Shown: positions 1 to 64,000 of the stretch, piece after piece | How the letters are laid out: each line of letters opens with the position of its first letter | How positions within the stretch are numbered: position 1 is the first letter of the stretch | Origin: an uncultured marine group III euryarchaeote | GTDB lineage: Archaea > Thermoplasmatota > Poseidoniia > MGIII > CG-Epi1 | Length of the DNA: 64,000 bases | Direction: 5' to 3' | Assembly: GCA_902533295.1 (NCBI GenBank) | Contig: CACALG010000001.1 | Location: 19,048-83,047, forward strand | Position numbers and translations under genes: made by a program | Notes under the pieces: model-generated | The model's input: only the letters and a program-made list of their open reading frames with translations | Told to the model about the DNA's origin: nothing | Database searches by the model: none

Positions 1-477
1 TCTAAAAATACTGAGTTTACAAAGTTAGTTAATGTACTTCAAGAGAAATTGATTCATCCTGGTAAAGTTGGGCGTGTGCATAACCTTTTCTTGCTTTCAA
101 AATCAGGTATTGTTATTAGCAACCTATCTGCTAATGATGTTGAAGAGACTGATGCAGATATATTAGGTGGAATGTTTACAGCTGTAAAGAATTTCATGGA
201 AGATGCGTTTAGTGCACGCAGTGATTCATCATTGAATGATATACAATTTGGTAATTTCCACATAACATTTGCTTCTGGAGCTTATTCAGAATTGGCAGTT
301 GTATATACAGGAATAATTAATCAAGCCTCAGAAGATGCTATTGCAGATACATTAATCGCTTTTGAATTAGAACATATGGCGGTTTTGGAAAATTGGGATG
401 GTGATCTTTCAAAATTAGCAAATTCAGCAGATTATTTGGAAAAACTTTTTTCAGATATTGATAAGGATAAAAGTTAA
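1..477 (+). CDS. C-terminal fragment (5'-truncated by the window edge) of a protein ending in a roadblock/LC7-like alpha/beta domain
   Basis: The frame is open from nt 1 to TAA at 475-477; the listed start at 49 is a TTG inside this open frame. VHNLFLLSKSGIVISN / DILGGMFTAVKNFMEDAF / ELAVVYTG / LENWDGD aligns motif for motif with the cytoplasmic tail of the 1720-aa protein (16966-22128). The fold name is inference. Confidence 0.55.
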   Translation, partial: SKNTEFTKLVNVLQEKLIHPGKVGRVHNLFLLSKSGIVISNLSANDVEETDADILGGMFTAVKNFMEDAFSARSDSSLNDIQFGNFHITFASGAYSELAVVYTGIINQASEDAIADTLIAFELEHMAVLENWDGDLSKLANSADYLEKLFSDIDKDKS

Positions 478-1316
478 TCCTTTTTTAGTCTTGCAATTAT
501 ATGGCTGGTACTCGGTCCGTAGAATTTCACTCTTTCAAATTTTTCTACAGTAAATCTCTTTGTACCCATTAATTTAGAGAATTTTTCAGGAACTGTTCCC
601 CAGTCACTTCTACTTTTGAATCCTAACCAGTTATTTCGATATGCTTCATGAAAGATAACCGTCCCCTTATCATTTAAGCAGCTGTAAGCGTGTTCTAAGA
701 AATCGATGGTGTTCCCAATATATCCTAAATGTATTACGTCTGCTTTCGTTTCAATATTTCTGCAATCATCATTGATTATTTCCATATTTTCGATGGCATT
801 ATTTTTAGCGTTTAAGGAAAGATATTCAATAGATTTTGGGTTCTTGTCAATTGCAATTATTTCCGCTTCAGGATATCCCTTTGCCATTTGAATTGAAAAG
901 TATCCAATTCCAGCAAAATAATCTATAATTGTCTTAGGTTTGTCAAACGTATAAAATTCGGAAATTTTTTCTGGACCAGACAAAGCAGATCTCCATCCTG
1001 TATTTCCTGGAGACCACATAATCTCAGCTAAATCTAATTTGTATTTTATTCCATATTCTGAGATTTCTGTAACAGTTTCCTTTCCGTATAAAATTTTAGT
1101 ATCTTCTGGCTTTCGTAGTTCACCTGATATCTTATTCTTCTGTATTATGCTCTTTGCGTTAAGAACTTGTGCATAAATTTCAGCTATATTTTCTTTTTCT
1201 TTCTTAATATTAGATAAATCTAGAATCACTATATCTCCTATTTTCTTCCATTTTCTTGGTAGATTGTTGTGTAATTCTGAATCAATTTTACTTGTTATTT
1301 GTTCAAAAGGTTTCAT
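474..1316 (-). CDS. tRNA methyltransferase of the Trm5/Tyw2 (Met-10+ like) family
   Basis: AdoMet-binding DYFAGIGYFS and AIDKNP motifs with typical Trm5/Taw2 architecture. The preferred start is ATG at 1316 (MKPFEQ), which forms an ATGA overlap with the stop of nfo; the ORF track extends to 1358. Confidence 0.75.
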   Translation of the reverse strand: MKPFEQITSKIDSELHNNLPRKWKKIGDIVILDLSNIKKEKENIAEIYAQVLNAKSIIQKNKISGELRKPEDTKILYGKETVTEISEYGIKYKLDLAEIMWSPGNTGWRSALSGPEKISEFYTFDKPKTIIDYFAGIGYFSIQMAKGYPEAEIIAIDKNPKSIEYLSLNAKNNAIENMEIINDDCRNIETKADVIHLGYIGNTIDFLEHAYSCLNDKGTVIFHEAYRNNWLGFKSRSDWGTVPEKFSKLMGTKRFTVEKFERVKFYGPSTSHIIARLKKD

Positions 1317-2185
1317 TCTTCGGCTAACTTTCTTAGTACGGCTATTTCTGGTTTCCACATATCAGGACCTCCTGGTGTTTCTAGGTATCCTGCTAAATGT
1401 TCTAGCCTTTTTTCCTGCATGAAACTCTTGAAAGTTTCTTTACCTAATTTTCCCATTCCAATATTATCATGTCTATCTACTCTAGATCCTAGTTCACTTT
1501 TTGAATCATTAAGGTGTAGAGCTACTAAATATTCCATTCCAACTATATCTTCAAAATCGTCCCAAATATTATCAAAATTATTTCTCCAATCATAACCAGA
1601 TGCCCACGCATGTTGTGTGTCTATGCATACACCAACCCTTTTCTTATCATCAATATGATCTATAATTTTCCTTATCTCTTCAAATTTAATACCCACATTA
1701 GTCCCTTGTCCTGCAGCATTTTCAATAACTAATTTTGATTCGTATCCTTTTGTTTCGTCTAGTGTTTTGTTCATATGGTGTGCTATTCTCTCAAGGGATT
1801 CATTTCTTGTTTGTTCATCATCCCTCATGCTTTTTTTTGGATGAGTATGTGAACCTGGGTGGAAATTTAGATAGGCAACACCTAAGGCCTCACAGCGATG
1901 ATATTCTTCTAGGAATGCAACTTGAGCTCTTTTTCCTTTGGCTTCATCTGGGCTTCCCATATTGATTAAGTAAGAATCATGGATCATTAGAGGCCCTAGA
2001 TCTGTTTTTGATAGAGGTTCTTTGAACCCCTTTATCTCCTCATCTGTGAGTGGTTTAGCAATCCATTGTCTTTGATTTTTACTGAACATTTGGAAAGTAT
2101 CAGCTTCTATTTCTAATGCCCAAGGTATTGCATTCTGCAGGCCTCCAGCAACACTTACGTGAGCTCCTAGTCTCATTATTTCCAA
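1313..2185 (-). CDS. nfo: Endonuclease IV (AP endonuclease family 2)
   Basis: Full-length match to the Nfo pattern: GAHVS, HPGSH, VIENAAGQG, CIDTQHAWASGYD, HLNDSK, DRHDNIG. Confidence 0.9.
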   Translation of the reverse strand: MEIMRLGAHVSVAGGLQNAIPWALEIEADTFQMFSKNQRQWIAKPLTDEEIKGFKEPLSKTDLGPLMIHDSYLINMGSPDEAKGKRAQVAFLEEYHRCEALGVAYLNFHPGSHTHPKKSMRDDEQTRNESLERIAHHMNKTLDETKGYESKLVIENAAGQGTNVGIKFEEIRKIIDHIDDKKRVGVCIDTQHAWASGYDWRNNFDNIWDDFEDIVGMEYLVALHLNDSKSELGSRVDRHDNIGMGKLGKETFKSFMQEKRLEHLAGYLETPGGPDMWKPEIAVLRKLAEE

Positions 2186-2224
2186 TTCAAGCCTACCTTA
2201 ATAATAACTATTCGATAAGAGCCT

Positions 2225-3022
2225 GTGAAATTTTGCATAGTGGCTAACCCAAAACAGCCAAACATGAAAAAAATCTTAACAAAGGTTATTGGTTTTTTAG
2301 ATGACTTTGATTTGGAAGAAGAATCAGCCAAAATTGTTGGTTTGAAGGGGGAACCAATGGATCAATTAAAAGGTGAGATGGTAATTTCATTAGGGGGAGA
2401 TGGCACTTTATTATTCATACTAAATAATCTGAATAAGCCCGTTTTTGGAATTAATTGCGGTGGTGTGGGCTTTCTGACAGAAATAGAACATTCAGATGAT
2501 ATGTTCAATGCTTTTAAGCGGTTGCAATCAAAAAATTATCAATTACAGAAGTTAGGTAGAATTGATGCTTTTATCAATGATTTAAAGGTTGGAACTGCCC
2601 TGAATGAAGTAGTTTTACACTCTTCAAGAGTAGCTAAAATCCAAGGTTTCGAAATTGAGATAGATGGTTCAGTTGCAGATAGTTTTAGAGGTGATGGAGT
2701 TATTGTTGCTACGCCCACCGGATCAACAAGTTATGCAATGTCAGTAGGGGCGCCAATTCTATATCCAACAATGGATTCACATATTGTAGTTCCAATGGCA
2801 GCTTACCGTATTGGTGCTAGACCATTAGTTGTACCTTCTAAATATGATATTACAGCCAGAATCACGGGCCATCCTGAGGCTGTTATGGTAATTGATGGGC
2901 AAGATGAAATTATGATTAATAAGGATGATAAGATACAATTTAAAAAGTCTAAAGAGTCAGTAGAATTAGTTAGATTTGGTGACAATTTCTTTGACAAAGT
3001 TCGAAAAAAATTGAGGTTATAA
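2225..3022 (+). CDS. nadK: NAD kinase
   Basis: GGDGTLL, NEVV and GDGVIVATPTGSTSYAMSVGAPIL motifs; GTG start. Confidence 0.9.
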   Translation: MKFCIVANPKQPNMKKILTKVIGFLDDFDLEEESAKIVGLKGEPMDQLKGEMVISLGGDGTLLFILNNLNKPVFGINCGGVGFLTEIEHSDDMFNAFKRLQSKNYQLQKLGRIDAFINDLKVGTALNEVVLHSSRVAKIQGFEIEIDGSVADSFRGDGVIVATPTGSTSYAMSVGAPILYPTMDSHIVVPMAAYRIGARPLVVPSKYDITARITGHPEAVMVIDGQDEIMINKDDKIQFKKSKESVELVRFGDNFFDKVRKKLRL

Positions 3023-3023
3023 T

Positions 3024-4502
3024 TTGAAAAAACGTAAGGCAAGATTAAGAGGAACTAAAACAGCAGCTAAATTTGAGCAAAAGAAGTTGATGTCTCGTAT
3101 TAAAGAATTGAAGGAAAATCCAAAAATATTGATACCTAAAACTCCTCCAGGTAGTGAAGCTGAGAAGGTTTATTCAAGAGTTCTAAAAGAAATGGAACTA
3201 GCTAAAGAACAATATGAGAACCCACCTGGTTTCTTTTCAAGAATGATGGGAAATAGGGTTAAGGATCCTTTAGCAAAGGCATATGGTGCAACTCTCACAG
3301 TTTTAGACTCAGGTGCTCCAGTAATGGCAATTGCACGTTTCCCTCATGGTGAAGTAAATTATGTTATGAGAGGATCGGGGTTATCCAAAGAAAAATTGAT
3401 TGGTGTGCAAAATCATCACCATAGATTATGGTCACGTTTTGCGCATTTAGATTATGTGAAAAAGTATAAATTTTTCATGTATGCTTTAGACAAAGGCCTT
3501 GTTTGTACAGGAACTTCACCTAAATATCCAAAAGCTTTGTGGGAAGAGGCGTGTAGAACTCTTAAAATTAAAAAGGGTGGTAATGGTATAGAAGGAATTC
3601 AGATTCGCTGTAAATCATTGAACGAATTAGCAGTTTTACCTGTGAAGAAAGTCTCGAAATCTAAAGAAAATAGTTATAGCCATTTTCTTAGAAATCAAGT
3701 AGCTTTTGAACAGGATTTAGATTTTGAGATTACTGTTTCAACCTTCCTCTCTGAAATTATTGATGATATTCCTAAAGAATTATTTTCGGGTTATTTGACA
3801 GGCACTGCTACTGATTCAGATTTATGGAATGCAGTAGTTAGTTTTCAAAAGGAAAAAGTAAAAGCATTAGATGAGCAATATTTCATTATATCAAATACTA
3901 TTGTAGATAGTAAGGAATTAATCAATAAGATTAGTAGTAATAAGATTGATCAGGCAATTATAGAGGATATCCTGAAAGATTGCAAAGACACTATAGTAAT
4001 AGATAATTTTACACTATCAGCATTTACAGAATATACCTGGGAGTCTGCAGGAAGAGAAATAGTTAATAGCATAGATTCAAAGAAATTAGAGGATTATAAT
4101 GGAGAAAACTCGCTAGAATTATTAAGAGATTTGTACAATAAAATTGTCAAAGATAGTTTGACCAGTGATTATCCAAGATTCAAATCTCTCAGTGAACCAT
4201 TAAAGTTGATAGACGATGTCGTAAGGATGTTGAAATCAGGAGAAAAAGATAGTGCTATCAAGGCAATAGAGAGTCTTTCATCAAATAATAATATGACTAA
4301 ATCAGTGTCATGGGCTACATTGATATGTCTTAATGCTACATCTAGTAGGGCCTGGAAATATAGTAAGGAAGAGCAATCTCTTGGTGAATCACTTAAAGAA
4401 TTAGTACAAAGTTTAATTGATAGTCAACCATCTAAATATTTAGTAATATTAGAAGAGATATCGTCAAGAATAGGACTTGGTAATAAATTGGAAGTTATTT
4501 AA
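3024..4502 (+). CDS. Hypothetical protein (492 aa) with a basic N-terminus
   Basis: Long ORF starting 1 nt after the nadK stop (TTG start). I recognise no motif. Confidence 0.5.
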   Translation: MKKRKARLRGTKTAAKFEQKKLMSRIKELKENPKILIPKTPPGSEAEKVYSRVLKEMELAKEQYENPPGFFSRMMGNRVKDPLAKAYGATLTVLDSGAPVMAIARFPHGEVNYVMRGSGLSKEKLIGVQNHHHRLWSRFAHLDYVKKYKFFMYALDKGLVCTGTSPKYPKALWEEACRTLKIKKGGNGIEGIQIRCKSLNELAVLPVKKVSKSKENSYSHFLRNQVAFEQDLDFEITVSTFLSEIIDDIPKELFSGYLTGTATDSDLWNAVVSFQKEKVKALDEQYFIISNTIVDSKELINKISSNKIDQAIIEDILKDCKDTIVIDNFTLSAFTEYTWESAGREIVNSIDSKKLEDYNGENSLELLRDLYNKIVKDSLTSDYPRFKSLSEPLKLIDDVVRMLKSGEKDSAIKAIESLSSNNNMTKSVSWATLICLNATSSRAWKYSKEEQSLGESLKELVQSLIDSQPSKYLVILEEISSRIGLGNKLEVI

Positions 4503-4527
4503 AACGGGCTTAACTGGAGAAACTCTC

Positions 4528-4604
4528 TGGGTCCGTGGTCTAGTTGGTTATGACGTCGCCTTGACATGGCGGAGATCCCCGGTTCGAATCCGGGCGGACC
4601 CACC
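4528..4604 (+). tRNA. tRNA-Val (anticodon GAC) with encoded CCA
   Basis: Cloverleaf by hand: acceptor GGGTCCG/CGGACCC, anticodon stem TCGCC/GGCGA, loop TTGACAT, T-arm CCCGG-TTCGAAT-CCGGG, discriminator A, CCA. Confidence 0.9.
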
Positions 4605-4606
4605 AC

Positions 4607-5035
4607 TTATTTTCCTTCTTTCCATCTACGATATTCTTCACTGTCATGTGATATAGGCCCGTCATTAGGTTTAGTTTCAGTTTTCATGGATGATAACTTA
4701 GGTTGTACCGTAGTACTTTCCTTATCTTCATTGATGGTAGCACCAATTAAAATAGCACCAATAGTGAGTAATATGATTGGAATAAATAGTACAAAATAGA
4801 TTTGAAAAACAATAAAAACAATAAATATTACAAGGCCACATATAGCTAAAATCCAGCCAGCGGCTTTATGTCCATTGAGGCTATCATTAATTAAAATAGC
4901 ACCAATAGTGAGTAATAGGATTGGAATAAATAGTAAAAAAAAGAGTCCAACGAGAAGAAAAACAATGAATTGTATGAGGCCAATTATAGCTAAAATCCAG
5001 CCAACTACTTTACGCCCTTTGGCCTCTTGATCCAT
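4607..5035 (-). CDS. Small polytopic membrane protein built from two tandem ~48-aa repeats
   Basis: GWILAI.GL..FIVF...F.LFIPI.LLTIGAILI occurs twice. The DNA repeats are near-identical around 4745-4800 and 4890-4940. Confidence 0.55.
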   Translation of the reverse strand: MDQEAKGRKVVGWILAIIGLIQFIVFLLVGLFFLLFIPILLLTIGAILINDSLNGHKAAGWILAICGLVIFIVFIVFQIYFVLFIPIILLTIGAILIGATINEDKESTTVQPKLSSMKTETKPNDGPISHDSEEYRRWKEGK

Positions 5036-6319
5036 TTATGGAGTCATCCGAGTCCTATCTCTAGGAAACAAAACACATTCTCTTACATTTTTTGCACCTG
5101 CAAAAATCATTGACAATCTATCCAATCCTAATCCCCATCCAGCATGAGGTGGCATACCATATCTAAATGGATCCAAATAATGATTAAATCCATCGGGTTC
5201 TAAACCTTGTTTTTTCAATCTTTCTCTAAGCATATTGACGTCATGAACTCTTTGTCCTCCAGATGTCATCTCGACTTCATTATACATAAAATCAAAGCCT
5301 TTACTGTATTTCGGATCATCATCTGGGAGTATGTAGAATGGTTTGAGCGATAATGGCCATTTTGTTATGAAATAGAAACCATTCATCTGCTGAGCAATTT
5401 CTCTTGTAGCTTCCATAGATAAATCTTCACCCCATTCCGCTTTTCCGTTTGACATTTCTACAGCTTCATCGTATGTTATTCGTGGCAAAGGTAATTCAAG
5501 CTCAATAGGCTCAATTCCAAGCGTTTCTAGGGCTTCTATCTCTTTTGCAACAGCTCTTGCTGCACTATCTACTAATCTCTCCATTACTCCCATTACTACA
5601 TCATCATCAGCAAACGACATTTCTATATCAATTGAGATAAATTCATTCAAGTGTCTGGGTGTGTTATGTTCTTCAGCCCTAAATGCAGGTCCTATTTCGT
5701 ATACTCTCTCTAAACCACCTCCCATTAACATTTGCTTGTATAATTGAGGAGATTGAGCAAGATATGCAGGTTTATCAAAATATTTCATTTCAAATAATGA
5801 AGTTCCACCTTCAGTTGCCGAAGCAATAATTTTTGGAGTTTGAACCTCAAGGAATTTTTCTCTTCTTAGATGTTTATGTACTGCGCCTGAGACAGCTGCG
5901 CGAATCTGGAAATTTGCAGCTATCTCACTTTTCCTTAGATCAAGATATCTGGCATTTAATCTAGTTTCAATTTCACTATCTATCTTATCAATCACACCTA
6001 AAGGAAGTGGTGTTTCAGCTTCATTCAATATTTCTATATTGTCTGGTAACATTTCAACACCTCCTGGTGCTTCTTTGTTTTCTTTGACAATGCCTCTGAC
6101 TAATACTATTGATTCTCTATTGATATTTGTCCATTTCTTGTAATTCTCAGCATCTAATTTCTTTTTTAATAATGTTAATTGAATTACTCCAGTGATATCT
6201 CTTAGTTGAAGGAAAGCAATACCTCCTAAATTACGTGTATCTTGCAACCATCCACATAGCGTTTGCTCAGAGCCGAAGTCTGATTCTTCGATTTCACCAC
6301 ATTTTCGAGTGTAAAACAT
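5036..6319 (-). CDS. aspS: Aspartyl-tRNA synthetase, archaeal type
   Basis: Class IIb motifs FRAEEHNTPRHLNEF and GWGLGLDRL, an OB-fold N-terminus, and archaeal length (~430 aa). Confidence 0.9.
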   Translation of the reverse strand: MFYTRKCGEIEESDFGSEQTLCGWLQDTRNLGGIAFLQLRDITGVIQLTLLKKKLDAENYKKWTNINRESIVLVRGIVKENKEAPGGVEMLPDNIEILNEAETPLPLGVIDKIDSEIETRLNARYLDLRKSEIAANFQIRAAVSGAVHKHLRREKFLEVQTPKIIASATEGGTSLFEMKYFDKPAYLAQSPQLYKQMLMGGGLERVYEIGPAFRAEEHNTPRHLNEFISIDIEMSFADDDVVMGVMERLVDSAARAVAKEIEALETLGIEPIELELPLPRITYDEAVEMSNGKAEWGEDLSMEATREIAQQMNGFYFITKWPLSLKPFYILPDDDPKYSKGFDFMYNEVEMTSGGQRVHDVNMLRERLKKQGLEPDGFNHYLDPFRYGMPPHAGWGLGLDRLSMIFAGAKNVRECVLFPRDRTRMTP

Positions 6320-6323
6320 AGTT

Positions 6324-7442
6324 CTAACTTATTGGATACCTCAGTATCGCAGCCAGCCCTCCAAAAGCTTTCTGTAAGGAAACGCCTTCTTCACTTTCAG
6401 TAGATACTATCGTAATTTCTGCTTTGCTTTTTTCAGCTAGTTCTCCTAATTTTTTTACAGTCCCTTCTTCCACATTAGCCATTTTTTCCAGACCTTCAGA
6501 AATCATTAATTGATTTACTGCTCCCATTGTCAGAGCCATTTCAACTTGTTTCATGCCGTAAGTAGCTAATGTTCCTTTTGGAGATAATATTTCTTTCATA
6601 AATTTATCCATAAGTTTTTTCTCTTTTACTAATTGCATTTCTGCTAATCTTCCAGAACCTCTAGTAACTAATTCTCTCAATCCAGTCTCATCAGTATAAC
6701 CTGTATCAAAGGAATCGATAACTATTTTCTGTAATTCATGATTCAAATATTCTCTTTTTATAAAATATTCTTTAGTAGCTCCAGGTCCACCGATCAAAAT
6801 ACCTTCTACGTTATTCCCAAGAAAACATTCGGTAGCTGAGTGTGCCACCTTCTTGTACCATTCATGTGCTGCCTCCTCTATCAAACGTTCAAAACGTTGT
6901 TTAGATTGTCCACCTTTTCCATGTTTTGATGGAACTTGTGAATACATGTGTTTAAGCGTTGTAATTGTAGCCCCCCTAAGAATTCCTAGAGCTGCTTCAG
7001 ATCTATCTATAACTATCAATCCAAATTGAGTTTTGGTTTCACCAAGACCTTCTAATGGTTCTAAAAAGAAACCTGAATCACAACGATAAAGAAATGTAGG
7101 TAATGGTTCTGGAGGTACTACTACTTCTTGGACCATGGTAGTTTGATTTCCTCCTTTTGATACATGGCCAACAAAGAAAACCACTCCATTTTCAGGAGGA
7201 GTTTTGAACATTTTTAATCTAGACATTATTGATTCAATTGCTGCACTGACATTCTTTCTTGTGGATTTAGATTTTATGTTTGCAGATTGTGAAGCTTCAT
7301 TCCTAAGGTATGATTGCACATCATAAATTTTGCGATCAGGAGGAATATACAGGCTAACGAGTTCTGTAGCATGTCCTCTATAATTCTTGAGACGTTCAAG
7401 GGATTGCTTGAATTCATATTTTTGTAGAGACTCAGAACTCAT
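6324..7442 (-). CDS. prf1: Peptide chain release factor aRF1
   Basis: NIKS motif (SANIKSKSTRKN) and GGQ motif (HGKGGQSKQRFERL). Confidence 0.9.
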   Translation of the reverse strand: MSSESLQKYEFKQSLERLKNYRGHATELVSLYIPPDRKIYDVQSYLRNEASQSANIKSKSTRKNVSAAIESIMSRLKMFKTPPENGVVFFVGHVSKGGNQTTMVQEVVVPPEPLPTFLYRCDSGFFLEPLEGLGETKTQFGLIVIDRSEAALGILRGATITTLKHMYSQVPSKHGKGGQSKQRFERLIEEAAHEWYKKVAHSATECFLGNNVEGILIGGPGATKEYFIKREYLNHELQKIVIDSFDTGYTDETGLRELVTRGSGRLAEMQLVKEKKLMDKFMKEILSPKGTLATYGMKQVEMALTMGAVNQLMISEGLEKMANVEEGTVKKLGELAEKSKAEITIVSTESEEGVSLQKAFGGLAAILRYPIS

Positions 7443-7521
7443 TGATTTTGTTAATGCAGGACCTTTTTATGATATTGGTCTCGGTTTATACTCATTTTAT
7501 GCAAAACCAAAATCATCTTCA

Positions 7522-8112
7522 TTATTTGCCGTCATCCTCTGCATAATAATCAAAATCCAAATAGTAATTAAATATGATACAGTTCGAATCTTCCCAATTT
7601 AAGCTTGTATGGCATATATCTACAGGCGCCGCATGATCAATGAAGTATGGCCTTACCACCTCTTCGGATTCATATGATGTTCTATAATCCCAATCTATTA
7701 CAAAAAAGTAATTACTTGGTGAAAAATACGTTCCTTTCTTATCATCATGCACCATATATTCATTTTTCTCTACTATTAAATCAAAATTATTTACACCAAA
7801 TACTTCTCCATTTAGGTAATCATTATAATTAGAATAATCGAGAATAAATACCTCTTTTTCAAACTGACTTGGGAAATTTAAATAATATTCTAGCTCGCCA
7901 TGCCCTTCAATATATCCTATCTCACATGAAAAGAAACCTATATCTTTATTCAGATAAAATGGATAATCTGAACCATCACCATTTTGATAACTGAAATCTT
8001 TATTACAATATTCAGTAGTATAATCTCTCAATAAGCCTCCACTAGGTATTGCAGAACCTAAAATAATAACAGCTACAAAAACAATTACGATGTCATTTTT
8101 TATATTTAACAT
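7522..8112 (-). CDS. Hypothetical secreted or anchored protein (N-terminal hydrophobic segment; Tyr/Asp/Asn-rich)
   Basis: ORF with N-terminal IVIVFVAVIILGSAI; no recognisable motif. Confidence 0.45.
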   Translation of the reverse strand: MLNIKNDIVIVFVAVIILGSAIPSGGLLRDYTTEYCNKDFSYQNGDGSDYPFYLNKDIGFFSCEIGYIEGHGELEYYLNFPSQFEKEVFILDYSNYNDYLNGEVFGVNNFDLIVEKNEYMVHDDKKGTYFSPSNYFFVIDWDYRTSYESEEVVRPYFIDHAAPVDICHTSLNWEDSNCIIFNYYLDFDYYAEDDGK

Positions 8113-8114
8113 AT

Positions 8115-8357
8115 CTAGTTTTTCCTCCTTTTTGCAGATAAGGAAATAATCGCAAATGATATAAGATAATATATTAGAGCAAATACAAGTATTGTATTAC
8201 CGTAATCGAATCCTAATTTTGCGTATTCTCTTAGTATAGGTATGTACATTAAATGGGATGAAAATAAAAGCAAAATAAAAGTAAAGATATTAAATTTAAT
8301 AGATGCAAATAGAGTTCTGGAGGCCAATGGTGTTGAATCTTCCACTGATAACGCCAT
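8115..8357 (-). CDS. Small hypothetical membrane protein
   Basis: An 80-aa ORF with two hydrophobic segments, tightly packed between neighbouring same-strand genes. Confidence 0.35.
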   Translation of the reverse strand: MALSVEDSTPLASRTLFASIKFNIFTFILLLFSSHLMYIPILREYAKLGFDYGNTILVFALIYYLISFAIISLSAKRRKN

Positions 8358-9151
8358 TATTCACCACCTTTCTCTTGATTGTCTAAATTAAATTCCTCAG
8401 AAAAATACTCATCTTCATTTTCTTCAGCAAAGTCTCTGATTGCTCTACCCTCGTCTTCATCAAATTCATCAATAGACTCAGCCTCAAGAACAATGTTTTC
8501 ATCAATTTGAGCCTCAAAGCCTTTAATATTAGTAGATGGGACTATTCTCCAAAGCCCATATGGTAAAACATAAACTAGGATGAAATCTCCAAATTTCCTT
8601 CCTTCTGATTTTTCCATCATAGGTTCGTTTCCGATAACTCCTAAGAGGTGAAATAATAGGAAAAAATTAATGAAGAAAACAACTAAAGATATAGAATTAT
8701 TGATAATATATTTTTCTTGAGATATTTGGAATGAGATTCCTTTAATTAAGGACAATATACCAACATAAATCATACAAGATCCAAGAAATACGGAGAATTC
8801 TGAATCAGATAAAAATAATAGAATTGCTCCAAACATTATAAAAATTAGGCCAAAAACAGCGAAACTGATAGCCCAGTTACGTTTTTCTTCAGCAACCAAA
8901 ACTTCTGGAGTTTTTTCTTCTTCTATTATCTCTTCTTCATCCTCTACATCATGACTTATATTATAACCAGAATTTGGGGCATCCAGACTATCTATAGTAC
9001 CTTCAAGTAATTCCAAATCTATATTTTGGTTTTGATTTGTCGCCTTTGGTCTTCCAAAATAGATAGTTATTGAAACAAGAAGAAGCGAAGCTAAAATAAG
9101 CCAAAAATATAATTCAAGAAGATAATTCCATCCAGAATAGTATGCCAACAC
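8357..9151 (-). CDS. Hypothetical membrane protein with acidic N-proximal and C-terminal segments
   Basis: Several hydrophobic helices plus DVEDEEEIIEEE and EENEDEYFSEE stretches; GTG start. Confidence 0.45.
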   Translation of the reverse strand: MLAYYSGWNYLLELYFWLILASLLLVSITIYFGRPKATNQNQNIDLELLEGTIDSLDAPNSGYNISHDVEDEEEIIEEEKTPEVLVAEEKRNWAISFAVFGLIFIMFGAILLFLSDSEFSVFLGSCMIYVGILSLIKGISFQISQEKYIINNSISLVVFFINFFLLFHLLGVIGNEPMMEKSEGRKFGDFILVYVLPYGLWRIVPSTNIKGFEAQIDENIVLEAESIDEFDEDEGRAIRDFAEENEDEYFSEEFNLDNQEKGGE

Positions 9152-9163
9152 AGAAATACAAGT

Positions 9164-9191
9164 AAGAGGTAGATATTACAATCTACCTCTT
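9164..9191. other. Perfect 11-bp hairpin between the 16S trailer and the next CDS
   Basis: aagaggtagat (9164-9174) / attaca loop / atctacctctt (9181-9191). The function is not established; it could be a terminator or a processing element. Confidence 0.4.
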
Positions 9192-9197
9192 ATTTTT

Positions 9198-9226
9198 ATT
9201 CGAAATCAATTTAGCGCTAGGCAGCC
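9198..9226 (-). other. 3' half of the pre-16S processing stem carrying a bulge-helix-bulge (BHB) motif
   Basis: The RNA-sense sequence GGCUGC-CUAG-CGCU-AAA-UU-GAUUUCGAAU pairs with 10764-10793. The 3-nt bulge AAA corresponds to + strand 9210-9212. Confidence 0.65.
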
Positions 9227-9239
9227 AACCCTAAATCTT

Positions 9240-10707
<1,468 letters not shown>

Positions 10708-10763
10708 TTTTTTCCTTTCGAATGCACACTATGAGTTTATAAATTTACTAGAATTGTCGGATT

Positions 10764-10793
10764 GACTGCACTAGTTTCGCTTAGATTTCGAAT
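10764..10793 (-). other. 5' half of the pre-16S processing stem (BHB motif)
   Basis: The RNA-sense sequence AUUCGAAAUC-UA-AGCG-AAA-CUAG-U-GCAGUC is complementary to 9198-9226. There is a 10-bp outer helix, a 4-bp central helix and a 4+6-bp inner helix. The 3-nt bulge AAA corresponds to + strand 10775-10777. Confidence 0.65.
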
Positions 10794-10989
10794 GTCAGAT
10801 GATAGCCCAAACTAGGGTTGTTATCATCTCCATAACATTGTCTGCAATAACGGAATAGGTCCATCATAAAATCAGGAATTCGCCGAAGTCATTGCAACCG
10901 CTTACACGGTACCTGGTGACAGTTTTACCTGTTCAGGAGCTTCATCACTTAAAATGGTCTATTTAAGAAAAACGCCATATTTATCATAG

Positions 10990-13900
10990 TTAAACCTTAA
11001 CTTGAAATTGTTGCCCAGGCTGTAATCCAGCAGGTATTGCAACAGTTACAACACGACCATCTGGTGCCTTAATTTGAATCTGCTGTCCTGGTTGTGCTCC
11101 AGCAGGTACTGCTACATTCAGAACGGTTCCTCCAGGAGCTGGTGCAGGCGGAGCTGCAGGTTCAGGGGCAGGTGGTTGTTCTGGAACTGGTGCAGGAGGT
11201 GCTGCTGCAGGTTCAGGGACTGGTGGTTGTTCTGGAACTGGTGCAGGAGGTGCTGCTGCAGGTTCAGGGACTGGTGGTTGTTCTGGAATTGGTGCAGGAG
11301 GTGCTGCTGGTGGTTGCTCAGTTATTGGAGGTGCAGCAGGCGGTTGTTCTGGTAATTCACCACCGAAAGCATCCAGTGAATCTCCAGAAGACTTAGATCT
11401 AGAATAGAAAAAGTATCCAGCTCCAGCTCCAACTAATACTACAGCTCCTGCCCCGGCTAAAACGATTGGATTAAATGATTCTGATGATCCTCCCCCTGTA
11501 ACTTCACTTTCTTTGAGTGTTCCTGAAACAGCTATTTTTACGATTTCAGAATCATCATTTAGAGCATCCTGTGGGCCCAATGCAGGTATTACACTATCTC
11601 TGTTAATTCTAACTTTTAGAGTTAGTTCACCATCATAAGGATCTGGTAATATATGTATTATTTGAACTTCAAGTGAACCAAAACCATCTATTGTAAAGTT
11701 TCCATCATTACCAGGATAAGTATCATCGTCCAAAGTGACTACAGAACCAAATTCTAACAATTCAAGAGTTCCACTAGCTGAAGCTCCCCCTTCGTTTGCC
11801 AAAAATATTTTTAGAGTAACCTCATCTCCTTCGCCAGCATTCATAGGAATTGCCATGAGACTTGTGATTGCGAGACTTGGTGGAGTGGAAATTTCCACTC
11901 TATTATTTGTATCAGAGAAAATAAGTTCCTCTGAATCCCAAAATTGCTCTCCACTATTTTTAGCATTGATATCTCTGATTGATAACTCAAATGTCCAGAA
12001 GCCTGTAAAATCAGAATTTCCACCAGATAGGAAAGAAACTGAAGGATAATTCTCATTAAAAGTGATTATTGTCTCTTCATTAGCAGGTAATTCTATGGAA
12101 CCATAACTGTCAACAATACCTGCAAAATTAACTTGGAGGTCTTTTCCAGATTTTGTAAGGCTAATTTCAGCATTTGCAGTTACATCAAAAGAACCTTCAT
12201 TCATTACATGGATTTTTGCATAAGCAATTGAACCATCACTAAATGAGACAAGTTCATTGCCATTCTCATCCTCCCAAACAATCTGAGTAACTATCAAATT
12301 AGGCAATTTTTTAATATCAATATCAACTTCTTCATCAAACAGTACACCTTCTTCAGAATCTTCTAACATTATATACAATTTTTCTACATTAGCAGTAGGT
12401 GTGATCTCTCCTTGGAAAGTTTTTGTCTCATCTACATCAACTTTTGTTTGAGGCTCAATAGTTATGATATTGTCTTCATCATCACTATCATCCCAATACA
12501 AAGTAGTTGTAATCTCTCCATATTTTTCACCATCATTCTCAATTTCTAAACTCCATGTATTCGCTATTCCTTCAACAAGCATATCTCCAAATTCAATATT
12601 GTAAGTAATATCGGGAGATGCAGATGAAACCAATATTGATTGTGAAACACTATCTTCGGCACCCTGACTACTGTCTTCTGGTAAAGAATCTACAATTTCT
12701 GCAGTTATTGTGTGTTCTCCCTCAGGTATATCTCTCCAGGTTGTAGTCACTGTTTTAGATTCCCCTCCTGTTACTCCATCTATATTAGCTGTAGCAATCA
12801 AATCCCCTCCATTTCTGAATTCTACGGTTACTCTTGCATCACCTTCCCCGTCATTTGATATGACTGCTGAAATAATTACATCATTACCTTCCACTAATTC
12901 TCCGGAAAATGATAGATCATCTATTGATAAATCTGCATCAGTAGTCAAGATATTTAGATCAGTAAGTTTTACTCTTCCAGGAGTTTCAGAATTTAATTTT
13001 AGTATTGCTTCAGCTTCCAAATCATCACTATTCTCTATCACTGCATTAAGTGCACTGACTAGCCCATTTGTACTGACGTGAATCACGGCATCATATTCAA
13101 TACTCAATTCACTAAAACCTACAGTACCTTTAGATGAACTACCCACAGTCATTACAATTTCAGTCATTTCTACACCATATTCATCAACAATAGTGTCACC
13201 ATTGTCTATTGCATCTTGTAATGCTTCTTGTAGGGCATTTTTCAAAGATTTTATTCCACCGGATTCACCCCATGTTTGCGGAGAATTTTCACTGTTTAAT
13301 TCACCAGCCCATTCCCAATCATTATTATTTGTAATTTTAATGTATGGATCCTCTGGGTAATCATCACTAAGAGTGCTTCTTACATAGATATTTTTGTCCG
13401 TATCCTCGCCACCAGAAATATCTGTTTCTTCAGTAAATGCAAAGTATGTTTTATCTCCAACTACCATATCCATGCGGTGATATTTTGCAACTAGTTGCTC
13501 ATTGTCATAATCAGTAATCTCGAAGCTGTCAGACCATGAACCTCCATCATCCTGGGTAAAAGCGAAATAGTAATCATACGAGCCTCCGGAAGCATATTGA
13601 TATGAAATATATGTAAAACCAGAACCACTAGCAATACTTGGTAATGCAAGCGTAGTACTAGTATCGGTATCTATTGCAATTGTAACATCGTTCCATGTTT
13701 CTCCATTGTCATTGGATACTGCCCAAACAATATCATAATCACTTGAACCATCTCCATCATAATCTCCACTGTCTACCCAAGCTACATACAATTTTGATCC
13801 TTCAGCACTAATAACGGGAGTATATGAGTAATAAGCAGTTGTTCCTTCATTTAAATAGACTAAATCAGCCCAGGAACTTCCATCAGTACTATATGTGTAA

Positions 13901-16197
13901 TACAAAGATTCACCATATGATGAATCACTCCAAACTAAATGGAATTTTCCTTCATTATATAATATTTCAGGCATATAATTTAGGCCAGTTGTGTCTCCAC
14001 TTACCAGGATAGCATCATCCCATGAGCCACCACCATTAGTTGAACTGACTGTGTAAATATCATATGTATACGTATTTGTCCATGAAGCAACAATATTATT
14101 ATCATCATCTGATGTAATAGTTAAACCATATTTTACTCCCGTGTTTCCACTATCTATTTTTTCAGGTGATGTCCAATCTTTACCATTATTTGTTGATTTT
14201 GTGTAGTAAATTGAGGATACACCAGTATATCCGTTATAATCTGTCCACGCCACATGTACATCATCTCCAGATGCAGTGATATCGGCTCTATATTGTAATG
14301 TTGTTGAAGAATAATCTAAATCTGTAGCATGATCATCATCAAAATTAGAGAGAACACTAAGTTCTTCCCATGATTCTCCACCATCATCCGATCTTGTGAA
14401 ATATACATCACCATCTCTTGTAGACTGATCACAACCGTTTGTGTCATCTTCCTGATCTAAATCACCATTATCAAGATAAACAAGATACAAATAATCATTA
14501 GAGTAAGCGATACTTGGACTACCAGAGTCTGCCTCATAATAATGTTCGGAAATATCCTCTATATCAGACCATGTAGAACCATCATTACTACTAACAGAAT
14601 AAACTATATCTTGGTCGTTTGAAGCACCACTTCCATCATATTCATCTGACCAAACTACAAGAACTTCATCAGAATTTGCAGTGATAGTGGGTGATGCTCT
14701 AAACTCATTCACATCGCCATTACTAATTCCGTCAACATTAACTGGTGAATTCCATGAACTTCCTGAATTCGCACTCCGTACAGACATTATTTTACGTGGA
14801 GAATTAATATCGTCGATATCCATCCATGTCATATAGAAATTATTGCTCCCATCATTGTCAGATCCTAAAAATGAAAAACTGGATCCATCTGCTGCTTGAA
14901 TCACATTTTCAGAACCAAAACTTGTGCCAGAATTAGATGATGTTTTAGATTTTATTGCATAACCATCTCCTGTAAGTTCAAGCCATCCAATAATAACATT
15001 AGATCCTTGTGCAGAAATTGTTGTTTCAGTGACAGTCTCATCTGAACTTATAGTGCCTGGCGAGCCAAAAGTTTCGCCTCCATCTGTAGAACGTGCATAT
15101 TCTGCTGCATAGTAAGATTGAGATTCATAGTATTGTTCCCAGCTGATGTGTACATTGTTTCCGCTAAGGGCTATTTGAGCACCAATACTACTTGAACTAT
15201 CTGCATCTGAAATTAATATTTCATCGTCCCAAGATTGCCCTAAATCATCTGATTTTTGATAATAGATGTGGTATTCATCATTACTACTCTCTTTGAGAGC
15301 AGACCAAACAATATGAATGGTCCCATCACTACTTACAGCTCCATCGTAATCATAGATAATGTAATGCGAACTACCTGGTTCTATTTGCTGTCCAGTAGAC
15401 CATGTTTCTCCCTCATCATCACTATAGGAAGCTTCAATGACTTCACCACCTGTGTCTGATATCCAGGCAATAACGGCATGATCATCATTTGCATGAATGA
15501 GAACATCGCTAAGAATAGCGCTTGTTTCAGCTCCATTTGTAGCAATAAGTACTATATCATCCCAATTACCATCATAATATCTAAACTTAACAGAATCAAT
15601 AGTTGTATCTCTATCGGTCAAGTCTCCATCATCAATCCATGCTACATAGTAATCATCATCTAGCATAGATACTACTGGTGCACTCGAAGTAGAACCGCCA
15701 TTTGTGCCTATTGAGGCTTTATTATAGTCATTTAATTCACCAGATCCATAAGGTAAACCAGTTATTTTGATAGAGGCCTCATTGATTGTAGTATTCGTAG
15801 GAAGATATAGTGATACCTCTTCTTCACCACTGCCTGCAAACCTTGCGGATGCACCTTTAGCATTACTAGAAAATTTTTCCTGATAGCCTAAAGCCCCATA
15901 TCCAGTTCCATCATATTTCCATTCGTAATTTTTAACACCTAATGATAACCCTTCAGGATATGAACCATCACTATCAGGCATACCTGAAAGGCCAATATTA
16001 GCTTCTAAAACTTCTGTAGCAGGAAATTTAACAGAAACACTAGAATCCTCATTTTCACCATCTAAAGTAACTGTCTTTTCATCACTGCCATTACCTTCTT
16101 TGTAATAGGTTGTTGAGGTTTCCCCAAATACAGATGAAGTACTACTGAGCAAGAGAAGTGTCACGGCGAAAGCCACGACTTTGTTTTCAAACATCAT
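10990..16197 (-). CDS. Giant surface protein (1735 aa): signal peptide, ~12 BNR/Asp-box repeats, CARDB-like Ig domains, one C-terminal TM helix, proline-rich cytoplasmic tail
   Basis: N-terminal AFAVTLLLLSSTSSVFG. There are twelve SxDxGxTW-type boxes (e.g. SDDEGETWS, SDDLGQSWD, SNDNGETWN). CARDB-like segments include ISNDGEGDARVTVEF and VMNEGSFDVTANAEI. The TM helix is IVLAGAGAVVLVGAGAGYFFY, followed by a PEQPP/PAAAPPAP tail. Confidence 0.8.
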   Translation of the reverse strand: MMFENKVVAFAVTLLLLSSTSSVFGETSTTYYKEGNGSDEKTVTLDGENEDSSVSVKFPATEVLEANIGLSGMPDSDGSYPEGLSLGVKNYEWKYDGTGYGALGYQEKFSSNAKGASARFAGSGEEEVSLYLPTNTTINEASIKITGLPYGSGELNDYNKASIGTNGGSTSSAPVVSMLDDDYYVAWIDDGDLTDRDTTIDSVKFRYYDGNWDDIVLIATNGAETSAILSDVLIHANDDHAVIAWISDTGGEVIEASYSDDEGETWSTGQQIEPGSSHYIIYDYDGAVSSDGTIHIVWSALKESSNDEYHIYYQKSDDLGQSWDDEILISDADSSSSIGAQIALSGNNVHISWEQYYESQSYYAAEYARSTDGGETFGSPGTISSDETVTETTISAQGSNVIIGWLELTGDGYAIKSKTSSNSGTSFGSENVIQAADGSSFSFLGSDNDGSNNFYMTWMDIDDINSPRKIMSVRSANSGSSWNSPVNVDGISNGDVNEFRASPTITANSDEVLVVWSDEYDGSGASNDQDIVYSVSSNDGSTWSDIEDISEHYYEADSGSPSIAYSNDYLYLVYLDNGDLDQEDDTNGCDQSTRDGDVYFTRSDDGGESWEELSVLSNFDDDHATDLDYSSTTLQYRADITASGDDVHVAWTDYNGYTGVSSIYYTKSTNNGKDWTSPEKIDSGNTGVKYGLTITSDDDNNIVASWTNTYTYDIYTVSSTNGGGSWDDAILVSGDTTGLNYMPEILYNEGKFHLVWSDSSYGESLYYTYSTDGSSWADLVYLNEGTTAYYSYTPVISAEGSKLYVAWVDSGDYDGDGSSDYDIVWAVSNDNGETWNDVTIAIDTDTSTTLALPSIASGSGFTYISYQYASGGSYDYYFAFTQDDGGSWSDSFEITDYDNEQLVAKYHRMDMVVGDKTYFAFTEETDISGGEDTDKNIYVRSTLSDDYPEDPYIKITNNNDWEWAGELNSENSPQTWGESGGIKSLKNALQEALQDAIDNGDTIVDEYGVEMTEIVMTVGSSSKGTVGFSELSIEYDAVIHVSTNGLVSALNAVIENSDDLEAEAILKLNSETPGRVKLTDLNILTTDADLSIDDLSFSGELVEGNDVIISAVISNDGEGDARVTVEFRNGGDLIATANIDGVTGGESKTVTTTWRDIPEGEHTITAEIVDSLPEDSSQGAEDSVSQSILVSSASPDITYNIEFGDMLVEGIANTWSLEIENDGEKYGEITTTLYWDDSDDEDNIITIEPQTKVDVDETKTFQGEITPTANVEKLYIMLEDSEEGVLFDEEVDIDIKKLPNLIVTQIVWEDENGNELVSFSDGSIAYAKIHVMNEGSFDVTANAEISLTKSGKDLQVNFAGIVDSYGSIELPANEETIITFNENYPSVSFLSGGNSDFTGFWTFELSIRDINAKNSGEQFWDSEELIFSDTNNRVEISTPPSLAITSLMAIPMNAGEGDEVTLKIFLANEGGASASGTLELLEFGSVVTLDDDTYPGNDGNFTIDGFGSLEVQIIHILPDPYDGELTLKVRINRDSVIPALGPQDALNDDSEIVKIAVSGTLKESEVTGGGSSESFNPIVLAGAGAVVLVGAGAGYFFYSRSKSSGDSLDAFGGELPEQPPAAPPITEQPPAAPPAPIPEQPPVPEPAAAPPAPVPEQPPVPEPAAAPPAPVPEQPPAPEPAAPPAPAPGGTVLNVAVPAGAQPGQQIQIKAPDGRVVTVAIPAGLQPGQQFQVKV
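11140..11320 (-). repeat. Tandem 51-bp (17-aa) coding repeat, about 3.5 copies
   Basis: The unit ctggtgcaggaggtgctgctgcaggttcagggactggtggttgttctggaa encodes PEQPPVPEPAAAPPAPV. Two copies are near-perfect and the flanking copies are degenerate. Confidence 0.85.
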
Positions 16198-16248
16198 AAT
16201 CCTAATAAGAAGCTAGTACTTTAATATAGTTTCACTAATGAGAATTAG

Positions 16249-16986
16249 ATGACTGAACAATACCACATGAATTCCCATGAAGGCACATATACTAGGGAAT
16301 TTGAGGCTAAAGTAGAGGCTACATTCCCAGGCATCATCGAACTAGATAAGACTGCATTCTATCCATTGGGAGGGGGCCAACCCTCAGATATTGGAACAAT
16401 AACTTGGAATGAAGGAGATGCAAATGTTACTGATGTGAGGAAAAAAAATCGAATTAGGCACATTGTAGAAGGAGATTTACCAGAAGTTGGAGATTCCATA
16501 AAAGGTAATCTTGACTGGTCACGAAGATATTCACATATGAGAATGCATACTTCTCAACATTTAGTTTCTGCTGTAGTGAATGAAATATATGGTTCAGATA
16601 CCGTAGGAAATCAGATAGGAAATGAGAAGTCTAGAATAGATTTTAAGCCTTTAAAAATAAACCAAACTGAGCTTAATGAAGTAGAGGACAAAGTCAATGA
16701 TTACATATCTAAAGACTTGAAAGTTACTATATCTGAGGAATTACGGTCCAATTTAGAAAATAATCCAGATATCCGTTCAAGTATGTCTAGTGGTCTTTGG
16801 AAAATGTTACCGAAAAGTGTTACAGAATTAAGAGTAATAACCATAGGTGATATCGATGTTTGTCCATGCGCAGGCACTCATGTAAAAAGCTTAAAGGAAA
16901 TAGGTAATGTTTCTTTTATTAAAAGAGATAATAAGGGTTCTGAAAAATTAAGATTAACATATAATCTAGGCGATATCGACTCTTGA
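16249..16986 (+). CDS. alaX: AlaX-type Ala-tRNA editing protein (tRNA synthetase second additional domain)
   Basis: The zinc/editing motifs HTSQHLVS (HxxxH) and CPCAGTHV (CxxxH) sit at the spacing expected for free-standing AlaX. Confidence 0.8.
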   Translation: MTEQYHMNSHEGTYTREFEAKVEATFPGIIELDKTAFYPLGGGQPSDIGTITWNEGDANVTDVRKKNRIRHIVEGDLPEVGDSIKGNLDWSRRYSHMRMHTSQHLVSAVVNEIYGSDTVGNQIGNEKSRIDFKPLKINQTELNEVEDKVNDYISKDLKVTISEELRSNLENNPDIRSSMSSGLWKMLPKSVTELRVITIGDIDVCPCAGTHVKSLKEIGNVSFIKRDNKGSEKLRLTYNLGDIDS

Positions 16987-19900
16987 ATTTGTAAGGCCCT
17001 CTCTGTCCTTTTGTTCATACATCATTTTAATTTCTACAGAAGTTGCAGCATTACTTTTTTGTTGCATTTTTAGTTTAAATTGTACTTCGTTATATGAAGA
17101 TATATCACCCACAATAAACGAGTTATCTGAGAATGAATAATATACATCTGGATCTATACCTACTAATCCTAAGATGCTACTATTGAATTCTGGACTTATT
17201 TTACAACTACTAATAGTTTCAGATGAATAATTACTGAGATTTACGTTCAAAGTTATATTTGTACCGAGTTTTTCGTATGATGATGTAATAACAATTTCTT
17301 TTTCAGTGAAGTAATTGTCAACCATTTCTCTTGTAGATGCAATTGTTTCATCAATTATTGGGTTCAGATAAATTTTTACCTGCTTTACACTCTCGGCATC
17401 TCCATTCCAATTTGCTAGGGTTGGATTAATTGTTTCTATAGCTCTAACGGCATTAATCAGCTTCCCTTTGAACATATTATCTATTTCTCCATAAATTACA
17501 GCAGCAAGATAGGAATGTTCTCCTCTCTGTAGAATGATTTTATTATTACCATAGTCTATGGAACCCAGATCTCCTTCAGTTTGAAATGAGTCTTGAACAA
17601 AATCATTGATTGCTGTGAGCATCCCGCTCATGATATCTGTATCAGTTTTAACTTCAACAGCACTAACATTTCTAAGAAGCCTTCCATCTTTGTAAATTAA
17701 ATATAATTCTTCAACTTTATACTTAGCAATAGGTTTTGATTCAATAATAGATACATTTTCATCTAATTCTTCTTTCCTAGATCGGTATAGTAAAACACCA
17801 CCAAACATTAAGAAAAGAAGACTTATACCTATAGTAGCAGGTAAAATTTCTTTCATTCCAAATTGATCAGTTTCTGTACCTGAGGAACTATATAATTTGA
17901 CTACTTCTTCCATACTTACTGTTTCATTATTAGAATTGCTAATGTGACCGAATTCATCTTCTATTGTGATTCTATAAAAATAATCTCTGTCTGGACTTGG
18001 ATTCTTATGAATCCATTCATAATAACCTTGTTTACAGGAAGTTTCCATACCAACTCCTATTATTTCTTGTGTGAACCATCCACTATCTGAAGCAGGTAAT
18101 TCATCAGCTACCATTTGTACTTTACAAATAGCGGCATCTTCAGGAATAACAAAACCTAAAACCAATTCTGTAGCATTAGTATGCGATATTGCAACATTTG
18201 TAGCTTTCTGAGGGTCCTCTGTAAATACTTCAAAAGTTAAATGAACTCCTGAATAATCAATTTTTATGTTGTTATTACCTGTAATATCCTCAGTTGGTAC
18301 AAAACCTCCATTTGAAGTTCCACCAAATTGAATAGTCTTATTGATTATATCTAAATAATATTCATCTACTAACAATTTATTTTTGTTCATTCCTCTAACT
18401 AATGCTTTTTCATATATTCCATCTAAATCATTATCTACACTAACATTAAACCAATGGATATCATTAATTGCTGGAATATATTTCAAATTGAAACTTTGAT
18501 CATATTGCCCATTGGAACTGAAATATTCAGTAGTATCTAGTGGATTCTCAAGATTGCCTGCAAGATCACGACTTTCAGCATACAGGAAATATCGTGTATT
18601 ATCTTGCAAGTCCTGTAATTTAATTTTATCATCAGAGATATCATGAGGTAATAAATACCAAGTTAATAGATCATTACCTTTCTCTATAGTCTGTATTGCA
18701 ATATATATCTTATAATCTAGATTTAGATTATCTGTATCTATGAAGATTTCTAGATAATCATATCCCCATTTTTGAGGTACATTTGAGAAAGAAATGGTAT
18801 CTACTTTCGATGCATAATTCATTATTATATCATATTCTTCTTTATCCTCACTATTTCCGGCATAATCACTAGCCAGAATTTTAAATGCATAATGACCTAA
18901 TTCATCAAATTCATAAATATAGTGCGTGTCTCCATAAATATTTATTGAATCCAGAGCTGTCCAAGTAACTGAATTAGGATCTAAATTAGCATTTGTAAAA
19001 TTAGAATAGGAAACCTCTAGAGTATTATACGCAATATCATCTGCACTATTCTTCCACGATAAATCTATTTGACTATTGCCTATGAAATAATAATCCTCTT
19101 CAAAATTCAAAAGTTCGGTGGAAGGTATGGATGTATCAATCTTAACTTGATACTCGTAATTATTCTTATTCTCTGTGTTTCCATAAATATCTCTAGCTAA
19201 TGATCTAAACCGATATTCCTTACCATCTTCGCCAGTAAACAATACAATTGATTCTGTAAACGTGCCATATTCTTCCCATTGGGCAAATTTATCATTTACT
19301 ATATACTCAATAATATATTCTTTGAAATCATTATCATCATTCAAAAGAGATATTTGTAACTCAATAGATTCTGAATTAATTAATCCAGTTCCGGGAATTA
19401 TCTCTGATTGTGGTGATGTTGTATCCAATAATGCTAAAAGTGTGTGATTATAGGATAAATTTTTGTATATTTCTACCATAATGTCATTATTATAATAAAT
19501 AATTCTTATGGGATTATAATTAATTTCATTTTGATCGGCAGCTTTGCTAATTACATTTATCATATAATAATCGGAAAAACCATAGTTATCAGTTTGTGAA
19601 TCAACCAGTTTACTTCCAAAAGAATTTTCGATATCAAAACCATGCTCTCTTGAACCAGTGCCCCGCTCATCAGCTATATTAATTTGCAAATTGTAGCGGA
19701 TCAAATAATCAGTATCACGACAATTAAAATCATTGTTTTGTAAAGTAGAATCACTGTCAATTAAGTCCAAACAAAAATCTCCTTCTGAGAATATATTATT
19801 ATCTATTGATATAGTACTATTAAATGAATAAATAGCTTTTTCAAAATCGTTAAAGACATTGTTTAAAATATTTATATCTGATCTATAAGAGCTTACTGAT

Positions 19901-22128
19901 TGTGTATTATTCGTTAATATATTATTTGAAATTCTTCCTTCACTATTATTTGCAGTTATAGCTATTTCCGAAAAATTAATAATATTGTCTTCTAAGTCAA
20001 AATCTGCAAGAACGACAGTTATAGATTCTCTAAAATTCGTTATTATATTATCACTAACTTCGACTTCACCTTCCTGCGAAAAAATACCTACTGCAGCAAC
20101 TTTTTGTAAATAAAGAACATCACATCTATCATGTGTGCATAATCCGGTTACATTATTATTAACTATTTTACTATATGTCCTGTTACTAAGAATACCATAA
20201 TCATTTACATGCAATATATTATCTTCAATAAGTATAGGAAACGTACTATCCTCAAATCCTCCTACTTCGATACCCACTGCCGAACTTAATGTATTATTTT
20301 TAATTATAGTTTTTGGAATATAATATGCATAAATTCCTGATAATTGTGATTCAGGACTCATGTTTGTTTGAACTGTATTATTTGCAATATATCCTTCTTC
20401 AACATCTCTGAACATTATGCCAGCACCATCGATAGAATGAACAAGATTATTTGTTACATGTATATTATCAATTGTAAATGCTGAACCAAACTGAGTATAT
20501 GCAGATATTCCATTATATTTTATATTTTTGAGTGTGTTATTAGCGACAATACCATTTGATATGTCGCCAAAACCATTATCATATATCCAAATTCCTATAG
20601 ACGCATTATCAATATAATTATCCACTATAGTAAAATTTTTGTAGAAATTCCAAACCGTTATTGCTCTTGCTGATGTATTAGTAATATAATTTGAAATTAT
20701 ATGATTATCAGTTCCTACATCATTATATACATTTTCAAAATCAAGCGCTATTGGAAAGTCATTATCATTGATGGTATTATTTATTATATAATTTCCAGAA
20801 GGTGATATACCTCCTTCAGGCCAACCCCAAAGTCCTATAGCTTGCCATCCTATTTCAAAATTATTATTTCTTATAGTATTATTGTTCTGAAATGAATTAA
20901 TAAAAATAGCAATTGTGTAATTTTCAAAGTAATTATTTTCGATTAAATGACCTCCACCATAATATTCATCTGTATCAAAATCCCAGAACCAGAAAATCAT
21001 ACAACTATGCCCCCAATAGGGTTGTTTAGACCCGCAATTTATGAATGTATTATTACTGTATTCATTTCTATTTCCTGCACGATCCATAAGATTGTGCCAA
21101 TATACGCCAGAAACATTGAATATGTTGCGGCTAATTATATTGTCATCTGTAGCTTGTAGAGACATATCATGTATTGTATTATTTAGAAATTGGTTATCAA
21201 TTATTGTATGATTACTGCCTTGAGTTATAGTAAGCGTACCTCTGCCTCCCTGTCCATTATCCTTGTAAATATAATCTCTAAAGATGTTACCACTAATTAG
21301 ATTATAATTCCCATAGGAAATAGTTACACCTAATGTACCGTTAATGAAAGTATTATTTTGTATTAAGGCGTTCTCTCCTGAGACAAACAAGTCATAGAAT
21401 ATGTAACTATTATAAATCGTGTTATTAATAAATCTAAAATTATCAGTATAAGCACTAATTATTCCAATCATATCAAATGTGGAATTAGTTATGTAAGATC
21501 CAGCTCCAGTAAATCTTAATGCCTTTACATACTCAAAATCAGAATTCTCAATAATTACCCTAGTATTAGGAATTCCTGAGCCTGGCTGATTATTTACTAA
21601 TCTGCCTACTTGAACAGTATAATCTAACCTCTCTGTGTAATTCCCTTTACCAATTATATTAGATTTAATAACGGAACGATCATTACTAGTTGTCGGATTC
21701 AAATCATAATCTGTAACAATTAGTACAGAATTCTCATTTAAATCAAGACAATTAGCAGTTATTTCACTATTCTTTTGAATAGAATCAAGTATTAATTCAG
21801 AATTAATTATGGTCAGTGTACTGTATAATGATATATTGTCACCATGTGAATCTTGTTCATGAAATACTGTAGAATTAATCCATCTGGTTTCTCCTCTAAT
21901 TTCAATGAAACCTTTTGATGATAGAGAAACGTTTTCAAGTTTCAAAGTCTTACCAAAATTAACGACAATATCTTTGACTGAGACGTCCTCATCCCAAACA
22001 TGCGTGTCTTGAGTGATAATCCAATCCTGACCCTCTTGGGGTGCATTTCCATTTGAACCTGCTGAAGCATTTCCAGTACTGATTACTATCGCAGTAATTG
22101 CGATTAAAAGAAATGCTGTTTTCTTCAT
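16966..22128 (-). CDS. Giant surface protein (1720 aa): signal peptide, Asn-rich right-handed beta-helix (PbH1-like) repeats, Ig/Fn3-like region, one TM helix, cytoplasmic roadblock-like domain plus a beta-rich C-terminal domain
   Basis: N-terminal AFLLIAITAIVISTGNASA. Hundreds of residues carry periodic NNT/NN.I/GI.. beta-helix signatures (e.g. IQNNTFINGTLGVTISYGNYNLISGNIF). The TM helix is ILPATIGISLLFLMFGGVLLY (about 17785-17847), followed by a 270-aa tail. Confidence 0.75.
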   Translation of the reverse strand: MKKTAFLLIAITAIVISTGNASAGSNGNAPQEGQDWIITQDTHVWDEDVSVKDIVVNFGKTLKLENVSLSSKGFIEIRGETRWINSTVFHEQDSHGDNISLYSTLTIINSELILDSIQKNSEITANCLDLNENSVLIVTDYDLNPTTSNDRSVIKSNIIGKGNYTERLDYTVQVGRLVNNQPGSGIPNTRVIIENSDFEYVKALRFTGAGSYITNSTFDMIGIISAYTDNFRFINNTIYNSYIFYDLFVSGENALIQNNTFINGTLGVTISYGNYNLISGNIFRDYIYKDNGQGGRGTLTITQGSNHTIIDNQFLNNTIHDMSLQATDDNIISRNIFNVSGVYWHNLMDRAGNRNEYSNNTFINCGSKQPYWGHSCMIFWFWDFDTDEYYGGGHLIENNYFENYTIAIFINSFQNNNTIRNNNFEIGWQAIGLWGWPEGGISPSGNYIINNTINDNDFPIALDFENVYNDVGTDNHIISNYITNTSARAITVWNFYKNFTIVDNYIDNASIGIWIYDNGFGDISNGIVANNTLKNIKYNGISAYTQFGSAFTIDNIHVTNNLVHSIDGAGIMFRDVEEGYIANNTVQTNMSPESQLSGIYAYYIPKTIIKNNTLSSAVGIEVGGFEDSTFPILIEDNILHVNDYGILSNRTYSKIVNNNVTGLCTHDRCDVLYLQKVAAVGIFSQEGEVEVSDNIITNFRESITVVLADFDLEDNIINFSEIAITANNSEGRISNNILTNNTQSVSSYRSDINILNNVFNDFEKAIYSFNSTISIDNNIFSEGDFCLDLIDSDSTLQNNDFNCRDTDYLIRYNLQINIADERGTGSREHGFDIENSFGSKLVDSQTDNYGFSDYYMINVISKAADQNEINYNPIRIIYYNNDIMVEIYKNLSYNHTLLALLDTTSPQSEIIPGTGLINSESIELQISLLNDDNDFKEYIIEYIVNDKFAQWEEYGTFTESIVLFTGEDGKEYRFRSLARDIYGNTENKNNYEYQVKIDTSIPSTELLNFEEDYYFIGNSQIDLSWKNSADDIAYNTLEVSYSNFTNANLDPNSVTWTALDSINIYGDTHYIYEFDELGHYAFKILASDYAGNSEDKEEYDIIMNYASKVDTISFSNVPQKWGYDYLEIFIDTDNLNLDYKIYIAIQTIEKGNDLLTWYLLPHDISDDKIKLQDLQDNTRYFLYAESRDLAGNLENPLDTTEYFSSNGQYDQSFNLKYIPAINDIHWFNVSVDNDLDGIYEKALVRGMNKNKLLVDEYYLDIINKTIQFGGTSNGGFVPTEDITGNNNIKIDYSGVHLTFEVFTEDPQKATNVAISHTNATELVLGFVIPEDAAICKVQMVADELPASDSGWFTQEIIGVGMETSCKQGYYEWIHKNPSPDRDYFYRITIEDEFGHISNSNNETVSMEEVVKLYSSSGTETDQFGMKEILPATIGISLLFLMFGGVLLYRSRKEELDENVSIIESKPIAKYKVEELYLIYKDGRLLRNVSAVEVKTDTDIMSGMLTAINDFVQDSFQTEGDLGSIDYGNNKIILQRGEHSYLAAVIYGEIDNMFKGKLINAVRAIETINPTLANWNGDAESVKQVKIYLNPIIDETIASTREMVDNYFTEKEIVITSSYEKLGTNITLNVNLSNYSSETISSCKISPEFNSSILGLVGIDPDVYYSFSDNSFIVGDISSYNEVQFKLKMQQKSNAATSVEIKMMYEQKDREGLTNSRVDIA

Positions 22129-22220
22129 CTTGCTTATAGAGATAGTTATCTGTTAATAAAATAAACCGAAGATTTATACAATACAATAATTTTAAATTAG
22201 TCAATGAATCAAGATAATTA

Positions 22221-23555
22221 ATGGTTCTTGAAAAATTAGGAGATGCACTAAGAGAAACTCTTAGAAAAATAGCCGGTGCCAGCCACATTTCTCCTGAATT
22301 AATTAAAGAATTAGTAAGAGATATACAAAGAGCACTATTACAATCAGATGTTAATGTAAGACTCGCCCTAGATTTGAGTAAAAGAATAGAAACTAGAGCT
22401 TTAGATGAAAAAGCGCCGGCTGGAATGACAGGGCGTGAACATGTTGTTAGAATTGTGCATCAAGAACTAGTATCTGCATTAGGTGAACCAAGATCTCTTA
22501 AATTAGAAAAACAAAGAATTATGTTAGTAGGTCTTTATGGCCAAGGTAAAACTACTACTACAGGAAAACTAGCAAAGTACCTTAAGAAAAAGGGTTTGAG
22601 CCTAGGATTAATTGCAGCTGATGTCCATAGACCTGCAGCATATGACCAATTATCTCAAATTGGCGAACAAATAGATATTCCTGTATTCGGAAGTTCAAAA
22701 AACACTGACGCAGTAAAAGTGGTAAAAGAAGGATTAAAAGAATTTGAAGAACTAGATATTGTGATTGTTGATACTGCAGGTCGTCATGCTTTAGATGATG
22801 ATCTAATATCTGAAATGGAATCAATTTCTAAAGTAGTCAAACCAGATGAAATATTCCTTGTCATGGATGCAACTGTTGGACAGCAGGCTGGACCACAAGC
22901 AGAAGCTTTCCACGAAGCCGTTGGTGTTTCTGGTGTCATATTAACTAAATTAGATGGTTCTGCTAAAGGTGGAGGTGCATTATCTGCAGTTTCAGTAACA
23001 AATGCCCCAATTATATTTGTAGGAACTGGGGAAAGTTTAGAAAGTTTAGAAACATTGGATCCAGATAGATTTATTTCACGCCTTCTTGGAATGGGAGACC
23101 TACAAACTCTTCTTGAAAGAGCTGAAGAAGTTATAGATGCTAGTACAGCTGAAGATACTGCAAAGAAAATGCTCTCAGGTAAATTTACCTTAATTGATAT
23201 GAGAGAACAAATGGAAGCCATGAATAAAATGGGTTCATTAGATAAAATCATGGAAATGATTCCTGGCATGTCTTCAATGATGAACAAAGGCCAAATGGAA
23301 GAGACTGAGGGTAGATTAGAAAAATTTAAAGTTTTGATGAATTCAATGACTCATGAAGAACTAGAAAATCCAAAATTAATAAAACGTTCTAGGATTGAAA
23401 GAATTGCCAAAGGTTCAGGTTCCGACCCCCAAGAAATCAGAGAATTATTGAAACATTATAATAAAAGTAGAAAAATGATGTCCAATCTTGGTGGAAACAG
23501 AAGAATGCAACAAAGAATGATGAAACAATTTGGAAAGGGTGAACTAAAACTATAG
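22221..23555 (+). CDS. srp54: Signal recognition particle protein SRP54
   Basis: GLYGQGKTTTTGKLA, DTAGR and TKLDG motifs, with a Met-rich M domain. Confidence 0.92.
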   Translation: MVLEKLGDALRETLRKIAGASHISPELIKELVRDIQRALLQSDVNVRLALDLSKRIETRALDEKAPAGMTGREHVVRIVHQELVSALGEPRSLKLEKQRIMLVGLYGQGKTTTTGKLAKYLKKKGLSLGLIAADVHRPAAYDQLSQIGEQIDIPVFGSSKNTDAVKVVKEGLKEFEELDIVIVDTAGRHALDDDLISEMESISKVVKPDEIFLVMDATVGQQAGPQAEAFHEAVGVSGVILTKLDGSAKGGGALSAVSVTNAPIIFVGTGESLESLETLDPDRFISRLLGMGDLQTLLERAEEVIDASTAEDTAKKMLSGKFTLIDMREQMEAMNKMGSLDKIMEMIPGMSSMMNKGQMEETEGRLEKFKVLMNSMTHEELENPKLIKRSRIERIAKGSGSDPQEIRELLKHYNKSRKMMSNLGGNRRMQQRMMKQFGKGELKL

Positions 23556-23592
23556 CCCCAAAATACAAATACATAGACTTAGAGTATAACTT

Positions 23593-23943
23593 ATGTCGAG
23601 TTTCGAAATTAAGCGTGGACACGGTAAAACGTTGGAAGATGGTGGACTGAAATCACTAATGACCGAAGAATTTGGTGATATAACTGAGGAAAATAATCAT
23701 TTTACTGCATCTTTTAAAGCACTAAAGCAAATCAATGTAGAATTTGTATCAATTACAGAAATCCGGGTAAAAACTGAAATGGATCCTGATGCATCTTTAG
23801 AAGATGCAACAGAATCTCATCAAGCATACAATAGGTTCATGGAAGCTGCAACTAGTTTCAATGCTAAACAAAGAGTAGATAGGGCGAAAGCCAGGGCAAA
23901 AAAAGAAGCTAAGGCTGCTGCTGAAAAGGAAATGCAATCTTAA
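23593..23943 (+). CDS. Hypothetical protein (116 aa) with a Lys/Ala-rich C-terminus
   Basis: ORF in operon-like spacing between srp54 and the Fap7-like kinase; no motif recognised. Confidence 0.5.
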   Translation: MSSFEIKRGHGKTLEDGGLKSLMTEEFGDITEENNHFTASFKALKQINVEFVSITEIRVKTEMDPDASLEDATESHQAYNRFMEAATSFNAKQRVDRAKARAKKEAKAAAEKEMQS

Positions 23944-24449
23944 TGCAAAAATATGCCCTAACTGGAACACCAGGAACGGGCAAAACCTCAGTATCTAAGC
24001 TATTAAATGAAAAGGTAATCTCTCTTTCAAATTATTATAAGAAAGCCTCAGAAGGGAAAACAAAAGATGGAGAATGGCTTGTAGATATTGGAAAATTAAA
24101 TCAGATTCTTGAAACTTCAAATTCAAATCTTTTTGAGGGAAATTTTGCTCACAAACTAGATAATATAGATAAGATAATCGTTCTAAGATGCGACCCGAAT
24201 ATACTAAAAAAAAGATTAGAGGAAAGAGGATACAACAAAGAAAAGGTAATGGAAAATATTGAGGCAGAAGCTATTGGTTTAATTTTCTCAGAATCAATAG
24301 ATTATGTAGGGAAAAATAATGTTATTCAATTAGACACAAGTAATACTGATGTTGAAAGTATATCAAATATTATAGGAAAATATTTGGACGGGAAGATTAA
24401 AGTAGAAGAAGAAATTGATTACTCAGAAAGAATATTGGATTGGTACTAA
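23943..24449 (+). CDS. Fap7/AK6-like nucleoside-triphosphatase (putative adenylate kinase)
   Basis: N-terminal P-loop LTGTPGTGKTS, ~170 aa, with the overall pattern of archaeal COG1936-type kinases. Confidence 0.65.
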   Translation: MQKYALTGTPGTGKTSVSKLLNEKVISLSNYYKKASEGKTKDGEWLVDIGKLNQILETSNSNLFEGNFAHKLDNIDKIIVLRCDPNILKKRLEERGYNKEKVMENIEAEAIGLIFSESIDYVGKNNVIQLDTSNTDVESISNIIGKYLDGKIKVEEEIDYSERILDWY

Positions 24450-24450
24450 G

Positions 24451-25053
24451 ATGGTAGCTGACGATTACAGAGATTTTGGAACAAAATTACTTGATCCTAT
24501 AGCAGAAAAAATACCTCTTGGGCCAATGGGAATAAGTTTTTTATCGTTATTAACTGCAATTGGTGCAGGATATTCCTTTTTTATTATAGAAGATAATTTG
24601 TCAAATAAAGAATGGTTACTAATTGGTTCTGGACTCGTATTTCTAACAGCTGTTCTCGATGCACTTGATGGTATAGTTGCACGAAAAAGAAACTTATCTA
24701 GTAAGAGAGGAGACTTGGTAGATCATACACTTGATAGAGTTGCAGACATTCTAATTATTGGAGGTATTGCTTTTGGAGCCCTTGTAAATATCGAAATTGG
24801 TTTTGCTGCGATTATTGGAATTCTAATGTTATCTTATATGGGAACACAAGCTCAAGCAGTGGGGGCTGGCAGAGAATATGCAGGTTTACTTGGTAGAGCA
24901 GACAGATTAATCGTACTGATGCTCATTCCAATATTTCATTACTTTAATCAAGAATATAATTATATGGAGTTAATGTGCTATGCATTTGCAATTATTTGTA
25001 CATTATCTGCCATTTATCGGTTTCAAAAAATCTGGATTGAATTAGAAGAATAG
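24451..25053 (+). CDS. CDP-alcohol phosphatidyltransferase family protein (archaeal polar-lipid head-group synthase)
   Basis: DALDGIVARKRNLSSKRGDLVDHTLDRVAD fits D-x2-DG-x2-AR-x8-G-x3-D-x3-D, and the protein is polytopic. The start is taken at ATG 24451, just after the upstream stop; the ORF track begins at 24415. Confidence 0.8.
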   Translation: MVADDYRDFGTKLLDPIAEKIPLGPMGISFLSLLTAIGAGYSFFIIEDNLSNKEWLLIGSGLVFLTAVLDALDGIVARKRNLSSKRGDLVDHTLDRVADILIIGGIAFGALVNIEIGFAAIIGILMLSYMGTQAQAVGAGREYAGLLGRADRLIVLMLIPIFHYFNQEYNYMELMCYAFAIICTLSAIYRFQKIWIELEE

Positions 25054-25225
25054 TGGTGGGAGCACTGGGATTTGAACCCAGATCGGCGGGTCTCACCTAT
25101 TGAGCCGGAGCCCATAGTTTGCACAGGTCATAGCTCCAATCATTCATCACGACATCAGCAGACCCTGTAGCAATCATTCCTGTATAATTGGAGCCCGCAA
25201 TGCTGCCAGGTTACACCATGCTCCC
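25054..25225 (-). tRNA. tRNA-Trp (anticodon CCA) with a 96-nt intron at the canonical 37/38 position; CCA encoded
   Basis: The 5' exon is GGGAGCAUGGUGUAACCUGGCAGCAUUGCGGGCUCCAA (25225-25188). The intron spans 25187-25092. The 3' exon is ACCCGCCGAUCUGGGUUCAAAUCCCAGUGCUCCCACCA (25091-25054). The spliced product folds into a standard cloverleaf with anticodon loop CUCCAAA. Confidence 0.88.
25123..25183 (-). ncRNA. Box C/D guide RNA embedded in the tRNA-Trp intron
   Basis: RNA order is ACAGG (terminal stem), AAUGAUUG (C-like), 12-nt guide CUACAGGGUCUG, CUGA (D'), UGUC, GUGAUGA (C'), 12-nt guide AUGAUUGGAGCU, AUGA (D-like), CCUGU (terminal stem). By the 5th-nucleotide rule the guides pair with the tRNA so that C39 and C34 are targeted. 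Confidence 0.7.
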
Positions 25226-25307
25226 CAATATAGGCTGATTAGAACACTACAATAAAAAGTCTCTGATGAGTAACGTTAATAACGTATGCTTTATCGAGTA
25301 TACATAA

Positions 25308-25745
25308 ATGAGCTCAGATGAAGAAACCGAAGAGGAGGTTTTGAATGAGCACAATCCTGCACCTCCTACTGAAAGAATTTGGATGCCCGTTTATCAGGAT
25401 GAAGATAAAAAACTAGCTAAACATGATTGGTGTTTAGATACTGGAATTATTAAGAATCTTAGTGGAGAAGAAGCAAAGCCTAAAGGTTTCTATGTTTCAG
25501 TTCTAAACAAAATGAAATACATTCTGGAACATGATTTAGGACACAGTAGAGGTGCTCCAAAATTTCCAGCTTCACAAATTAAACTAATTATAAAAGATTT
25601 AGATAATATAGATGGCTTCTATGATAAATGGTGGAGAACTGAATCTTCTCAATTGGAAGCCTTTATTCGTGTAGTTCAAAATAGAAGGGCTGACTTATCA
25701 CAAAGATTTATTATAGATTCGGTAACGAGGACTCTACGTGGTTGA
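25308..25745 (+). CDS. Hypothetical protein (145 aa) with an acidic N-terminus
   Basis: ORF only; its end overlaps the GTG start of rpe by 8 nt. Confidence 0.45.
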   Translation: MSSDEETEEEVLNEHNPAPPTERIWMPVYQDEDKKLAKHDWCLDTGIIKNLSGEEAKPKGFYVSVLNKMKYILEHDLGHSRGAPKFPASQIKLIIKDLDNIDGFYDKWWRTESSQLEAFIRVVQNRRADLSQRFIIDSVTRTLRG

Positions 25746-26361
25746 AATTGCACCATCAATGTTGGGGGCTGATTTCGGAGATATGCGGCGAGCTGCTGAA
25801 TTAGTTGCTCCAGAATCTGGCTATTTACATATGGATGTTATGGATGGTCATTTTGTGCCTAATCTCACCATGGGTTCTGATTTAGTTAAATCTCTGAAAG
25901 GTATTGCTCCCTTAGATGTTCATCTGATGATTACGGACCCTTGTGATTTCATAGATGATTTTAGTGAAGCAGGAGCTGAAATAATATCGATACATATAGA
26001 AGCGAATAATCCAAGTAAAGCAATTGATATTATTAAAGAAAAAAACATAAAAGCTGGGATTGCACTTAATCCTTCGACACCTGTGGATGCAATTGATTTC
26101 GTTGTAGATAAAGTGGATCTGATTCTCGTAATGTCAGTGGAACCAGGATATTGCGGTCAATCCTTTCATGAGACTTCTATTGAACGTGTAAGAAATTATA
26201 AAGAAAAATACCCTGATAAATTGATTGAAGTAGATGGAGGTGTGAGTACTTCTAATTCAAAAAAACTTATTGAAGCAGGAGCGGATATTTTAGTAGCTGG
26301 AAGTGCTGTTTTCAACTCAGAAGATCCAATTCAGACGATAAATCAAATGAAACAGGGTTAA
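25738..26361 (+). CDS. rpe: Ribulose-phosphate 3-epimerase
   Basis: APSMLGADF and HMDVMDGHFVPNLT motifs, MSVEPGYCGQSF, VDGGV. Confidence 0.88.
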   Translation: MVEIAPSMLGADFGDMRRAAELVAPESGYLHMDVMDGHFVPNLTMGSDLVKSLKGIAPLDVHLMITDPCDFIDDFSEAGAEIISIHIEANNPSKAIDIIKEKNIKAGIALNPSTPVDAIDFVVDKVDLILVMSVEPGYCGQSFHETSIERVRNYKEKYPDKLIEVDGGVSTSNSKKLIEAGADILVAGSAVFNSEDPIQTINQMKQG

Positions 26362-26385
26362 ACTTATTAATTAGAAAGGGATATA

Positions 26386-28719
26386 ATGAATGTGAGAAAA
26401 GTCTTTGTTATTGGATTAGCTTTGCTTCTAAGCGTCAATTTAGTTAAAATTGACACAAGTGCAGAATTACCTGTAGAAGATTTTACACATGCAGTTTTTG
26501 GAGAAGAATTTACTGCCACATGGTGTGTTTATTGCCCTAGTGCTGCAGAAAACCTGATGAAGGTTTATGATGACATACCAAACGAACCATATTATCATGA
26601 TAAATTTTTCTTTGTTGCCCTAATAACTGATGTTAATGATAAAGCAGATGAAAGGATGGATGATTATCCTGATGTAACTGGATATCCTACTGTTATATTT
26701 GATGGGAATGATGAAAAGGTTTCTGGAGGACAATCAGATACTGCTAATTATGAACAAGCAATAGATAGTTGTGGGCAACGTGACGATACAGATATATCAT
26801 TGGATATTGAAATGAATCATCTAGGGGCAGACCAATTAGAAGTAAGTGTGAAAATGACTTGGAATGAAGATGCTTCGCTTGGAGACCCCACTTTCAATGG
26901 TTATGTTCGAGCCTATATTGTAGAAAAGGTTTCTAGATACAATAATTATGATGGAGATCCATACCATTTTGGGTTCTTAGATTATGCCTTTGAGGAAAAC
27001 GTTGAATTAGAACCTCATGAAGAAACTGTATTGAATACTGTATGGATTGGGGGAGACCATGAAGATAAGAATGGAAATGATTTTTCAGATATCGATTATG
27101 AAAATATTAATATTTTCGTAGCTTTTTTCAATGATGAATCTGCTACAACTGACAAATATGTTTTAGAAACTGCTTTTGCAATACCTCCTGAACTGAGTGT
27201 GAGTGTTCCTGAGGGATTATTAAGTGGTAACATTGAAATTGAAGGAACTGCAGTTAGTGAAAAATCAGAAATTGAAAATGTATATTATAGATGGGACAAA
27301 ACAGAATGGATCAACACCGATTTATCTTCTTTTAATGGTAATTTTAATTTTGAACTGGATACTTCTGAAATGACAAACGGAGAACATGAATTGGATATCA
27401 AAGTTGTTGATAGAGGAGCGAGTATGATTAAAACACTCAATCTTGAAATCCTAAATGATGAAAATCCTCCTTCCATCCAGATAATATCACCCGAAGAAGG
27501 TGATACCTTAGAAAGTATAGCTATTCTGGAAGTCGAAGCTACAGATGATAACCAAATTTCAGAAGTTGATTATCGAGTAAACCAAGGAGATTGGAGAAAA
27601 ATGTATTACAATGAAGGAGACTCCTATATTGCTAGTTGGAATACACAAGAAGCAGGGGCTGGTAATGGAGATCATCAGATATCATTCAGAGCTATAGATA
27701 TGAATTCTAATGAGATAAGTCAAACAATAGAGATTACTGTTCTCAATGAAGAAGATATTACTTATCCATACTTAAAAATCAACGAACCTAAAGAGGAAAT
27801 TTACAATAATAGAGTGAATATTAATGTAAAATCATCTGATCCTGATGGGATTGAAAAGGTCCAATATCGTGTTGATAATGGCACTTGGAGAGATATGTCA
27901 CTAGAAGGAAATGAGATTTTCACTGACACCTGGACACCAACTTGGGACGGATGGCATTGGTTAGATGTTAGAACAGTTGATAACCAAGAATATGAGACCT
28001 TCCAAGGAATTCGATTTGAGACCGATAGTACTCCTCCATCACTAATCCTAGATTCCTTCTCAAATGATATTACTGCAATAGCTGAATTCGATCTCCAAGT
28101 TTATGATTATAGTAGTCTTCAGACACTAAAATATAGAATCAAACCATATGGTTCAATTTGGCAAGATTGGAATGAACTAGAACCAAGTGGAGAACAGGTT
28201 GCATTCGGTTGGGATTCAACAAAGTATGAAGATGGAGAATGTCTGTTAGAAATAGAATGTACAGATGAGTGGGGTGGAGTAAGCACATTATATCGGAACC
28301 TAGATGTGAAGAATCAAGATTTAGTTTATTCAATTCCTCCTTCAAATATTGAGACTAATACAGTTACAAAAATAACATCAATAGTTGATTATGAAAACCC
28401 AATTAGTGTTAATATGATAGTAGCTAAAATTGATGCAGATGTTTTGGCTGAAGGACAGAAAATACCAATGAAAAAAGATGGTAATTATTATATTGGTGAA
28501 TTATACTTTGAGAATTCAGGAAATTATGTTTATAGCATAGAAGTTGATACAGGTCATGGAAAATTAACTTCGTATGAGCAGAATATAATTGTTTCTGATA
28601 AACAAATGGTTACTTCCTCAGGTGAAGAAAATAATTCTCTGATGAGTCCTAATATTGTGCCTGTAATTGTTATTTTAGTAGTTGTGGCATTCCAAAGAAA
28701 ACGCTTATTTTCTAGATAG
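26386..28719 (+). CDS. Surface protein (777 aa): signal peptide, thioredoxin-fold domain with WCxxC, several Ig-like domains, C-terminal TM anchor
   Basis: N-terminal VFVIGLALLLSVNLV. The thioredoxin-like part reads FTATWCVYCPSA ... GYPTVIFDG. Repeated ~90-aa modules share the pattern I..P.EGDTL......V.A.D. The C-terminus is PNIVPVIVILVVVAFQRKR. Confidence 0.6.
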   Translation: MNVRKVFVIGLALLLSVNLVKIDTSAELPVEDFTHAVFGEEFTATWCVYCPSAAENLMKVYDDIPNEPYYHDKFFFVALITDVNDKADERMDDYPDVTGYPTVIFDGNDEKVSGGQSDTANYEQAIDSCGQRDDTDISLDIEMNHLGADQLEVSVKMTWNEDASLGDPTFNGYVRAYIVEKVSRYNNYDGDPYHFGFLDYAFEENVELEPHEETVLNTVWIGGDHEDKNGNDFSDIDYENINIFVAFFNDESATTDKYVLETAFAIPPELSVSVPEGLLSGNIEIEGTAVSEKSEIENVYYRWDKTEWINTDLSSFNGNFNFELDTSEMTNGEHELDIKVVDRGASMIKTLNLEILNDENPPSIQIISPEEGDTLESIAILEVEATDDNQISEVDYRVNQGDWRKMYYNEGDSYIASWNTQEAGAGNGDHQISFRAIDMNSNEISQTIEITVLNEEDITYPYLKINEPKEEIYNNRVNINVKSSDPDGIEKVQYRVDNGTWRDMSLEGNEIFTDTWTPTWDGWHWLDVRTVDNQEYETFQGIRFETDSTPPSLILDSFSNDITAIAEFDLQVYDYSSLQTLKYRIKPYGSIWQDWNELEPSGEQVAFGWDSTKYEDGECLLEIECTDEWGGVSTLYRNLDVKNQDLVYSIPPSNIETNTVTKITSIVDYENPISVNMIVAKIDADVLAEGQKIPMKKDGNYYIGELYFENSGNYVYSIEVDTGHGKLTSYEQNIIVSDKQMVTSSGEENNSLMSPNIVPVIVILVVVAFQRKRLFSR

Positions 28720-30075
28720 GACTTTTGATATACACAAACCCAAATCAGTTGGTAAAAAACCAGCCCCATATTCTTCGTAACATAGTTCTCCTGCCCTTCC
28801 TAATACATATGCACCTAAACGTCCTGCTTCGAATGATGACAAACCTTTAGCCATTAAACCTCCACAGAGTCCGGACAATAAGTCTCCAGTTCCTCCTACT
28901 GCCATTCTAGGATGTCCTGTAGTATTTATCTTAAAAGAAATCCCATTTGTGATAAAATCTCTTTCACCTTTTAATAATAAAGATATATGGTTAAAACTTG
29001 CAAATTTCATTAAACCAGATCTATTATTCTCGACCTTTAACCGTGCCAATTCCCCTGAATGAGGCGTGAGTAAGATATTATTTTTTCTAAAACTATAGAT
29101 ATCTATTGCATCAGCATCGATTACTACATTTTCAAAATTATCTATTATACCCTGAACGGCTTCAATAGAATCCTCGTGTTTACCCATGCCAGGACCTATA
29201 ACAACACTATCAAATTTATTTCCACCTATTGATGCTAAAACCTCTTTATTAATCCTATTTCCTTCCAATTTATGTACTATAAGTTCAGGTGCAAATGAAG
29301 AAACTTGTTCATATGAAACTTCTGGGACAAAAACATGAACCAAATCCACTCCACTTCTGTACGCACCAATAGCTGCTAGAGCAGGCGCCCCTGAATATTC
29401 TCCACCTCCTACTATTGCCACTTTACCATTTTGACCCTTGTACTTCTTTGAATCAAATTTAGGAAATAACAATAATTCCCCCGGTCCTGTTAATTCATCA
29501 ATATCAGAAGGAAAACCTACGTCAACAACAATAATTTCTCCACAATTAGTTTGGTTCATCCCTATTTTTTTCTCATGGAAAGTGATGGTTTGTGAAGGTT
29601 TCACAGATTTAGGCGTCCCAAACCCTGATGGAACATCAACAGATATTACATTTTCAAACTGATCGACTTTTCCTATTATTTCTTTGTAAGGTGGACGTGG
29701 TTGACCAATTATGCCAGATCCTAATAAACAATCAACTATTATTACTGATTTCTCGCCGAAATCACTCAGCTTTGTAATTTTCTTTATATTCCCATTATAA
29801 TTATCTAAGGCTCTCTTAGACGTTTCTGTTTTAGGTTCTTTTACATAATATACTTCTACATCAAATCCTTCATCTTTTAAAATTCCTGCAGCCACAAAAC
29901 CATCACCTCCATTATTACCATGCCCACAAATGAATTTTAGTGGAATTGTGTGCTCTATATTCTCAGATATGTGTTTAGCTACTTGAACTCCTGCATTCGT
30001 CATCAATTCAAAAAAATCAAGGCCATAATACTCTGCATTAATGTCTAAAATCTGGAACTCTACTAATTTTCTCAT
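28705..30075 (-). CDS. nnr: Bifunctional NAD(P)H-hydrate repair enzyme (epimerase/dehydratase)
   Basis: YjeF N-terminal domain GHGNNGGDGFVAA and a C-terminal carbohydrate-kinase domain with GGTGDLLSG. Confidence 0.88.
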   Translation of the reverse strand: MRKLVEFQILDINAEYYGLDFFELMTNAGVQVAKHISENIEHTIPLKFICGHGNNGGDGFVAAGILKDEGFDVEVYYVKEPKTETSKRALDNYNGNIKKITKLSDFGEKSVIIVDCLLGSGIIGQPRPPYKEIIGKVDQFENVISVDVPSGFGTPKSVKPSQTITFHEKKIGMNQTNCGEIIVVDVGFPSDIDELTGPGELLLFPKFDSKKYKGQNGKVAIVGGGEYSGAPALAAIGAYRSGVDLVHVFVPEVSYEQVSSFAPELIVHKLEGNRINKEVLASIGGNKFDSVVIGPGMGKHEDSIEAVQGIIDNFENVVIDADAIDIYSFRKNNILLTPHSGELARLKVENNRSGLMKFASFNHISLLLKGERDFITNGISFKINTTGHPRMAVGGTGDLLSGLCGGLMAKGLSSFEAGRLGAYVLGRAGELCYEEYGAGFLPTDLGLCISKVLSRK

Positions 30076-30998
30076 ATAACTGTTAACTGATAAATAAAGA
30101 ATAAAAAGAAAGCAAACAGTAGTGAACCACTTAGTCTATTTAATGGAATACGAATTAAACCGAAAGTAACCAAAGTTAAGATAATCAGTAATGGGAGAGT
30201 TTGCTCAACAACAAAATCTTGGACTGCTATAGGATTAATTAGTGACAATATACCCATAACTAGAAAGATATTTGCTATATTCGATCCAATAACATTTCCT
30301 ACAGCTATTTCTTTATGTCCCATCCTTGCGGCAGATATAGTTCCTGCTAATTCTGGTAAACTAGTTCCTACTGCTACAACACTCAAACCAATTACAATTT
30401 CAGGAATGCCAATTGCTATCGCAATCTCCACTGCTGAATCAACTGTTAATTGAGCTCCAATCAGCAATGCAATAAGACCTCCTAACAAGTAAATATACGA
30501 TGTCTTAGAATCATCAGAATTGACTTCATCTCCTTTTGTTCTATTGTAAAGCCAAAAAATATAAATTATGTAAAGTGAGAAAAATACGCCACCCTCAAAT
30601 TGAGATATTGATTTATCCATTGCAAAGAAATATAACATCAATACAGCCAATAGCATTACATAACTGTCATTATTTGCATCTTTATCTGGCAAAATATCAG
30701 TTTTAAGGACATAATAAAAAATGAAGGTCGAGACGGATAATACTAAACCTATATTTGATATATTAGAACCAACAATATTGCCTAATGCTAGGTCGTTGTA
30801 ATTATTTATTGATGATATGATTGAAACTAGCAACTCAGGTAAACTAGTCCCAAAAGCAACAATGGTGACGCCTACAACATGTGGTGAAATTCCTTTTTCC
30901 TCAGCAAAAGATGCTGAATTTTCAATAAAGTAGTCAGCTCCTTTAGTTAACAAAATAAATCCTACAATCAAAAGTAAGACTGCTAAAATTAAACTCAT
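30072..30998 (-). CDS. Na+/Ca2+ exchanger (CaCA/YrbG family) membrane protein
   Basis: Two alpha-repeat signatures, GTSLPEL...GNIVGSNI and GTSLPEL...GNVIGSNI; polytopic. Confidence 0.85.
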   Translation of the reverse strand: MSLILAVLLLIVGFILLTKGADYFIENSASFAEEKGISPHVVGVTIVAFGTSLPELLVSIISSINNYNDLALGNIVGSNISNIGLVLSVSTFIFYYVLKTDILPDKDANNDSYVMLLAVLMLYFFAMDKSISQFEGGVFFSLYIIYIFWLYNRTKGDEVNSDDSKTSYIYLLGGLIALLIGAQLTVDSAVEIAIAIGIPEIVIGLSVVAVGTSLPELAGTISAARMGHKEIAVGNVIGSNIANIFLVMGILSLINPIAVQDFVVEQTLPLLIILTLVTFGLIRIPLNRLSGSLLFAFFLFFIYQLTVI

Positions 30999-32305
30999 CT
31001 GAGGCTCTCCATGTGATTTATTCTCTTTTGTATTAATTCTGATTTTCCTATATCATGCCTAGTAAATAAATTCTTACCAGAAACAAATGATAAACCAGTT
31101 TCACATTTTTCTTCAGCCTCCTTGATAGACTTCCCTGTAGAAACAATTGCAGCCGCTCTAGAACTTGTTGTAGTTATAATTCCATCTTTATTCAAATTTA
31201 CTGCAGCATAATAGAGATCTGAATATTTACTATAAGAATCATCAACAATCAGAGTCGCATCTTTTGCTGGATTACTTCCATATCCTTTTGGAACCACGTA
31301 CTTACACACTGAAGCATAATTGCTAAAATTTACAGAAGTCAAATTACCTTCTACAATATCATTACATATTGAAGCCAAATCTGTTTTTAACAAAGATAAA
31401 AGATTCATCGCCTCAGGGTCGCCAAAACGTGCATTATATTCTATCAATTTAACTCCATTAGCTGTTGCCATAAACCCACCATAAAGAATTCCTCGATATG
31501 GTTCACCAGTATGATCAAACAAAGCTTGGGCAACTCGTTCATTTATCTCTCTTGCCTCCGAAATTTCAGTATCATTTAAGAATGGTAGGGAATGGTTACT
31601 ATCTGAATAACACCCCATACCTCCTGTATTTGGCCCAACGTCTCCATCATATGCTCTTTTGTGATCCTGTATAGCAGGCATATGAGCTAGATTTTTACCA
31701 TCACAAAAACTCATTAATGAAAATTCTTCCCCTATTAATTTTTCCTCAATAACAAATATACCTTTCCGAGAAATAATGTCTTTACAATAACCTAGCCCCT
31801 CATCTATATTATCCAAATGTTCCCCTGATACTTTAACGCCTTTACCACCCATCAAACCATCAAATTTGACTACATAATTTTCTGACAACAACTCAATAAA
31901 TTCTTTTACACCTCCCATACTATCAAACCGTTTGTACAAAGGAGATGAATCTATGTTATATTTAGTCAATAAATCTCTGGTGAAACCTTTGCTAGTTTCT
32001 ATTTGCGCTAAAATCCTAAGAGGGCCTACAACAGGAAATCCTTTTTTCCAGAACAAATCTGAAAAACCATGCGCTAGAGGATCCTCAGGTCCAATAACTA
32101 CACAATCAATTCTATTTTCTACAGAAAAATCGATTATTTTTTTTTGCTCATTCACAAAATTATTAACAGGTAATGTCTTTTCAGAAATTGATATCAATCC
32201 AGGGTTAGAATTTGTTATAATTGAAAAAACAGTTGCCCCTGATTGTGACAATTTCTCACCTATTATATGCTCTCGAGCACCGCTTCCCATAACTAAAAAA
32301 TTCAT
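30995..32305 (-). CDS. purD: Phosphoribosylamine-glycine ligase
   Basis: Full-length PurD pattern: MGSGAREH, GPNTGGMG, EYNARFGDPE. Confidence 0.92.
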   Translation of the reverse strand: MNFLVMGSGAREHIIGEKLSQSGATVFSIITNSNPGLISISEKTLPVNNFVNEQKKIIDFSVENRIDCVVIGPEDPLAHGFSDLFWKKGFPVVGPLRILAQIETSKGFTRDLLTKYNIDSSPLYKRFDSMGGVKEFIELLSENYVVKFDGLMGGKGVKVSGEHLDNIDEGLGYCKDIISRKGIFVIEEKLIGEEFSLMSFCDGKNLAHMPAIQDHKRAYDGDVGPNTGGMGCYSDSNHSLPFLNDTEISEAREINERVAQALFDHTGEPYRGILYGGFMATANGVKLIEYNARFGDPEAMNLLSLLKTDLASICNDIVEGNLTSVNFSNYASVCKYVVPKGYGSNPAKDATLIVDDSYSKYSDLYYAAVNLNKDGIITTTSSRAAAIVSTGKSIKEAEEKCETGLSFVSGKNLFTRHDIGKSELIQKRINHMESLR

Positions 32306-32832
32306 TAATCCACCAAATCAGATATTTTAATTAAACTTCTATAATCCAAATTAAAAGGATTTATCTTTTCTTCAGCACCTTCTTCTCTATCGACAACAAC
32401 CATCACCTGAATAACTTCCACTCCTTCATCTACTAACGATTTAATCGATTCAACGTTAGAGCCACCTGTTGTTGCTACATCATCAACAAGAATTGCTTTA
32501 CCCTCACTTGGCCCTTCAATACGTGAGCCGGTCCCATGTTCACGAGCCGTCTTTCGTATCATTGAATAAGGAATTCCTGTTTCTAAGGAAAGTGCTACTG
32601 CTAAAGGAACAGCTCCTAATTCCATACCTGCTATGAAATCTACTTCATCTGATATGTGTTTAGCGAATTCTTTTGCTATACAGCCTAAAATATCAGGATC
32701 AGTAGATGCCAATTTCATATCTACATAAAACTTGGATTTCTTACCTGATGTCAAAGTAAAATCTCCAAATTTTACAGCTTGACAATCTAACAATTTTTGC
32801 TTTAAGATATCCAATGAGGAAGGGCCCTGCAT
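32305..32832 (-). CDS. pyrE: Orotate phosphoribosyltransferase
   Basis: PRPP-binding loop ILVDDVATTGGS, FTLTSGKKSKFYVD, ~175 aa. Confidence 0.8.
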   Translation of the reverse strand: MQGPSSLDILKQKLLDCQAVKFGDFTLTSGKKSKFYVDMKLASTDPDILGCIAKEFAKHISDEVDFIAGMELGAVPLAVALSLETGIPYSMIRKTAREHGTGSRIEGPSEGKAILVDDVATTGGSNVESIKSLVDEGVEVIQVMVVVDREEGAEEKINPFNLDYRSLIKISDLVD

Positions 32833-32867
32833 ATCTCGTTATAGAATGCCTTAAAAAATTAGTATCC

Positions 32868-33905
32868 CTAATTAAAAACCTTAATAGCAGATGGTAAAAC
32901 CTTGATATCTATTGGAGTTGTCCCCAAATTTTCTCCATCAATATTTATTGAAGTTGGTTCATCTGTCTCAATACGTAATGTCTTGAATCTATAAAATTCT
33001 ACATTAGGATTCCATACATGGGAACCTTGAGCTTTTAATTGATTAAATAACTTGAGAATTTTGAATCTACCGATATGATAAATTATACCAAGATCCATCT
33101 TTCCATCATCAATCTGAGCTTTTGGTGCCAACCTAAGTCTATCACCACCTGTGCATGTATTTTGTATCAAAAGTAAAACAAAATCCGACTCAATGAGATG
33201 TCCATCGATGAAACATTTGGCTTTCCTTACTTTACCTCTTATAATACTAAGAAGGACACCAATATCATACCTTAAGGGTCCAAGGAAGCGCATTTTTTCT
33301 GCTAGGATGTTAGAATCTACACCCAGCCCCCATCCTACAAGATTATGAGAATATCTTAATACTTCCTTATCATCCTCTAAAAAACGAGTTTCAGCAATAT
33401 CCATCAACCTTACTCTTCCTTTAGTAATTCTCTCGACAGCATCCATGTAATCTGATATTTCCATATCATTAGCTTGACTATTTCCAGTTCCTGCAGGAAC
33501 AATAGCTAATGGAATATTGGGAGCCTCTTCTGTACGACTCATAAAACCAGATATGACTTCACAAAAGGTTCCGTCACCTCCAACAGTGACTATTGTATCA
33601 CCATCATTCAAATCTATATTTCTTGCAATTTCTATTGCATGTTCAGGTCTTTCAGTAACATATAATACAACTTCTATTTTGGAATTAGTTAATTCCTCTT
33701 TGACAAAATTGCCTACAGTAATTCCTTTTTTCTTTCCCGAATAAGGATTAACAATGACATGTGCTTTAGTTACATTATACTGCTCTTTGAATTGTAAATT
33801 AGAAAAATGAGAGACTTTATTAGGAGGTGAAAAATATTTGCTACCGAAGAAACCTCTTTGCACTTCTGGCTCTTCAAATATTACTTTCTCAGGGCCTTCA
33901 ACCAT
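32868..33905 (-). CDS. Lipid kinase of the diacylglycerol kinase catalytic-domain family (YegS/BmrU/sphingosine-kinase-like)
   Basis: VTVGGDGTFCEV (GGDGT) and PAGTGNS motifs, with the DAGK_cat-type architecture. Confidence 0.75.
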   Translation of the reverse strand: MVEGPEKVIFEEPEVQRGFFGSKYFSPPNKVSHFSNLQFKEQYNVTKAHVIVNPYSGKKKGITVGNFVKEELTNSKIEVVLYVTERPEHAIEIARNIDLNDGDTIVTVGGDGTFCEVISGFMSRTEEAPNIPLAIVPAGTGNSQANDMEISDYMDAVERITKGRVRLMDIAETRFLEDDKEVLRYSHNLVGWGLGVDSNILAEKMRFLGPLRYDIGVLLSIIRGKVRKAKCFIDGHLIESDFVLLLIQNTCTGGDRLRLAPKAQIDDGKMDLGIIYHIGRFKILKLFNQLKAQGSHVWNPNVEFYRFKTLRIETDEPTSINIDGENLGTTPIDIKVLPSAIKVFN

Positions 33906-33999
33906 TACAAAACTATTGTATTAACCTTTATAAGGTAGCTTCTGTCGAGACAAATACGGGAATGTGGCGAAAGCTGAACCCTAGAAGTGAGGAATCGCG

Positions 34000-34620
34000 A
34001 TGAGTAAATCATTATACAACTACGTAAGAGACCAATGGAAATCTCCATCTGGTGATGTAAAAAAATTACACAAAACAAGGCTAGTGCAGTATCGTGGAGA
34101 AGACGCTACTACTAAAATTGAAAGACCAACCAGAATTGATAGAGCAAGGGCCTTGGGTTATAGGGCAAAACAAGGATATGTTTTAGCACGTACTAGAATA
34201 AGAAGAGGAGGTATGCGAAAGCATGCTATAACTTCTGGCCGTAGAGCAAAGCGTGCGGGTATATCTAAAATAACAATGGGGAAAAATTTGCAAATGATTG
34301 CAGAAGAAAGAACTTCTAAAAAATATCCAAACTTAGAGATATTAAATTCATATTGGGTTGCAGAAGATGGACGTTACAAATGGTATGAAATGATAATGGT
34401 TGATCCAAACCATCCAGTCATAATGGCTGATCCAAAAATAAACTGGATTTGTAATAGAGCTCAAAAAGGAAGAGTTCATAGAGCTTTAACATCTGCAGGG
34501 AAAAAATCTAGAGGATTGATGAATAAAGGTAAGGGTGCTGAAAAATTAAGGCCAAGTCGCCGTAAGCACATGGTAAGAACCAAACAGAGCCGCACACCAC
34601 ACCCTCCAAGAAAAACCTAA
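34000..34620 (+). CDS. rpl15e: Ribosomal protein L15e
   Basis: YRAKQGYVLARTRIRRGG and WYEMIMVDPNHP are characteristic of L15e. Confidence 0.92.
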   Translation: MSKSLYNYVRDQWKSPSGDVKKLHKTRLVQYRGEDATTKIERPTRIDRARALGYRAKQGYVLARTRIRRGGMRKHAITSGRRAKRAGISKITMGKNLQMIAEERTSKKYPNLEILNSYWVAEDGRYKWYEMIMVDPNHPVIMADPKINWICNRAQKGRVHRALTSAGKKSRGLMNKGKGAEKLRPSRRKHMVRTKQSRTPHPPRKT

Positions 34621-34660
34621 GGAAGTTGATAAAATCGCCTACAATCGTAAAAATCCATTC

Positions 34661-35770
34661 ATGGCCACTGTAGTGGATGCACACTGCATATCTGAAGGTT
34701 CATACAAAGAAACAAACCACTATGCAGTATCCATAAGAGGAAGTGGAATCAGGTACAAACCTGGAGACTCTATGGGTTTTTATCCTAGTAATGATGAGGA
34801 CTTAGCAAAACAAACACTAAGAGCTATTGGCGCAAAAAAGAACGTTATTGTTGAAACTAAAGAAACTGGGAAAATAGAACTTTTTGATGCATTACTGAAT
34901 CGGTTCACAATTCATAGAGCTGGAAAGAAATTTTTAAGCGCAGTAGTTTCTAAAATGAAAAAAGGAAAAGAGAAAGACGAATTAACCAAAATACTAGAAG
35001 ATCGTGATAAGACTGAAAAATATTTGTTCACAAGAGACTGTATAGATATTCTAAATGAACATCTGGTTCATTTTGAACCACAGGAATTCATAGATACTTT
35101 ATCGCCTATAACTCCAAGATTGTATTCTATTAGTTCTTCACCTAAATTACATCCTGGTGAAATACATTTAACTATTGCAATAGTAAAATACAATAATTTT
35201 GATAGAGATAGATACGGTTTAGCAACAGGTCACTTAGCAAAAGAAGTAGATGTAAATAAAACAAATATTCCCGTCTATGTACAACCAACAAAAGAATTTA
35301 TTCTTCCAAAGGATAAATCTAAAGATATTATTATGGTTGGGCCTGGAACTGGTATTGCACCATTTAGAGCATTTATTGAACACCGGAAAGCTACTGAAGC
35401 AACAGGAAGAAATTGGTTATTCTTCGGTGAAGTAAATCAAGATTCTACCTTCTTTTACAACGATGAATGGGCTGAATACATGAAAGGTGGAAACTTAGAC
35501 AAACTAACTACTGCATTTTCCAGAGATCAAGAAGATAAAATATACGTGCAACATAGATTACTAAGTAATGCTAAGGAAATATGGGAATGGTTAGACAATG
35601 GTGCTTATTTCTATGTTTGTGGTGACAAACAATACATGGCTAAAGATGTTCATAAAGCCTTAATAGAAATTGCTGAGAAAGAAGGTAAAATGAAAAAGAA
35701 AGATGCTGAGAATTACATTAATCAAACATTAATGAAAGATGAACATAGATATCTCAGAGACATTTACTGA
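34661..35770 (+). CDS. CysJ / cytochrome-P450-reductase-type FAD/NADPH-binding oxidoreductase module without a flavodoxin domain
   Basis: RLYSISSSP, GPGTGIAPFRAF, YVCGD..YMAKDV and a terminal RYLRDIY. Confidence 0.8.
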   Translation: MATVVDAHCISEGSYKETNHYAVSIRGSGIRYKPGDSMGFYPSNDEDLAKQTLRAIGAKKNVIVETKETGKIELFDALLNRFTIHRAGKKFLSAVVSKMKKGKEKDELTKILEDRDKTEKYLFTRDCIDILNEHLVHFEPQEFIDTLSPITPRLYSISSSPKLHPGEIHLTIAIVKYNNFDRDRYGLATGHLAKEVDVNKTNIPVYVQPTKEFILPKDKSKDIIMVGPGTGIAPFRAFIEHRKATEATGRNWLFFGEVNQDSTFFYNDEWAEYMKGGNLDKLTTAFSRDQEDKIYVQHRLLSNAKEIWEWLDNGAYFYVCGDKQYMAKDVHKALIEIAEKEGKMKKKDAENYINQTLMKDEHRYLRDIY

Positions 35771-35785
35771 TTTTTTTCTTTTCTT
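35771..35785 (+). terminator. Oligo-T tract immediately after the stop codon (candidate archaeal terminator)
   Basis: tttttttcttttctt directly follows TGA at 35768-35770, in a convergent intergenic region. Confidence 0.35.
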
Positions 35786-35872
35786 CGTCCATTTAATCAT
35801 TCAAAAGATGTTCATCCTGTTTGGAACAAACCAATAGAGAAGACCAAATAATCTCCTCATAATTATCTACAA

Positions 35873-38437
35873 CTAATCCTTTTCCTTTCCACCCTGCTGA
35901 ATTATTTCACCAGTTTGTGAATCATAAGTATTACCAGTTACTGGATCATATCTAAAACCAGATTGTTTACTTGGAATCTGATTAGTGGAAGAAGTACCTG
36001 TATCATAATCATCAAAATAATCACCACCATCACCTAAGCGACTGTAAGCAAATATTCCAAGGCCTGCAACAGTTAAAACACCTAATGGAATCCAAATCAA
36101 AGGTTGATTAATTAATGAATCTTCTTCTTCTTCTTCCACCTCAATAATTTCTATCTCTTCCTCTACAGCAACCGTAACTTCTGCGGAAACGCGATTATCT
36201 AATTCATTAAACTCATCAATTATATTATCAGGATCAATCACTGCTTCGATGTAATAAAGTCCAGGTTCAGTGGGTTTCCAATAGAAAACTCTCACTTCCT
36301 CACCATTGACACGTCCCAAAGGTTTTGTTTGATATATATCAACTAATTCACCATCAATAAAGAGAGAAATTTCAGCTCCAATACACTCTTCTGAAGAGTT
36401 ATCAAAAGAAATACCAAATGGACATTCACAACAAATTTCAGGACCGAAATTTATAGCACTAATTTCTATCTCCAAAGTTTGATTCAAATATATCATACTT
36501 GGAATGTCTCCCATCTCGACAGATAATTGGAAATTTCGTGGTTTAACATTGATTGATAAATTTATTTTATTATCTGTTAAATTCAAATCTTCAAAGTCGC
36601 TGTTTGTTATCACTGCCTCTATTGTAATATTGTGAAGACCATCCATTGTTGTTGTCCTCCAGAAGACAGTTACAAATCGAATTTCTTCATAAGCTAAATT
36701 TTCTTGGGGAACATTGTAGATTGCATTACCTTCAAAATCATAAGTCTGTACTTCAGGTGAAGTGGAATTATCCAAGTAAACCAATAAATGGAATGATGGA
36801 ATTTTAGCCATATTATTCCTTACCTGAACAACCATTTCAACATTATCTCCACGAAATACAGTATCAACAGCATCAACAGATACTAAGGTCAAATCATAGT
36901 CCGGAGCGGCTACGTTGATTAGCATAGATTTTACATTATTAGAATCATCTAATTCTTCAATCTCCTTCGCTGAATCTGCATGCCCTGCTACGCTTGGTTG
37001 CTGCTCATCCCAAGTATATTCACCCGTAATATTGTAAAATTCCCCTTCATTCAAATTTAGAATCCAAGAATCAATAACTTCTCCATCAATTCTCAACTCA
37101 ATAGGGCAATTAGTGATATCCTGTGCTCCTTTGTTAAAGGCTGTAATTATTATATCCGAAGGCATACCTCTAACAGCTTGACCTACTACTGAAATCTCAT
37201 GGATGGTGATATCTGGTTTAGATTCTAGAACGACTAAGCTAAAAGTAAAATTATTATCTTCTTCATCCCATTCTTCAATTTCATTCAAAGGGTCAATTCT
37301 TATAATAATTGTATGGTTACCGATAATCTCTGTACCAGAACCTGCATCCCATGTTACAGTAGCTGGTTCAGTTGCAGATACTATCTCTTCTCCTACCCTT
37401 GTAGCATTATCCATATTACTAATGATACTATAACCAATTAGTGACTCAGCACCTCCCTCTGGTATATCATAAAACCCTACACGTACATTCTCAGCTCCAA
37501 CAACATAATCATCATTAAAAATATGAACTGTTAATTTAACAGAATGTTGGTCAAATACATCTTCCAACCAAGTGTCATCAGGATTTATTGTAATATTACG
37601 AGATTCATCTAAGGTTAACTCAGGTGTGTGTGCTCTGACTTGAACTGTAGCCTCATAAGTGTTGTCATCTTCCACAAATTCATCAATATCGTCATCAGAA
37701 TCTAGAACAATCGTAATCGTAAATTCTCCTATTCCATCAGGTTGCCATGTTATATTGTACTGACCAGAATCACCAGCCCCAATTATAGTTCTAACTTGGG
37801 GATTAGAAATTGTATTTGTTTGACCATCAAGTGTTTGACGAAATTCAATATTGAAATTTGTACAATCATCACGGCCATTATTATCAAAAAGAACTAAAAT
37901 ATCAACTGAATCTCCCTCTGCGGGATTTTCAGGTGTAAACATGATATTCAATTCCGCAGGTAGTGGTCTAAGATTTGCTAGAGGACCAGGAGGCACAGGA
38001 TATATGGTATATTCATATACGATTTTGTTATTATCTTCATCTGTTTCAATAATCTCGTCATCATAGTCCACAGAGATAGTCAAGACACGATCGCCAAATC
38101 CGCCGCACTCACTTGCACCACAAGTAATATCAATTATCGCAATCCTTTCATTACCAATAACTGGCTCAGTTTGTTCATGGATAGGAATACATTCATCTTC
38201 TGGATCACATTCAGAGGTACTATTCCATACAATAATTTTTACATCAGTAGCAGGATTTATAGGATCATGATTGACAACTTCGAAATATATTTCTAATTCT
38301 TCTCCTTGAAGAGGAAAATCTGGTGAAAACGTAAAATTAACTGGTTCTAGGTCTATAGCTTCGGCATCTCCTGTAAATAAGAACAGAACCAATACAGCCC
38401 CAAAAACGGTCACAATTGCACTCGTCAACCTTTTCAT
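35873..38437 (-). CDS. Surface protein (854 aa) made of CARDB-like Ig repeats; signal peptide and C-terminal TM anchor
   Basis: N-terminal AIVTVFGAVLVLFLF. About seven ~100-aa modules end in D(D/E)(D/S)NN-type motifs (DEDNNKIVYEY, EDDNTYEATVQV, EEDNNFTFSLVV, DDSNNVKSMLINV, ELDNRVSAEVTV). An E-rich linker precedes the TM helix LIWIPLGVLTVAGLGIFAY. Confidence 0.7.
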   Translation of the reverse strand: MKRLTSAIVTVFGAVLVLFLFTGDAEAIDLEPVNFTFSPDFPLQGEELEIYFEVVNHDPINPATDVKIIVWNSTSECDPEDECIPIHEQTEPVIGNERIAIIDITCGASECGGFGDRVLTISVDYDDEIIETDEDNNKIVYEYTIYPVPPGPLANLRPLPAELNIMFTPENPAEGDSVDILVLFDNNGRDDCTNFNIEFRQTLDGQTNTISNPQVRTIIGAGDSGQYNITWQPDGIGEFTITIVLDSDDDIDEFVEDDNTYEATVQVRAHTPELTLDESRNITINPDDTWLEDVFDQHSVKLTVHIFNDDYVVGAENVRVGFYDIPEGGAESLIGYSIISNMDNATRVGEEIVSATEPATVTWDAGSGTEIIGNHTIIIRIDPLNEIEEWDEEDNNFTFSLVVLESKPDITIHEISVVGQAVRGMPSDIIITAFNKGAQDITNCPIELRIDGEVIDSWILNLNEGEFYNITGEYTWDEQQPSVAGHADSAKEIEELDDSNNVKSMLINVAAPDYDLTLVSVDAVDTVFRGDNVEMVVQVRNNMAKIPSFHLLVYLDNSTSPEVQTYDFEGNAIYNVPQENLAYEEIRFVTVFWRTTTMDGLHNITIEAVITNSDFEDLNLTDNKINLSINVKPRNFQLSVEMGDIPSMIYLNQTLEIEISAINFGPEICCECPFGISFDNSSEECIGAEISLFIDGELVDIYQTKPLGRVNGEEVRVFYWKPTEPGLYYIEAVIDPDNIIDEFNELDNRVSAEVTVAVEEEIEIIEVEEEEEDSLINQPLIWIPLGVLTVAGLGIFAYSRLGDGGDYFDDYDTGTSSTNQIPSKQSGFRYDPVTGNTYDSQTGEIIQQGGKEKD

Positions 38438-38511
38438 TGTTATTACCGTTATAGTTTTGTTATATAAAAGAATGCCAAAAAAGTTTGGAAAAAAGAAACG
38501 CAGAGTTTATA

Positions 38512-39864
38512 ATGGGCAGTTTTTGCGAACACATGGACCCAGTAAGTGTGCTTGACTACAGATACGGCACAGAGCAAATGAGAACTATATTTCGTGCTAA
38601 TTCATATTTACAAGCATTACTGGAAGTAGAAGCGACACTTGCCGAAGTACAAGAAGAGAAAGATATAATTCCTAAAGGAACCTCTTCCCAAATCCGTAAT
38701 GGAATCAGTGCAGTAAAACGTGAAAGAGTAGAAGAAATAGAATCTCAAATAAATCATGATGTCATGGCTGTTGTCAAAGCTCTCGAAGAACAATCTGGTG
38801 ATGCAGGGAAATGGATTCATTTTGGAGCAACCAGTTATGATATAGTAGATACTGCAAGAGCTTTACAGCATAAAAGTGCTATTACGTTATTGGAAGTTGC
38901 AATTGATAAATTAATAAATTCTTTAGCTCATTTAGCAAAAGAACATAAAAAAACAGTTATGTTAGGCAGAACACATGGCCAATGGGCAACACCAATTACT
39001 TTCGGCCTAAAAATGGCTGTTTTTACATCTGAACTGAAGAGACACAGAGATAGACTTATTGAATTAAAACCTAGAATATTAACAGGGAAATTTCTGGGTG
39101 CTGTAGGTTCTGGAGCTGCAATGGCACCACATACTCTAGAAGTTCAAAGTGCTATTTGCAAAAAATTAAGTCTCAATGAACCATTAGCTACAACACAAAT
39201 ACTCGGTCGAGATCGAATTGCAGAGTTGATAGCTTGGGGTTCTAATCTAGCAGTAAGTTTAGAAAAATTCACTACAGAAGTACGTAACCTACAAAGAAGT
39301 GATATTGGTGAAGTAGCTGAAGCCTTTGATCGTGAAAAACAGGTTGGATCTTCTACTATGGCTCAAAAAAAGAACCCAATTACATCTGAGAATATTGGCG
39401 GATTAGCAAGAGTTGTTAGATCTATGCTCTATACTTCTTATGAGAATAATTTGCAGTGGCATGAAAGGGATTTAGCCAATTCCAGTGCAGAGAGAATAAT
39501 TTTGCCTCAATTCTACATATTATTAGAATATATTTTAGTCAAATCTGACAATGTTTTCTCAAACCTCTATGTTAATAAAAAAAGGATGAAAGAAAATCTA
39601 GACAATGCTGGTGGTTTACCTATGGCAGAGGCTTTTGTTATCGCACTAGGAAAAACAGATTTAGGAAGACAAGAAGCCCATGAACTCGTCAGAACTATCA
39701 CAATGGAAGCTGAGAAGTCAAATATATCATTTTCTCAAGCAATAGAAGAGAATAAAGAAGTTTTAAATTATTTAAATCAGAAAGAAATAAGTTATTGTTT
39801 AGATCCTCAAAATTACACGGGCCACTCTGAAGAAATCATTGACAAAGTTTTGGGTTCATTATAA
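38512..39864 (+). CDS. purB: Adenylosuccinate lyase
   Basis: Fumarate-lyase signature GSSTMAQKKNP and a full-length PurB pattern. The start could be ATG 38512 or ATG 38533; the ORF track begins at TTG 38485. Confidence 0.9.
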   Translation: MGSFCEHMDPVSVLDYRYGTEQMRTIFRANSYLQALLEVEATLAEVQEEKDIIPKGTSSQIRNGISAVKRERVEEIESQINHDVMAVVKALEEQSGDAGKWIHFGATSYDIVDTARALQHKSAITLLEVAIDKLINSLAHLAKEHKKTVMLGRTHGQWATPITFGLKMAVFTSELKRHRDRLIELKPRILTGKFLGAVGSGAAMAPHTLEVQSAICKKLSLNEPLATTQILGRDRIAELIAWGSNLAVSLEKFTTEVRNLQRSDIGEVAEAFDREKQVGSSTMAQKKNPITSENIGGLARVVRSMLYTSYENNLQWHERDLANSSAERIILPQFYILLEYILVKSDNVFSNLYVNKKRMKENLDNAGGLPMAEAFVIALGKTDLGRQEAHELVRTITMEAEKSNISFSQAIEENKEVLNYLNQKEISYCLDPQNYTGHSEEIIDKVLGSL

Positions 39865-40304
39865 TGCAAGGATTTGCAATAAGCAATTTAACGAATAAGA
39901 ATCTTAAACAAAAAGCAAACAAAATTGTACTTGATTTAGTCAAAAAAGGGCTAAAAGTAAAATACAAAATCTTTGGGAAATATATATATTTAGAATCAAA
40001 AAATGAAATAACTCAAAAAAATTTGAATAAAAATATCTATCATGCAAAAATGAGCACAGATAAAAAAGATGAGATTTTCACATCTATAAGTGGGTTAATA
40101 GACGGTACAAAAGAACCTGCAGATTTTGCAGTAAGAGTCAATCGAAAAGGTGAACATAAATACACTTCAACTGAATTAGCTAAAGAAGTAGCCGGGGCTG
40201 CATTTGAAGAATGGCCAAATATTAAAGTAAATCTAGACAAACCCTCATTAGAAATTAATATTCAAATTATTAATAATCGGAGTATTATATACTTAAGAAA
40301 CTAA
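39864..40304 (+). CDS. Small THUMP-domain RNA-binding protein (tentative)
   Basis: The C-terminal half (FAVRVNRKGEHKYTSTELAKEVAGA ... LEINIQI) resembles THUMP domains. Its start overlaps the purB stop (ATAATG). Confidence 0.5.
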   Translation: MQGFAISNLTNKNLKQKANKIVLDLVKKGLKVKYKIFGKYIYLESKNEITQKNLNKNIYHAKMSTDKKDEIFTSISGLIDGTKEPADFAVRVNRKGEHKYTSTELAKEVAGAAFEEWPNIKVNLDKPSLEINIQIINNRSIIYLRN

Positions 40305-41191
40305 TGGACATTACAATAGTTGGAGCTGGCGCATTGGGGAATATGCTTGCCACTAAACTTTCGAGGAATAACAAAGTAAAGTTAATAGTAAAGTCAAAGC
40401 ATACTGGATTGATTGAAAACCAAGAAATACTATTCAGAGATATTGAAGGAAATATTATAAAATCTAAAATTAAGATAGGGACGAATATAGAAAATTGTGA
40501 TTTAATTATATTATGTGTAAAAAGTTATGATGCAGAAATATTAATACAAGAATTATCTAGATTAGATACTCCAATATTATTATGCCAAAATGGTTTGAAA
40601 ATTATGAATTATGCTTTAAAGAATATAGATGAGAAAAGAATATCATATCTAGTAACTGGTAACGGAATTTCTAAGATAAAAACAGGCATATCTGAACATA
40701 AAGGTCTAGGATTTACTTATTTAGGGAATTTATCTAAATCAAAATCAAATCTCTTGCATAGCATATCTAATAATCTAAAAGAACAAGATATGGATTGTAG
40801 TATTGTAGAAAATATAGAAGAATTTGTATGGCTAAAAACAGTAATCAATAGTGCAATAAACCCAATAGCTACACTGGCTGAAGTAAAAAATGGAAAACTA
40901 GGGAATCCAGAACTTAATGATGAAGTAAAGAAATTGTGTGAAGAGAGTAGTAATATTGCATCATCCAACGGCATTACATTACCATTAGATCCTTGGAGAG
41001 AAATAAACAAGATAATTGAAAAAACCGCTGATAACAAGTGTAGTATGTTACAGGACTTAGAAAACAATCAACAAACTGAAATTGATGCAATCAATGGAGA
41101 ATTGATTAGAATAGGAAAGAAACTCTCCATAAATACAATTTATAATCAGCAAATTTTTTCAGAGATAGAAAAATTATCAGTCTATTCCTAA
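40304..41191 (+). CDS. panE: 2-dehydropantoate 2-reductase
   Basis: N-terminal Rossmann motif IVGAGALGNMLA and the C-terminal SMLQDLENNQQTEIDAINGELIRIG signature. Confidence 0.8.
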   Translation: MDITIVGAGALGNMLATKLSRNNKVKLIVKSKHTGLIENQEILFRDIEGNIIKSKIKIGTNIENCDLIILCVKSYDAEILIQELSRLDTPILLCQNGLKIMNYALKNIDEKRISYLVTGNGISKIKTGISEHKGLGFTYLGNLSKSKSNLLHSISNNLKEQDMDCSIVENIEEFVWLKTVINSAINPIATLAEVKNGKLGNPELNDEVKKLCEESSNIASSNGITLPLDPWREINKIIEKTADNKCSMLQDLENNQQTEIDAINGELIRIGKKLSINTIYNQQIFSEIEKLSVYS

Positions 41192-42211
41192 TGCTTTATT
41201 TGTCTTCAAAATAGATTTCATATTATCTGCTTCCAGATTAAACATTGCTCTTATAGCATCAATATTTTCAGGTATCACGTCAGATTCTTGATGTATAGCT
41301 TGGTAATAATACAATTTCTTTCCAAATGCATGAACTCCATCTTTCCAGACTGCAATTTGATTTAAGTCCCCTCGAGTATACAATGCGTCACGAGCTAATT
41401 CCATTATCTCTGCTGTACCTGGTAAATTACGTATTTTATTACCATCTGAATTCAAAAATCCTTCTAATAAATTTACACGAGGTGTTGAATCCCACATAGA
41501 TAATATCTCATCAACATCAGGTTCATTATCTAATTCAGCTATAATACAATGAACATGCATAATAGTTGTAGGTACTTTAACTGCCATAGTTTGTATGTTT
41601 ATACCCTCAATAACTGTTTGAACATCAGGGCCATGGTGACTCGGAACTGAAAGAACTGGTTCTATTGAATTCAGGGGGCCTCTATCACTATCTTTAGGAT
41701 CTCCACTTCTTCTAACCATAACTGCTTGGACATTATCAATACCATACTTCTGAAGTACTGGAAATAACGTCCTTGCAAGCCCTGTTGTATTGCAGGAAAC
41801 AACTCTGACAAAATCTTCATTTATAGATGAAGAATAATTTGTTAGAGCGTTAAAACTTACACCGATAGGTGCATGTTTTTCACCACCTTGCCAGATAGCC
41901 TTAGTACCTGCTTTTTTGTACATTTCCATATTATTTACACCTAATTTTCCAGGTGTACAATCTATGATAACATCCGAAATTTTGACTAAGTCTTCTGTCA
42001 CACCAGAAACTTCCACGCCTTTTTCCTCAAAGAACGGTATTTTTGATTTTGTAGAAGCAAAAACTGGAAAACCAGCATCGAGAGCTCCTCTTAATTCATA
42101 TGTTGGTTTTGTTTTAACTATACCAACTATTTCCATGTCATCTTGAAGTGTAACAGCTTCAGCAACACGCTTTCCAATCGTGCCATAGCCATTGATCCCA
42201 ACCTTAATCAT
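41177..42211 (-). CDS. gap: Glyceraldehyde-3-phosphate dehydrogenase, archaeal type II
   Basis: MIKVGINGYGTIGKRVAEAV, active site VSCNTTGL, ~340 aa. Confidence 0.9.
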   Translation of the reverse strand: MIKVGINGYGTIGKRVAEAVTLQDDMEIVGIVKTKPTYELRGALDAGFPVFASTKSKIPFFEEKGVEVSGVTEDLVKISDVIIDCTPGKLGVNNMEMYKKAGTKAIWQGGEKHAPIGVSFNALTNYSSSINEDFVRVVSCNTTGLARTLFPVLQKYGIDNVQAVMVRRSGDPKDSDRGPLNSIEPVLSVPSHHGPDVQTVIEGINIQTMAVKVPTTIMHVHCIIAELDNEPDVDEILSMWDSTPRVNLLEGFLNSDGNKIRNLPGTAEIMELARDALYTRGDLNQIAVWKDGVHAFGKKLYYYQAIHQESDVIPENIDAIRAMFNLEADNMKSILKTNKALGID

Positions 42212-42238
42212 ATTTCTTTATTTGATAGTGCTATTTAA

Positions 42239-44332
42239 CTAATTTTCTTTATCATCACTCATTTTTTTTCTGAGCTGTTCAACAGAAACCGAAATTTTCT
42301 TTTCAGGAATGGATTCTGCGCCTTGGGTAAATTCTTCAACCTCTTCAACTTCCTCATTAAAATCACCAACGTCTTCAATATCTGATGAATCATCATCAAA
42401 AACTTCAACCGCTGACTCAGCGACATCCTCTTCTCCAATATTTTTAGAAATAGCATAATCTCCATCACTACCTTGTCCCACAGCAATATCCCCGCTTTCG
42501 ATATCCTCTGCCAATTGCATGCGCTTTTCTGAACTAGCATCATCCACTATTTCCTCTAACAATTCCTCTGGTGAAAGCTCCTCCTCCACTTCTGGAAATT
42601 CCTCATCTTCTGTCTCAATAAGTTCATCTAAATCTAATTCAACTTCCTCATTATACAAGAATTCTGGCATTTCAGGAGCTACCGCACCTGGTGTAGCTAT
42701 TGCATCATAAAATTCAAAAGCCGTCCTCTCAACCTCTTCCACAAATTCTTCTAAATCTTCTTCCCCTATTCTAGAATAGATAGTAGCCATTCTATCTGCA
42801 ATGAATGCAAAGTAATTCGGTGCAACTTCAAATGCTTTTTCAGTCCATGTAAATGGAATCCATGCCATAACTTGCTTATTTTTAGGATCTACTGTTATTT
42901 TTAATTGAGGACCAGGATAAATTATACCACCGCAGGAAACATCATAATTATTCATATATGCTAAAACTTTGTACACATCTTCTTGTTTTGGTGTTTCAGT
43001 TAAATTATATTTGGCCTCAAAATAGAAATTGACTTTCTTATAATTCATGAAAATTTCAGGCCTTCCTGAACCCTGAACAGGATTGGTCTTAGTGTCTGAT
43101 TCAGCAAAAAGTGAACCCATTATTGAATCGCTCCAGCCTTGCCTTACTTGTTCTGGTGCATCATATTTCAATACTACATCTTTATTTTTAGATCTAAACT
43201 CACGAAGTGATTTAGCATGTGCACTTAATTTTAATCCTGATGCCATCTCACAGAGAATCCATAGAGCATAAATATCTGTCATCTTTTGTGTCTGTACAAG
43301 TACTGTTTCTTCATAATATGATTGGTACTCATCTAAAAACTCTCTCCACAAAGGGGGCAATTCTCTGTAAGAACGATTTCTACTCCAAGTTTTAGCTTCG
43401 ATAAGTGCTTCTCTATTAATTAAACGCTGCTCTTTACGAGTAGCCTTAGCAGTAGGTATTAATTCTGCTAATTTCCCATCACCTAAGACCTGTTTATGGA
43501 ATTTACATGCCATATCTAACTTATCCAATTGCTCCTTAACTGAATCATTAGGGGGCTGATATTCTTTGCCATAAATTGCAGACCAAGCTTTCTTTTCCCT
43601 TTCTCTTCTATCCATTTCATCTCTAAAAAAGATAGCTTCAATGAAAACTTCCATATGGAATTTTACAAGAAGGATGTTAGTGGGTGTACTCCATCTCCTC
43701 TTTCGGATATCTGTTACATGAGCAGTAGCATATTCTGTACCTTTTTGAGCACGAGCAAGAGCCGTTTTTTGCCACCTTACTGCACCCCTTATCTGGGATT
43801 TCATAGTCTTTCTTTCAACTTCTACTTTGTAAGTGTAAGCTCCTTTTCGGATATCATTTGTAACTTTCAACAATTTTCCAGAAAATTCTAATAATTGTTC
43901 AATATTAAGTAATATTTTCTCCTCTTCAATTGATGATGTCCCACCAGGATACATGTCTTCGGGCGGATCATCGGCTCCAGAATTCTTAACCAAATCAGGA
44001 ATATGAACATCTCGTAATTCTTTGAAGCTCTCATAATCTAACATCTTAGGAGCTATCACAACTTCTAGCTTGTTTGAAACCGAACTTCCATCTTTACTGT
44101 GCAAACTTATAGTGTTAGTTCCAATATAGTCTGGCACTACAAACTGTAGAGAATGTGTTGTATTTGATCTAACTGGAGGTAATGAATCAACTTTAGCACT
44201 ACCTACTCTGATATGCACATCTTCTAATGCCTTGAAAGCATTAACATTCAACATAACTGATTCACCCTCAGTCAAATTCTCAGAATGACCCTCTGGTAAT
44301 CTGAGATCTATAGTTGCATCTGGTAAACTCAT
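42239..44332 (-). CDS. McrC-like PD-(D/E)xK nuclease subunit (DUF2357/DUF524-like) with a ~175-aa acidic C-terminal tail
   Basis: RPE(426)-x12-E(439)AK(441)Y is encoded at 43007-43065 and followed by EDVYKVLAYMNNYD. The gene sits 1 nt downstream of the McrB-like gene, in the canonical B-then-C order. Confidence 0.7.
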   Translation of the reverse strand: MSLPDATIDLRLPEGHSENLTEGESVMLNVNAFKALEDVHIRVGSAKVDSLPPVRSNTTHSLQFVVPDYIGTNTISLHSKDGSSVSNKLEVVIAPKMLDYESFKELRDVHIPDLVKNSGADDPPEDMYPGGTSSIEEEKILLNIEQLLEFSGKLLKVTNDIRKGAYTYKVEVERKTMKSQIRGAVRWQKTALARAQKGTEYATAHVTDIRKRRWSTPTNILLVKFHMEVFIEAIFFRDEMDRREREKKAWSAIYGKEYQPPNDSVKEQLDKLDMACKFHKQVLGDGKLAELIPTAKATRKEQRLINREALIEAKTWSRNRSYRELPPLWREFLDEYQSYYEETVLVQTQKMTDIYALWILCEMASGLKLSAHAKSLREFRSKNKDVVLKYDAPEQVRQGWSDSIMGSLFAESDTKTNPVQGSGRPEIFMNYKKVNFYFEAKYNLTETPKQEDVYKVLAYMNNYDVSCGGIIYPGPQLKITVDPKNKQVMAWIPFTWTEKAFEVAPNYFAFIADRMATIYSRIGEEDLEEFVEEVERTAFEFYDAIATPGAVAPEMPEFLYNEEVELDLDELIETEDEEFPEVEEELSPEELLEEIVDDASSEKRMQLAEDIESGDIAVGQGSDGDYAISKNIGEEDVAESAVEVFDDDSSDIEDVGDFNEEVEEVEEFTQGAESIPEKKISVSVEQLRKKMSDDKEN

Positions 44333-44333
44333 A

Positions 44334-47243
44334 TCAACCGAATACGCTTAAACCTGGTGAATCAACCATTTTCTCTAAGGTATTGCTTATGCCGTGGTCT
44401 TGACCAAGAACTTCTTGAGCTTTTAGCATTAAACATTTTAGCTCATTTCTTTCCAATCCTTCCAATGCAGGCATTATATTGGATTTAATTACATCCTCTA
44501 ATGCTCTATCTAAATCATATTGCCCTCGAGAATTAAAGACAGTCAACATTGAATCTATAATTACTGCAGGACCAATCTTTCTATAAGTTCTAACACCTCT
44601 TGCAATTTCATCATCTCTAGATTGAGGTAACTCTTCTTCCTCCAAGAAATTCATAAATTTATTGAATGCTTTGAACATTGTCCCATCATCATCATAAAAG
44701 TCAAACATTTCTTTGGCATACCAATCCTCCTCTTCACTGTCCTCAGGCCTATCAGGTGCAATTCCCAACTTATTCAGTTTATTGAACACAAATATAGGCA
44801 TACGTCTGTACTCATCATCTCTATCAGGAAGACCAATTTCAACGAAAGCAAATCTTCTCATTAAAGCGTGACCCACATTGAAAAGAGTATTCTTATCTTG
44901 AGTATTCATAGTTCCAATTATTCTGAATTCTGGTGGCATCATAAACGGAGCCCCGCCAGTCTCTTTTGCTGTAAGAAGTGCTTGCTTGTCCCTGTACTCA
45001 AACACCGTAAATAATTTACCAAAAGCTTCATCGATATTTGCTCTATTAAACTCATCGATTACTAAATAATGAGGTTTGCCATCCTCTTGCATTGTTTTTT
45101 CACAACTCTTTGCAGCATCTGCAACATAACCATCTTTGAAAAAATAACCTCCTGAATCATCTGGTGAGATACCACCAATAACTTCGAAATTAGACCATTC
45201 TGCATTTGCAGTTACAATGGTGTAATTAGGAATAGGACTGCCGTCTTTTCCCTCTTTGACTCCACATATTTGACTCAGCAAAAGATTAGCTAATGCTGTT
45301 TTACCAGTACCTGGATCTCCATACAACATTATGTTTCTACCAGATTTAAGGTGTGTTACTGTCTGATTAATAGTATCTTCAGTCGTTGAATAATATTTTG
45401 ATAATTCTTCATAGTCAACATTGTAATCGACTTTCATTGCTTTTCGAATCTTTGGAGATTCAGCTAATTCTTCTTTCAAATCCTTTTCTAAATCATCTAA
45501 GTGAGAAAGATCAGCTCCATAATTTTCATCCTCTGTTGGCTTGATGTCTATTGTTGCTTCAGGAAATTCTGAAAGAAGCCTATCCATTGCATCTTCTAAA
45601 CTAATTTCTTTAGGTGTTGATGATGATGGAGTTTCGTCAGATTTTGGCCCATCTTCTGCCTCAAAAGAAGAATCGAAGGGATCTGAGGAAGGGGGACTAG
45701 ATAATTGCATTTCCATCATTTTATCTCTGAATTTCTCTGCACCAAATTGCCAACCATACCATATAGCACCTCCAGAAACTATGAGTGGAATTAGAAACAT
45801 AGCCCATTCTTCACTCGATTCAGGAGATGAAATATCTGAACCTGAAAGTAAAGCAGGAGCAATCATTGTTGCGAATAAAGTGCCTATTCCTGCTACAAAT
45901 AATCCAAAATAAGCAAACCCTTCCATGCTTTCTTCGGATTTCCTTTTCCGGTAAAATAAGAATACACCCAAAAATGTAATAACCATAAACAAAACAGTAA
46001 GAATCCAGTCTCCCTGTTCAAAATAAAAATTAGCCCCATTACGTAATAAATTCCATAACAATACAATGTACTGGAATCCAAGACCAAACAATATGAAGAA
46101 GAAATATTTTGCTTCTTCCATATCTTTCAAACGAATTGTTTGAAGAATATAGGCTGCAATACCTATCAAAAGAGCTAAAACACCAAGCATTAAAACTAGC
46201 ATTTCACCCGCTTGAAGATTAAGCATCACTGTTGCAGTTCCCATTGGTGGGTCTGCGGATGCACAAGCAGATTGAAGATCTGGGATTGTACTATCGTATG
46301 ATCCAACTGCGTCACATGAAGCCCATGGTCCACGCACCCAATTATGGTGTATAGATCCAAATACTAATGAACCGGCTCCCACAAAGGAATAAATTGTACT
46401 CAGTGGAGCCTCTCCAATGTCTTTTCCAGTTACTGCATACAAAAATACGATATAAGATACAATAATTATTATTAGAGAAGACGTCGCTCCTAGAGATGAA
46501 TAAAATCCATCTAGTGCACCTTTTGGATATGTCTCATTAATGAATGACTCACCTTCTGTAAGCTTTTCATCATTTGCGCTAGAATATCCACCGCCTACAT
46601 AAACATAAATAATAAGCATCACAAAAACACACAGAATTAATGGAGCCATGATATTACTATCATTAATCCGTCTTGCTTGTATCATAATTAATAGAGCAAG
46701 GAGCGTAAGCAAACCAAAAACAGACTGAAATTGATGAGTATCTACTTTGAAATCGGATGTATCAAAATTATCTCCTTCACCGACACGACCCCCCGGTCCA
46801 TTATTCAAAACCAACGGACATCCATCTTTATCTCCACGAACATCTATATCCGACCAACCTGGACACACAAGTGGGTTATTATCATCAGTCCAACCAAGTA
46901 AAGTCAACTGCGCTTTTTCTTCATCAGTTAACTCTTGTTCTATCTCGCTATTTGACTCTGGAGCCTCATCATTGTAATGTGGGATGTCTCCTGTTGTATA
47001 ATACAAAATCAAACCTAAGAGGGCAACAGCAATCAAAAATTGTAAAGCTGGCAAGTAAAAACTAGGTTTAGTTTTGATTAAAGGTGGTTTAGAAGTTGCA
47101 GCAGGCTTACCTTCAGATTTAGAAACTGGTGTCTCCACTTGAGAAGGACCTGAATCCTTAGCTCCAGACAGATTTACACCGCAAATATTACAGAATGGTG
47201 CATTATCTTCAACATCTACAGCACAGACTGGGCACTTTTTCAT
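44334..47243 (-). CDS. McrB-type AAA+ GTPase fused to an N-terminal zinc ribbon and a ~10-TM membrane domain (969 aa)
   Basis: Zinc ribbon CPVC-x13-CNIC (about 47178-47234). About ten hydrophobic helices span residues ~62-500 (about 45744-47060). The AAA+ module lies at about 44829-45371: GDPGTGKT, YLVIDEFNRA, IIGTMNTQDKN (NxxD), ALMRRFAFVEI. Confidence 0.75.
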   Translation of the reverse strand: MKKCPVCAVDVEDNAPFCNICGVNLSGAKDSGPSQVETPVSKSEGKPAATSKPPLIKTKPSFYLPALQFLIAVALLGLILYYTTGDIPHYNDEAPESNSEIEQELTDEEKAQLTLLGWTDDNNPLVCPGWSDIDVRGDKDGCPLVLNNGPGGRVGEGDNFDTSDFKVDTHQFQSVFGLLTLLALLIMIQARRINDSNIMAPLILCVFVMLIIYVYVGGGYSSANDEKLTEGESFINETYPKGALDGFYSSLGATSSLIIIIVSYIVFLYAVTGKDIGEAPLSTIYSFVGAGSLVFGSIHHNWVRGPWASCDAVGSYDSTIPDLQSACASADPPMGTATVMLNLQAGEMLVLMLGVLALLIGIAAYILQTIRLKDMEEAKYFFFILFGLGFQYIVLLWNLLRNGANFYFEQGDWILTVLFMVITFLGVFLFYRKRKSEESMEGFAYFGLFVAGIGTLFATMIAPALLSGSDISSPESSEEWAMFLIPLIVSGGAIWYGWQFGAEKFRDKMMEMQLSSPPSSDPFDSSFEAEDGPKSDETPSSSTPKEISLEDAMDRLLSEFPEATIDIKPTEDENYGADLSHLDDLEKDLKEELAESPKIRKAMKVDYNVDYEELSKYYSTTEDTINQTVTHLKSGRNIMLYGDPGTGKTALANLLLSQICGVKEGKDGSPIPNYTIVTANAEWSNFEVIGGISPDDSGGYFFKDGYVADAAKSCEKTMQEDGKPHYLVIDEFNRANIDEAFGKLFTVFEYRDKQALLTAKETGGAPFMMPPEFRIIGTMNTQDKNTLFNVGHALMRRFAFVEIGLPDRDDEYRRMPIFVFNKLNKLGIAPDRPEDSEEEDWYAKEMFDFYDDDGTMFKAFNKFMNFLEEEELPQSRDDEIARGVRTYRKIGPAVIIDSMLTVFNSRGQYDLDRALEDVIKSNIMPALEGLERNELKCLMLKAQEVLGQDHGISNTLEKMVDSPGLSVFG

Positions 47244-47276
47244 TAATGGACAGTTAAGAGTATTGGTTAAAAGCTT

Positions 47277-47972
47277 TTGATTATGGCAAACGTTCTTAAC
47301 AACCTTTTCAATGCGAAAATAATGTCTAATGATTTAATGACTCTAAGAGATTTAAGAGTCCAAACTTTAAAGGAAAGAAGAGAAGGAAGATTAACCAAAC
47401 TTCCCTCTCATTTCTACAGAAGAGTATACCAATTAGAAGCAAATATTAGGATGTTTATAGAGGATTCAAAAGATAACCCACAAAAACTTGGGAAGGCAAA
47501 CGCAGATGTAAGGAAATTTTTAGACATGAAATTAGAATTACACAAACATAGGGAAAGAAAGTTGACAGATTTAGCCAGAGAACGGATCAATGGCCAGAAT
47601 CCTAATACAGATAATGTTCACAAAAATGAACAGGAATATCTCACATCACTCTGCGAAGTTATTGAAAATCATAGAAAGAAAACACTTCTGAGTAAAGATA
47701 ATGGAGAAAGTGAAGAACCGGAAATTAAAGAAACAAAACTCGAAGAAAAAGTAGAAGAAGAAATTATCGAAGAAGAACCTGTAGAAGAAAAGAAAGAAAT
47801 CGCAGACGAATATATAGAAGTAGAAGTTCTTGAAGATTTACCTACATTTACAGGAATGGATGCAAAAAATTATACTTTAAAAAATAACAAAAAAGAAATT
47901 ATTCCAATATACAATGCCAAGATATTGAGTGATGCAGGAAAAGTAAAAATTATTACTGAGGTGAAGGCCTGA
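47277..47972 (+). CDS. GINS subunit (Gins51-like) of the replicative helicase complex (tentative)
   Basis: The N-terminal helical region (LRDLRVQTLKERREGRLTKLPSHFYRRVYQLE ... HRERKLTDLA) and the C-terminal beta domain (YIEVEVLEDLPTFTGMDAKNYTLKNNKKEIIPIYNAKILSDAGKVKII) match the archaeal Gins51 A/B-domain pattern. ATG at 47283 is the more likely start. Confidence 0.55.
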   Translation: MIMANVLNNLFNAKIMSNDLMTLRDLRVQTLKERREGRLTKLPSHFYRRVYQLEANIRMFIEDSKDNPQKLGKANADVRKFLDMKLELHKHRERKLTDLARERINGQNPNTDNVHKNEQEYLTSLCEVIENHRKKTLLSKDNGESEEPEIKETKLEEKVEEEIIEEEPVEEKKEIADEYIEVEVLEDLPTFTGMDAKNYTLKNNKKEIIPIYNAKILSDAGKVKIITEVKA

Positions 47973-48706
47973 CCTACAAAACCACCGATAAGGGCATATT
48001 AATTACAGACGAAAGATTAGCTGCACAAATATACAATAAAGGAAAAACAGGAACTACCCAGGAAAAAGGTAACCTGTTATTAAGGCCTGAAGAAGCATTA
48101 TATTGCGATTATCGAGGTGATTTTGAGCTTTCAGATAACGAGAGAAAGAAATTCATGTCAAATAATTATACAGTTTACAGAGATCTAAAAGAACGTGGTT
48201 TAATAGTAAAAATTGATGATTTTGGCCTAAGAGTTTATGACCGAAAAACTGAAACTAAAGGACAAGCATCTGCAATTGTTTTGCCTAAAAATTTCGACGA
48301 AAAAATAGATTTTAGCAATATTTTTAATGAACTGGAAAAGGGACTTGAGAGAAGAGTCCAAATTGGAATAATAGATTCTGACAATGATGTAGTATATTAT
48401 GTGATTAAAGGCATCAAATGGGATGAAACTAAACTAAAAGAAGGTCAAAAAAGTACAATTACAGACAAGGAAGTTCAAGAACTACTCGAGAAAGGATACC
48501 AAATAAATTCTGGATTAAAATTTGGAACACATTACAGAGTCTACAACTATGAGTCAAATCATGCCCCTTGGCTAATACACGTCATAAAAGAAGGAATTAA
48601 TTGGTTAGATATTGCAAGAATGGTACGTGTAGGTCATGGTGTCAATAAGACAATAGTTTTAGCATACAAACAGAAATGGCTTAGTATTGAATGGATTAAA
48701 CCTTGA
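47969..48706 (+). CDS. endA: tRNA-splicing endonuclease EndA (two-unit, alpha2-like); start codon unresolved
   Basis: Catalytic unit SGLKFGTHYRVY...HAPWLIHV...RVGHGVNKT, preceded by a degenerate first unit (FGLRVYDRK...IIDSDNDVVYYVIKG). The conserved N-terminal domain (GILITDERLAAQIYNKG...LLLRPEEALYCDYRG) is encoded upstream of the first ATG (48155), in a frame open from 47960. Confidence 0.8.
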   Translation: MTYKTTDKGILITDERLAAQIYNKGKTGTTQEKGNLLLRPEEALYCDYRGDFELSDNERKKFMSNNYTVYRDLKERGLIVKIDDFGLRVYDRKTETKGQASAIVLPKNFDEKIDFSNIFNELEKGLERRVQIGIIDSDNDVVYYVIKGIKWDETKLKEGQKSTITDKEVQELLEKGYQINSGLKFGTHYRVYNYESNHAPWLIHVIKEGINWLDIARMVRVGHGVNKTIVLAYKQKWLSIEWIKP

Positions 48707-49416
48707 TAGTTGGACTCTACACCAAAGATTTTGCTTTACTTAACAATATCACAAATAAGATAAAAGATCAAAAAATTAAACTTCGCCACCTAGATAATCT
48801 TTCAAATTTAGGAAAGGATTTGCAAATAATTATTTCTAAAAGAAGAATTAAGAATTGTAAAATACCTCAAATACAACCTGAAAATTTGGACGTTCTAGAA
48901 TTGAAATTAAGATGTAAACTATATACCTGTTCTGGTTTAGTAATAGGAATAGATCCTGGTGGCATGATTGGCCTATCTGCAATAGGTACTGGTAGAATAT
49001 TGTTCATGAATACTTATGATAATCCTAATGATTTAGCCATAATTGTTAAATCTATATATTTAGAAATAGGGCTAAAAGCGATTAAGATTGGATTAGGGTC
49101 TCCACCTGAGAGAACAAGAATATTAGACGTACTCAAAGAATATTCAAGTATCATTCAATTAGTCAATGAGCAAAATAGTGGAAGTGGGAGTCATACTGAA
49201 GCTGCAACAATAATTGCTTTGCGCCAAGGTAAATATAATTTAGATGAAAAATACAGACCTAAGGATGGAGAAATATCATGGATTCAGAAGGAATCAAGAA
49301 GATTATCAAAAGGATTAGTTACAATAGACAAAGAACTTGCTCATGAAATACTAATTGGGGAAAAGACTATGGATGAAGCCATAAAAATTTACACAAAAAA
49401 AATGAAACTTCGGTAA
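48703..49416 (+). CDS. Hypothetical protein, possibly an RNase H-fold (RuvC/YqgF-like) nuclease
   Basis: GLVIGIDPGGMIGLSAIG resembles the first strand and acidic residue of RNase H-like nucleases. The TTG start overlaps the endA stop (TTGA). The call is weak. Confidence 0.35.
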   Translation: MIVGLYTKDFALLNNITNKIKDQKIKLRHLDNLSNLGKDLQIIISKRRIKNCKIPQIQPENLDVLELKLRCKLYTCSGLVIGIDPGGMIGLSAIGTGRILFMNTYDNPNDLAIIVKSIYLEIGLKAIKIGLGSPPERTRILDVLKEYSSIIQLVNEQNSGSGSHTEAATIIALRQGKYNLDEKYRPKDGEISWIQKESRRLSKGLVTIDKELAHEILIGEKTMDEAIKIYTKKMKLR

Positions 49417-49472
49417 ATTAGGCACTTGATTGAGAATACTTATATAGACAAATAATAACAAGGAGATACGAT

Positions 49473-50205
49473 ATGGCATTACTAGAAGTTAAAGAGCTAA
49501 AAAGAGGCTTTGGATCCAAGACCTTTGGCACTCGAATTGAGGTTCTTAAGGGCGTTAATTTAGAAATAAAAAAGGGTGAACTAGTTGCGTTAATGGGACC
49601 GTCTGGATGTGGAAAATCTACCTTATTGAATATAATTGGAGGATTGCTAAAAGGAGATTCCGGAAAAATAAGTATTACTTCTCAAGAAAATAATTATAAT
49701 TATGGAACTAAGAATCCTAATCGTGTTGTAGATGTAAGAAGAAATGGTGTAGGATGGATATTTCAAGATTTTCACTTAATCGAACATTTAACTGCTATAG
49801 ACAACGTTGCATTATCACTTGAAATTTCAGGATTAACGGAGAGAGAAGCTGAGGAAAAAGCTAGATTAGCACTTACTAAAGTTGGTCTCAGGGATAGGAT
49901 AGACTTTGGTGTAGAGCAACTTTCAGGAGGTCAACGTCAACGAGTTGCTGTTGCAAGAGCTATTGCTGGTTCTAGACCGCTACTATTAGCAGACGAGCCA
50001 ACGGGAAATCTAGATATTGAGAGCGGAAATGATGTCATAAAATTGTTTAAGATGCTTACAAAATCTGAAAAAACCAATCTCAGTACTAATGGTTACACAT
50101 GATCCTAATCTAGCCAGTCAAGCCGATCGTATGTTATTGTTAAAAGACGGACTTGTGGCTGCGAGTGATATAAAATCTGCATGGGGAATAGGAGGAAAGA
50201 AATGA
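49473..50205 (+). pseudogene. MacB/LolD-type ABC transporter ATPase interrupted by a +1 frameshift in an A6 run
   Basis: Walker A GPSGCGKST, signature LSGGQRQRVAVARA and Walker B LLLADEPTGNLD lie in frame 0, which stops at 50100-50102. The H-loop and C-terminus (VLMVTHDPNLASQADRMLLLKDGLV) continue in the +1 frame to TGA at 50203-50205. The shift lies at the A6 run 50068-50073. Confidence 0.7.
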
Positions 50206-51734
50206 AGAAAAGAATAATAAAATGGAAAAATAAATTCCGAGATCTTCCTGATAATTTAAGAATAGCTGGCCTTAGTTCATGGCGTGACAAGGAAAGAGGA
50301 TTAGCTGTATTCGCAGGAGTTTTCCTCGCAAGTTTAGTAATTACTTTAGTATTAGTATACGGAGTTGGGCTTTCACAAGCTTTCTTAGAAGAATCATTAG
50401 AACAAACAGTTTTTGATTCAAAAATAGAATTTAAAAATGCTCCAGCTCAGGGTTCTACTGGATGGACAAACAACACTACTATTTTACAAAATATGTGTGA
50501 TGAAGTTACACTAAAGGAAGAATTTAGTGATTGCACAGTAATATTGGGTAAAAGTGGGATACATAGTGAGTTGAGCTTTTCTAATGATGCTGCATTTTAC
50601 GCATCTCCACTCTTTTTGAAGGAAATCGAATCTTCTGATAATGACAGAGACTGGGATCAAGAGGATTTATGGGATTATGAATACACGACAGGACCTCCTG
50701 TTGTAAACATAAGAGCTATTTCATTTTTGGGCCCTGAAGCTTTTGATGGTGAAATCTCAGAACGCTTATCTAAAAAAACATAATTTATGAAATGGGCGAA
50801 TGGAAAACTCATGAAGAGGTCCATGCTGAAAGAGGCATATACATTCCATTAGATATTGCATCTACTACTGGTGCGGAAGTAGGAGATAAAATAGAACATC
50901 TAACATTTACTTACACTTCTGAAAGAAGCCTTCCAGGAGGGATGTCTGAAGAAGATTGTGCTGGTGAGATAATTGAAGGTGAAGAATTCAGGCTTATGTA
51001 TTGCCAAATTCCCCTAACTCTTGATAATGTCACAATTCTAGGAATATATGAACCATGGCCACAAGGTAATCCAGTTCTTGCTGCTAATCCTATATACACA
51101 ACATGGACTATACTTGATGAAAAGCAGCAAACTACTCTGATTGATAATGACCATGTATACCTTGGTGTAACTGTAGATCGCACTCTATTACCAACATCAT
51201 CTATCTCAGCTGCAGAAGATTGGTTAGAAATTGTTGCAAATGATATGCAAAAAACAAACTTACGATGATGGAAATGTAAAGATATTCTATGTAGATATAA
51301 TAAGTAGCAGTATTTTGTGGCTTGAATTTTTCCTTGGATTCGTTCAAGTATTCGATTATATTTTAATGATACCTGTGGTTATTCTTTCCCTATACTTACT
51401 AATTTATGGACTAGAACTTTCATTAGAACAAAGAAGAAGAGAAATAAGTATTCATAGAGCCATTGGTGCAACAGCAGAAAAACTTAAGGGAATGGTTCTC
51501 TTTGAACTGTTTATAATCTCTACAGTTGCTTGGTTAGGTGGATATTTGCTTGCCCTTATTGCAGTTCCTTTTGTCCTATCTATTGTTGGTTTTATGGAAT
51601 TTGAGGCATTGGAAATCGATGTTAATCCAAGTCTGAGCTTTGGCGCTACATTCTTCACCATTCTTACCACCCTGGGATTAGCTTTAATTTTCGGTAATTC
51701 TCGCACGAAAAGCTTCCTAGAGATGGAAAATTGA
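50202..51734 (+). pseudogene. N-terminal half of an FtsX/MacB-type permease (TM1, extracytoplasmic domain, first FtsX bundle) split into three ORFs by frameshifts at poly-A runs
   Basis: ATG 50202 follows ggaggaaag and overlaps the ATPase stop (ATGA). The ORFs 50202-50783, 50792-51268 and 51231-51734 are consecutive pieces of one extracytoplasmic domain plus the RRREISIHRAIGAT FtsX motif. The junctions fall at A7 (50772-50778) and A6 (51249-51254). The middle ORF has no TM helix or signal peptide. Confidence 0.65.
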
Positions 51735-51780
51735 TGAGGGGGTCAGAAAGACAAAGGAGACAGGTAAACCAAGAGTTTGG

Positions 51781-53778
51781 TTGCATTGGACTATGTTTGG
51801 CATAGGAGCCATAGGTGCAATAGATACTTGGCAAGAATTGAATACAACCGGTGAAGGAATAATAACCAACTGGTTTGTAGGTGGCTTAATTAATATTTTT
51901 GGACCTTTCTTATTATGGATAGGTGGGGCTTTGTTGCTTTCAAGATTAGGTGCAGCCGGACCTTCTATAATGCTTAAATTCTTCAGAAAAACCCCATTGC
52001 TTTCTGATGTAAAGAGAGGTCTTGAATCGACTGGAACAAGTGAATCTACAGGTAGACTATCAACAATTATGCTATTGACATTATCAATAGTAACTCTCGC
52101 AGCCGTACAAGGATATACAGGTTCTCTTGTCGATGAAAGAACAGCGGATTTAGATATTGGTAGCGACATCAAAGTTTATGCTGTTGAACCAATGACTTCA
52201 ATTGAAGTAGAACAAGCAATCACTAATATCAGCTCTAAAGACCTTACTGTAAATGCAGTAAATGTACCGATTATTCCCTTGATATCTGAGGATGGGACGG
52301 ACGTTAATGCATATGTACTAATGAATGAAAGTACCGAGATACTCAAATGGTTTCCTCAAGCCGTTCCTGGAAAAGATATTTCTGAAGCAATGATTGCATA
52401 CAAAGATGGAGGATTCACAGCAGGCGAAGATATAGCATTTACATTGGATTTATGGGGTTCTGGCCGTTACGGTGATTCAGAAGACATATTACTAGATAAA
52501 AGCAATAAGAACTCAGAAAATTTGAATTTAACATGGGAAGAAACTATTGTTACCTTTACAGGTGAGGAAAATGAAGAACTAGATCCAATGATGGCGATAG
52601 TGTTGTATACTGGGTTCATGGAAAAGAATTGGTCAAATATTGACCTATCTAACCAGGATATAAGCAGCCGGAATTTTACACAAACTGACTTTTCGAATAC
52701 AAATTTATCTGGTGCCAATTTAGCTAATTCAGATTTATCAGAATCGATATTCTTCAACGTTGATCTAAGGGGTGCTAATCTAACTGGTGCAAATCTAAAC
52801 AATACTGTATTTGTGATACAACCACAAAACATTGTCGGTGCAAACTTTACAGGTGCAAATCTGAGAGGGGCCTTTGAATATACTGGATTTGTTAATTTGT
52901 CAAACGAGGAAATAAGTGGTGCTATTTGCCCTGATGGAACTATACAAACTAATGATAATAATTGTTCCACTGGATTTAGTACAATACCTCCCCCCTTACT
53001 GGCACCTTTCTTTATTCCTGCAACAGTTGAATTTGAAGTGATTCCACATGAAACAACTATACGATACATTGGAGTTCATGAATTCATTCCTGGTGTTGCT
53101 ACAAATGACATGAATAATTATTTAGTAATAAATGAGCTAGCATATAGAGAATTACGAGGAAATCAATTCGTTGATAGTGAAACTTCAACTACTTGGATTG
53201 TAGATATAGATGGGCTCAATAATGATGAATTACAAGTATTGGCCCTGCTAATAGCTGCAGATTCTCGTTTTGAAAGTGCCGATGATTGGGAAACATCACA
53301 TGAAAATGTTGAGAGAAATGGAGGAATTATATTCGGAACACAGGGTCTTTTCACACTACAATATCTTGTTGCAAGTGTTGCTGCAATAGCCTCATCATTT
53401 GTTTTCTTATCATTAGTTTTAAATCAAAAGAAGAAAGAATTGGCTATTTTACAAGCAATAGGAGCTAGTCCAAATCAGATTATCAGACTCGTTTTATTCG
53501 AGATTCTATCTATAGTATTTGTTTCTATGATTTTAGGAGTTATACTCGGTATTGGTTTGGCTTTATCCTTTAACGGACTGTTTGATATCTTTGGATTCTT
53601 ATTCCAGTTGTTTTCTGGAACTGGAGAATCATCAGTAATTACAAGAGTACTACAGTGGCCTTGGTGGGTTATAATCAAGGTCACATTAGGTGTACTATCT
53701 GTGGTTGTCTTGGCTTTAATTATGACCACCAGAAGGGCATTACGTGCCGATTTAGCCGTTGTTTTAAAGGGAGAATAA
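51781..53778 (+). CDS. C-terminal half of the double-FtsX permease: three TM helices, a second extracytoplasmic domain containing pentapeptide repeats, and a second FtsX bundle
   Basis: KKELAILQAIGASPNQIIRLVLFE FtsX motif with C-terminal TM helices, and pentapeptide repeats at 52627-52875. This frame is open from 51721 and overlaps the end of the preceding ORF, so it may be one gene with 50202-51734 (possible +1 shift at 51727-51730). Confidence 0.7.
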   Translation: MHWTMFGIGAIGAIDTWQELNTTGEGIITNWFVGGLINIFGPFLLWIGGALLLSRLGAAGPSIMLKFFRKTPLLSDVKRGLESTGTSESTGRLSTIMLLTLSIVTLAAVQGYTGSLVDERTADLDIGSDIKVYAVEPMTSIEVEQAITNISSKDLTVNAVNVPIIPLISEDGTDVNAYVLMNESTEILKWFPQAVPGKDISEAMIAYKDGGFTAGEDIAFTLDLWGSGRYGDSEDILLDKSNKNSENLNLTWEETIVTFTGEENEELDPMMAIVLYTGFMEKNWSNIDLSNQDISSRNFTQTDFSNTNLSGANLANSDLSESIFFNVDLRGANLTGANLNNTVFVIQPQNIVGANFTGANLRGAFEYTGFVNLSNEEISGAICPDGTIQTNDNNCSTGFSTIPPPLLAPFFIPATVEFEVIPHETTIRYIGVHEFIPGVATNDMNNYLVINELAYRELRGNQFVDSETSTTWIVDIDGLNNDELQVLALLIAADSRFESADDWETSHENVERNGGIIFGTQGLFTLQYLVASVAAIASSFVFLSLVLNQKKKELAILQAIGASPNQIIRLVLFEILSIVFVSMILGVILGIGLALSFNGLFDIFGFLFQLFSGTGESSVITRVLQWPWWVIIKVTLGVLSVVVLALIMTTRRALRADLAVVLKGE

Positions 53779-53780
53779 AT

Positions 53781-54872
53781 ATGAGTGAAGAACTATTTGA
53801 ACATACAACGGGACAAGGAAAAGAAAATGAAGAATCAAAGCAGCAAATGGAAGCTGCTCAATTCTCAGAGAATTTATATGACAACAAAATAGACAAAAAT
53901 GCTATCTTACAAGCTATAGCATTATATCATGTTTATCAATCTACTGCTGAAGATGGAAATGTTGTTGCTTTGAGAGGATTAAATGTAACTGTTAAGAAAG
54001 GAGAAGCTGTAGCCATTGTTGGTCCTTCTGGTTCTGGTAAATCAACCTTATTGAAATGTCTTGGAGTTTTAATGAAGCCCTCAGCAGGAGGGGTTATCCT
54101 AAACGGAACGCCAACTACACGTAAGACTGGACTTGAACTAGTAAAAATGAGACAAGAAACAGTTTCATTTATTTTCCAAGAAGGGAATCTATTGCCTGAT
54201 CTAAATGCCCTCGATAACGTAGCTCAACCACTACGCCACAGAGATGTAAGCCCATATGAAGCAAAAGAAAAAGCACGTGAATTATTAATTGAATTAGGCT
54301 TAGAAGAAAGAATATATGGATTTCCTGAAACACTTTCAGGTGGTGAACAGCAAAGGGTCGCAATTGCACGGGCGTTAGTAACAAATCCAAAACTGATTCT
54401 AGCCGATGAACCTACGGGGGCACTAGATCCTATAACCAGTAGAGAAGTACTAGAATTATTTGGAAAATTACACAAGGAAAGAGGTGTAGCATTCTTAATT
54501 GTAACACATAGTGCAGAAGTAGCAGCTTTTTGTGATCGTAGCTTAGAATTACGTGATGGCAGATTTGTCGCCGAACATGGAACAAACTTAGAAATAGAAG
54601 ATTTAGAAGAATCTCGTGAACTAATAATTGATGATTTAGGAACATTATCATTTCCTCCTGAAGTATTGATGAGAATGGGTGGTTCTGGACGATTTGAAGT
54701 TGAGGAAGCTGCTGATGGAAAAATTACCTTGGTTGCTGCTGAGAGAAAAGAATCTATGATTAAAGGAAAGCAAAAACTGGCTGAGAAATGTCCTGCTTGT
54801 GAGTACAAATACAAGGACAATAGCCAAATGTGTCCTGAATGTGGTTCAAGCCGACCAATGATTAAATCATAA
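53781..54872 (+). CDS. ABC transporter ATPase with a C-terminal extension ending in a zinc ribbon
   Basis: GPSGSGKST, LSGGEQQRVAIARAL, LILADEPTGALD and VTHS, followed by a ~95-aa tail with CPAC-x12-CPEC (54789-54845). ATG 53781 lies 2 nt after the permease stop; the ORF track starts at 53655. Confidence 0.85.
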   Translation: MSEELFEHTTGQGKENEESKQQMEAAQFSENLYDNKIDKNAILQAIALYHVYQSTAEDGNVVALRGLNVTVKKGEAVAIVGPSGSGKSTLLKCLGVLMKPSAGGVILNGTPTTRKTGLELVKMRQETVSFIFQEGNLLPDLNALDNVAQPLRHRDVSPYEAKEKARELLIELGLEERIYGFPETLSGGEQQRVAIARALVTNPKLILADEPTGALDPITSREVLELFGKLHKERGVAFLIVTHSAEVAAFCDRSLELRDGRFVAEHGTNLEIEDLEESRELIIDDLGTLSFPPEVLMRMGGSGRFEVEEAADGKITLVAAERKESMIKGKQKLAEKCPACEYKYKDNSQMCPECGSSRPMIKS

Positions 54873-55425
54873 GTTTAATTCTAGGACTTTGACTATTTAC
54901 CTCAGGAATTTGATCTTTGCCTATAGGTTTCACAAATTTTTCGTACTCTTTTAAAAAATTAGATATATCTAAACCCATAAATTCATCCTGCCCAACTTGA
55001 GATAGAAGAGACATACCTGATTTTGATAGATTACGGGCACCTATCAAATCCTGAATTTGATAATTGGCCATTCTTATTTTTAGAAGTGCCGCACCACATT
55101 TAATTAGTCCTTGAAGAAAGCGATGCTCACTACTATTTCTTACAGCTGCAATCCATAGACCTTCCCATGCTTCATGGGCTTCCCAGTAATAGTGATAATT
55201 ATACAAATCAATTCCAAATAAATAATCTCCATTATCTTTCCACAAATCTGAATCCCATTTTTCATGGTCTTCATCATCATTTCCATAACTGTGACCCTCA
55301 GGACTATTCGTAGGATGTGGGTGCATACCGGGAACATATCGGTATGGTGGAAAATTCCTAGATGAATATCTTACCTTTCCAATATTCAATTCAGTTTCTG
55401 AATCTGCTAAAGGATAATCTGCCAT
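54862..55425 (-). CDS. DUF309-like protein
   Basis: YYWEAHEAWEGLW resembles the DUF309 signature. Confidence 0.55.
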   Translation of the reverse strand: MADYPLADSETELNIGKVRYSSRNFPPYRYVPGMHPHPTNSPEGHSYGNDDEDHEKWDSDLWKDNGDYLFGIDLYNYHYYWEAHEAWEGLWIAAVRNSSEHRFLQGLIKCGAALLKIRMANYQIQDLIGARNLSKSGMSLLSQVGQDEFMGLDISNFLKEYEKFVKPIGKDQIPEVNSQSPRIKLMI

Positions 55426-56624
55426 TAGCTACTCAAAGTTTCTTCAATAGCATCTGTGAATTTTCTAATATCTGATTCATTATTGTAAAGATACGCACTA
55501 GCTCTTGCAGTACCTTCTATTCCTCGAGAATTAAACCAAGAATGAACACAATGCATACCACTTCTGATTGCAATGTTATATTTTTCATCTAAATGCATTG
55601 CTACTTCTGTTGGATCCCAACCTTCTATATTGAAAGAAAATATACCTCCTCGGTGAGAAACGTCTTCAGGACCTACTATAGATATTCCATCTAAATCCTT
55701 TAATTTATTTGACATTATAGTATTTAATTTGTTCTCATGTTCCCTAATATTGTCTCTTCCTACATTCATAACATAATCTGCTGCCACGCCTGAACCTATA
55801 GCCCCAGCATAATCCTGTAATCCTGCCTCAAAACATGAAGGAGGTGGTAACAACTTATAATCATCATAGGAAGTATTGACGACTGTGGAACCTCCAACAT
55901 ATGTTGGAATCAATTTCTCTAATTCTTCATATTTACCATACAAAGCACCCATACCACTAGGTCCACAAAATTTATGTGCACTGACTGCCGCAAAATCTAC
56001 ATCTAAATCAACTACATTAACTTCTTTGTGTGGTGCTGATTGTGCTGCATCCATCATAACTTTCACTCCCTTATCATGACATATTTCTATAATTTCTTTA
56101 GCAGGATTTGAGTGCCCATCCAAATTAGATGTATGGACAAAACTTACTAATTTTGTATCGGAAGTTATCCTATCTTTTAGTGCTTCTAAATTGAAATAAT
56201 AATTGTCTTTAGCCTCTAAAACTTCATATTTAATACCCTTATATTTTGCCAAATGATGCCATGGTACCACGTTAGCATTATGCTCTTTATCAGATGTTAG
56301 AACTTTATCTCCTTTTTTGAGATTTAAACCATTTGCCACAATATTCATACCTTCTGTAGCATTTTTTGTGAAAACTATTTCGGTTTGTTTTTCAGCCCCC
56401 ATAAAACGGCGAATTTGGTCTCTTGCAATTTCAAAATTTTCAGTAACCTGCCAACTTAACTTATGTACTGAACGACCTCCACATGCAGGATAATTTGTAT
56501 AATAATCCGTTAAAGCATCTATAACTGCCTGAGGTCTGAGAGTCATACAGGCACTATCTAGATAGATCGGATTATCGTCAGAATTTAACAATGGAAAATC
56601 CTTTCTAAATTTTGAAATGTCCAT
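55425..56624 (-). CDS. Cysteine desulfurase (class V aminotransferase, SufS/CsdA-like)
   Basis: PLP-lysine motif SAHKFCGPSGMGALY, active-site Cys in RSGMHCV, full-length pattern. Confidence 0.88.
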   Translation of the reverse strand: MDISKFRKDFPLLNSDDNPIYLDSACMTLRPQAVIDALTDYYTNYPACGGRSVHKLSWQVTENFEIARDQIRRFMGAEKQTEIVFTKNATEGMNIVANGLNLKKGDKVLTSDKEHNANVVPWHHLAKYKGIKYEVLEAKDNYYFNLEALKDRITSDTKLVSFVHTSNLDGHSNPAKEIIEICHDKGVKVMMDAAQSAPHKEVNVVDLDVDFAAVSAHKFCGPSGMGALYGKYEELEKLIPTYVGGSTVVNTSYDDYKLLPPPSCFEAGLQDYAGAIGSGVAADYVMNVGRDNIREHENKLNTIMSNKLKDLDGISIVGPEDVSHRGGIFSFNIEGWDPTEVAMHLDEKYNIAIRSGMHCVHSWFNSRGIEGTARASAYLYNNESDIRKFTDAIEETLSS

Positions 56625-56708
56625 AGTTGTCTAAACACATTATAATAATGGGATTTAAAGCCATATGACCAGAAGAAAATTTCTTAAAGGGGACGCAATG
56701 AAACAAAT

Positions 56709-57587
56709 ATGAGCTGTGTAGATGACTTATCCAAAATTGGCATGAACGATTTGAACTATACTTGTGCAACAGAAATAGCAAGTATGGGGCCTGTTGCAGC
56801 TTTACTTACTATACTCATTGGAATCCCTCTTGTAAGGCTGGTTTTGAGGTACCTAAAGAATATATTTGAGAAGTATGATTACATCGATGAAGGAATAGAA
56901 AATTTCCTTTTTAGAGCTACCAGCGTAGCTCTTTGGGCTGTTATTTTCTTGACAGCCGCAAATGAACTAGGAATAAATGTTACAGGAATTGTAGCAGCTC
57001 TTGGTATTGTTGGTTTAGCAATGGCTTTTGCAGCTCAAGATACTATAGAGAATATTATTGCAGGTATATTCCTAATGGTAGATAGACCATTCCGTGAAGG
57101 TGATCGAATATTATTACCGAAGAAAATTGGTAGTTTGTATTCAAGCTGGGGTGATGTAACTGAAGTTGGCCTTAGAACAACAAGAGTGCGCTCCACTGAT
57201 GGAGTTTTGCTTACAATACCAAACAAAAATTTGACAAAAGACACCATTGCTAATTTCAACCATAAAGATGACCGAAATCTCCGTGTAAGGATTAGATTAG
57301 GACTAGTGCCAACATGGGAAAATGTATCCAAAGGTGAAGAAATTGTAGAAAATATTGCTAAAAGTCATGAGGACATTTGCCAAGATAAACCAAAACCACC
57401 ACAGATAGTTTTGAGAGATTTTGGAGATCAAGAAGTAATCATGGAAATTAGATACTATGTCCCTAATGCACCTCTAATGAGAAGTACAAAATCATATTTT
57501 GTTAAAGAAATTCTAAAACAATTTGAAGAACAAGATGTTAGATTGGCATACCCAACTAGACTAATTATGAAGGAAGATATTGAATAA
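56709..57587 (+). CDS. Small-conductance mechanosensitive channel (MscS family)
   Basis: The pore helix and beta-domain pattern AAQDTIENIIAGIFLMVDRPFREGDRI ... GDVTEVGLRTTRVRSTDGVLLTIPN. Confidence 0.85.
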   Translation: MSCVDDLSKIGMNDLNYTCATEIASMGPVAALLTILIGIPLVRLVLRYLKNIFEKYDYIDEGIENFLFRATSVALWAVIFLTAANELGINVTGIVAALGIVGLAMAFAAQDTIENIIAGIFLMVDRPFREGDRILLPKKIGSLYSSWGDVTEVGLRTTRVRSTDGVLLTIPNKNLTKDTIANFNHKDDRNLRVRIRLGLVPTWENVSKGEEIVENIAKSHEDICQDKPKPPQIVLRDFGDQEVIMEIRYYVPNAPLMRSTKSYFVKEILKQFEEQDVRLAYPTRLIMKEDIE

Positions 57588-58631
57588 TTAAGGATTCAAA
57601 CCCTTTTCAAGTTCTTCTATTTCCTTACGCAGAGAATCTAAATCCTTATTGTCTTGCGTAGTTGTGGTAGGTGCTTCCGTTGTAGCTAACTGATGCTTAT
57701 ATGGATTGAACCAATTGACAAAATGATTTGCTGCCACTTTCAAAACAGTACTAACTTTGGCCATACCGCCATTGGTTTTAGATATATTGATATCACATGA
57801 CAGCACACCACAGTCAGCATTTGCATTATTAATTTCTGAATATGGGATAGTAACACCTGCACCACCACCGGCAAAAATTAGCCTATCCTGTAAAGCAGCC
57901 ATTGCATTTACAGGAATACCATCAATCTGTGTGTTAAGTTGTGCCTGGACAAGTGCATATACTGTATCCCCGGATTGCATCATACCTATAAGTGGAAAAA
58001 TCTGGGAATCATTATTAGTTACATAAAAACCATCTGGCAACTGTTTGAGCATTTCTCTAAAAAAGGCAAAATCGGCATTGTAAGGTACTCCTGAGATACC
58101 CTGAACCTGATTAGAAACTGGAGGTGTAACTGGAGGTGTAACTGGAGGTGCAGCTGGAGGTGTAGCTGGAGGTGTGCTAATATTAGCATCTTGATTTGTA
58201 GCTAACTGATGCTTATATGGATTGAACCAATTGACAAAATGATTTGCTGCCACTTTCAAAACAGTACTAACTTTGGCCATACCGCCATTAGTTTTAGATA
58301 TATTGATATCACAGGACATTACGCCACAGTCAGCATGTGCATTATTAATTTCTGAATAAGGGATAGTAACACCTGCACCACCACCGGCAAAAATTAGCCT
58401 GTCTTGTAAAGCAGCCATTGTATTTACAGGAATACCATCAATCTGTGTGTTAAGTTGTGCTGGCACTAGTGCATACACTGTGTCTCCAGGCTGCATCATA
58501 CTCATAAGTGGAAAAATCTGAGAATCATTAGTCGTTACATGAAAACCATCTGGCAACTGATTTAGCATTTGTCTAAAAAGAGCCAAATCAGCATTGTAAG
58601 GCACTCCTATTATATTACTCATAAATATCAA
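57588..58631 (-). CDS. Hypothetical protein with two tandem ~137-aa PH-like modules, a PPxxPP linker and a C-terminal coiled-coil tag
   Basis: The two halves differ at 13 of ~137 positions in a manual alignment. The linker is PPATPPAAPPVTPPVTPPV. The protein ends with LRKEIEELEKGLNP. The PH-like call rests on the pattern LQDRLIFAGGG..VTIPYSEINN and is inference. Confidence 0.5.
   Translation of the reverse strand: MIFMSNIIGVPYNADLALFRQMLNQLPDGFHVTTNDSQIFPLMSMMQPGDTVYALVPAQLNTQIDGIPVNTMAALQDRLIFAGGGAGVTIPYSEINNAHADCGVMSCDINISKTNGGMAKVSTVLKVAANHFVNWFNPYKHQLATNQDANISTPPATPPAAPPVTPPVTPPVSNQVQGISGVPYNADFAFFREMLKQLPDGFYVTNNDSQIFPLIGMMQSGDTVYALVQAQLNTQIDGIPVNAMAALQDRLIFAGGGAGVTIPYSEINNANADCGVLSCDINISKTNGGMAKVSTVLKVAANHFVNWFNPYKHQLATTEAPTTTTQDNKDLDSLRKEIEELEKGLNP
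57682..58616 (-). repeat. Intragenic direct repeat, two ~420-bp copies with a 516-bp period
   Basis: The copies lie at about 57682-58100 and 58198-58616. The first ~95 nt of each copy (gtagctaactgatgcttatatgg...ccataccgccatt) are identical. Confidence 0.85.
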
Positions 58632-58657
58632 AAGGTTAGCATATTATTTATTATTTA

Positions 58658-59113
58658 TTATTCATCTAGACTGGCTTCAAGTTCTTCGATTTCTTTCTGC
58701 AAACGCAACTTTTCGGCTGCTTTCACTTCTTCATCTTTTTTCATTAAGTATTCCTTTCTCTTTTGCAAAAGTTCTTCTCGTTCAGCTTGTTCTACTTTTG
58801 CCCTTTCCCGTTCTTGAGCTTCAGCGATAATTCTTGTTTCCTGAAACTGCCTTGCCATTTCCGCATGTGCCTCTAAATTCTCCTTATCCTGTATATTTTT
58901 AGCCCAAGCTACAAAAACCAACATTATTATGAAACTGATACAACAAATAACACTATCTTCCCCAAATTCTTCATCTTGCTTTTCACACTCTGGTGTCCAA
59001 TCAACGTCACAAGAATCATCAGGAGACTCTGAACCAAAAAAGAAAACACATGCGATGAGAAAAAATGTTATAGCAAGAAAATTCAACAGATTCTTCAAAA
59101 TTCCAGAAGCCAA
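58658..59113 (-). CDS. Hypothetical membrane-anchored coiled-coil protein
   Basis: Two hydrophobic segments are followed by a charged helical tail that ends with LQKEIEELEASLDE, the same terminal motif as the neighbouring gene. Confidence 0.45.
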   Translation of the reverse strand: MASGILKNLLNFLAITFFLIACVFFFGSESPDDSCDVDWTPECEKQDEEFGEDSVICCISFIIMLVFVAWAKNIQDKENLEAHAEMARQFQETRIIAEAQERERAKVEQAEREELLQKRKEYLMKKDEEVKAAEKLRLQKEIEELEASLDE

Positions 59114-59161
59114 ATAATCACCCTATAACAACAAGAAAAACACTATTTAAAAAAATTTACC

Positions 59162-60100
59162 TTATTTAGAAAGCTTTTCCATCCTTTCTTCATATATCTT
59201 ATCATTAATCAATCCTTCAGCATGCAATTCTTTAAGTTGATCAATCTTAACTTGCAAAGAACCACTTGAAGCTTCTTTCTCAATATTTGATTTACTTACA
59301 ACACTATCTTTGATAATTGTGTCTCTGTCATCTACATAAGTTGTTGTTGTATCTCTATCATCTATATAATTTCCTTGAACAATTGTTGTAGGTGGTCCTG
59401 CACTCACTTGCATCTTACTCTTATTAACACGACGTATATCCTCTACCCTATCTAATTCTCTATACAAATCAAGTGCATGTTCATAATCTAATTGTCTCTC
59501 ATACTTCCTAGCTAATTCTAACTTCTTCGCTACCTTTCTATCTGCCTCCTCTCGCCTCTTTTTATCCTTTAATTCATTCTTAAGCTCAGCCTTCTTAGCT
59601 CTGAGTTTTTCCAATTCGGGATCAACAGATTTACTTGATGGTTCAACTTTTTCTCTAGGGTTGTTAAACTTTTGACTCGTATTTGGGATTTCATTTTTAA
59701 ATTCCTGATTAGTAGTGTCGTGAACATTTACAGGACACAGACCAAACAGAACTTGGGCATCTGTTTGCGATACAAAAGTAGAGGCTGCCATAAACTGATA
59801 TTTTTCTTGAGCATATCCATTGTCATAACTGAAATTAAAGAATTGCTTACCATTTCCAGTAATCCATTTTGTTCGCATTTTGATTAATTCAAAGGCCATT
59901 TGATTAGTGGCATCTCCACAGACCAAAAGTCTCGTATTAGTCAAAAAAATATTTGCCTTACTGTATATTGTATTTTTACCCAAATATGAATCTGTTGTAG
60001 TAATATTGTAAAATTTTTGAATTGTTACATTGGCTCCATTTCCTCCAGAAGACCAAACAATATGCTCATTAGCCTCAAGCAAAGGATTCGTATTAGGCAT
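59162..60100 (-). CDS. Hypothetical protein: N-terminal PH/GRAM-like module, central coiled coil, C-terminal SHOCT-like motif
   Basis: LLEANEHIVWSS ... IFLTNTRLLVCG fits the bacterial PH-like pattern. The basic/acidic coiled coil is ELEKLRAKKAELKNELKDKKRREEADRK. The C-terminus KIDQLKELHAEGLINDKIYEERMEKL resembles SHOCT. Confidence 0.5.
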   Translation of the reverse strand: MPNTNPLLEANEHIVWSSGGNGANVTIQKFYNITTTDSYLGKNTIYSKANIFLTNTRLLVCGDATNQMAFELIKMRTKWITGNGKQFFNFSYDNGYAQEKYQFMAASTFVSQTDAQVLFGLCPVNVHDTTNQEFKNEIPNTSQKFNNPREKVEPSSKSVDPELEKLRAKKAELKNELKDKKRREEADRKVAKKLELARKYERQLDYEHALDLYRELDRVEDIRRVNKSKMQVSAGPPTTIVQGNYIDDRDTTTTYVDDRDTIIKDSVVSKSNIEKEASSGSLQVKIDQLKELHAEGLINDKIYEERMEKLSK

Positions 60101-60202
60101 ATCTAATTACTATAAGTGGAGTTTTAGAAACTTTCTCCAAAAGATTCATTCTATACACATAAATATAATAAATCCCTCACAGATAGAGCTATGAGGAAAA
60201 AA

Positions 60203-60807
60203 ATGTCATTTGAAGTACCTGATTTACCGTACGACTACAGCGCTCTTGAACCATACATAGATGAAGAAACTATGCGAATACATCATGACAAACATCATGC
60301 TGCATATGTTAACATGTTGAATGGTGCAGTTGAAGCTGCAGGAATAAAGGGAAAATCTGTAAAAGAATTAATCACAGACTTGGATTCTGTACCTGAAGCT
60401 CAAAGAGGAGCTGTTAGAAACCATGGTGGTGGGCACTTTAATCACTCACTATTTTGGGAAGTCATGGGTCCAGTTAATGGTGAAATGAGTTCCGATCTGA
60501 ACACAGCACTTTTGGAAGCATTTGGATCATTAGATGATTTTAAAGCTAAATTTCAGAACGCAGGAATGACACGCTTTGGCTCTGGATGGGCCTGGTTATG
60601 TTCAAATAATGGAAAATTGGAAATATGTTCTACTGCAAATCAAGATAATCCAATTATGGGTAACAAATACGGTGGAACTGATGGAGAGATACCAATCCTA
60701 GGAATTGATGTTTGGGAACATGCATATTATCTGAATTATCAAAATTTGAGGGCAGATTACATTTCAGCTTTCTTCAATGTTATTAATTGGGCTGAAGTCT
60801 CAAGGCG

Positions 60808-60826
<19 letters not shown>
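60203..60826 (+). CDS. sod: Fe/Mn superoxide dismutase
   Basis: [25 protein letters not shown] and DVWEHAYYL motifs. The start is taken at ATG 60203 ([10 protein letters not shown]). Confidence 0.92.
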
Positions 60827-63086
<2,260 letters not shown>

Positions 63087-63105
63087 CTATAAAGATATCT
63101 TACGA

Positions 63106-64000
63106 TTATATAGCTAAAGAACCCATAGGATCCCAAGGAGGAAGACCTATTGGTTCAGTATTGTATAAATCTACTAATTTTTTTGTAAGATGCTTTTTGT
63201 GAACCACTACTTCATACATGAATTGATCAAACCACGGATCTGTCATAATGTCATATCCTTTTTCACCATGATCTGCCCCCCAACTATTCTCTACTCTCCA
63301 CTTGACAGGACTATTATTTTTCAAATCAACGCCTGTGAACAACATTGCATGCGTCATAACACTGTCACCATAATCTAGCCTTTCAGCCTTATCCATTCCA
63401 AAAGTAGTACCAAAGAACTTATCAAACTCAAATAAATTAGTATCCATTACTCCAAACTCACGTGTAAAGAATTTACCTACATCACACCCAAACCATACTG
63501 GATCATCGGCCTTAATCGACTTTATGGTATATTTTTTCAATTCTTCATTTTCCAAATTAAGATATCTAATTATATTTCCACCATAAACATTTCCTAAATA
63601 TTCTACAGTATATGTTTTGTTATATTCAGTGAATTGCCTTGGATCATTAATTAAACAGACGAAATCATTTAAATCAATATCAACATGTTTTTTGAAAAAC
63701 GTTTGAGGAGTCAAATCTGTAAATCTCCTGAATTTATCCTTCTTGTCCCGTATGGACCAATCAAATTTCTCAGGAGGAGTTCCCAAACTAATACACAACA
63801 TTTGATATACTATTGAAAGCATCTCATCCTTCATTTTGGATACCTCAGCCTTGGATTTTCCTTTATTCACGGCAGCTCTGAGTTCTTTAGCGCTCTCACG
63901 TAATTTTCTAGTTATTAGCTTGTTCATTTGAGCTGAATGACTGCTATGAAAACTTTCAGCCATCAATTTTTTGGGAACTGTGCCATATTTCATCAATAAA
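63106..64000 (-). CDS. pepC: Aminopeptidase C / bleomycin hydrolase (peptidase C1B), N-terminus beyond the window
   Basis: HAMLFTGVD, WRVENSWGADHGEKGY and the C-terminal PPWDPMGSLA pattern. The frame stays open to nt 64000; the listed start at 63996 is an internal TTG. Confidence 0.8.
   Translation of the reverse strand, partial: LLMKYGTVPKKLMAESFHSSHSAQMNKLITRKLRESAKELRAAVNKGKSKAEVSKMKDEMLSIVYQMLCISLGTPPEKFDWSIRDKKDKFRRFTDLTPQTFFKKHVDIDLNDFVCLINDPRQFTEYNKTYTVEYLGNVYGGNIIRYLNLENEELKKYTIKSIKADDPVWFGCDVGKFFTREFGVMDTNLFEFDKFFGTTFGMDKAERLDYGDSVMTHAMLFTGVDLKNNSPVKWRVENSWGADHGEKGYDIMTDPWFDQFMYEVVVHKKHLTKKLVDLYNTEPIGLPPWDPMGSLAI

What the first reader, a model, noticed from the sequence alone, without database searches (positions are those of the whole stretch)
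52627..52875. Pentapeptide-repeat block inside the extracytoplasmic domain of an FtsX/MacB-type permease
Seen in sequence: about 83 residues read NWSNIDLSNQDISSRNFTQTDFSNTNLSGANLANSDLSESIFFNVDLRGANLTGANLNNTVFVIQPQNIVGANFTGANLRGAF, which is a run of A(D/N)LXX-type pentapeptides. The block lies between TM7 and the second FtsX bundle, in the loop that is extracytoplasmic in MacB/LolCE-type permeases. Established knowledge: pentapeptide repeats form right-handed quadrilateral beta-helices. The best-characterised examples are cytoplasmic DNA mimics such as Qnr and MfpA. Inference: a beta-helix inserted in a mechanotransmission-type permease ectodomain is unusual. It could be a substrate- or partner-docking rod. 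I am not aware of a described MacB-family member with this insertion.
Basis: partly seen in the sequence, partly recalled or inferred. Interest (0 to 1): 0.55.

Follow-up and report, generated by a model that had tools for sequence, protein, structure and literature searches.

The report
Pentapeptide beta-helix on archaeal ABC permease
A marine planktonic archaeon (Marine Group III) carries a MacB/YbbP-type ABC transporter whose outer-facing domain has a small rigid pentapeptide-repeat beta-helix spliced into one hairpin. The module is real, conserved and widespread in these archaea, but no paper found here describes it and its function is unknown.

Summary
Window 52627-52875 (+) encodes the quoted 83 residues, and Pfam Pentapeptide scores 48 bits against a cutoff of 20.

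The repeats are the core of a 157-residue module (52564-53034). It has an N-cap helix, about 4-5 beta-helix coils, a conserved Cys-Cys cap and a PPPL return linker. The module sits at the tip of one beta-hairpin of the second ectodomain of a 10-TM, double-FtsX permease with YbbP-like topology, flanked by two ATPase genes. Charge distribution, sequons, cysteines and fold matches all place it outside the cell.

It is not a one-off. All 80 best species-representative genomes of Poseidoniia (MGIII and MGIIa) have the insert in intact ~1200-aa genes. A sister clade, one member of which NCBI labels Thalassarchaeum, has a tight hairpin at that site, and one lineage has a different insert there. The module is under purifying selection (dN/dS 0.10-0.29).

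Public databases auto-label some copies, but no paper found describes the fusion. The closest analogue is the luminal pentapeptide domain of eukaryotic SV2 transporters.

In this window the gene and the upstream ATPase are broken by four extra-A frameshifts. These are an artefact or very recent.

A docking or spacer role is inference only.

The parts
49473..50205 (+). ATPase 1 (MacB/LolD/FtsE-type ABC nucleotide-binding subunit). It is interrupted by one extra A in an A-run near 50068.
   Evidence: PF00005 scores 121.6 bits, and the best NCBIfam hits are DevA, FtsE, MacB and LolD, all below their cutoffs. The C-terminal 34 residues continue in another frame from 50101. The intact relatives L008, L009 and L010 lack the extra A.
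50181..53778 (+). Full permease gene. It encodes ~1197 aa after removing 4 extra A bases, with 10 TM helices and two FtsX repeats. In the window it is split into ORFs 50181-50783, 50792-51268, 51231-51734 and 51781-53778.
   Evidence: tblastn with the full-length ortholog P0045 shows collinear segments in frames 3, 2, 3 and 1. The repaired translation is one open frame of 1197 aa. Orthologs in 80 genomes are single ~1200-aa ORFs.
50772..50773 (+). Frameshift 1. The window has A7 where intact relatives have A5 (two extra A).
   Evidence: blastn gaps against L008, L009 and L010.
51249..51249 (+). Frameshift 2. One extra A (A6 against A5).
51727..51727 (+). Frameshift 3. One extra A (A4 against A3).
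50301..50369 (+). TM1. It is preceded by a K/R-rich cytoplasmic N-terminus.
   Evidence: Hydropathy peak of 2.82. There are 14 K+R in residues 1-40.
50370..51293 (+). Ectodomain 1, about 307 aa. It has no pentapeptide repeats.
   Evidence: Predicted outside loop with 3 sequons and 4 Cys. No Pfam match.
51360..51695 (+). FtsX domain 1 (TM2-4).
   Evidence: PF02687 scores 47.4 bits in ORF 51231-51734.
51784..51954 (+). Linker helices TM5 and TM6.
   Evidence: AF2 helices 2-21 and 31-58. This is the same plan as YbbP TM5/6 (PMC12646458).
52039..52152 (+). TM7 plus its stalk extension.
   Evidence: AF2 helix 87-124 and hydropathy.
52153..53334 (+). Ectodomain 2 (MacB/LolC-like Porter/Sabre fold), which carries the insert.
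52519..52560 (+). Hairpin strand A (NLNLTWEETIVTFT), immediately before the insert.
   Evidence: AF2 strand 247-260. It aligns with ...FTWxExxFNF of insert-less orthologs.
52564..53034 (+). The inserted module (157 aa). It consists of an acidic linker, an N-cap helix, the pentapeptide beta-helix, a Cys-Cys cap and a PPPL return linker.
   Evidence: It is absent as one clean gap from 21 insert-less orthologs. It is 152-169 aa long in 80 genomes. dN/dS is 0.13-0.25 against three close relatives.
52585..52617 (+). N-cap helix of the module.
   Evidence: AF2 helix 269-279. The pattern Y..LM..DWS is conserved.
52627..52875 (+). The 12 canonical repeats lie at 52639-52818, and repeats continue to about 52923.
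52927..52965 (+). Conserved cysteine pair (C383...C395, motif CPDG-x7/8-C) capping the helix. A disulfide is probable.
   Evidence: Both Cys are 100% conserved in 81 sequences. Disulfide-stabilised C-caps are described for the lumenal proteins Rfr32 and TL15 (PMC8145042). The disulfide itself is inferred.
52987..52998 (+). PPPL proline-rich return linker.
   Evidence: Conserved at 0.70-0.93.
53023..53076 (+). Hairpin strand B (TVEFEVIPHETTIRYIGV), immediately after the insert.
   Evidence: AF2 strand 415-432. It aligns with SSMTLETTPHNTTLRYIG of insert-less orthologs.
53365..53748 (+). FtsX domain 2 (TM8-10).
   Evidence: PF02687 scores 52.2 bits. AF2 helices 521-560, 564-612 and 628-664.
53781..54872 (+). 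ATPase 2 (LolD/MacB-type). It has an N-terminal extension and a C-terminal zinc-ribbon tail.
   Evidence: PF00005 scores 119.5 bits. LolD TIGR02211 scores 210 bits, below its cutoff of 307.75. DZR PF12773 has E = 0.002. The ATG at 53781 follows the permease stop codon. The same gene order is seen in L001-L007.

Best explanation
What it is (shown):
- A ~157-residue pentapeptide-repeat module is spliced into the tip of one beta-hairpin of the second extracellular domain of a 10-TM, double-FtsX (MacB/LolCDE/YbbP-fold, type VII) ABC permease.
- The source is a Marine Group III archaeon (class Poseidoniia).
- The permease gene is flanked by two different ATPase genes.
- The module has an N-cap helix, about 4-5 coils of right-handed quadrilateral beta-helix, a cap with two invariant cysteines, and a proline-rich return linker.
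- It faces the outside of the cell.
- It is a conserved feature of this permease in MGIII and in the Poseidoniaceae/Poseidonia-labelled (MGIIa) genomes. It is absent from a sister clade, one member of which is labelled Thalassarchaeum (MGIIb by my knowledge of the taxonomy). It is under purifying selection.

How it most likely works (inferred):
- As in other type VII ABC systems, ATP binding and hydrolysis by the cytoplasmic ATPases should move the ectodomains (mechanotransmission).
- The rigid, probably glycosylated and disulfide-capped beta-helix would then serve as a lineage-specific protein-protein docking or spacing surface. Through it the moving ectodomain would hold or act on an extracellular partner such as an enzyme, carrier or cell-surface layer.
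- This is analogous to TesA sitting on YbbP, EnvC on FtsX and LolA on LolC, and to the SV2 luminal pentapeptide domain, which is a protein-binding surface.
- The core transport cycle evidently does not need the module, since intact orthologs lack it.
For: Identity of the repeats:
- Exact translation.
- PF00805 at 48.1 bits against a cutoff of 20.2.
- 12 contiguous canonical repeats.
- AF2 pLDDT of 83-91 over the block.

Carrier protein:
- Two FtsX domains.
- Foldseek hits to LolE, LolC and BceB.
- 10-TM plan with large loops between TM1/2 and TM7/8, as in YbbP (PMC12646458).

Outside location:
- K+R counts are 14, 5, 7, 7, 4 and 4 in the predicted inside loops, against 0-1 in the short outside loops.
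- All 15 N-X-S/T sequons and all 6 Cys lie in predicted outside loops.
- The Cys pair in the cap is invariant.
- The nearest structural relatives are lumenal pentapeptide proteins whose C-caps are disulfide-stabilised.

Clean domain insertion:
- Insert-less orthologs close the hairpin as FNF-SSMTLE.
- P0125 has a different ~100-aa insert at the same site.

Conservation:
- 80 of 80 best species genomes have a 152-169-aa insert in intact ~1200-aa ORFs.
- dN/dS of the module is 0.13-0.25, and of the coils 0.10-0.29.

Precedent for partner docking on type VII ectodomains and for a pentapeptide helix as a binding surface on a transporter loop: PMC12646458, PMC8145042, PMC4885069 and PMC12053756.
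Against: - No partner is known. No secreted or surface protein gene is conserved next to the operon. Neighbours differ between MGIII (DUF309, cysteine desulfurase-like) and MGIIa (DUF3817, cupin).
- Intact orthologs lack the module, and another lineage carries an unrelated insert at the same site. The site may therefore simply tolerate decoration.
- The later part of the helix (repeats 13-19) is variable and has indels.
- I could not read model coordinates, so the direction in which the helix points relative to the membrane and to ectodomain 1 is unknown.
- Whole-model confidence is moderate (pLDDT 73.5, pTM 0.48).
- In this particular window the gene is frameshifted and may not be expressed as one protein.
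Confidence: 0.6

Rival explanations
1. Passive decoration or spacer. The beta-helix is a stable, glycan-bearing bulge tolerated at a permissive hairpin tip. It shields the ectodomain or sets its distance from the surface layer and has no specific binding partner.
For: - The site accepts no insert, a pentapeptide insert or an unrelated insert in different lineages.
- Eight of the ORF's 12 N-X-S/T sequons lie in the module.
- The later coils are variable with indels.
- No conserved neighbouring partner gene was seen.
Against: - The module has been kept in every one of the 80 best genomes, with dN/dS of 0.10-0.29.
- Several positions in the first coils that fall outside the inward-facing i and i-2 slots are invariant or nearly so (Q292, D293, R297, D303, S310). 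That is more conservation than a mere bulge would need.
- N-L-S/T sequons arise automatically from the repeat consensus, so they are weak evidence for glycan display.
Confidence: 0.25
2. Surface-exposed target or decoy in a virus-host arms race. The presence/absence pattern and the alternative inserts reflect selection by viruses or other agents that use the exposed ectodomain as a receptor, much as SV2's pentapeptide domain is exploited by botulinum toxin.
For: - Patchy distribution on a crude NJ tree of shared columns. The insert-bearing sequences form three separate groups, and one of them (P0009) is nested among insert-less ones.
- The later coils are variable with indels.
- SV2 is a precedent for a pentapeptide domain serving as a receptor.
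Against: - dN/dS is well below 1 in the coils (0.10-0.29).
- Insert length is very stable (153 aa in 41 of 81 sequences).
- No hypervariable patch was found.
- No viral evidence was sought.
Confidence: 0.08
3. The locus in this window is a dead gene. The pentapeptide block is a relic in a pseudogenised operon and does nothing here.
For: Four frameshifts fall within 1.66 kb (50068-51727). They break ATPase 1 and the N-terminal half of the permease. They are local, because other long ORFs and adjacent gene pairs in the window are intact.
Against: - All four are extra A bases in A-runs relative to three intact relatives. That is a typical homopolymer error signature.
- The frameshifted N-half shows dN/dS of 0.05-0.08 against those relatives, so there is no relaxed constraint.
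- The 2-kb C-terminal ORF and ATPase 2 carry no lesion.
- 80 of 80 related genomes have the gene intact.
- Even if this copy is dead, the family feature stands.
Confidence: 0.3
4. Cytoplasmic Qnr/MfpA-like DNA mimic fused to a membrane protein.
For: Weak sub-threshold NCBIfam matches to Qnr and MfpA models (31.7 bits against a cutoff of 240, and 18.7 against 360). These reflect only the shared repeat.
Against: - Topology places the segment outside the cell.
- An invariant Cys pair and sequons are present.
- It is embedded in a MacB-type ectodomain.
- It has only 4-5 coils and no sign of the dimeric ~8-10-coil DNA-like rod.
Confidence: 0.01

Closest known systems
E. coli YbbP (YbbAP-TesA type VII ABC transporter; PDB 9GE6-9GE8; PMC12646458)
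   Same: - A single polypeptide with 10 TM helices and two FtsX-fold repeats joined by TM5/6.
- Large Porter/Sabre-type ectodomains between TM1/2 and TM7/8.
- A coupling helix after TM2 and after TM8.
- The ectodomains are a docking site for an extracytoplasmic partner.
   Different: - Not an ortholog. The NCBIfam YbbP model scores 17.7 bits against a cutoff of 999.
- Archaeal, with no outer membrane or periplasm.
- Two different ATPase genes rather than one, and one of them has a zinc-ribbon tail.
- Ectodomain 2 carries a pentapeptide beta-helix.
- No TesA-like neighbour.
MacB / LolC-LolE / FtsX / BceB (type VII, mechanotransmission ABC permeases)
   Same: - FtsX Pfam domain.
- Stalk helices that raise an ectodomain.
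- MacB/LolD/FtsE-like ATPases are encoded alongside.
   Different: - Fused double permease.
- The Pfam MacB_PCD model does not match the ectodomain.
- None of the solved members listed carries a pentapeptide-repeat insertion.
- No adaptor, TolC, LolA or EnvC equivalents were identified.
SV2A/B/C synaptic vesicle glycoproteins (MFS-type transporters with luminal domain LD4)
   Same: - A ~4.5-coil pentapeptide beta-helix is inserted in the large extracytoplasmic (luminal) loop between TM7 and TM8 of a transporter.
- It is N-glycosylated and used as a protein-binding surface (PMC8145042, PMC4885069, PMC12053756).
   Different: - Unrelated transporter fold (12-TM MFS against type VII ABC).
- Eukaryotic.
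- Only 12% identity in the helix.
- Independent origin, so this is analogy and not membership.
Rfr32 (Cyanothece 51142, 2F3L/2G0Y) and TL15 (At2g44920, 3N90), lumenal pentapeptide repeat proteins
   Same: - Small 4-5-coil helices with an N-cap helix and a disulfide-stabilised C-cap.
- Extracytoplasmic compartment.
   Different: - Free-standing soluble proteins, not domains inserted in a membrane transporter.
- Their function is also unknown.
[quoted passage not shown]
   Same: - Pentapeptide repeats form part of an envelope or membrane protein outside the cytoplasm.
- The DotG repeats match the family profile (E = 1.8e-10).
- HglK combines four predicted TM helices with 36 repeats (PMC8145042).
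   Different: - Long repeat arrays at a terminus or centre of non-ABC proteins.
- Not hairpin-tip insertions in a MacB-type ectodomain.

Membership tests
Pentapeptide repeat proteins (Pfam PF00805; Rfr fold) | At least 8 contiguous pentapeptides of the A(D/N)LXX type | tested here: met
   There are 12 contiguous canonical repeats at ORF residues 287-346, with further repeats to about 381.
Pentapeptide repeat proteins (Pfam PF00805; Rfr fold) | Profile match above the curated threshold | tested here: met
   PF00805 scores 48.1 bits against a cutoff of 20.2, E = 8.4e-13. PF13599 (33 against 38) and PF13576 (23 against 27) are below their cutoffs.
Pentapeptide repeat proteins (Pfam PF00805; Rfr fold) | Right-handed quadrilateral beta-helix, four repeats per coil | tested here: met
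   [not shown]
Type VII ABC permeases (MacB/LolCE/FtsX fold) | FtsX-type transmembrane domain (PF02687) | tested here: met
   Two copies are present, scoring 47.4 and 52.2 bits against a cutoff of 25.5.
Type VII ABC permeases (MacB/LolCE/FtsX fold) | Large extracytoplasmic domain with Porter/Sabre fold between the first and second helix of each repeat | tested here: met
   [not shown]
Type VII ABC permeases (MacB/LolCE/FtsX fold) | Dedicated MacB/LolD/FtsE-type ATPase partner | tested here: met
   ATPase genes lie on both sides. The best NCBIfam matches are LolD, MacB, FtsE and DevA, all below equivalog cutoffs. The gene order is conserved in L001-L007.
Type VII ABC permeases (MacB/LolCE/FtsX fold) | Mechanotransmission, meaning ATP-driven ectodomain movement without transmembrane substrate passage | not testable with these tools
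   It is inferred from fold membership only.
YbbP family (NCBIfam NF041854) and ADOP duplicated permeases (TIGR03434) | Equivalog or subfamily profile score above the cutoff | tested here: not met
   YbbP scores 17.7 bits against 999, and ADOP scores 24-32 bits against 622. The architecture is the same, but this protein is not a member of either family.
YbbP-like architecture | 10 TM helices: two 4-TM FtsX repeats plus the TM5/6 linker, with ectodomains after TM1 and TM7 | tested here: met
   Hydropathy and charge analysis of the repaired 1197-aa protein, and AF2 helices in the C-terminal half. The comparison is with PMC12646458.
Qnr/MfpA DNA-mimic pentapeptide proteins | Soluble cytoplasmic protein, with a family profile score above the cutoff | tested here: not met
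   Qnr scores 31.7 bits against 240, and MfpA 18.7 against 360. The segment is predicted to be extracytoplasmic.
SV2-type luminal pentapeptide domain | Pentapeptide helix in the TM7-TM8 extracytoplasmic loop of an MFS transporter | tested here: not met
   [not shown]

The most novel reading that the evidence does not exclude
The pentapeptide beta-helix is the dedicated docking platform through which an ATP-driven mechanotransmission machine of the most abundant planktonic Euryarchaeota grips and actuates a specific extracellular partner, such as a surface-layer-associated hydrolase or a lipid or protein carrier. That would make it the first archaeal type VII ABC 'machine' with a defined coupling element. 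It would also be a case of convergence with the SV2 luminal domain of animals.
Probability: 0.15. Interest if true: 0.65.

Novelty: new variant of a known kind. Interest (0 to 1): 0.4.

Why it matters
Type VII ABC transporters do mechanical work outside the membrane. What each one does is largely set by what its ectodomain binds. Almost nothing is known about them in archaea.

This work defines a large, conserved family in Marine Group II/III archaea, which are among the most abundant heterotrophs in the surface ocean. In this family one ectodomain has acquired a rigid pentapeptide-repeat helix at a precise hairpin tip. Natural insert-less and alternative-insert variants exist as ready-made controls.

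That gives two things:
- A clean system for asking what an extracytoplasmic pentapeptide helix is for, which is still an open question for almost all pentapeptide repeat proteins.
- A parallel in a prokaryote to the SV2 luminal domain.

It does not overturn any concept. Both parts are known folds, and the fusion is already visible, unremarked, in automated annotations.

Tried and rejected
1. 'The insert-bearing genes are always disrupted.'
- All 48 insert-bearing hits of the first protein search started at internal positions.
- Six of the seven insert-bearing loci I fetched (the window plus L001, L002, L004-L007) had frameshifts or in-frame stops. The seventh, L006, had only an N gap.
- I considered recoding, phase variation and systematic pseudogenisation.
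- I rejected all three. All 80 species-representative genomes have intact single ~1200-aa ORFs, and full-length representatives P0121 and P0123 exist.
- The pattern was selection bias, caused by looking up truncated gene calls.

2. General sequencing-error explanation for the window's frameshifts. This is only partly tenable. The lesions are confined to 50068-51727, while other long ORFs and adjacent gene pairs are intact.

3. Internal duplication check. hhalign of the N-half against the C-half aligns only the FtsX helices (87% probability). I therefore could not say what occupies the equivalent hairpin of ectodomain 1.

4. Equivalence of the insertion hairpin to the LolC 'Hook' that binds LolA. 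It was not tested.

5. AFDB50 fold search, to survey UniProt for the same architecture. The library was unavailable.

6. Exact-sequence look-up of the window ORFs. They are not in the collection.

7. Literature. No paper pairs pentapeptide repeats with FtsX, MacB, Lol or mechanotransmission, or with Marine Group II/III, in any meaningful way.
Full report
**Observation**

- In register, ORF residues 287-346 (window 52639-52818) are twelve uninterrupted pentapeptides with L/F/I at the centre and mostly D/N before it.
- After a short bulge, further repeats continue to about residue 381.
- Pfam PF00805 (Pentapeptide) scores 48.1 bits against a gathering cutoff of 20.2, E = 8e-13.
- The block lies in ORF 51781-53778, which ends in an FtsX domain (PF02687, 52.2 bits).

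**The gene**

ORF 51781-53778 is only the C-terminal 665 residues of a longer permease.
- Upstream ORFs 50181-50783, 50792-51268 and 51231-51734 (the last with a second FtsX domain, 47.4 bits) are collinear pieces of the same protein in other frames.
- Three intact close relatives were compared (L008, L009, L010; 88-92% nucleotide identity).
- Against them the window has extra A bases in A-runs at 50772-3 (+2), 51249 (+1) and 51727 (+1).
- A fourth extra A at about 50068 breaks the upstream ATPase gene.
- Removing the three permease insertions restores one 1197-aa open frame.

The lesions are local.
- The 1735-, 1720-, 969- and 854-aa ORFs elsewhere in the window are intact.
- Adjacent ORF pairs that I checked are separate complete genes.
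- Only 7 of the window's 199 A-runs of five or more lie in the affected stretch.
- The frameshifted half shows dN/dS of 0.05-0.08 against the intact relatives, so there is no decay.

The frameshifts are therefore either a local assembly or homopolymer artefact or a very recent inactivation. I cannot tell which without reads.

**Architecture and topology**

The repaired protein has a K/R-rich N-terminus (14 K+R in 40 residues). The order of elements is:
- TM1
- a ~307-aa loop
- the first FtsX bundle (TM2-4)
- two linker helices (TM5, TM6)
- TM7
- a ~417-aa loop containing the repeats
- the second FtsX bundle (TM8-10)

Predicted inside loops hold 14, 5, 7, 7, 4 and 4 K+R, while the short outside loops hold 0-1. 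All 15 N-X-S/T sequons and all 6 cysteines are in predicted outside loops.

The AlphaFold2 model of the 665-aa ORF was built on a 70-sequence alignment (mean pLDDT 73.5, pTM 0.48). It gives the same helices.

This is the 10-TM plan reported for E. coli YbbP. There, large periplasmic domains lie between TM1/2 and TM7/8, TM5/6 form a linker, and coupling helices follow TM2 and TM8 (PMC12646458).

Fold searches agree.
- Foldseek hits LolE, LolC and BceB.

Two different MacB/LolD/FtsE-like ATPase genes flank the permease, at 49473-50205 and 53781-54872. The second has a zinc-ribbon tail. The order ATPase-permease-ATPase is conserved in related contigs.

**The insert as a module**

Aligning 48 insert-bearing and 21 insert-less homologs shows one clean gap.
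- Insert-less proteins close a hairpin as ...FTWxExxFNF-SSMTLETTPHNTTLRYIGTHEFIPG.
- The window protein has 157 residues (ORF 262-418; window 52564-53034) between the same two strands.
- Those strands are AF2 strands 247-260 and 415-432.

The module comprises:
- an acidic linker
- an N-cap helix (269-279)
- the beta-helix (pLDDT 83-91, the best-predicted part of the model)
- a cap with two invariant cysteines (CPDG-x7/8-C; C383 and C395)
- a conserved PPPL linker returning to the hairpin

The best structural matches are small lumenal pentapeptide proteins.
- The review PMC8145042 describes disulfide-stabilised C-caps for both.

With 4-5 coils the helix should be about 20-25 A long by standard pentapeptide geometry (my knowledge). 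That is a compact block rather than a long rod.

**Distribution**

A scan of one genome per species found 297 genomes with a relative.
- The 80 best all carry a 152-169-aa insert (153 aa in 41 of 81 sequences).
- All 80 encode intact ~1200-aa ORFs.
- The closest are Marine Group III MAGs (95% identity to 'A2.5-MGIII-7'; also 'marine group III euryarchaeote AH-321-L02' and 'CG-Epi1'). The window therefore comes from an MGIII archaeon.
- Most of the remaining loci are labelled Poseidoniaceae, Poseidonia or Poseidoniales. Poseidoniaceae is MGIIa by my knowledge.
- Insert-less orthologs form a separate clade. One member is labelled Thalassarchaeum, which is MGIIb by my knowledge.

On a crude NJ tree of the shared columns, the insert-bearing sequences form three groups around that clade, and one of them (P0009) is nested within it. 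This suggests an old insertion with loss, but it needs a proper phylogeny.

One representative (P0125) has an unrelated ~100-aa insert at the same site, and P0129 has a short hairpin.

Among the 150 best 50%-identity representatives, FtsX and pentapeptide repeats co-occur only in this family. More distant double-FtsX permeases lack the repeats.

The module is under purifying selection, with dN/dS of 0.13-0.25 for the module and 0.10-0.29 for the coils. The transmembrane core gives 0.01-0.04.

**An early false lead**

The first protein search listed only N-terminally truncated insert-bearing proteins. Six of the seven insert-bearing loci examined had frameshifts or stops, and the seventh had an assembly gap. 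This briefly suggested systematic disruption. The 80 intact genomes and the full-length representatives P0121 and P0123 show it was selection bias.

**Mechanism**

Shown:
- A folded, conserved, extracellular pentapeptide beta-helix sits on one hairpin of ectodomain 2 of a type VII ABC permease.

Inferred:
- By family analogy, ATP binding and hydrolysis move the ectodomains. Type VII systems use those domains to hold partners, for example TesA on YbbP, EnvC on FtsX and LolA on LolC (PMC12646458, for TesA; the others are listed in the same paper's introduction).
- A rigid helix at a hairpin tip is most plausibly a lineage-specific docking or spacing surface for an extracellular partner.

The nearest functional precedent is SV2A/B/C.
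- It is an MFS-type transporter whose luminal domain between TM7 and TM8 is a 4.5-coil, glycosylated pentapeptide helix used as a protein-binding surface.

Against a specific partner:
- No conserved neighbouring secreted gene was found.
- Intact insert-less orthologs exist.
- A different insert occupies the same site in another lineage.
- The later coils are variable.

A passive spacer or glycan-bearing decoration is therefore the main rival. A DNA-mimic role like Qnr or MfpA is excluded by topology.

**Comparison and novelty**

- The protein is a member of the FtsX/MacB fold class and shares the YbbP architecture.
- It is not a YbbP or ADOP family member, because the profiles score far below their cutoffs.
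- The insert is a bona fide pentapeptide repeat domain.
- Extracytoplasmic pentapeptide proteins are known (Rfr32, TL15, DotG, HglK, SV2).
- Full-text searches found no paper describing pentapeptide repeats in a MacB/FtsX-type permease or in MGII/III archaea.
- Public databases nevertheless hold many copies with automated labels such as 'pentapeptide repeat-containing protein', 'FtsX-like permease family protein' and 'ABC-type antimicrobial peptide transport system permease subunit'.

I rate it a new variant of a known kind. It is interesting as a natural system for the still-unknown role of extracytoplasmic pentapeptide helices and for archaeal type VII ABC machines, but it is not conceptually surprising.

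**Limits**

- I could not read model coordinates, so the orientation of the helix and the Cys-Cys distance are untested.
- The AFDB library was unavailable.
- A global PF02687 + PF00805 survey was not possible with these tools.
- Function rests on analogy.

Noticed in passing
window 50068, 50772-50773, 51249, 51727: Four extra-A insertions in A-runs, relative to three intact relatives, break ATPase 1 and the N-terminal half of the permease. They are confined to a 1.66-kb stretch, and the rest of the window looks intact. dN/dS of the broken part is 0.05-0.08, so this is a local artefact or a very recent inactivation.
   Followed up: yes
window 53781-54872: The second ATPase has an ~80-residue N-terminal extension and a ~100-residue C-terminal tail ending in a CxxC...CxxC zinc ribbon (Pfam DZR, E = 0.002). 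A weak zinc-ribbon hit is also on record for the ortholog in L007. A zinc-ribbon tail on a MacB-type nucleotide-binding subunit is unusual, and I did not pursue it.
   Followed up: partly
P0125 and P0129 (representatives); same hairpin as window 52560/53023: The hairpin tip that carries the pentapeptide module is an insertion hot spot. P0125 has an unrelated ~100-aa asparagine/sequon-rich insert there, plus a large extra insert in ectodomain 1. P0129 and the insert-less clade (one member labelled Thalassarchaeum) have only a short turn.
   Followed up: partly
L002 position 362; L004 about 3693; L001 about 8004; L005; L007: Several metagenome contigs carry single lesions in this gene.
- L002 has an in-frame TGA at a conserved Trp codon.
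- L004 has an in-frame stop.
- L001, L005 and L007 have frameshifts (L001 and L005 are contigs named '_pilon'; L007 is a JGI contig).
These were found because I looked up truncated gene calls, and 80 of 80 species-representative genomes are intact. Whether the two short-read stop codons are real strain variants was not examined.
   Followed up: partly
window 10990-16197 (-) and 16966-22128 (-): Two giant ORFs of 1735 and 1720 aa have domains typical of extracellular proteins. The first has a BNR/sialidase-like repeat plus CARDB. The second has right-handed beta-helix/NosD repeats plus a cohesin domain. They are probably large surface proteins or glycan-degrading enzymes. Neither contains pentapeptide repeats.
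   Followed up: no
L059/L060 (isolate SP272), L066/L068 (SP212), L039/L083 (S4_Bin_159): Three MAGs each contribute two insert-bearing loci on different contigs. These could be true paralogs or mixed strains in a bin. I did not resolve this.
   Followed up: no
proteins P0143-P0270: Outside the permease family, the best matches to the repeat block are very large proteins (1000-4980 aa) with up to 43 matched repeat stretches and 32-45% identity. Their organisms are unknown (the library carries no names). They could include the donor lineage of the module.
   Followed up: no
window 42239-47243 (-): A 968-aa protein with a C-terminal AAA_5 (dynein-related/MoxR-type) ATPase domain lies next to a 696-aa ORF with no Pfam match. 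The pair is uncharacterised and unrelated to the finding.
   Followed up: no

What the first reader, a model, noticed from the sequence alone, without database searches (positions are those of the whole stretch)
57588..60100. Three-gene minus-strand cluster of PH-like, coiled-coil and SHOCT proteins that share a C-terminal KEIEELE tag
Seen in sequence: there are three consecutive genes with short spacers. Gene 1 (59162-60100) has an N-terminal module (HIVWSS...IFLTNTRLLVCG), a charged coiled coil and a SHOCT-like end (LKELHAEGLINDKIYEERMEKL). Gene 2 (58658-59113) has two hydrophobic helices plus a coiled coil. Gene 3 (57588-58631) has two tandem modules with a similar ...LQDRLIFAGGG..VTIPYSEI pattern. 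Genes 2 and 3 both end in (L)(R/Q)KEIEELE(K/A)(G/S)L, encoded by a shared ttcaagttcttc.atttc DNA string. Established knowledge: bacterial PH-like domains and SHOCT motifs frequently co-occur in small membrane-associated proteins of unknown function. Inference: the shared C-terminal helix could mediate hetero-oligomerisation, giving a membrane-anchored complex (gene 2) that displays PH-like modules. The cluster lies next to an MscS channel gene, which may hint at an envelope-stress role, but that is speculation.
Basis: partly seen in the sequence, partly recalled or inferred. Interest (0 to 1): 0.6.

Follow-up and report, generated by a model that had tools for sequence, protein, structure and literature searches.

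The report
Archaeal PH-like membrane cassette, shared tail
A small cassette of two to three genes, present in only some strains of an uncultured marine archaeon (Marine Group III), encodes a membrane protein and two PH-domain-like proteins; two of them end in the same, strictly conserved 12-residue helix, so they probably assemble under the membrane, but their function is unknown and they are not tied to the neighbouring MscS channel gene.

Summary
Three minus-strand genes lie at 57588-60100.

- **G2:** two transmembrane helices, an acidic 4-Cys outer loop and an acidic coiled-coil stalk.
- **G3:** two 92%-identical bPH_3-like modules. This fold call is weaker.

G2 and G3 end in LxKEIEELExxL. 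The block is invariant in every G2 homolog read (36-49% identical overall) and in G3 homologs. It occurs in no other ORF of about 1,300 checked.

G1-G2 is a conserved core pair. G3 is an accessory, present in most lineages.

The host is Marine Group III. In 22 of 24 related species MscS abuts SOD directly with no cassette, and one lineage carries the pair elsewhere. The MscS/envelope-stress idea is therefore not supported.

G1 belongs to a large, seemingly undescribed family (about 490 clusters) with variable heads and one constant tail.

I infer a sub-membrane complex built through the shared tail and through G1/G2 helices of matching length and opposite charge. No interaction was tested and the function remains unknown.

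The parts
59162..60100 (-). G1: 312-aa cytoplasmic protein made of a PH-like head, a basic long helix, a DDRDT/DSVVSKSNI motif region and a SHOCT-type two-helix end
   Evidence: ORF; 11 full-length homolog clusters at 41-99% identity; AF2 model; dN/dS 0.29
59735..60073 (-). G1 PH-like head (residues about 10-122), GRAM/GLUE-like: eight beta strands capped by a C-terminal helix
59405..59620 (-). G1 long helix (residues 161-232), net basic, containing the family-wide motif ARKYERQLDYEHALDLYRELDRVEDIRRVNK
   Evidence: AF2 helix 161-232; invariant columns; net charge +4 to +8 in five lineages; 11-aa insertion specific to the window lineage
59264..59404 (-). G1 motif region TTIVQGNYIDDRDTTTTYVDDRDTIIKDSVVSKSNI (residues 233-279), predicted disordered in the monomer model
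   Evidence: pLDDT below 50; conserved in G1 homologs and in 188 of 200 retrieved proteins
59168..59263 (-). G1 C-terminal two-helix SHOCT-type end (residues 280-311)
   Evidence: AF2 helices 280-294 and 300-311, pLDDT 83-89. PF09851 hits in 8 of 11 family members but not in the window copy. A tail-module HMM hits G1 at E 7e-33.
58658..59113 (-). G2: 151-aa two-TM membrane protein. TM1 is about residues 9-27; the acidic 4-Cys loop is 28-55; TM2 is about 56-71; the acidic coiled-coil stalk is 72-151.
   Evidence: ORF; homologs; alignment with invariant C35, C43, C57 and C58. A sister lineage carries a true LDL-receptor class A domain in the loop (32.3 bits against a cut-off of 24.1). Stalk net charge is -3 to -6. 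Topology (N-in, C-in) is inferred from the positive-inside rule.
58667..58702 (-). G2 C-terminal tail helix LQKEIEELEASL (residues 138-149)
   Evidence: The most conserved block of G2, with KEIEELE invariant across seven sequences; DNA repeat D5
57588..58622 (-). G3: 344-aa cytoplasmic protein made of two bPH_3-like modules, a Pro/Thr linker, a Thr-rich linker and the same tail helix
   Evidence: ORF; homologs; dN/dS 0.14
58197..58607 (-). G3 module 1 (residues 6-142)
   Evidence: Repeat D1; 92% nt identity to module 2; family members hit bPH_3 weakly
58092..58196 (-). G3 inter-module linker with five 12-nt (T/A)PP(A/V) repeats (58104-58175)
   Evidence: Repeat family D2; a close variant (L003) has three units instead of five
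57681..58091 (-). G3 module 2 (residues 178-314), bPH_3-like
57597..57632 (-). G3 C-terminal tail helix LRKEIEELEKGL (residues 331-342)
   Evidence: Identical 12-mer ends the G2 homologs of L033, L034 and L038 and G3 homologs P0060, P0211, P0212, P0208 and P0209
56709..57587 (+). Flank: mscS (convergent, abuts the G3 stop codon); not part of the system
   Evidence: Pfam MS_channel domains. In 22 of 24 species representatives it directly adjoins SOD.
60203..60826 (+). Flank: Fe/Mn superoxide dismutase (divergent from G1); not part of the system
   Evidence: tblastn synteny; Sod_Fe Pfam annotation on the L004 gene

Best explanation
The cassette encodes the parts of a small complex at the cytoplasmic face of the membrane in Marine Group III archaea.

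**Parts**
- G2 is the anchor. It has two TM helices, a small acidic, Cys-rich loop facing outward (a real Ca-binding-type LDLa domain in one sister lineage), and a roughly 80-residue acidic coiled-coil stalk in the cytoplasm.
- G1 is its obligate partner. It is a GRAM/GLUE-type PH-like head on a basic helix whose length tracks the G2 stalk. This is followed by a generic tail (helical motif, DDRDT/DSVVSKSNIG, SHOCT two-helix end) shared with hundreds of other head-variable proteins of marine archaea.
- G3 is an optional accessory. It has one or two bPH_3-like modules on flexible Pro/Thr linkers and ends in the same LRKEIEELExxL helix as G2.

**Mechanism I consider most likely.** The identical tails pack together in a homotypic helical bundle at the end of the G2 stalk, so G3's PH-like modules are tethered to G2. 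G1 lies along the stalk by charge-complementary helix pairing. The PH-like heads would be the ligand- or partner-binding surfaces.

**Shown:** the domain anatomy, the fold of the G1 head, co-conservation of G1 and G2, the invariance and exclusivity of the tail, and the patchy strain distribution.

**Inferred:** topology, all physical contacts, and any cellular role.
For: - G1 fold.
- G3 PH-likeness.
- G2 anatomy, the four invariant Cys and the invariant tail. LDLa in a G2 ortholog.
- A G2 homolog follows G1 in every locus with room downstream: L033-L038, L001/L002, L004-L007, L040.
- G3 with the same tail occurs in three divergent lineages, the window type, the L033/L034/P0060 type and L038.
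- The tail motif is found only in G2 and G3 among 1,318 ORFs and 200 proteins.
- The G1 helix and the G2 stalk before KEIEELE are 68/68 aa in the window lineage and 57/57 aa in three others. This is a matched 11-residue change in both partners.
- The G1 helix is net +4 to +8 and the G2 stalk net -3 to -6 in all five lineages.
- Literature: in some bacterial PH-like proteins a short C-terminal helix mediates ring oligomers (Xu et al. 2010, as cited in PMC3581485). SHOCT-like domains are predicted to place domains at the inner membrane leaflet (PMC11237479).
Against: - No interaction was modelled or measured.
- Two heptads are short for a stable bundle. In a parallel homodimer register, the g-e' pair would be Glu-Glu, which is repulsive (my reading of the sequence).
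- The L036 lineage breaks the length match (57 against 50 aa), and the +11/+11 match is a single evolutionary event.
- SHOCT did not oligomerise in the only published test (PMC3581485).
- The G3 fold rests on sub-threshold hits and a pLDDT-46 model.
- The function is not addressed by any evidence.
Confidence: 0.42

Rival explanations
1. The identical tails are docking peptides for one common receptor rather than partners of each other. The most likely receptor is the PH-like head of G1. G2 and G3 would then be alternative or simultaneous clients of G1, and G1's constant tail would plug the complex into a platform shared by the whole head-variable family.
For: - The tails are identical rather than complementary.
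- G3's tail sits behind a flexible Thr/Pro linker, like a tethered peptide.
- The closest structural neighbours of the G1 head are peptide- or protein-binding PH folds: Vps36 GLUE, pICln, SNX17 F3, RanBD, EVH1, TFIIH p62.
- The G1 head has four invariant Lys (K29, K42, K78, K100) and a nearly invariant Arg, facing a tail with four invariant Glu.
- G1 always accompanies G2.
Against: - No docking model exists.
- The net charge of the head is only +1.
- This reading does not explain the matched helix lengths.
Confidence: 0.25
2. The cassette is a conflict module, such as anti-virus, abortive-infection or competition. G2 would be a small membrane-perturbing effector held in check or triggered by the PH-like proteins.
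For: - Distribution is patchy at strain level at a fixed site between housekeeping genes. Carriers occur in three MGIII lineages whose nearest species representatives lack the cassette.
- L014 has a different membrane protein gene at the same spot.
- Evolution is fast: dN is 13 times that of SOD in the same genome pair.
- The G1 family is missing from 185,579 species-representative genomes by pattern scan.
- G2 is small, with two TM helices and a highly charged C-terminal region.
Against: - PADLOC gave no significant hit. The only match is a 19-residue stretch at E 9e-4.
- PHROGs gave nothing meaningful.
- No relatives were found in IMG/VR viral contigs.
- No nuclease, ATPase, toxin or integrase lies nearby.
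- The four invariant Cys and the LDLa variant of G2 point to a structured outer loop, which suggests a receptor rather than a pore.
Confidence: 0.15
3. The shared tail is only generic coiled-coil sequence with no specific joint role. The three genes would then be neighbours of unrelated function.
For: E/K/L-rich heptads are common. Each gene may have its own promoter, because a T-run and TATA-like boxes lie in the spacers (my reading).
Against: - A 12-of-12 identical tail occurs across two unrelated proteins and across lineages whose remaining sequence is 36-65% identical.
- The motif is absent from all other ORFs examined.
- Gene order is conserved.
Confidence: 0.06
4. The cassette is an envelope-stress module functionally coupled to the adjacent MscS channel.
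For: Physical adjacency in the window, in L003 and in L035.
Against: - MscS abuts SOD with no cassette in 22 of 24 species.
- The genes converge, so they are not co-transcribed.
- The pair sits in another context in L036/L001.
- An unrelated gene occupies the same site in L014.
Confidence: 0.03

Closest known systems
SHOCT domain proteins (Pfam PF09851; Eberhardt et al. 2013, PMC3581485) and SHOCT-like domains (Ravi et al. 2024, PMC11237479)
   Same: G1 ends in a short C-terminal two-helix unit. Eight of 11 G1-family members and most paralogs hit PF09851. As described for SHOCT, it is appended to many different N-terminal domains, including PH-like ones.
   Different: The window copy is itself below HMM detection. 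Here SHOCT is only the last part of a longer constant module (helical 'E.HLDY..AI..YE....A.RVRKL' motif, then 'VHGDYVDDRDTIIKDSVVSKSNIG', then SHOCT). I found no description of this module. SHOCT's own function is unknown, and oligomerisation was tested and not supported.
Bacterial PH domains (bPH_3 PF14470; bPH family of Xu et al. 2010)
   Same: G3 modules carry the pattern GDTVYALV...ALQDRLIF...IPYSEI. They give weak bPH_3 matches. A short helix C-terminal to a bacterial PH domain is reported to drive ring oligomers.
   Different: Scores are below Pfam's cut-off. There is an extra two-helix N-terminal extension of about 45 residues. The modules are tandemly duplicated and kept near-identical. 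The family is very rare: three 50%-identity clusters among the 150 best hits listed from a search of 1.84 billion representatives.
GRAM/GLUE-type PH domains (myotubularin PH-GRAM, Vps36/EAP45 GLUE)
   Different: Sequence identity is only 10-19% and there is no GRAM HMM hit for G1. The resemblance is of fold only and says nothing about lipid or ubiquitin binding.
LDL-receptor class A module (PF00057)
   Same: The G2 ortholog in L036/L001 has a bona fide LDLa domain in the loop between its TM helices. The window G2 keeps four invariant Cys and acidic residues at the same place.
   Different: The window's loop is only about 28 residues and gives no LDLa hit. It is at best a reduced or replaced version.
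Short amphipathic C-terminal targeting or assembly helices (for example microcompartment encapsulation peptides, MIM-MIT pairs); recalled from general knowledge and not tested
   Same: A short conserved amphipathic helix sits behind a flexible linker and is shared by different proteins of one locus. A few paralogs of G1 give weak MIT hits over their helical motif.
   Different: No shell, encapsulin, ESCRT-III or Vps4 genes were seen in the cassette. The MIT hits are below cut-off (25 bits against 30) and cover 24 residues. This is an analogy, not membership.

Membership tests
PH-like superfold (G1 head) | Seven-stranded antiparallel beta sandwich capped by a C-terminal helix | tested here: met
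GRAM domain (PF02893) (G1 head) | Sequence match to the family HMM at or above the gathering score | tested here: not met
   No GRAM hit for G1 or any of 11 family members at E up to 0.1. Only the paralog P0023 gives a weak hit (18.3 bits against 23.6).
SHOCT (PF09851) (G1 C-terminus) | HMM match at or above the gathering score (27 bits) | tested here: inconclusive
   The window G1 has no hit at E up to 0.1. Eight of 11 family members hit, best E 4.6e-6. Paralogs score 17-48 bits, some above 27.
SHOCT (PF09851) (G1 C-terminus) | Two-helix unit of about 28 residues at the extreme C-terminus | tested here: met
   AF2 helices 280-294 and 300-311 of 312 residues, pLDDT 83-89
bPH_3 (PF14470) (G3 modules) | HMM match at or above the gathering score (23 bits) | tested here: inconclusive
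   21.5 bits, E 3.3e-4 for module 2 in the full protein. Five of 7 module homologs hit, best E 8.3e-5. P0060 scores 14.9 bits.
bPH_3 (PF14470) (G3 modules) | PH-like fold | tested here: inconclusive
LDL-receptor class A (PF00057) (G2 loop) | HMM match at or above the gathering score, with the Cys/acidic Ca-binding pattern | tested here: not met
   The window G2 has no hit. The ortholog in L036 scores 32.3 bits against 24.1. Four Cys are invariant across the family.
Known anti-phage defence systems (PADLOC-DB) | Significant match of any component to a defence-system model | tested here: not met
   No hits for G1 or G2. G3 has only a 19-residue match, E 9e-4.
MscS-linked operon or envelope-stress module | Conserved linkage to mscS across related genomes | tested here: not met
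   Twenty-two of 24 MGIII species have MscS next to SOD with no cassette. The pair is elsewhere in L036. The genes converge.

The most novel reading that the evidence does not exclude
Poseidoniia archaea (Marine Groups II/III) may use a previously undescribed address-label system. Hundreds of protein families with unrelated heads (PH/GRAM-like, HEAT, Zn-ribbon, TM) carry one constant tail (helical motif, DDRDT/DSVVSKSNIG, SHOCT). A second, separate label (LRKEIEELExxL) links a membrane receptor-like protein (G2) to PH-like clients (G3). Together these labels would assemble variable, strain-specific sub-membrane complexes encoded in arrays and in small replaceable cassettes.
Probability: 0.25. 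Interest if true: 0.7.

Novelty: new variant of a known kind. Interest (0 to 1): 0.45.

Why it matters
SHOCT and bacterial-type PH domains are widespread, but no function has been demonstrated for them. This cassette offers a compact, testable case with three features.

- Two different proteins share an invariant 12-residue tail.
- An obligate PH-like/membrane-protein pair has helices of matching length and opposite charge.
- The family is large, about 490 clusters at 50% identity, and combines variable heads with a constant tail in abundant but uncultured marine archaea.

If the tails prove to be assembly or targeting labels, that would give a first handle on what SHOCT-type tails do. It would also show how these archaea build strain-variable membrane-associated complexes. 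If not, the cassette remains a lineage-restricted accessory of unknown function.

Tried and rejected
- **GTDB species genomes, G1 profile:** no relative found. The second scan was therefore spent on MscS, which gave the synteny set.
- **IMG/VR viral contigs, G1 profile:** nothing, so there is no sign of a viral origin.
- **PADLOC and PHROGs:** nothing usable. The TumA antitoxin (NCBIfam) and PDC-M44A (PADLOC) matches cover only 19 residues of the G3 inter-module junction. I treat them as spurious.
- **afdb50 fold library:** unavailable.
- **AF2 of a G3 module with seven sequences:** poor, pLDDT 46. The fold search on it is only suggestive.
- **Other links for the G3 module:** profile-profile comparison against the G1 family gave no link. 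A profile search against PDB sequences gave nothing.
- **The one exhaustive representative search:** meant for the G3 module, but the profile kept P0002's tail columns. It mainly recovered the constant tail module. That was useful for family size and of little use for bridging G3 to bPH_3.
- **Mobile-element origin:** I looked for flanking direct repeats, a tRNA or an integrase around the cassette and found none.
- **MIT-like reading of the G1 helical motif:** only two paralogs give sub-threshold 24-residue MIT hits. Not pursued as membership.
- **GvpG hits in six G1 homologs (best E 0.007):** judged to be similarity between short helical stretches.
Full report
**1. What is there**

The window is archaeal. 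It holds an archaeal SSU rRNA gene at 9240-10707 with no adjacent LSU gene, and GC is about 35%.

Three consecutive minus-strand ORFs occupy 57588-60100:
- G1, 59162-60100, 312 aa.
- G2, 58658-59113, 151 aa. It has a TTG start three bases downstream of GGGTGAT.
- G3, 57588-58622, 344 aa counted from the ATG. The ORF list extends it to a TTG at 58631.

Spacers are 48 and 35 nt. The cluster lies between a convergent mscS gene (56709-57587; Pfam MS_channel domains) and a divergent Fe/Mn superoxide dismutase gene.

**2. The observation checks out**

G3 contains two tandem modules. They share 300 nt at 93% identity with 516-nt spacing, and 90% aa / 92% nt identity over 135 codons. Five 12-nt repeats encoding (T/A)PP(A/V) join them.

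The DNA string shared by the 3' ends of G2 and G3 is real: 26 nt at 85% identity. It encodes LQKEIEELEASL in G2 and LRKEIEELEKGL in G3.

**3. Folds**

G1 was modelled with an 11-sequence alignment. The model has four parts:
- an N-terminal beta domain at residues 14-121, pLDDT about 80;
- one long helix at 161-232;
- a low-confidence stretch at 230-279;
- two short terminal helices at 280-311, pLDDT 83-89.

The SHOCT call is indirect. PF09851 is found in 8 of 11 G1-family members (best E 4.6e-6) but not in the window copy.

For G3 the evidence is weaker but consistent:
- bPH_3 (PF14470) scores 21.5 bits against a cut-off of 23.
- bPH_3 hits occur in 5 of 7 module homologs.
- The G3 module shows no profile similarity to the G1 head or to PDB sequences.

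G2 gives no domain hit. Its alignment with homologs shows two hydrophobic helices, an acidic loop with four invariant Cys, and a coiled-coil stalk. In one sister lineage (L036/L001) the loop is a bona fide LDL-receptor class A domain, 32.3 bits against a cut-off of 24.1.

From the Lys-rich N-terminus, the very acidic loop and the Lys-rich start of the stalk, I infer an N-in/C-in topology with the loop outside.

**4. The tail is a real, specific, constrained feature**

KEIEELE is invariant in every G2 homolog read, although the rest of the protein is only 36-49% identical to the window copy outside its own lineage.

| Source | G2 tail |
|---|---|
| L033, L034 | RLRKEIEELEKGLDD |
| L038 | RLRKEIEELEKGLDE |
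| L035 | RLRKEIEELERDLED |
| L036 | KLRKEIEELEEALDK |
| window | RLQKEIEELEASLDE |

- The window G3 12-mer LRKEIEELEKGL is identical to the G2 tails of L033, L034 and L038.
- The same 12-mer ends G3 homologs that are about 63% identical in the module (P0060, P0211, P0212).
- A pattern scan of 1,318 ORFs from the window and 38 loci found the motif only in G2 and G3 homologs. The same held for 200 retrieved proteins.

**5. Co-conservation**

- G1 has 11 full-length homolog clusters, G2 four and G3 six.
- In every contig with room downstream, G1 is followed by a G2 homolog: L001/L002, L004-L007, L033-L038 and L040.
- G3 follows G2 in the window type (L003-L007, L040), in L033/L034 (P0060 type) and in L038.
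- G3 is absent in L035, where mscS follows G2 directly, and in L036.
- G1-G2 is therefore the core pair, and G3 is an accessory that carries G2's tail.
- dN/dS values are 0.29 for G1 and 0.14 for G3, and 0.23-0.6 for G2 on few differences. These show protein-level constraint. The non-synonymous rate is about 13 times that of the flanking SOD gene in the same genome pair.

**6. Not linked to MscS; a patchy cassette**

A scan of species-representative genomes with the MscS protein returned 24 loci. Where the record titles name a lineage, it is Marine Group III, Poseidoniia or Poseidoniales.

- In 22 of the 24, the order is DUF309 - cysteine desulfurase - MscS - SOD - DMT transporter - GDH. MscS and SOD are a few tens of bases apart and there is no cassette.
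- One locus is cut before SOD.
- L014 carries a different 324-aa membrane-protein gene at exactly this spot.
- Cassette carriers fall in at least three MGIII lineages: the window, L034 and L035. Their nearest species representatives by SOD DNA identity (91-94%) lack the cassette.
- In L036/L001 the pair lies in another neighbourhood.
- A pattern scan for the G1 family found nothing in 185,579 species genomes and nothing in viral contigs.
- No tRNA, integrase or flanking repeat marks the insertion.

The cassette therefore behaves as a strain-variable accessory at a fixed site. Its adjacency to mscS carries no functional weight.

**7. A larger family**

The C-terminal third of G1 matches dozens of SHOCT proteins. 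The exhaustive representative search found 491 clusters at 50% identity with E up to 1e-3, and 397 with E up to 1e-10. My profile unintentionally kept the tail columns of P0002, so nearly all matches come through this tail.

The constant module has three parts:
- a helical motif, consensus E.HLDY..AI..YE....A.RVRKL;
- VHGDYVDDRDT(TYVDDRDT)IIKDSVVSKSNIG;
- SHOCT.

Heads are highly diverse:
- GRAM/PH-like (P0023, P0036, P0018, P0119);
- HEAT-like (P0117, P0133);
- Zn-ribbon;
- transmembrane, about a quarter of heads by a crude count.

Proteins with a G3-type module on this tail also exist (P0002, P0004-P0006, P0059). Such genes form arrays, with at least six in 8 kb in L039 and five in a row next to P0004.

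I found no description of this module in the papers searched. The SHOCT literature leaves the function open. Oligomerisation was tested and not supported (PMC3581485), and anchoring to the inner leaflet has been predicted (PMC11237479).

**8. Hints of contact between G1 and G2**

I measured the G1 helix from D(P/S)E(L/I) to DIRR(V/I)NK, and the G2 stalk from the end of TM2 to KEIEELE.

| Lineage | G1 helix (aa) | G2 stalk before KEIEELE (aa) |
|---|---|---|
| window | 68 | 68 |
| L033 | 57 | 57 |
| L034 | 57 | 57 |
| L035 | 57 | 57 |
| L036 | 57 | 50 |

The window lineage thus gained 11 residues in both partners. The G1 helix is net basic (+4 to +8) and the G2 stalk net acidic (-3 to -6) in all five lineages. 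These are suggestive, not decisive. The length match is one evolutionary event with one exception, and my boundaries are arbitrary.

**9. Mechanism**

- **Best reading (confidence about 0.4).** G2 anchors a sub-membrane complex. G1 lies along its stalk. G3's PH-like modules are tethered through homotypic packing of the shared tail.
- **Close rival (about 0.25).** Both tails are docking peptides for one receptor, most plausibly the G1 head. Its structural neighbours are peptide-binding PH folds, and it has four invariant Lys facing four invariant Glu in the tail.
- **Conflict/defence role (about 0.15).** This fits the patchy distribution and fast evolution, but has no support from PADLOC, PHROGs or gene content.
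- **Pure coincidence of the tails, or an MscS-coupled role.** Both are disfavoured.

**10. Verdict**

Its structural interpretation is largely supported, its oligomerisation idea is plausible but untested, and its MscS hint is not supported. The domains are of known kinds. New here are the invariant shared tail, the obligate G1-G2 pairing and the large constant-tail family behind G1. I rate this as a new variant of a known kind, of moderate interest.

Noticed in passing
L014:1776-2750 (minus strand), between MscS and SOD: A different 324-aa membrane-protein gene occupies exactly the MscS/SOD spacer where the window has the cassette. Its C-terminus (LNVWKEAGSITEQEYEEARENIEKV) looks SHOCT-like by eye, but Pfam gives no SHOCT hit at E up to 0.05. 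This suggests the spacer is a hotspot for accessory genes.
   Followed up: partly
window 57681-58607; L003:812-1822; P0208/P0209: The two G3 modules are kept near-identical. In a close variant (L003) module 2 is a mosaic: its first 20 residues match the window's module 2 and the rest matches module 1 (98% nt). The TPPx linker has three units instead of five. Single-module 172-aa versions also exist. This reflects gene conversion and copy-number change, or collapse of repeats in short-read assemblies.
   Followed up: partly
window 59405-59620 (G1 helix) and 58661-58900 (G2 stalk): There is a matched 11-residue lengthening of the G1 helix and the G2 stalk in the window lineage (68/68 aa against 57/57 aa in three other lineages). 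L036 is the exception (57/50).
   Followed up: yes
L039:1-8270 (NCBI GCA_000382725.2) and the contig of P0004: Tandem arrays of five to six or more genes share the constant tail (helical motif, DDRDT/DSVVSKSNIG, SHOCT) with unrelated heads. They lie beside a DUF805 membrane protein whose own C-terminus carries DSLKREMDELK and DTIQDSVVS motifs. In L001/L036 the DUF805 protein ends in KKELEEEIRRMEDELDT, loosely like the G2 tail.
   Followed up: partly
window 10990-16197 and 16966-22128 (minus strand): Two giant ORFs (1,735 and 1,720 aa) lie next to the 16S rRNA gene. The second lies in the lowest-GC part of the window (29-30% at 18-22 kb). They were not analysed.
   Followed up: no
window 9240-10707 (minus strand): The archaeal 16S rRNA gene stands alone, with no 23S or 5S match anywhere in the 64-kb window. 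The rRNA genes are therefore unlinked.
   Followed up: no
window 53655-54872 (plus strand): An ABC-type ATPase ORF ends in a Cys-pair motif (CPACEYKYKDNSQMCPECG) that looks like a C-terminal zinc ribbon. Seen by eye only.
   Followed up: no
window 57573-57587 against L008:8859-8891: The last residues of MscS differ between the cassette-bearing window (...RLIMKEDIE*, also in L035) and the cassette-free L008 and L014 (...RLIMKD(T/P)EQTWKI*). I did not check whether this tracks with cassette presence across all loci.
   Followed up: no
window vs L004 (SOD, G1, G2): Synonymous divergence of G1 (dS 0.18) and G2 (0.035, only 3 synonymous changes) is lower than that of the flanking SOD gene (0.41) in the same pair of sequences. 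This hints at recent exchange of the cassette between strains. Counts are small and the contigs are metagenomic.
   Followed up: partly
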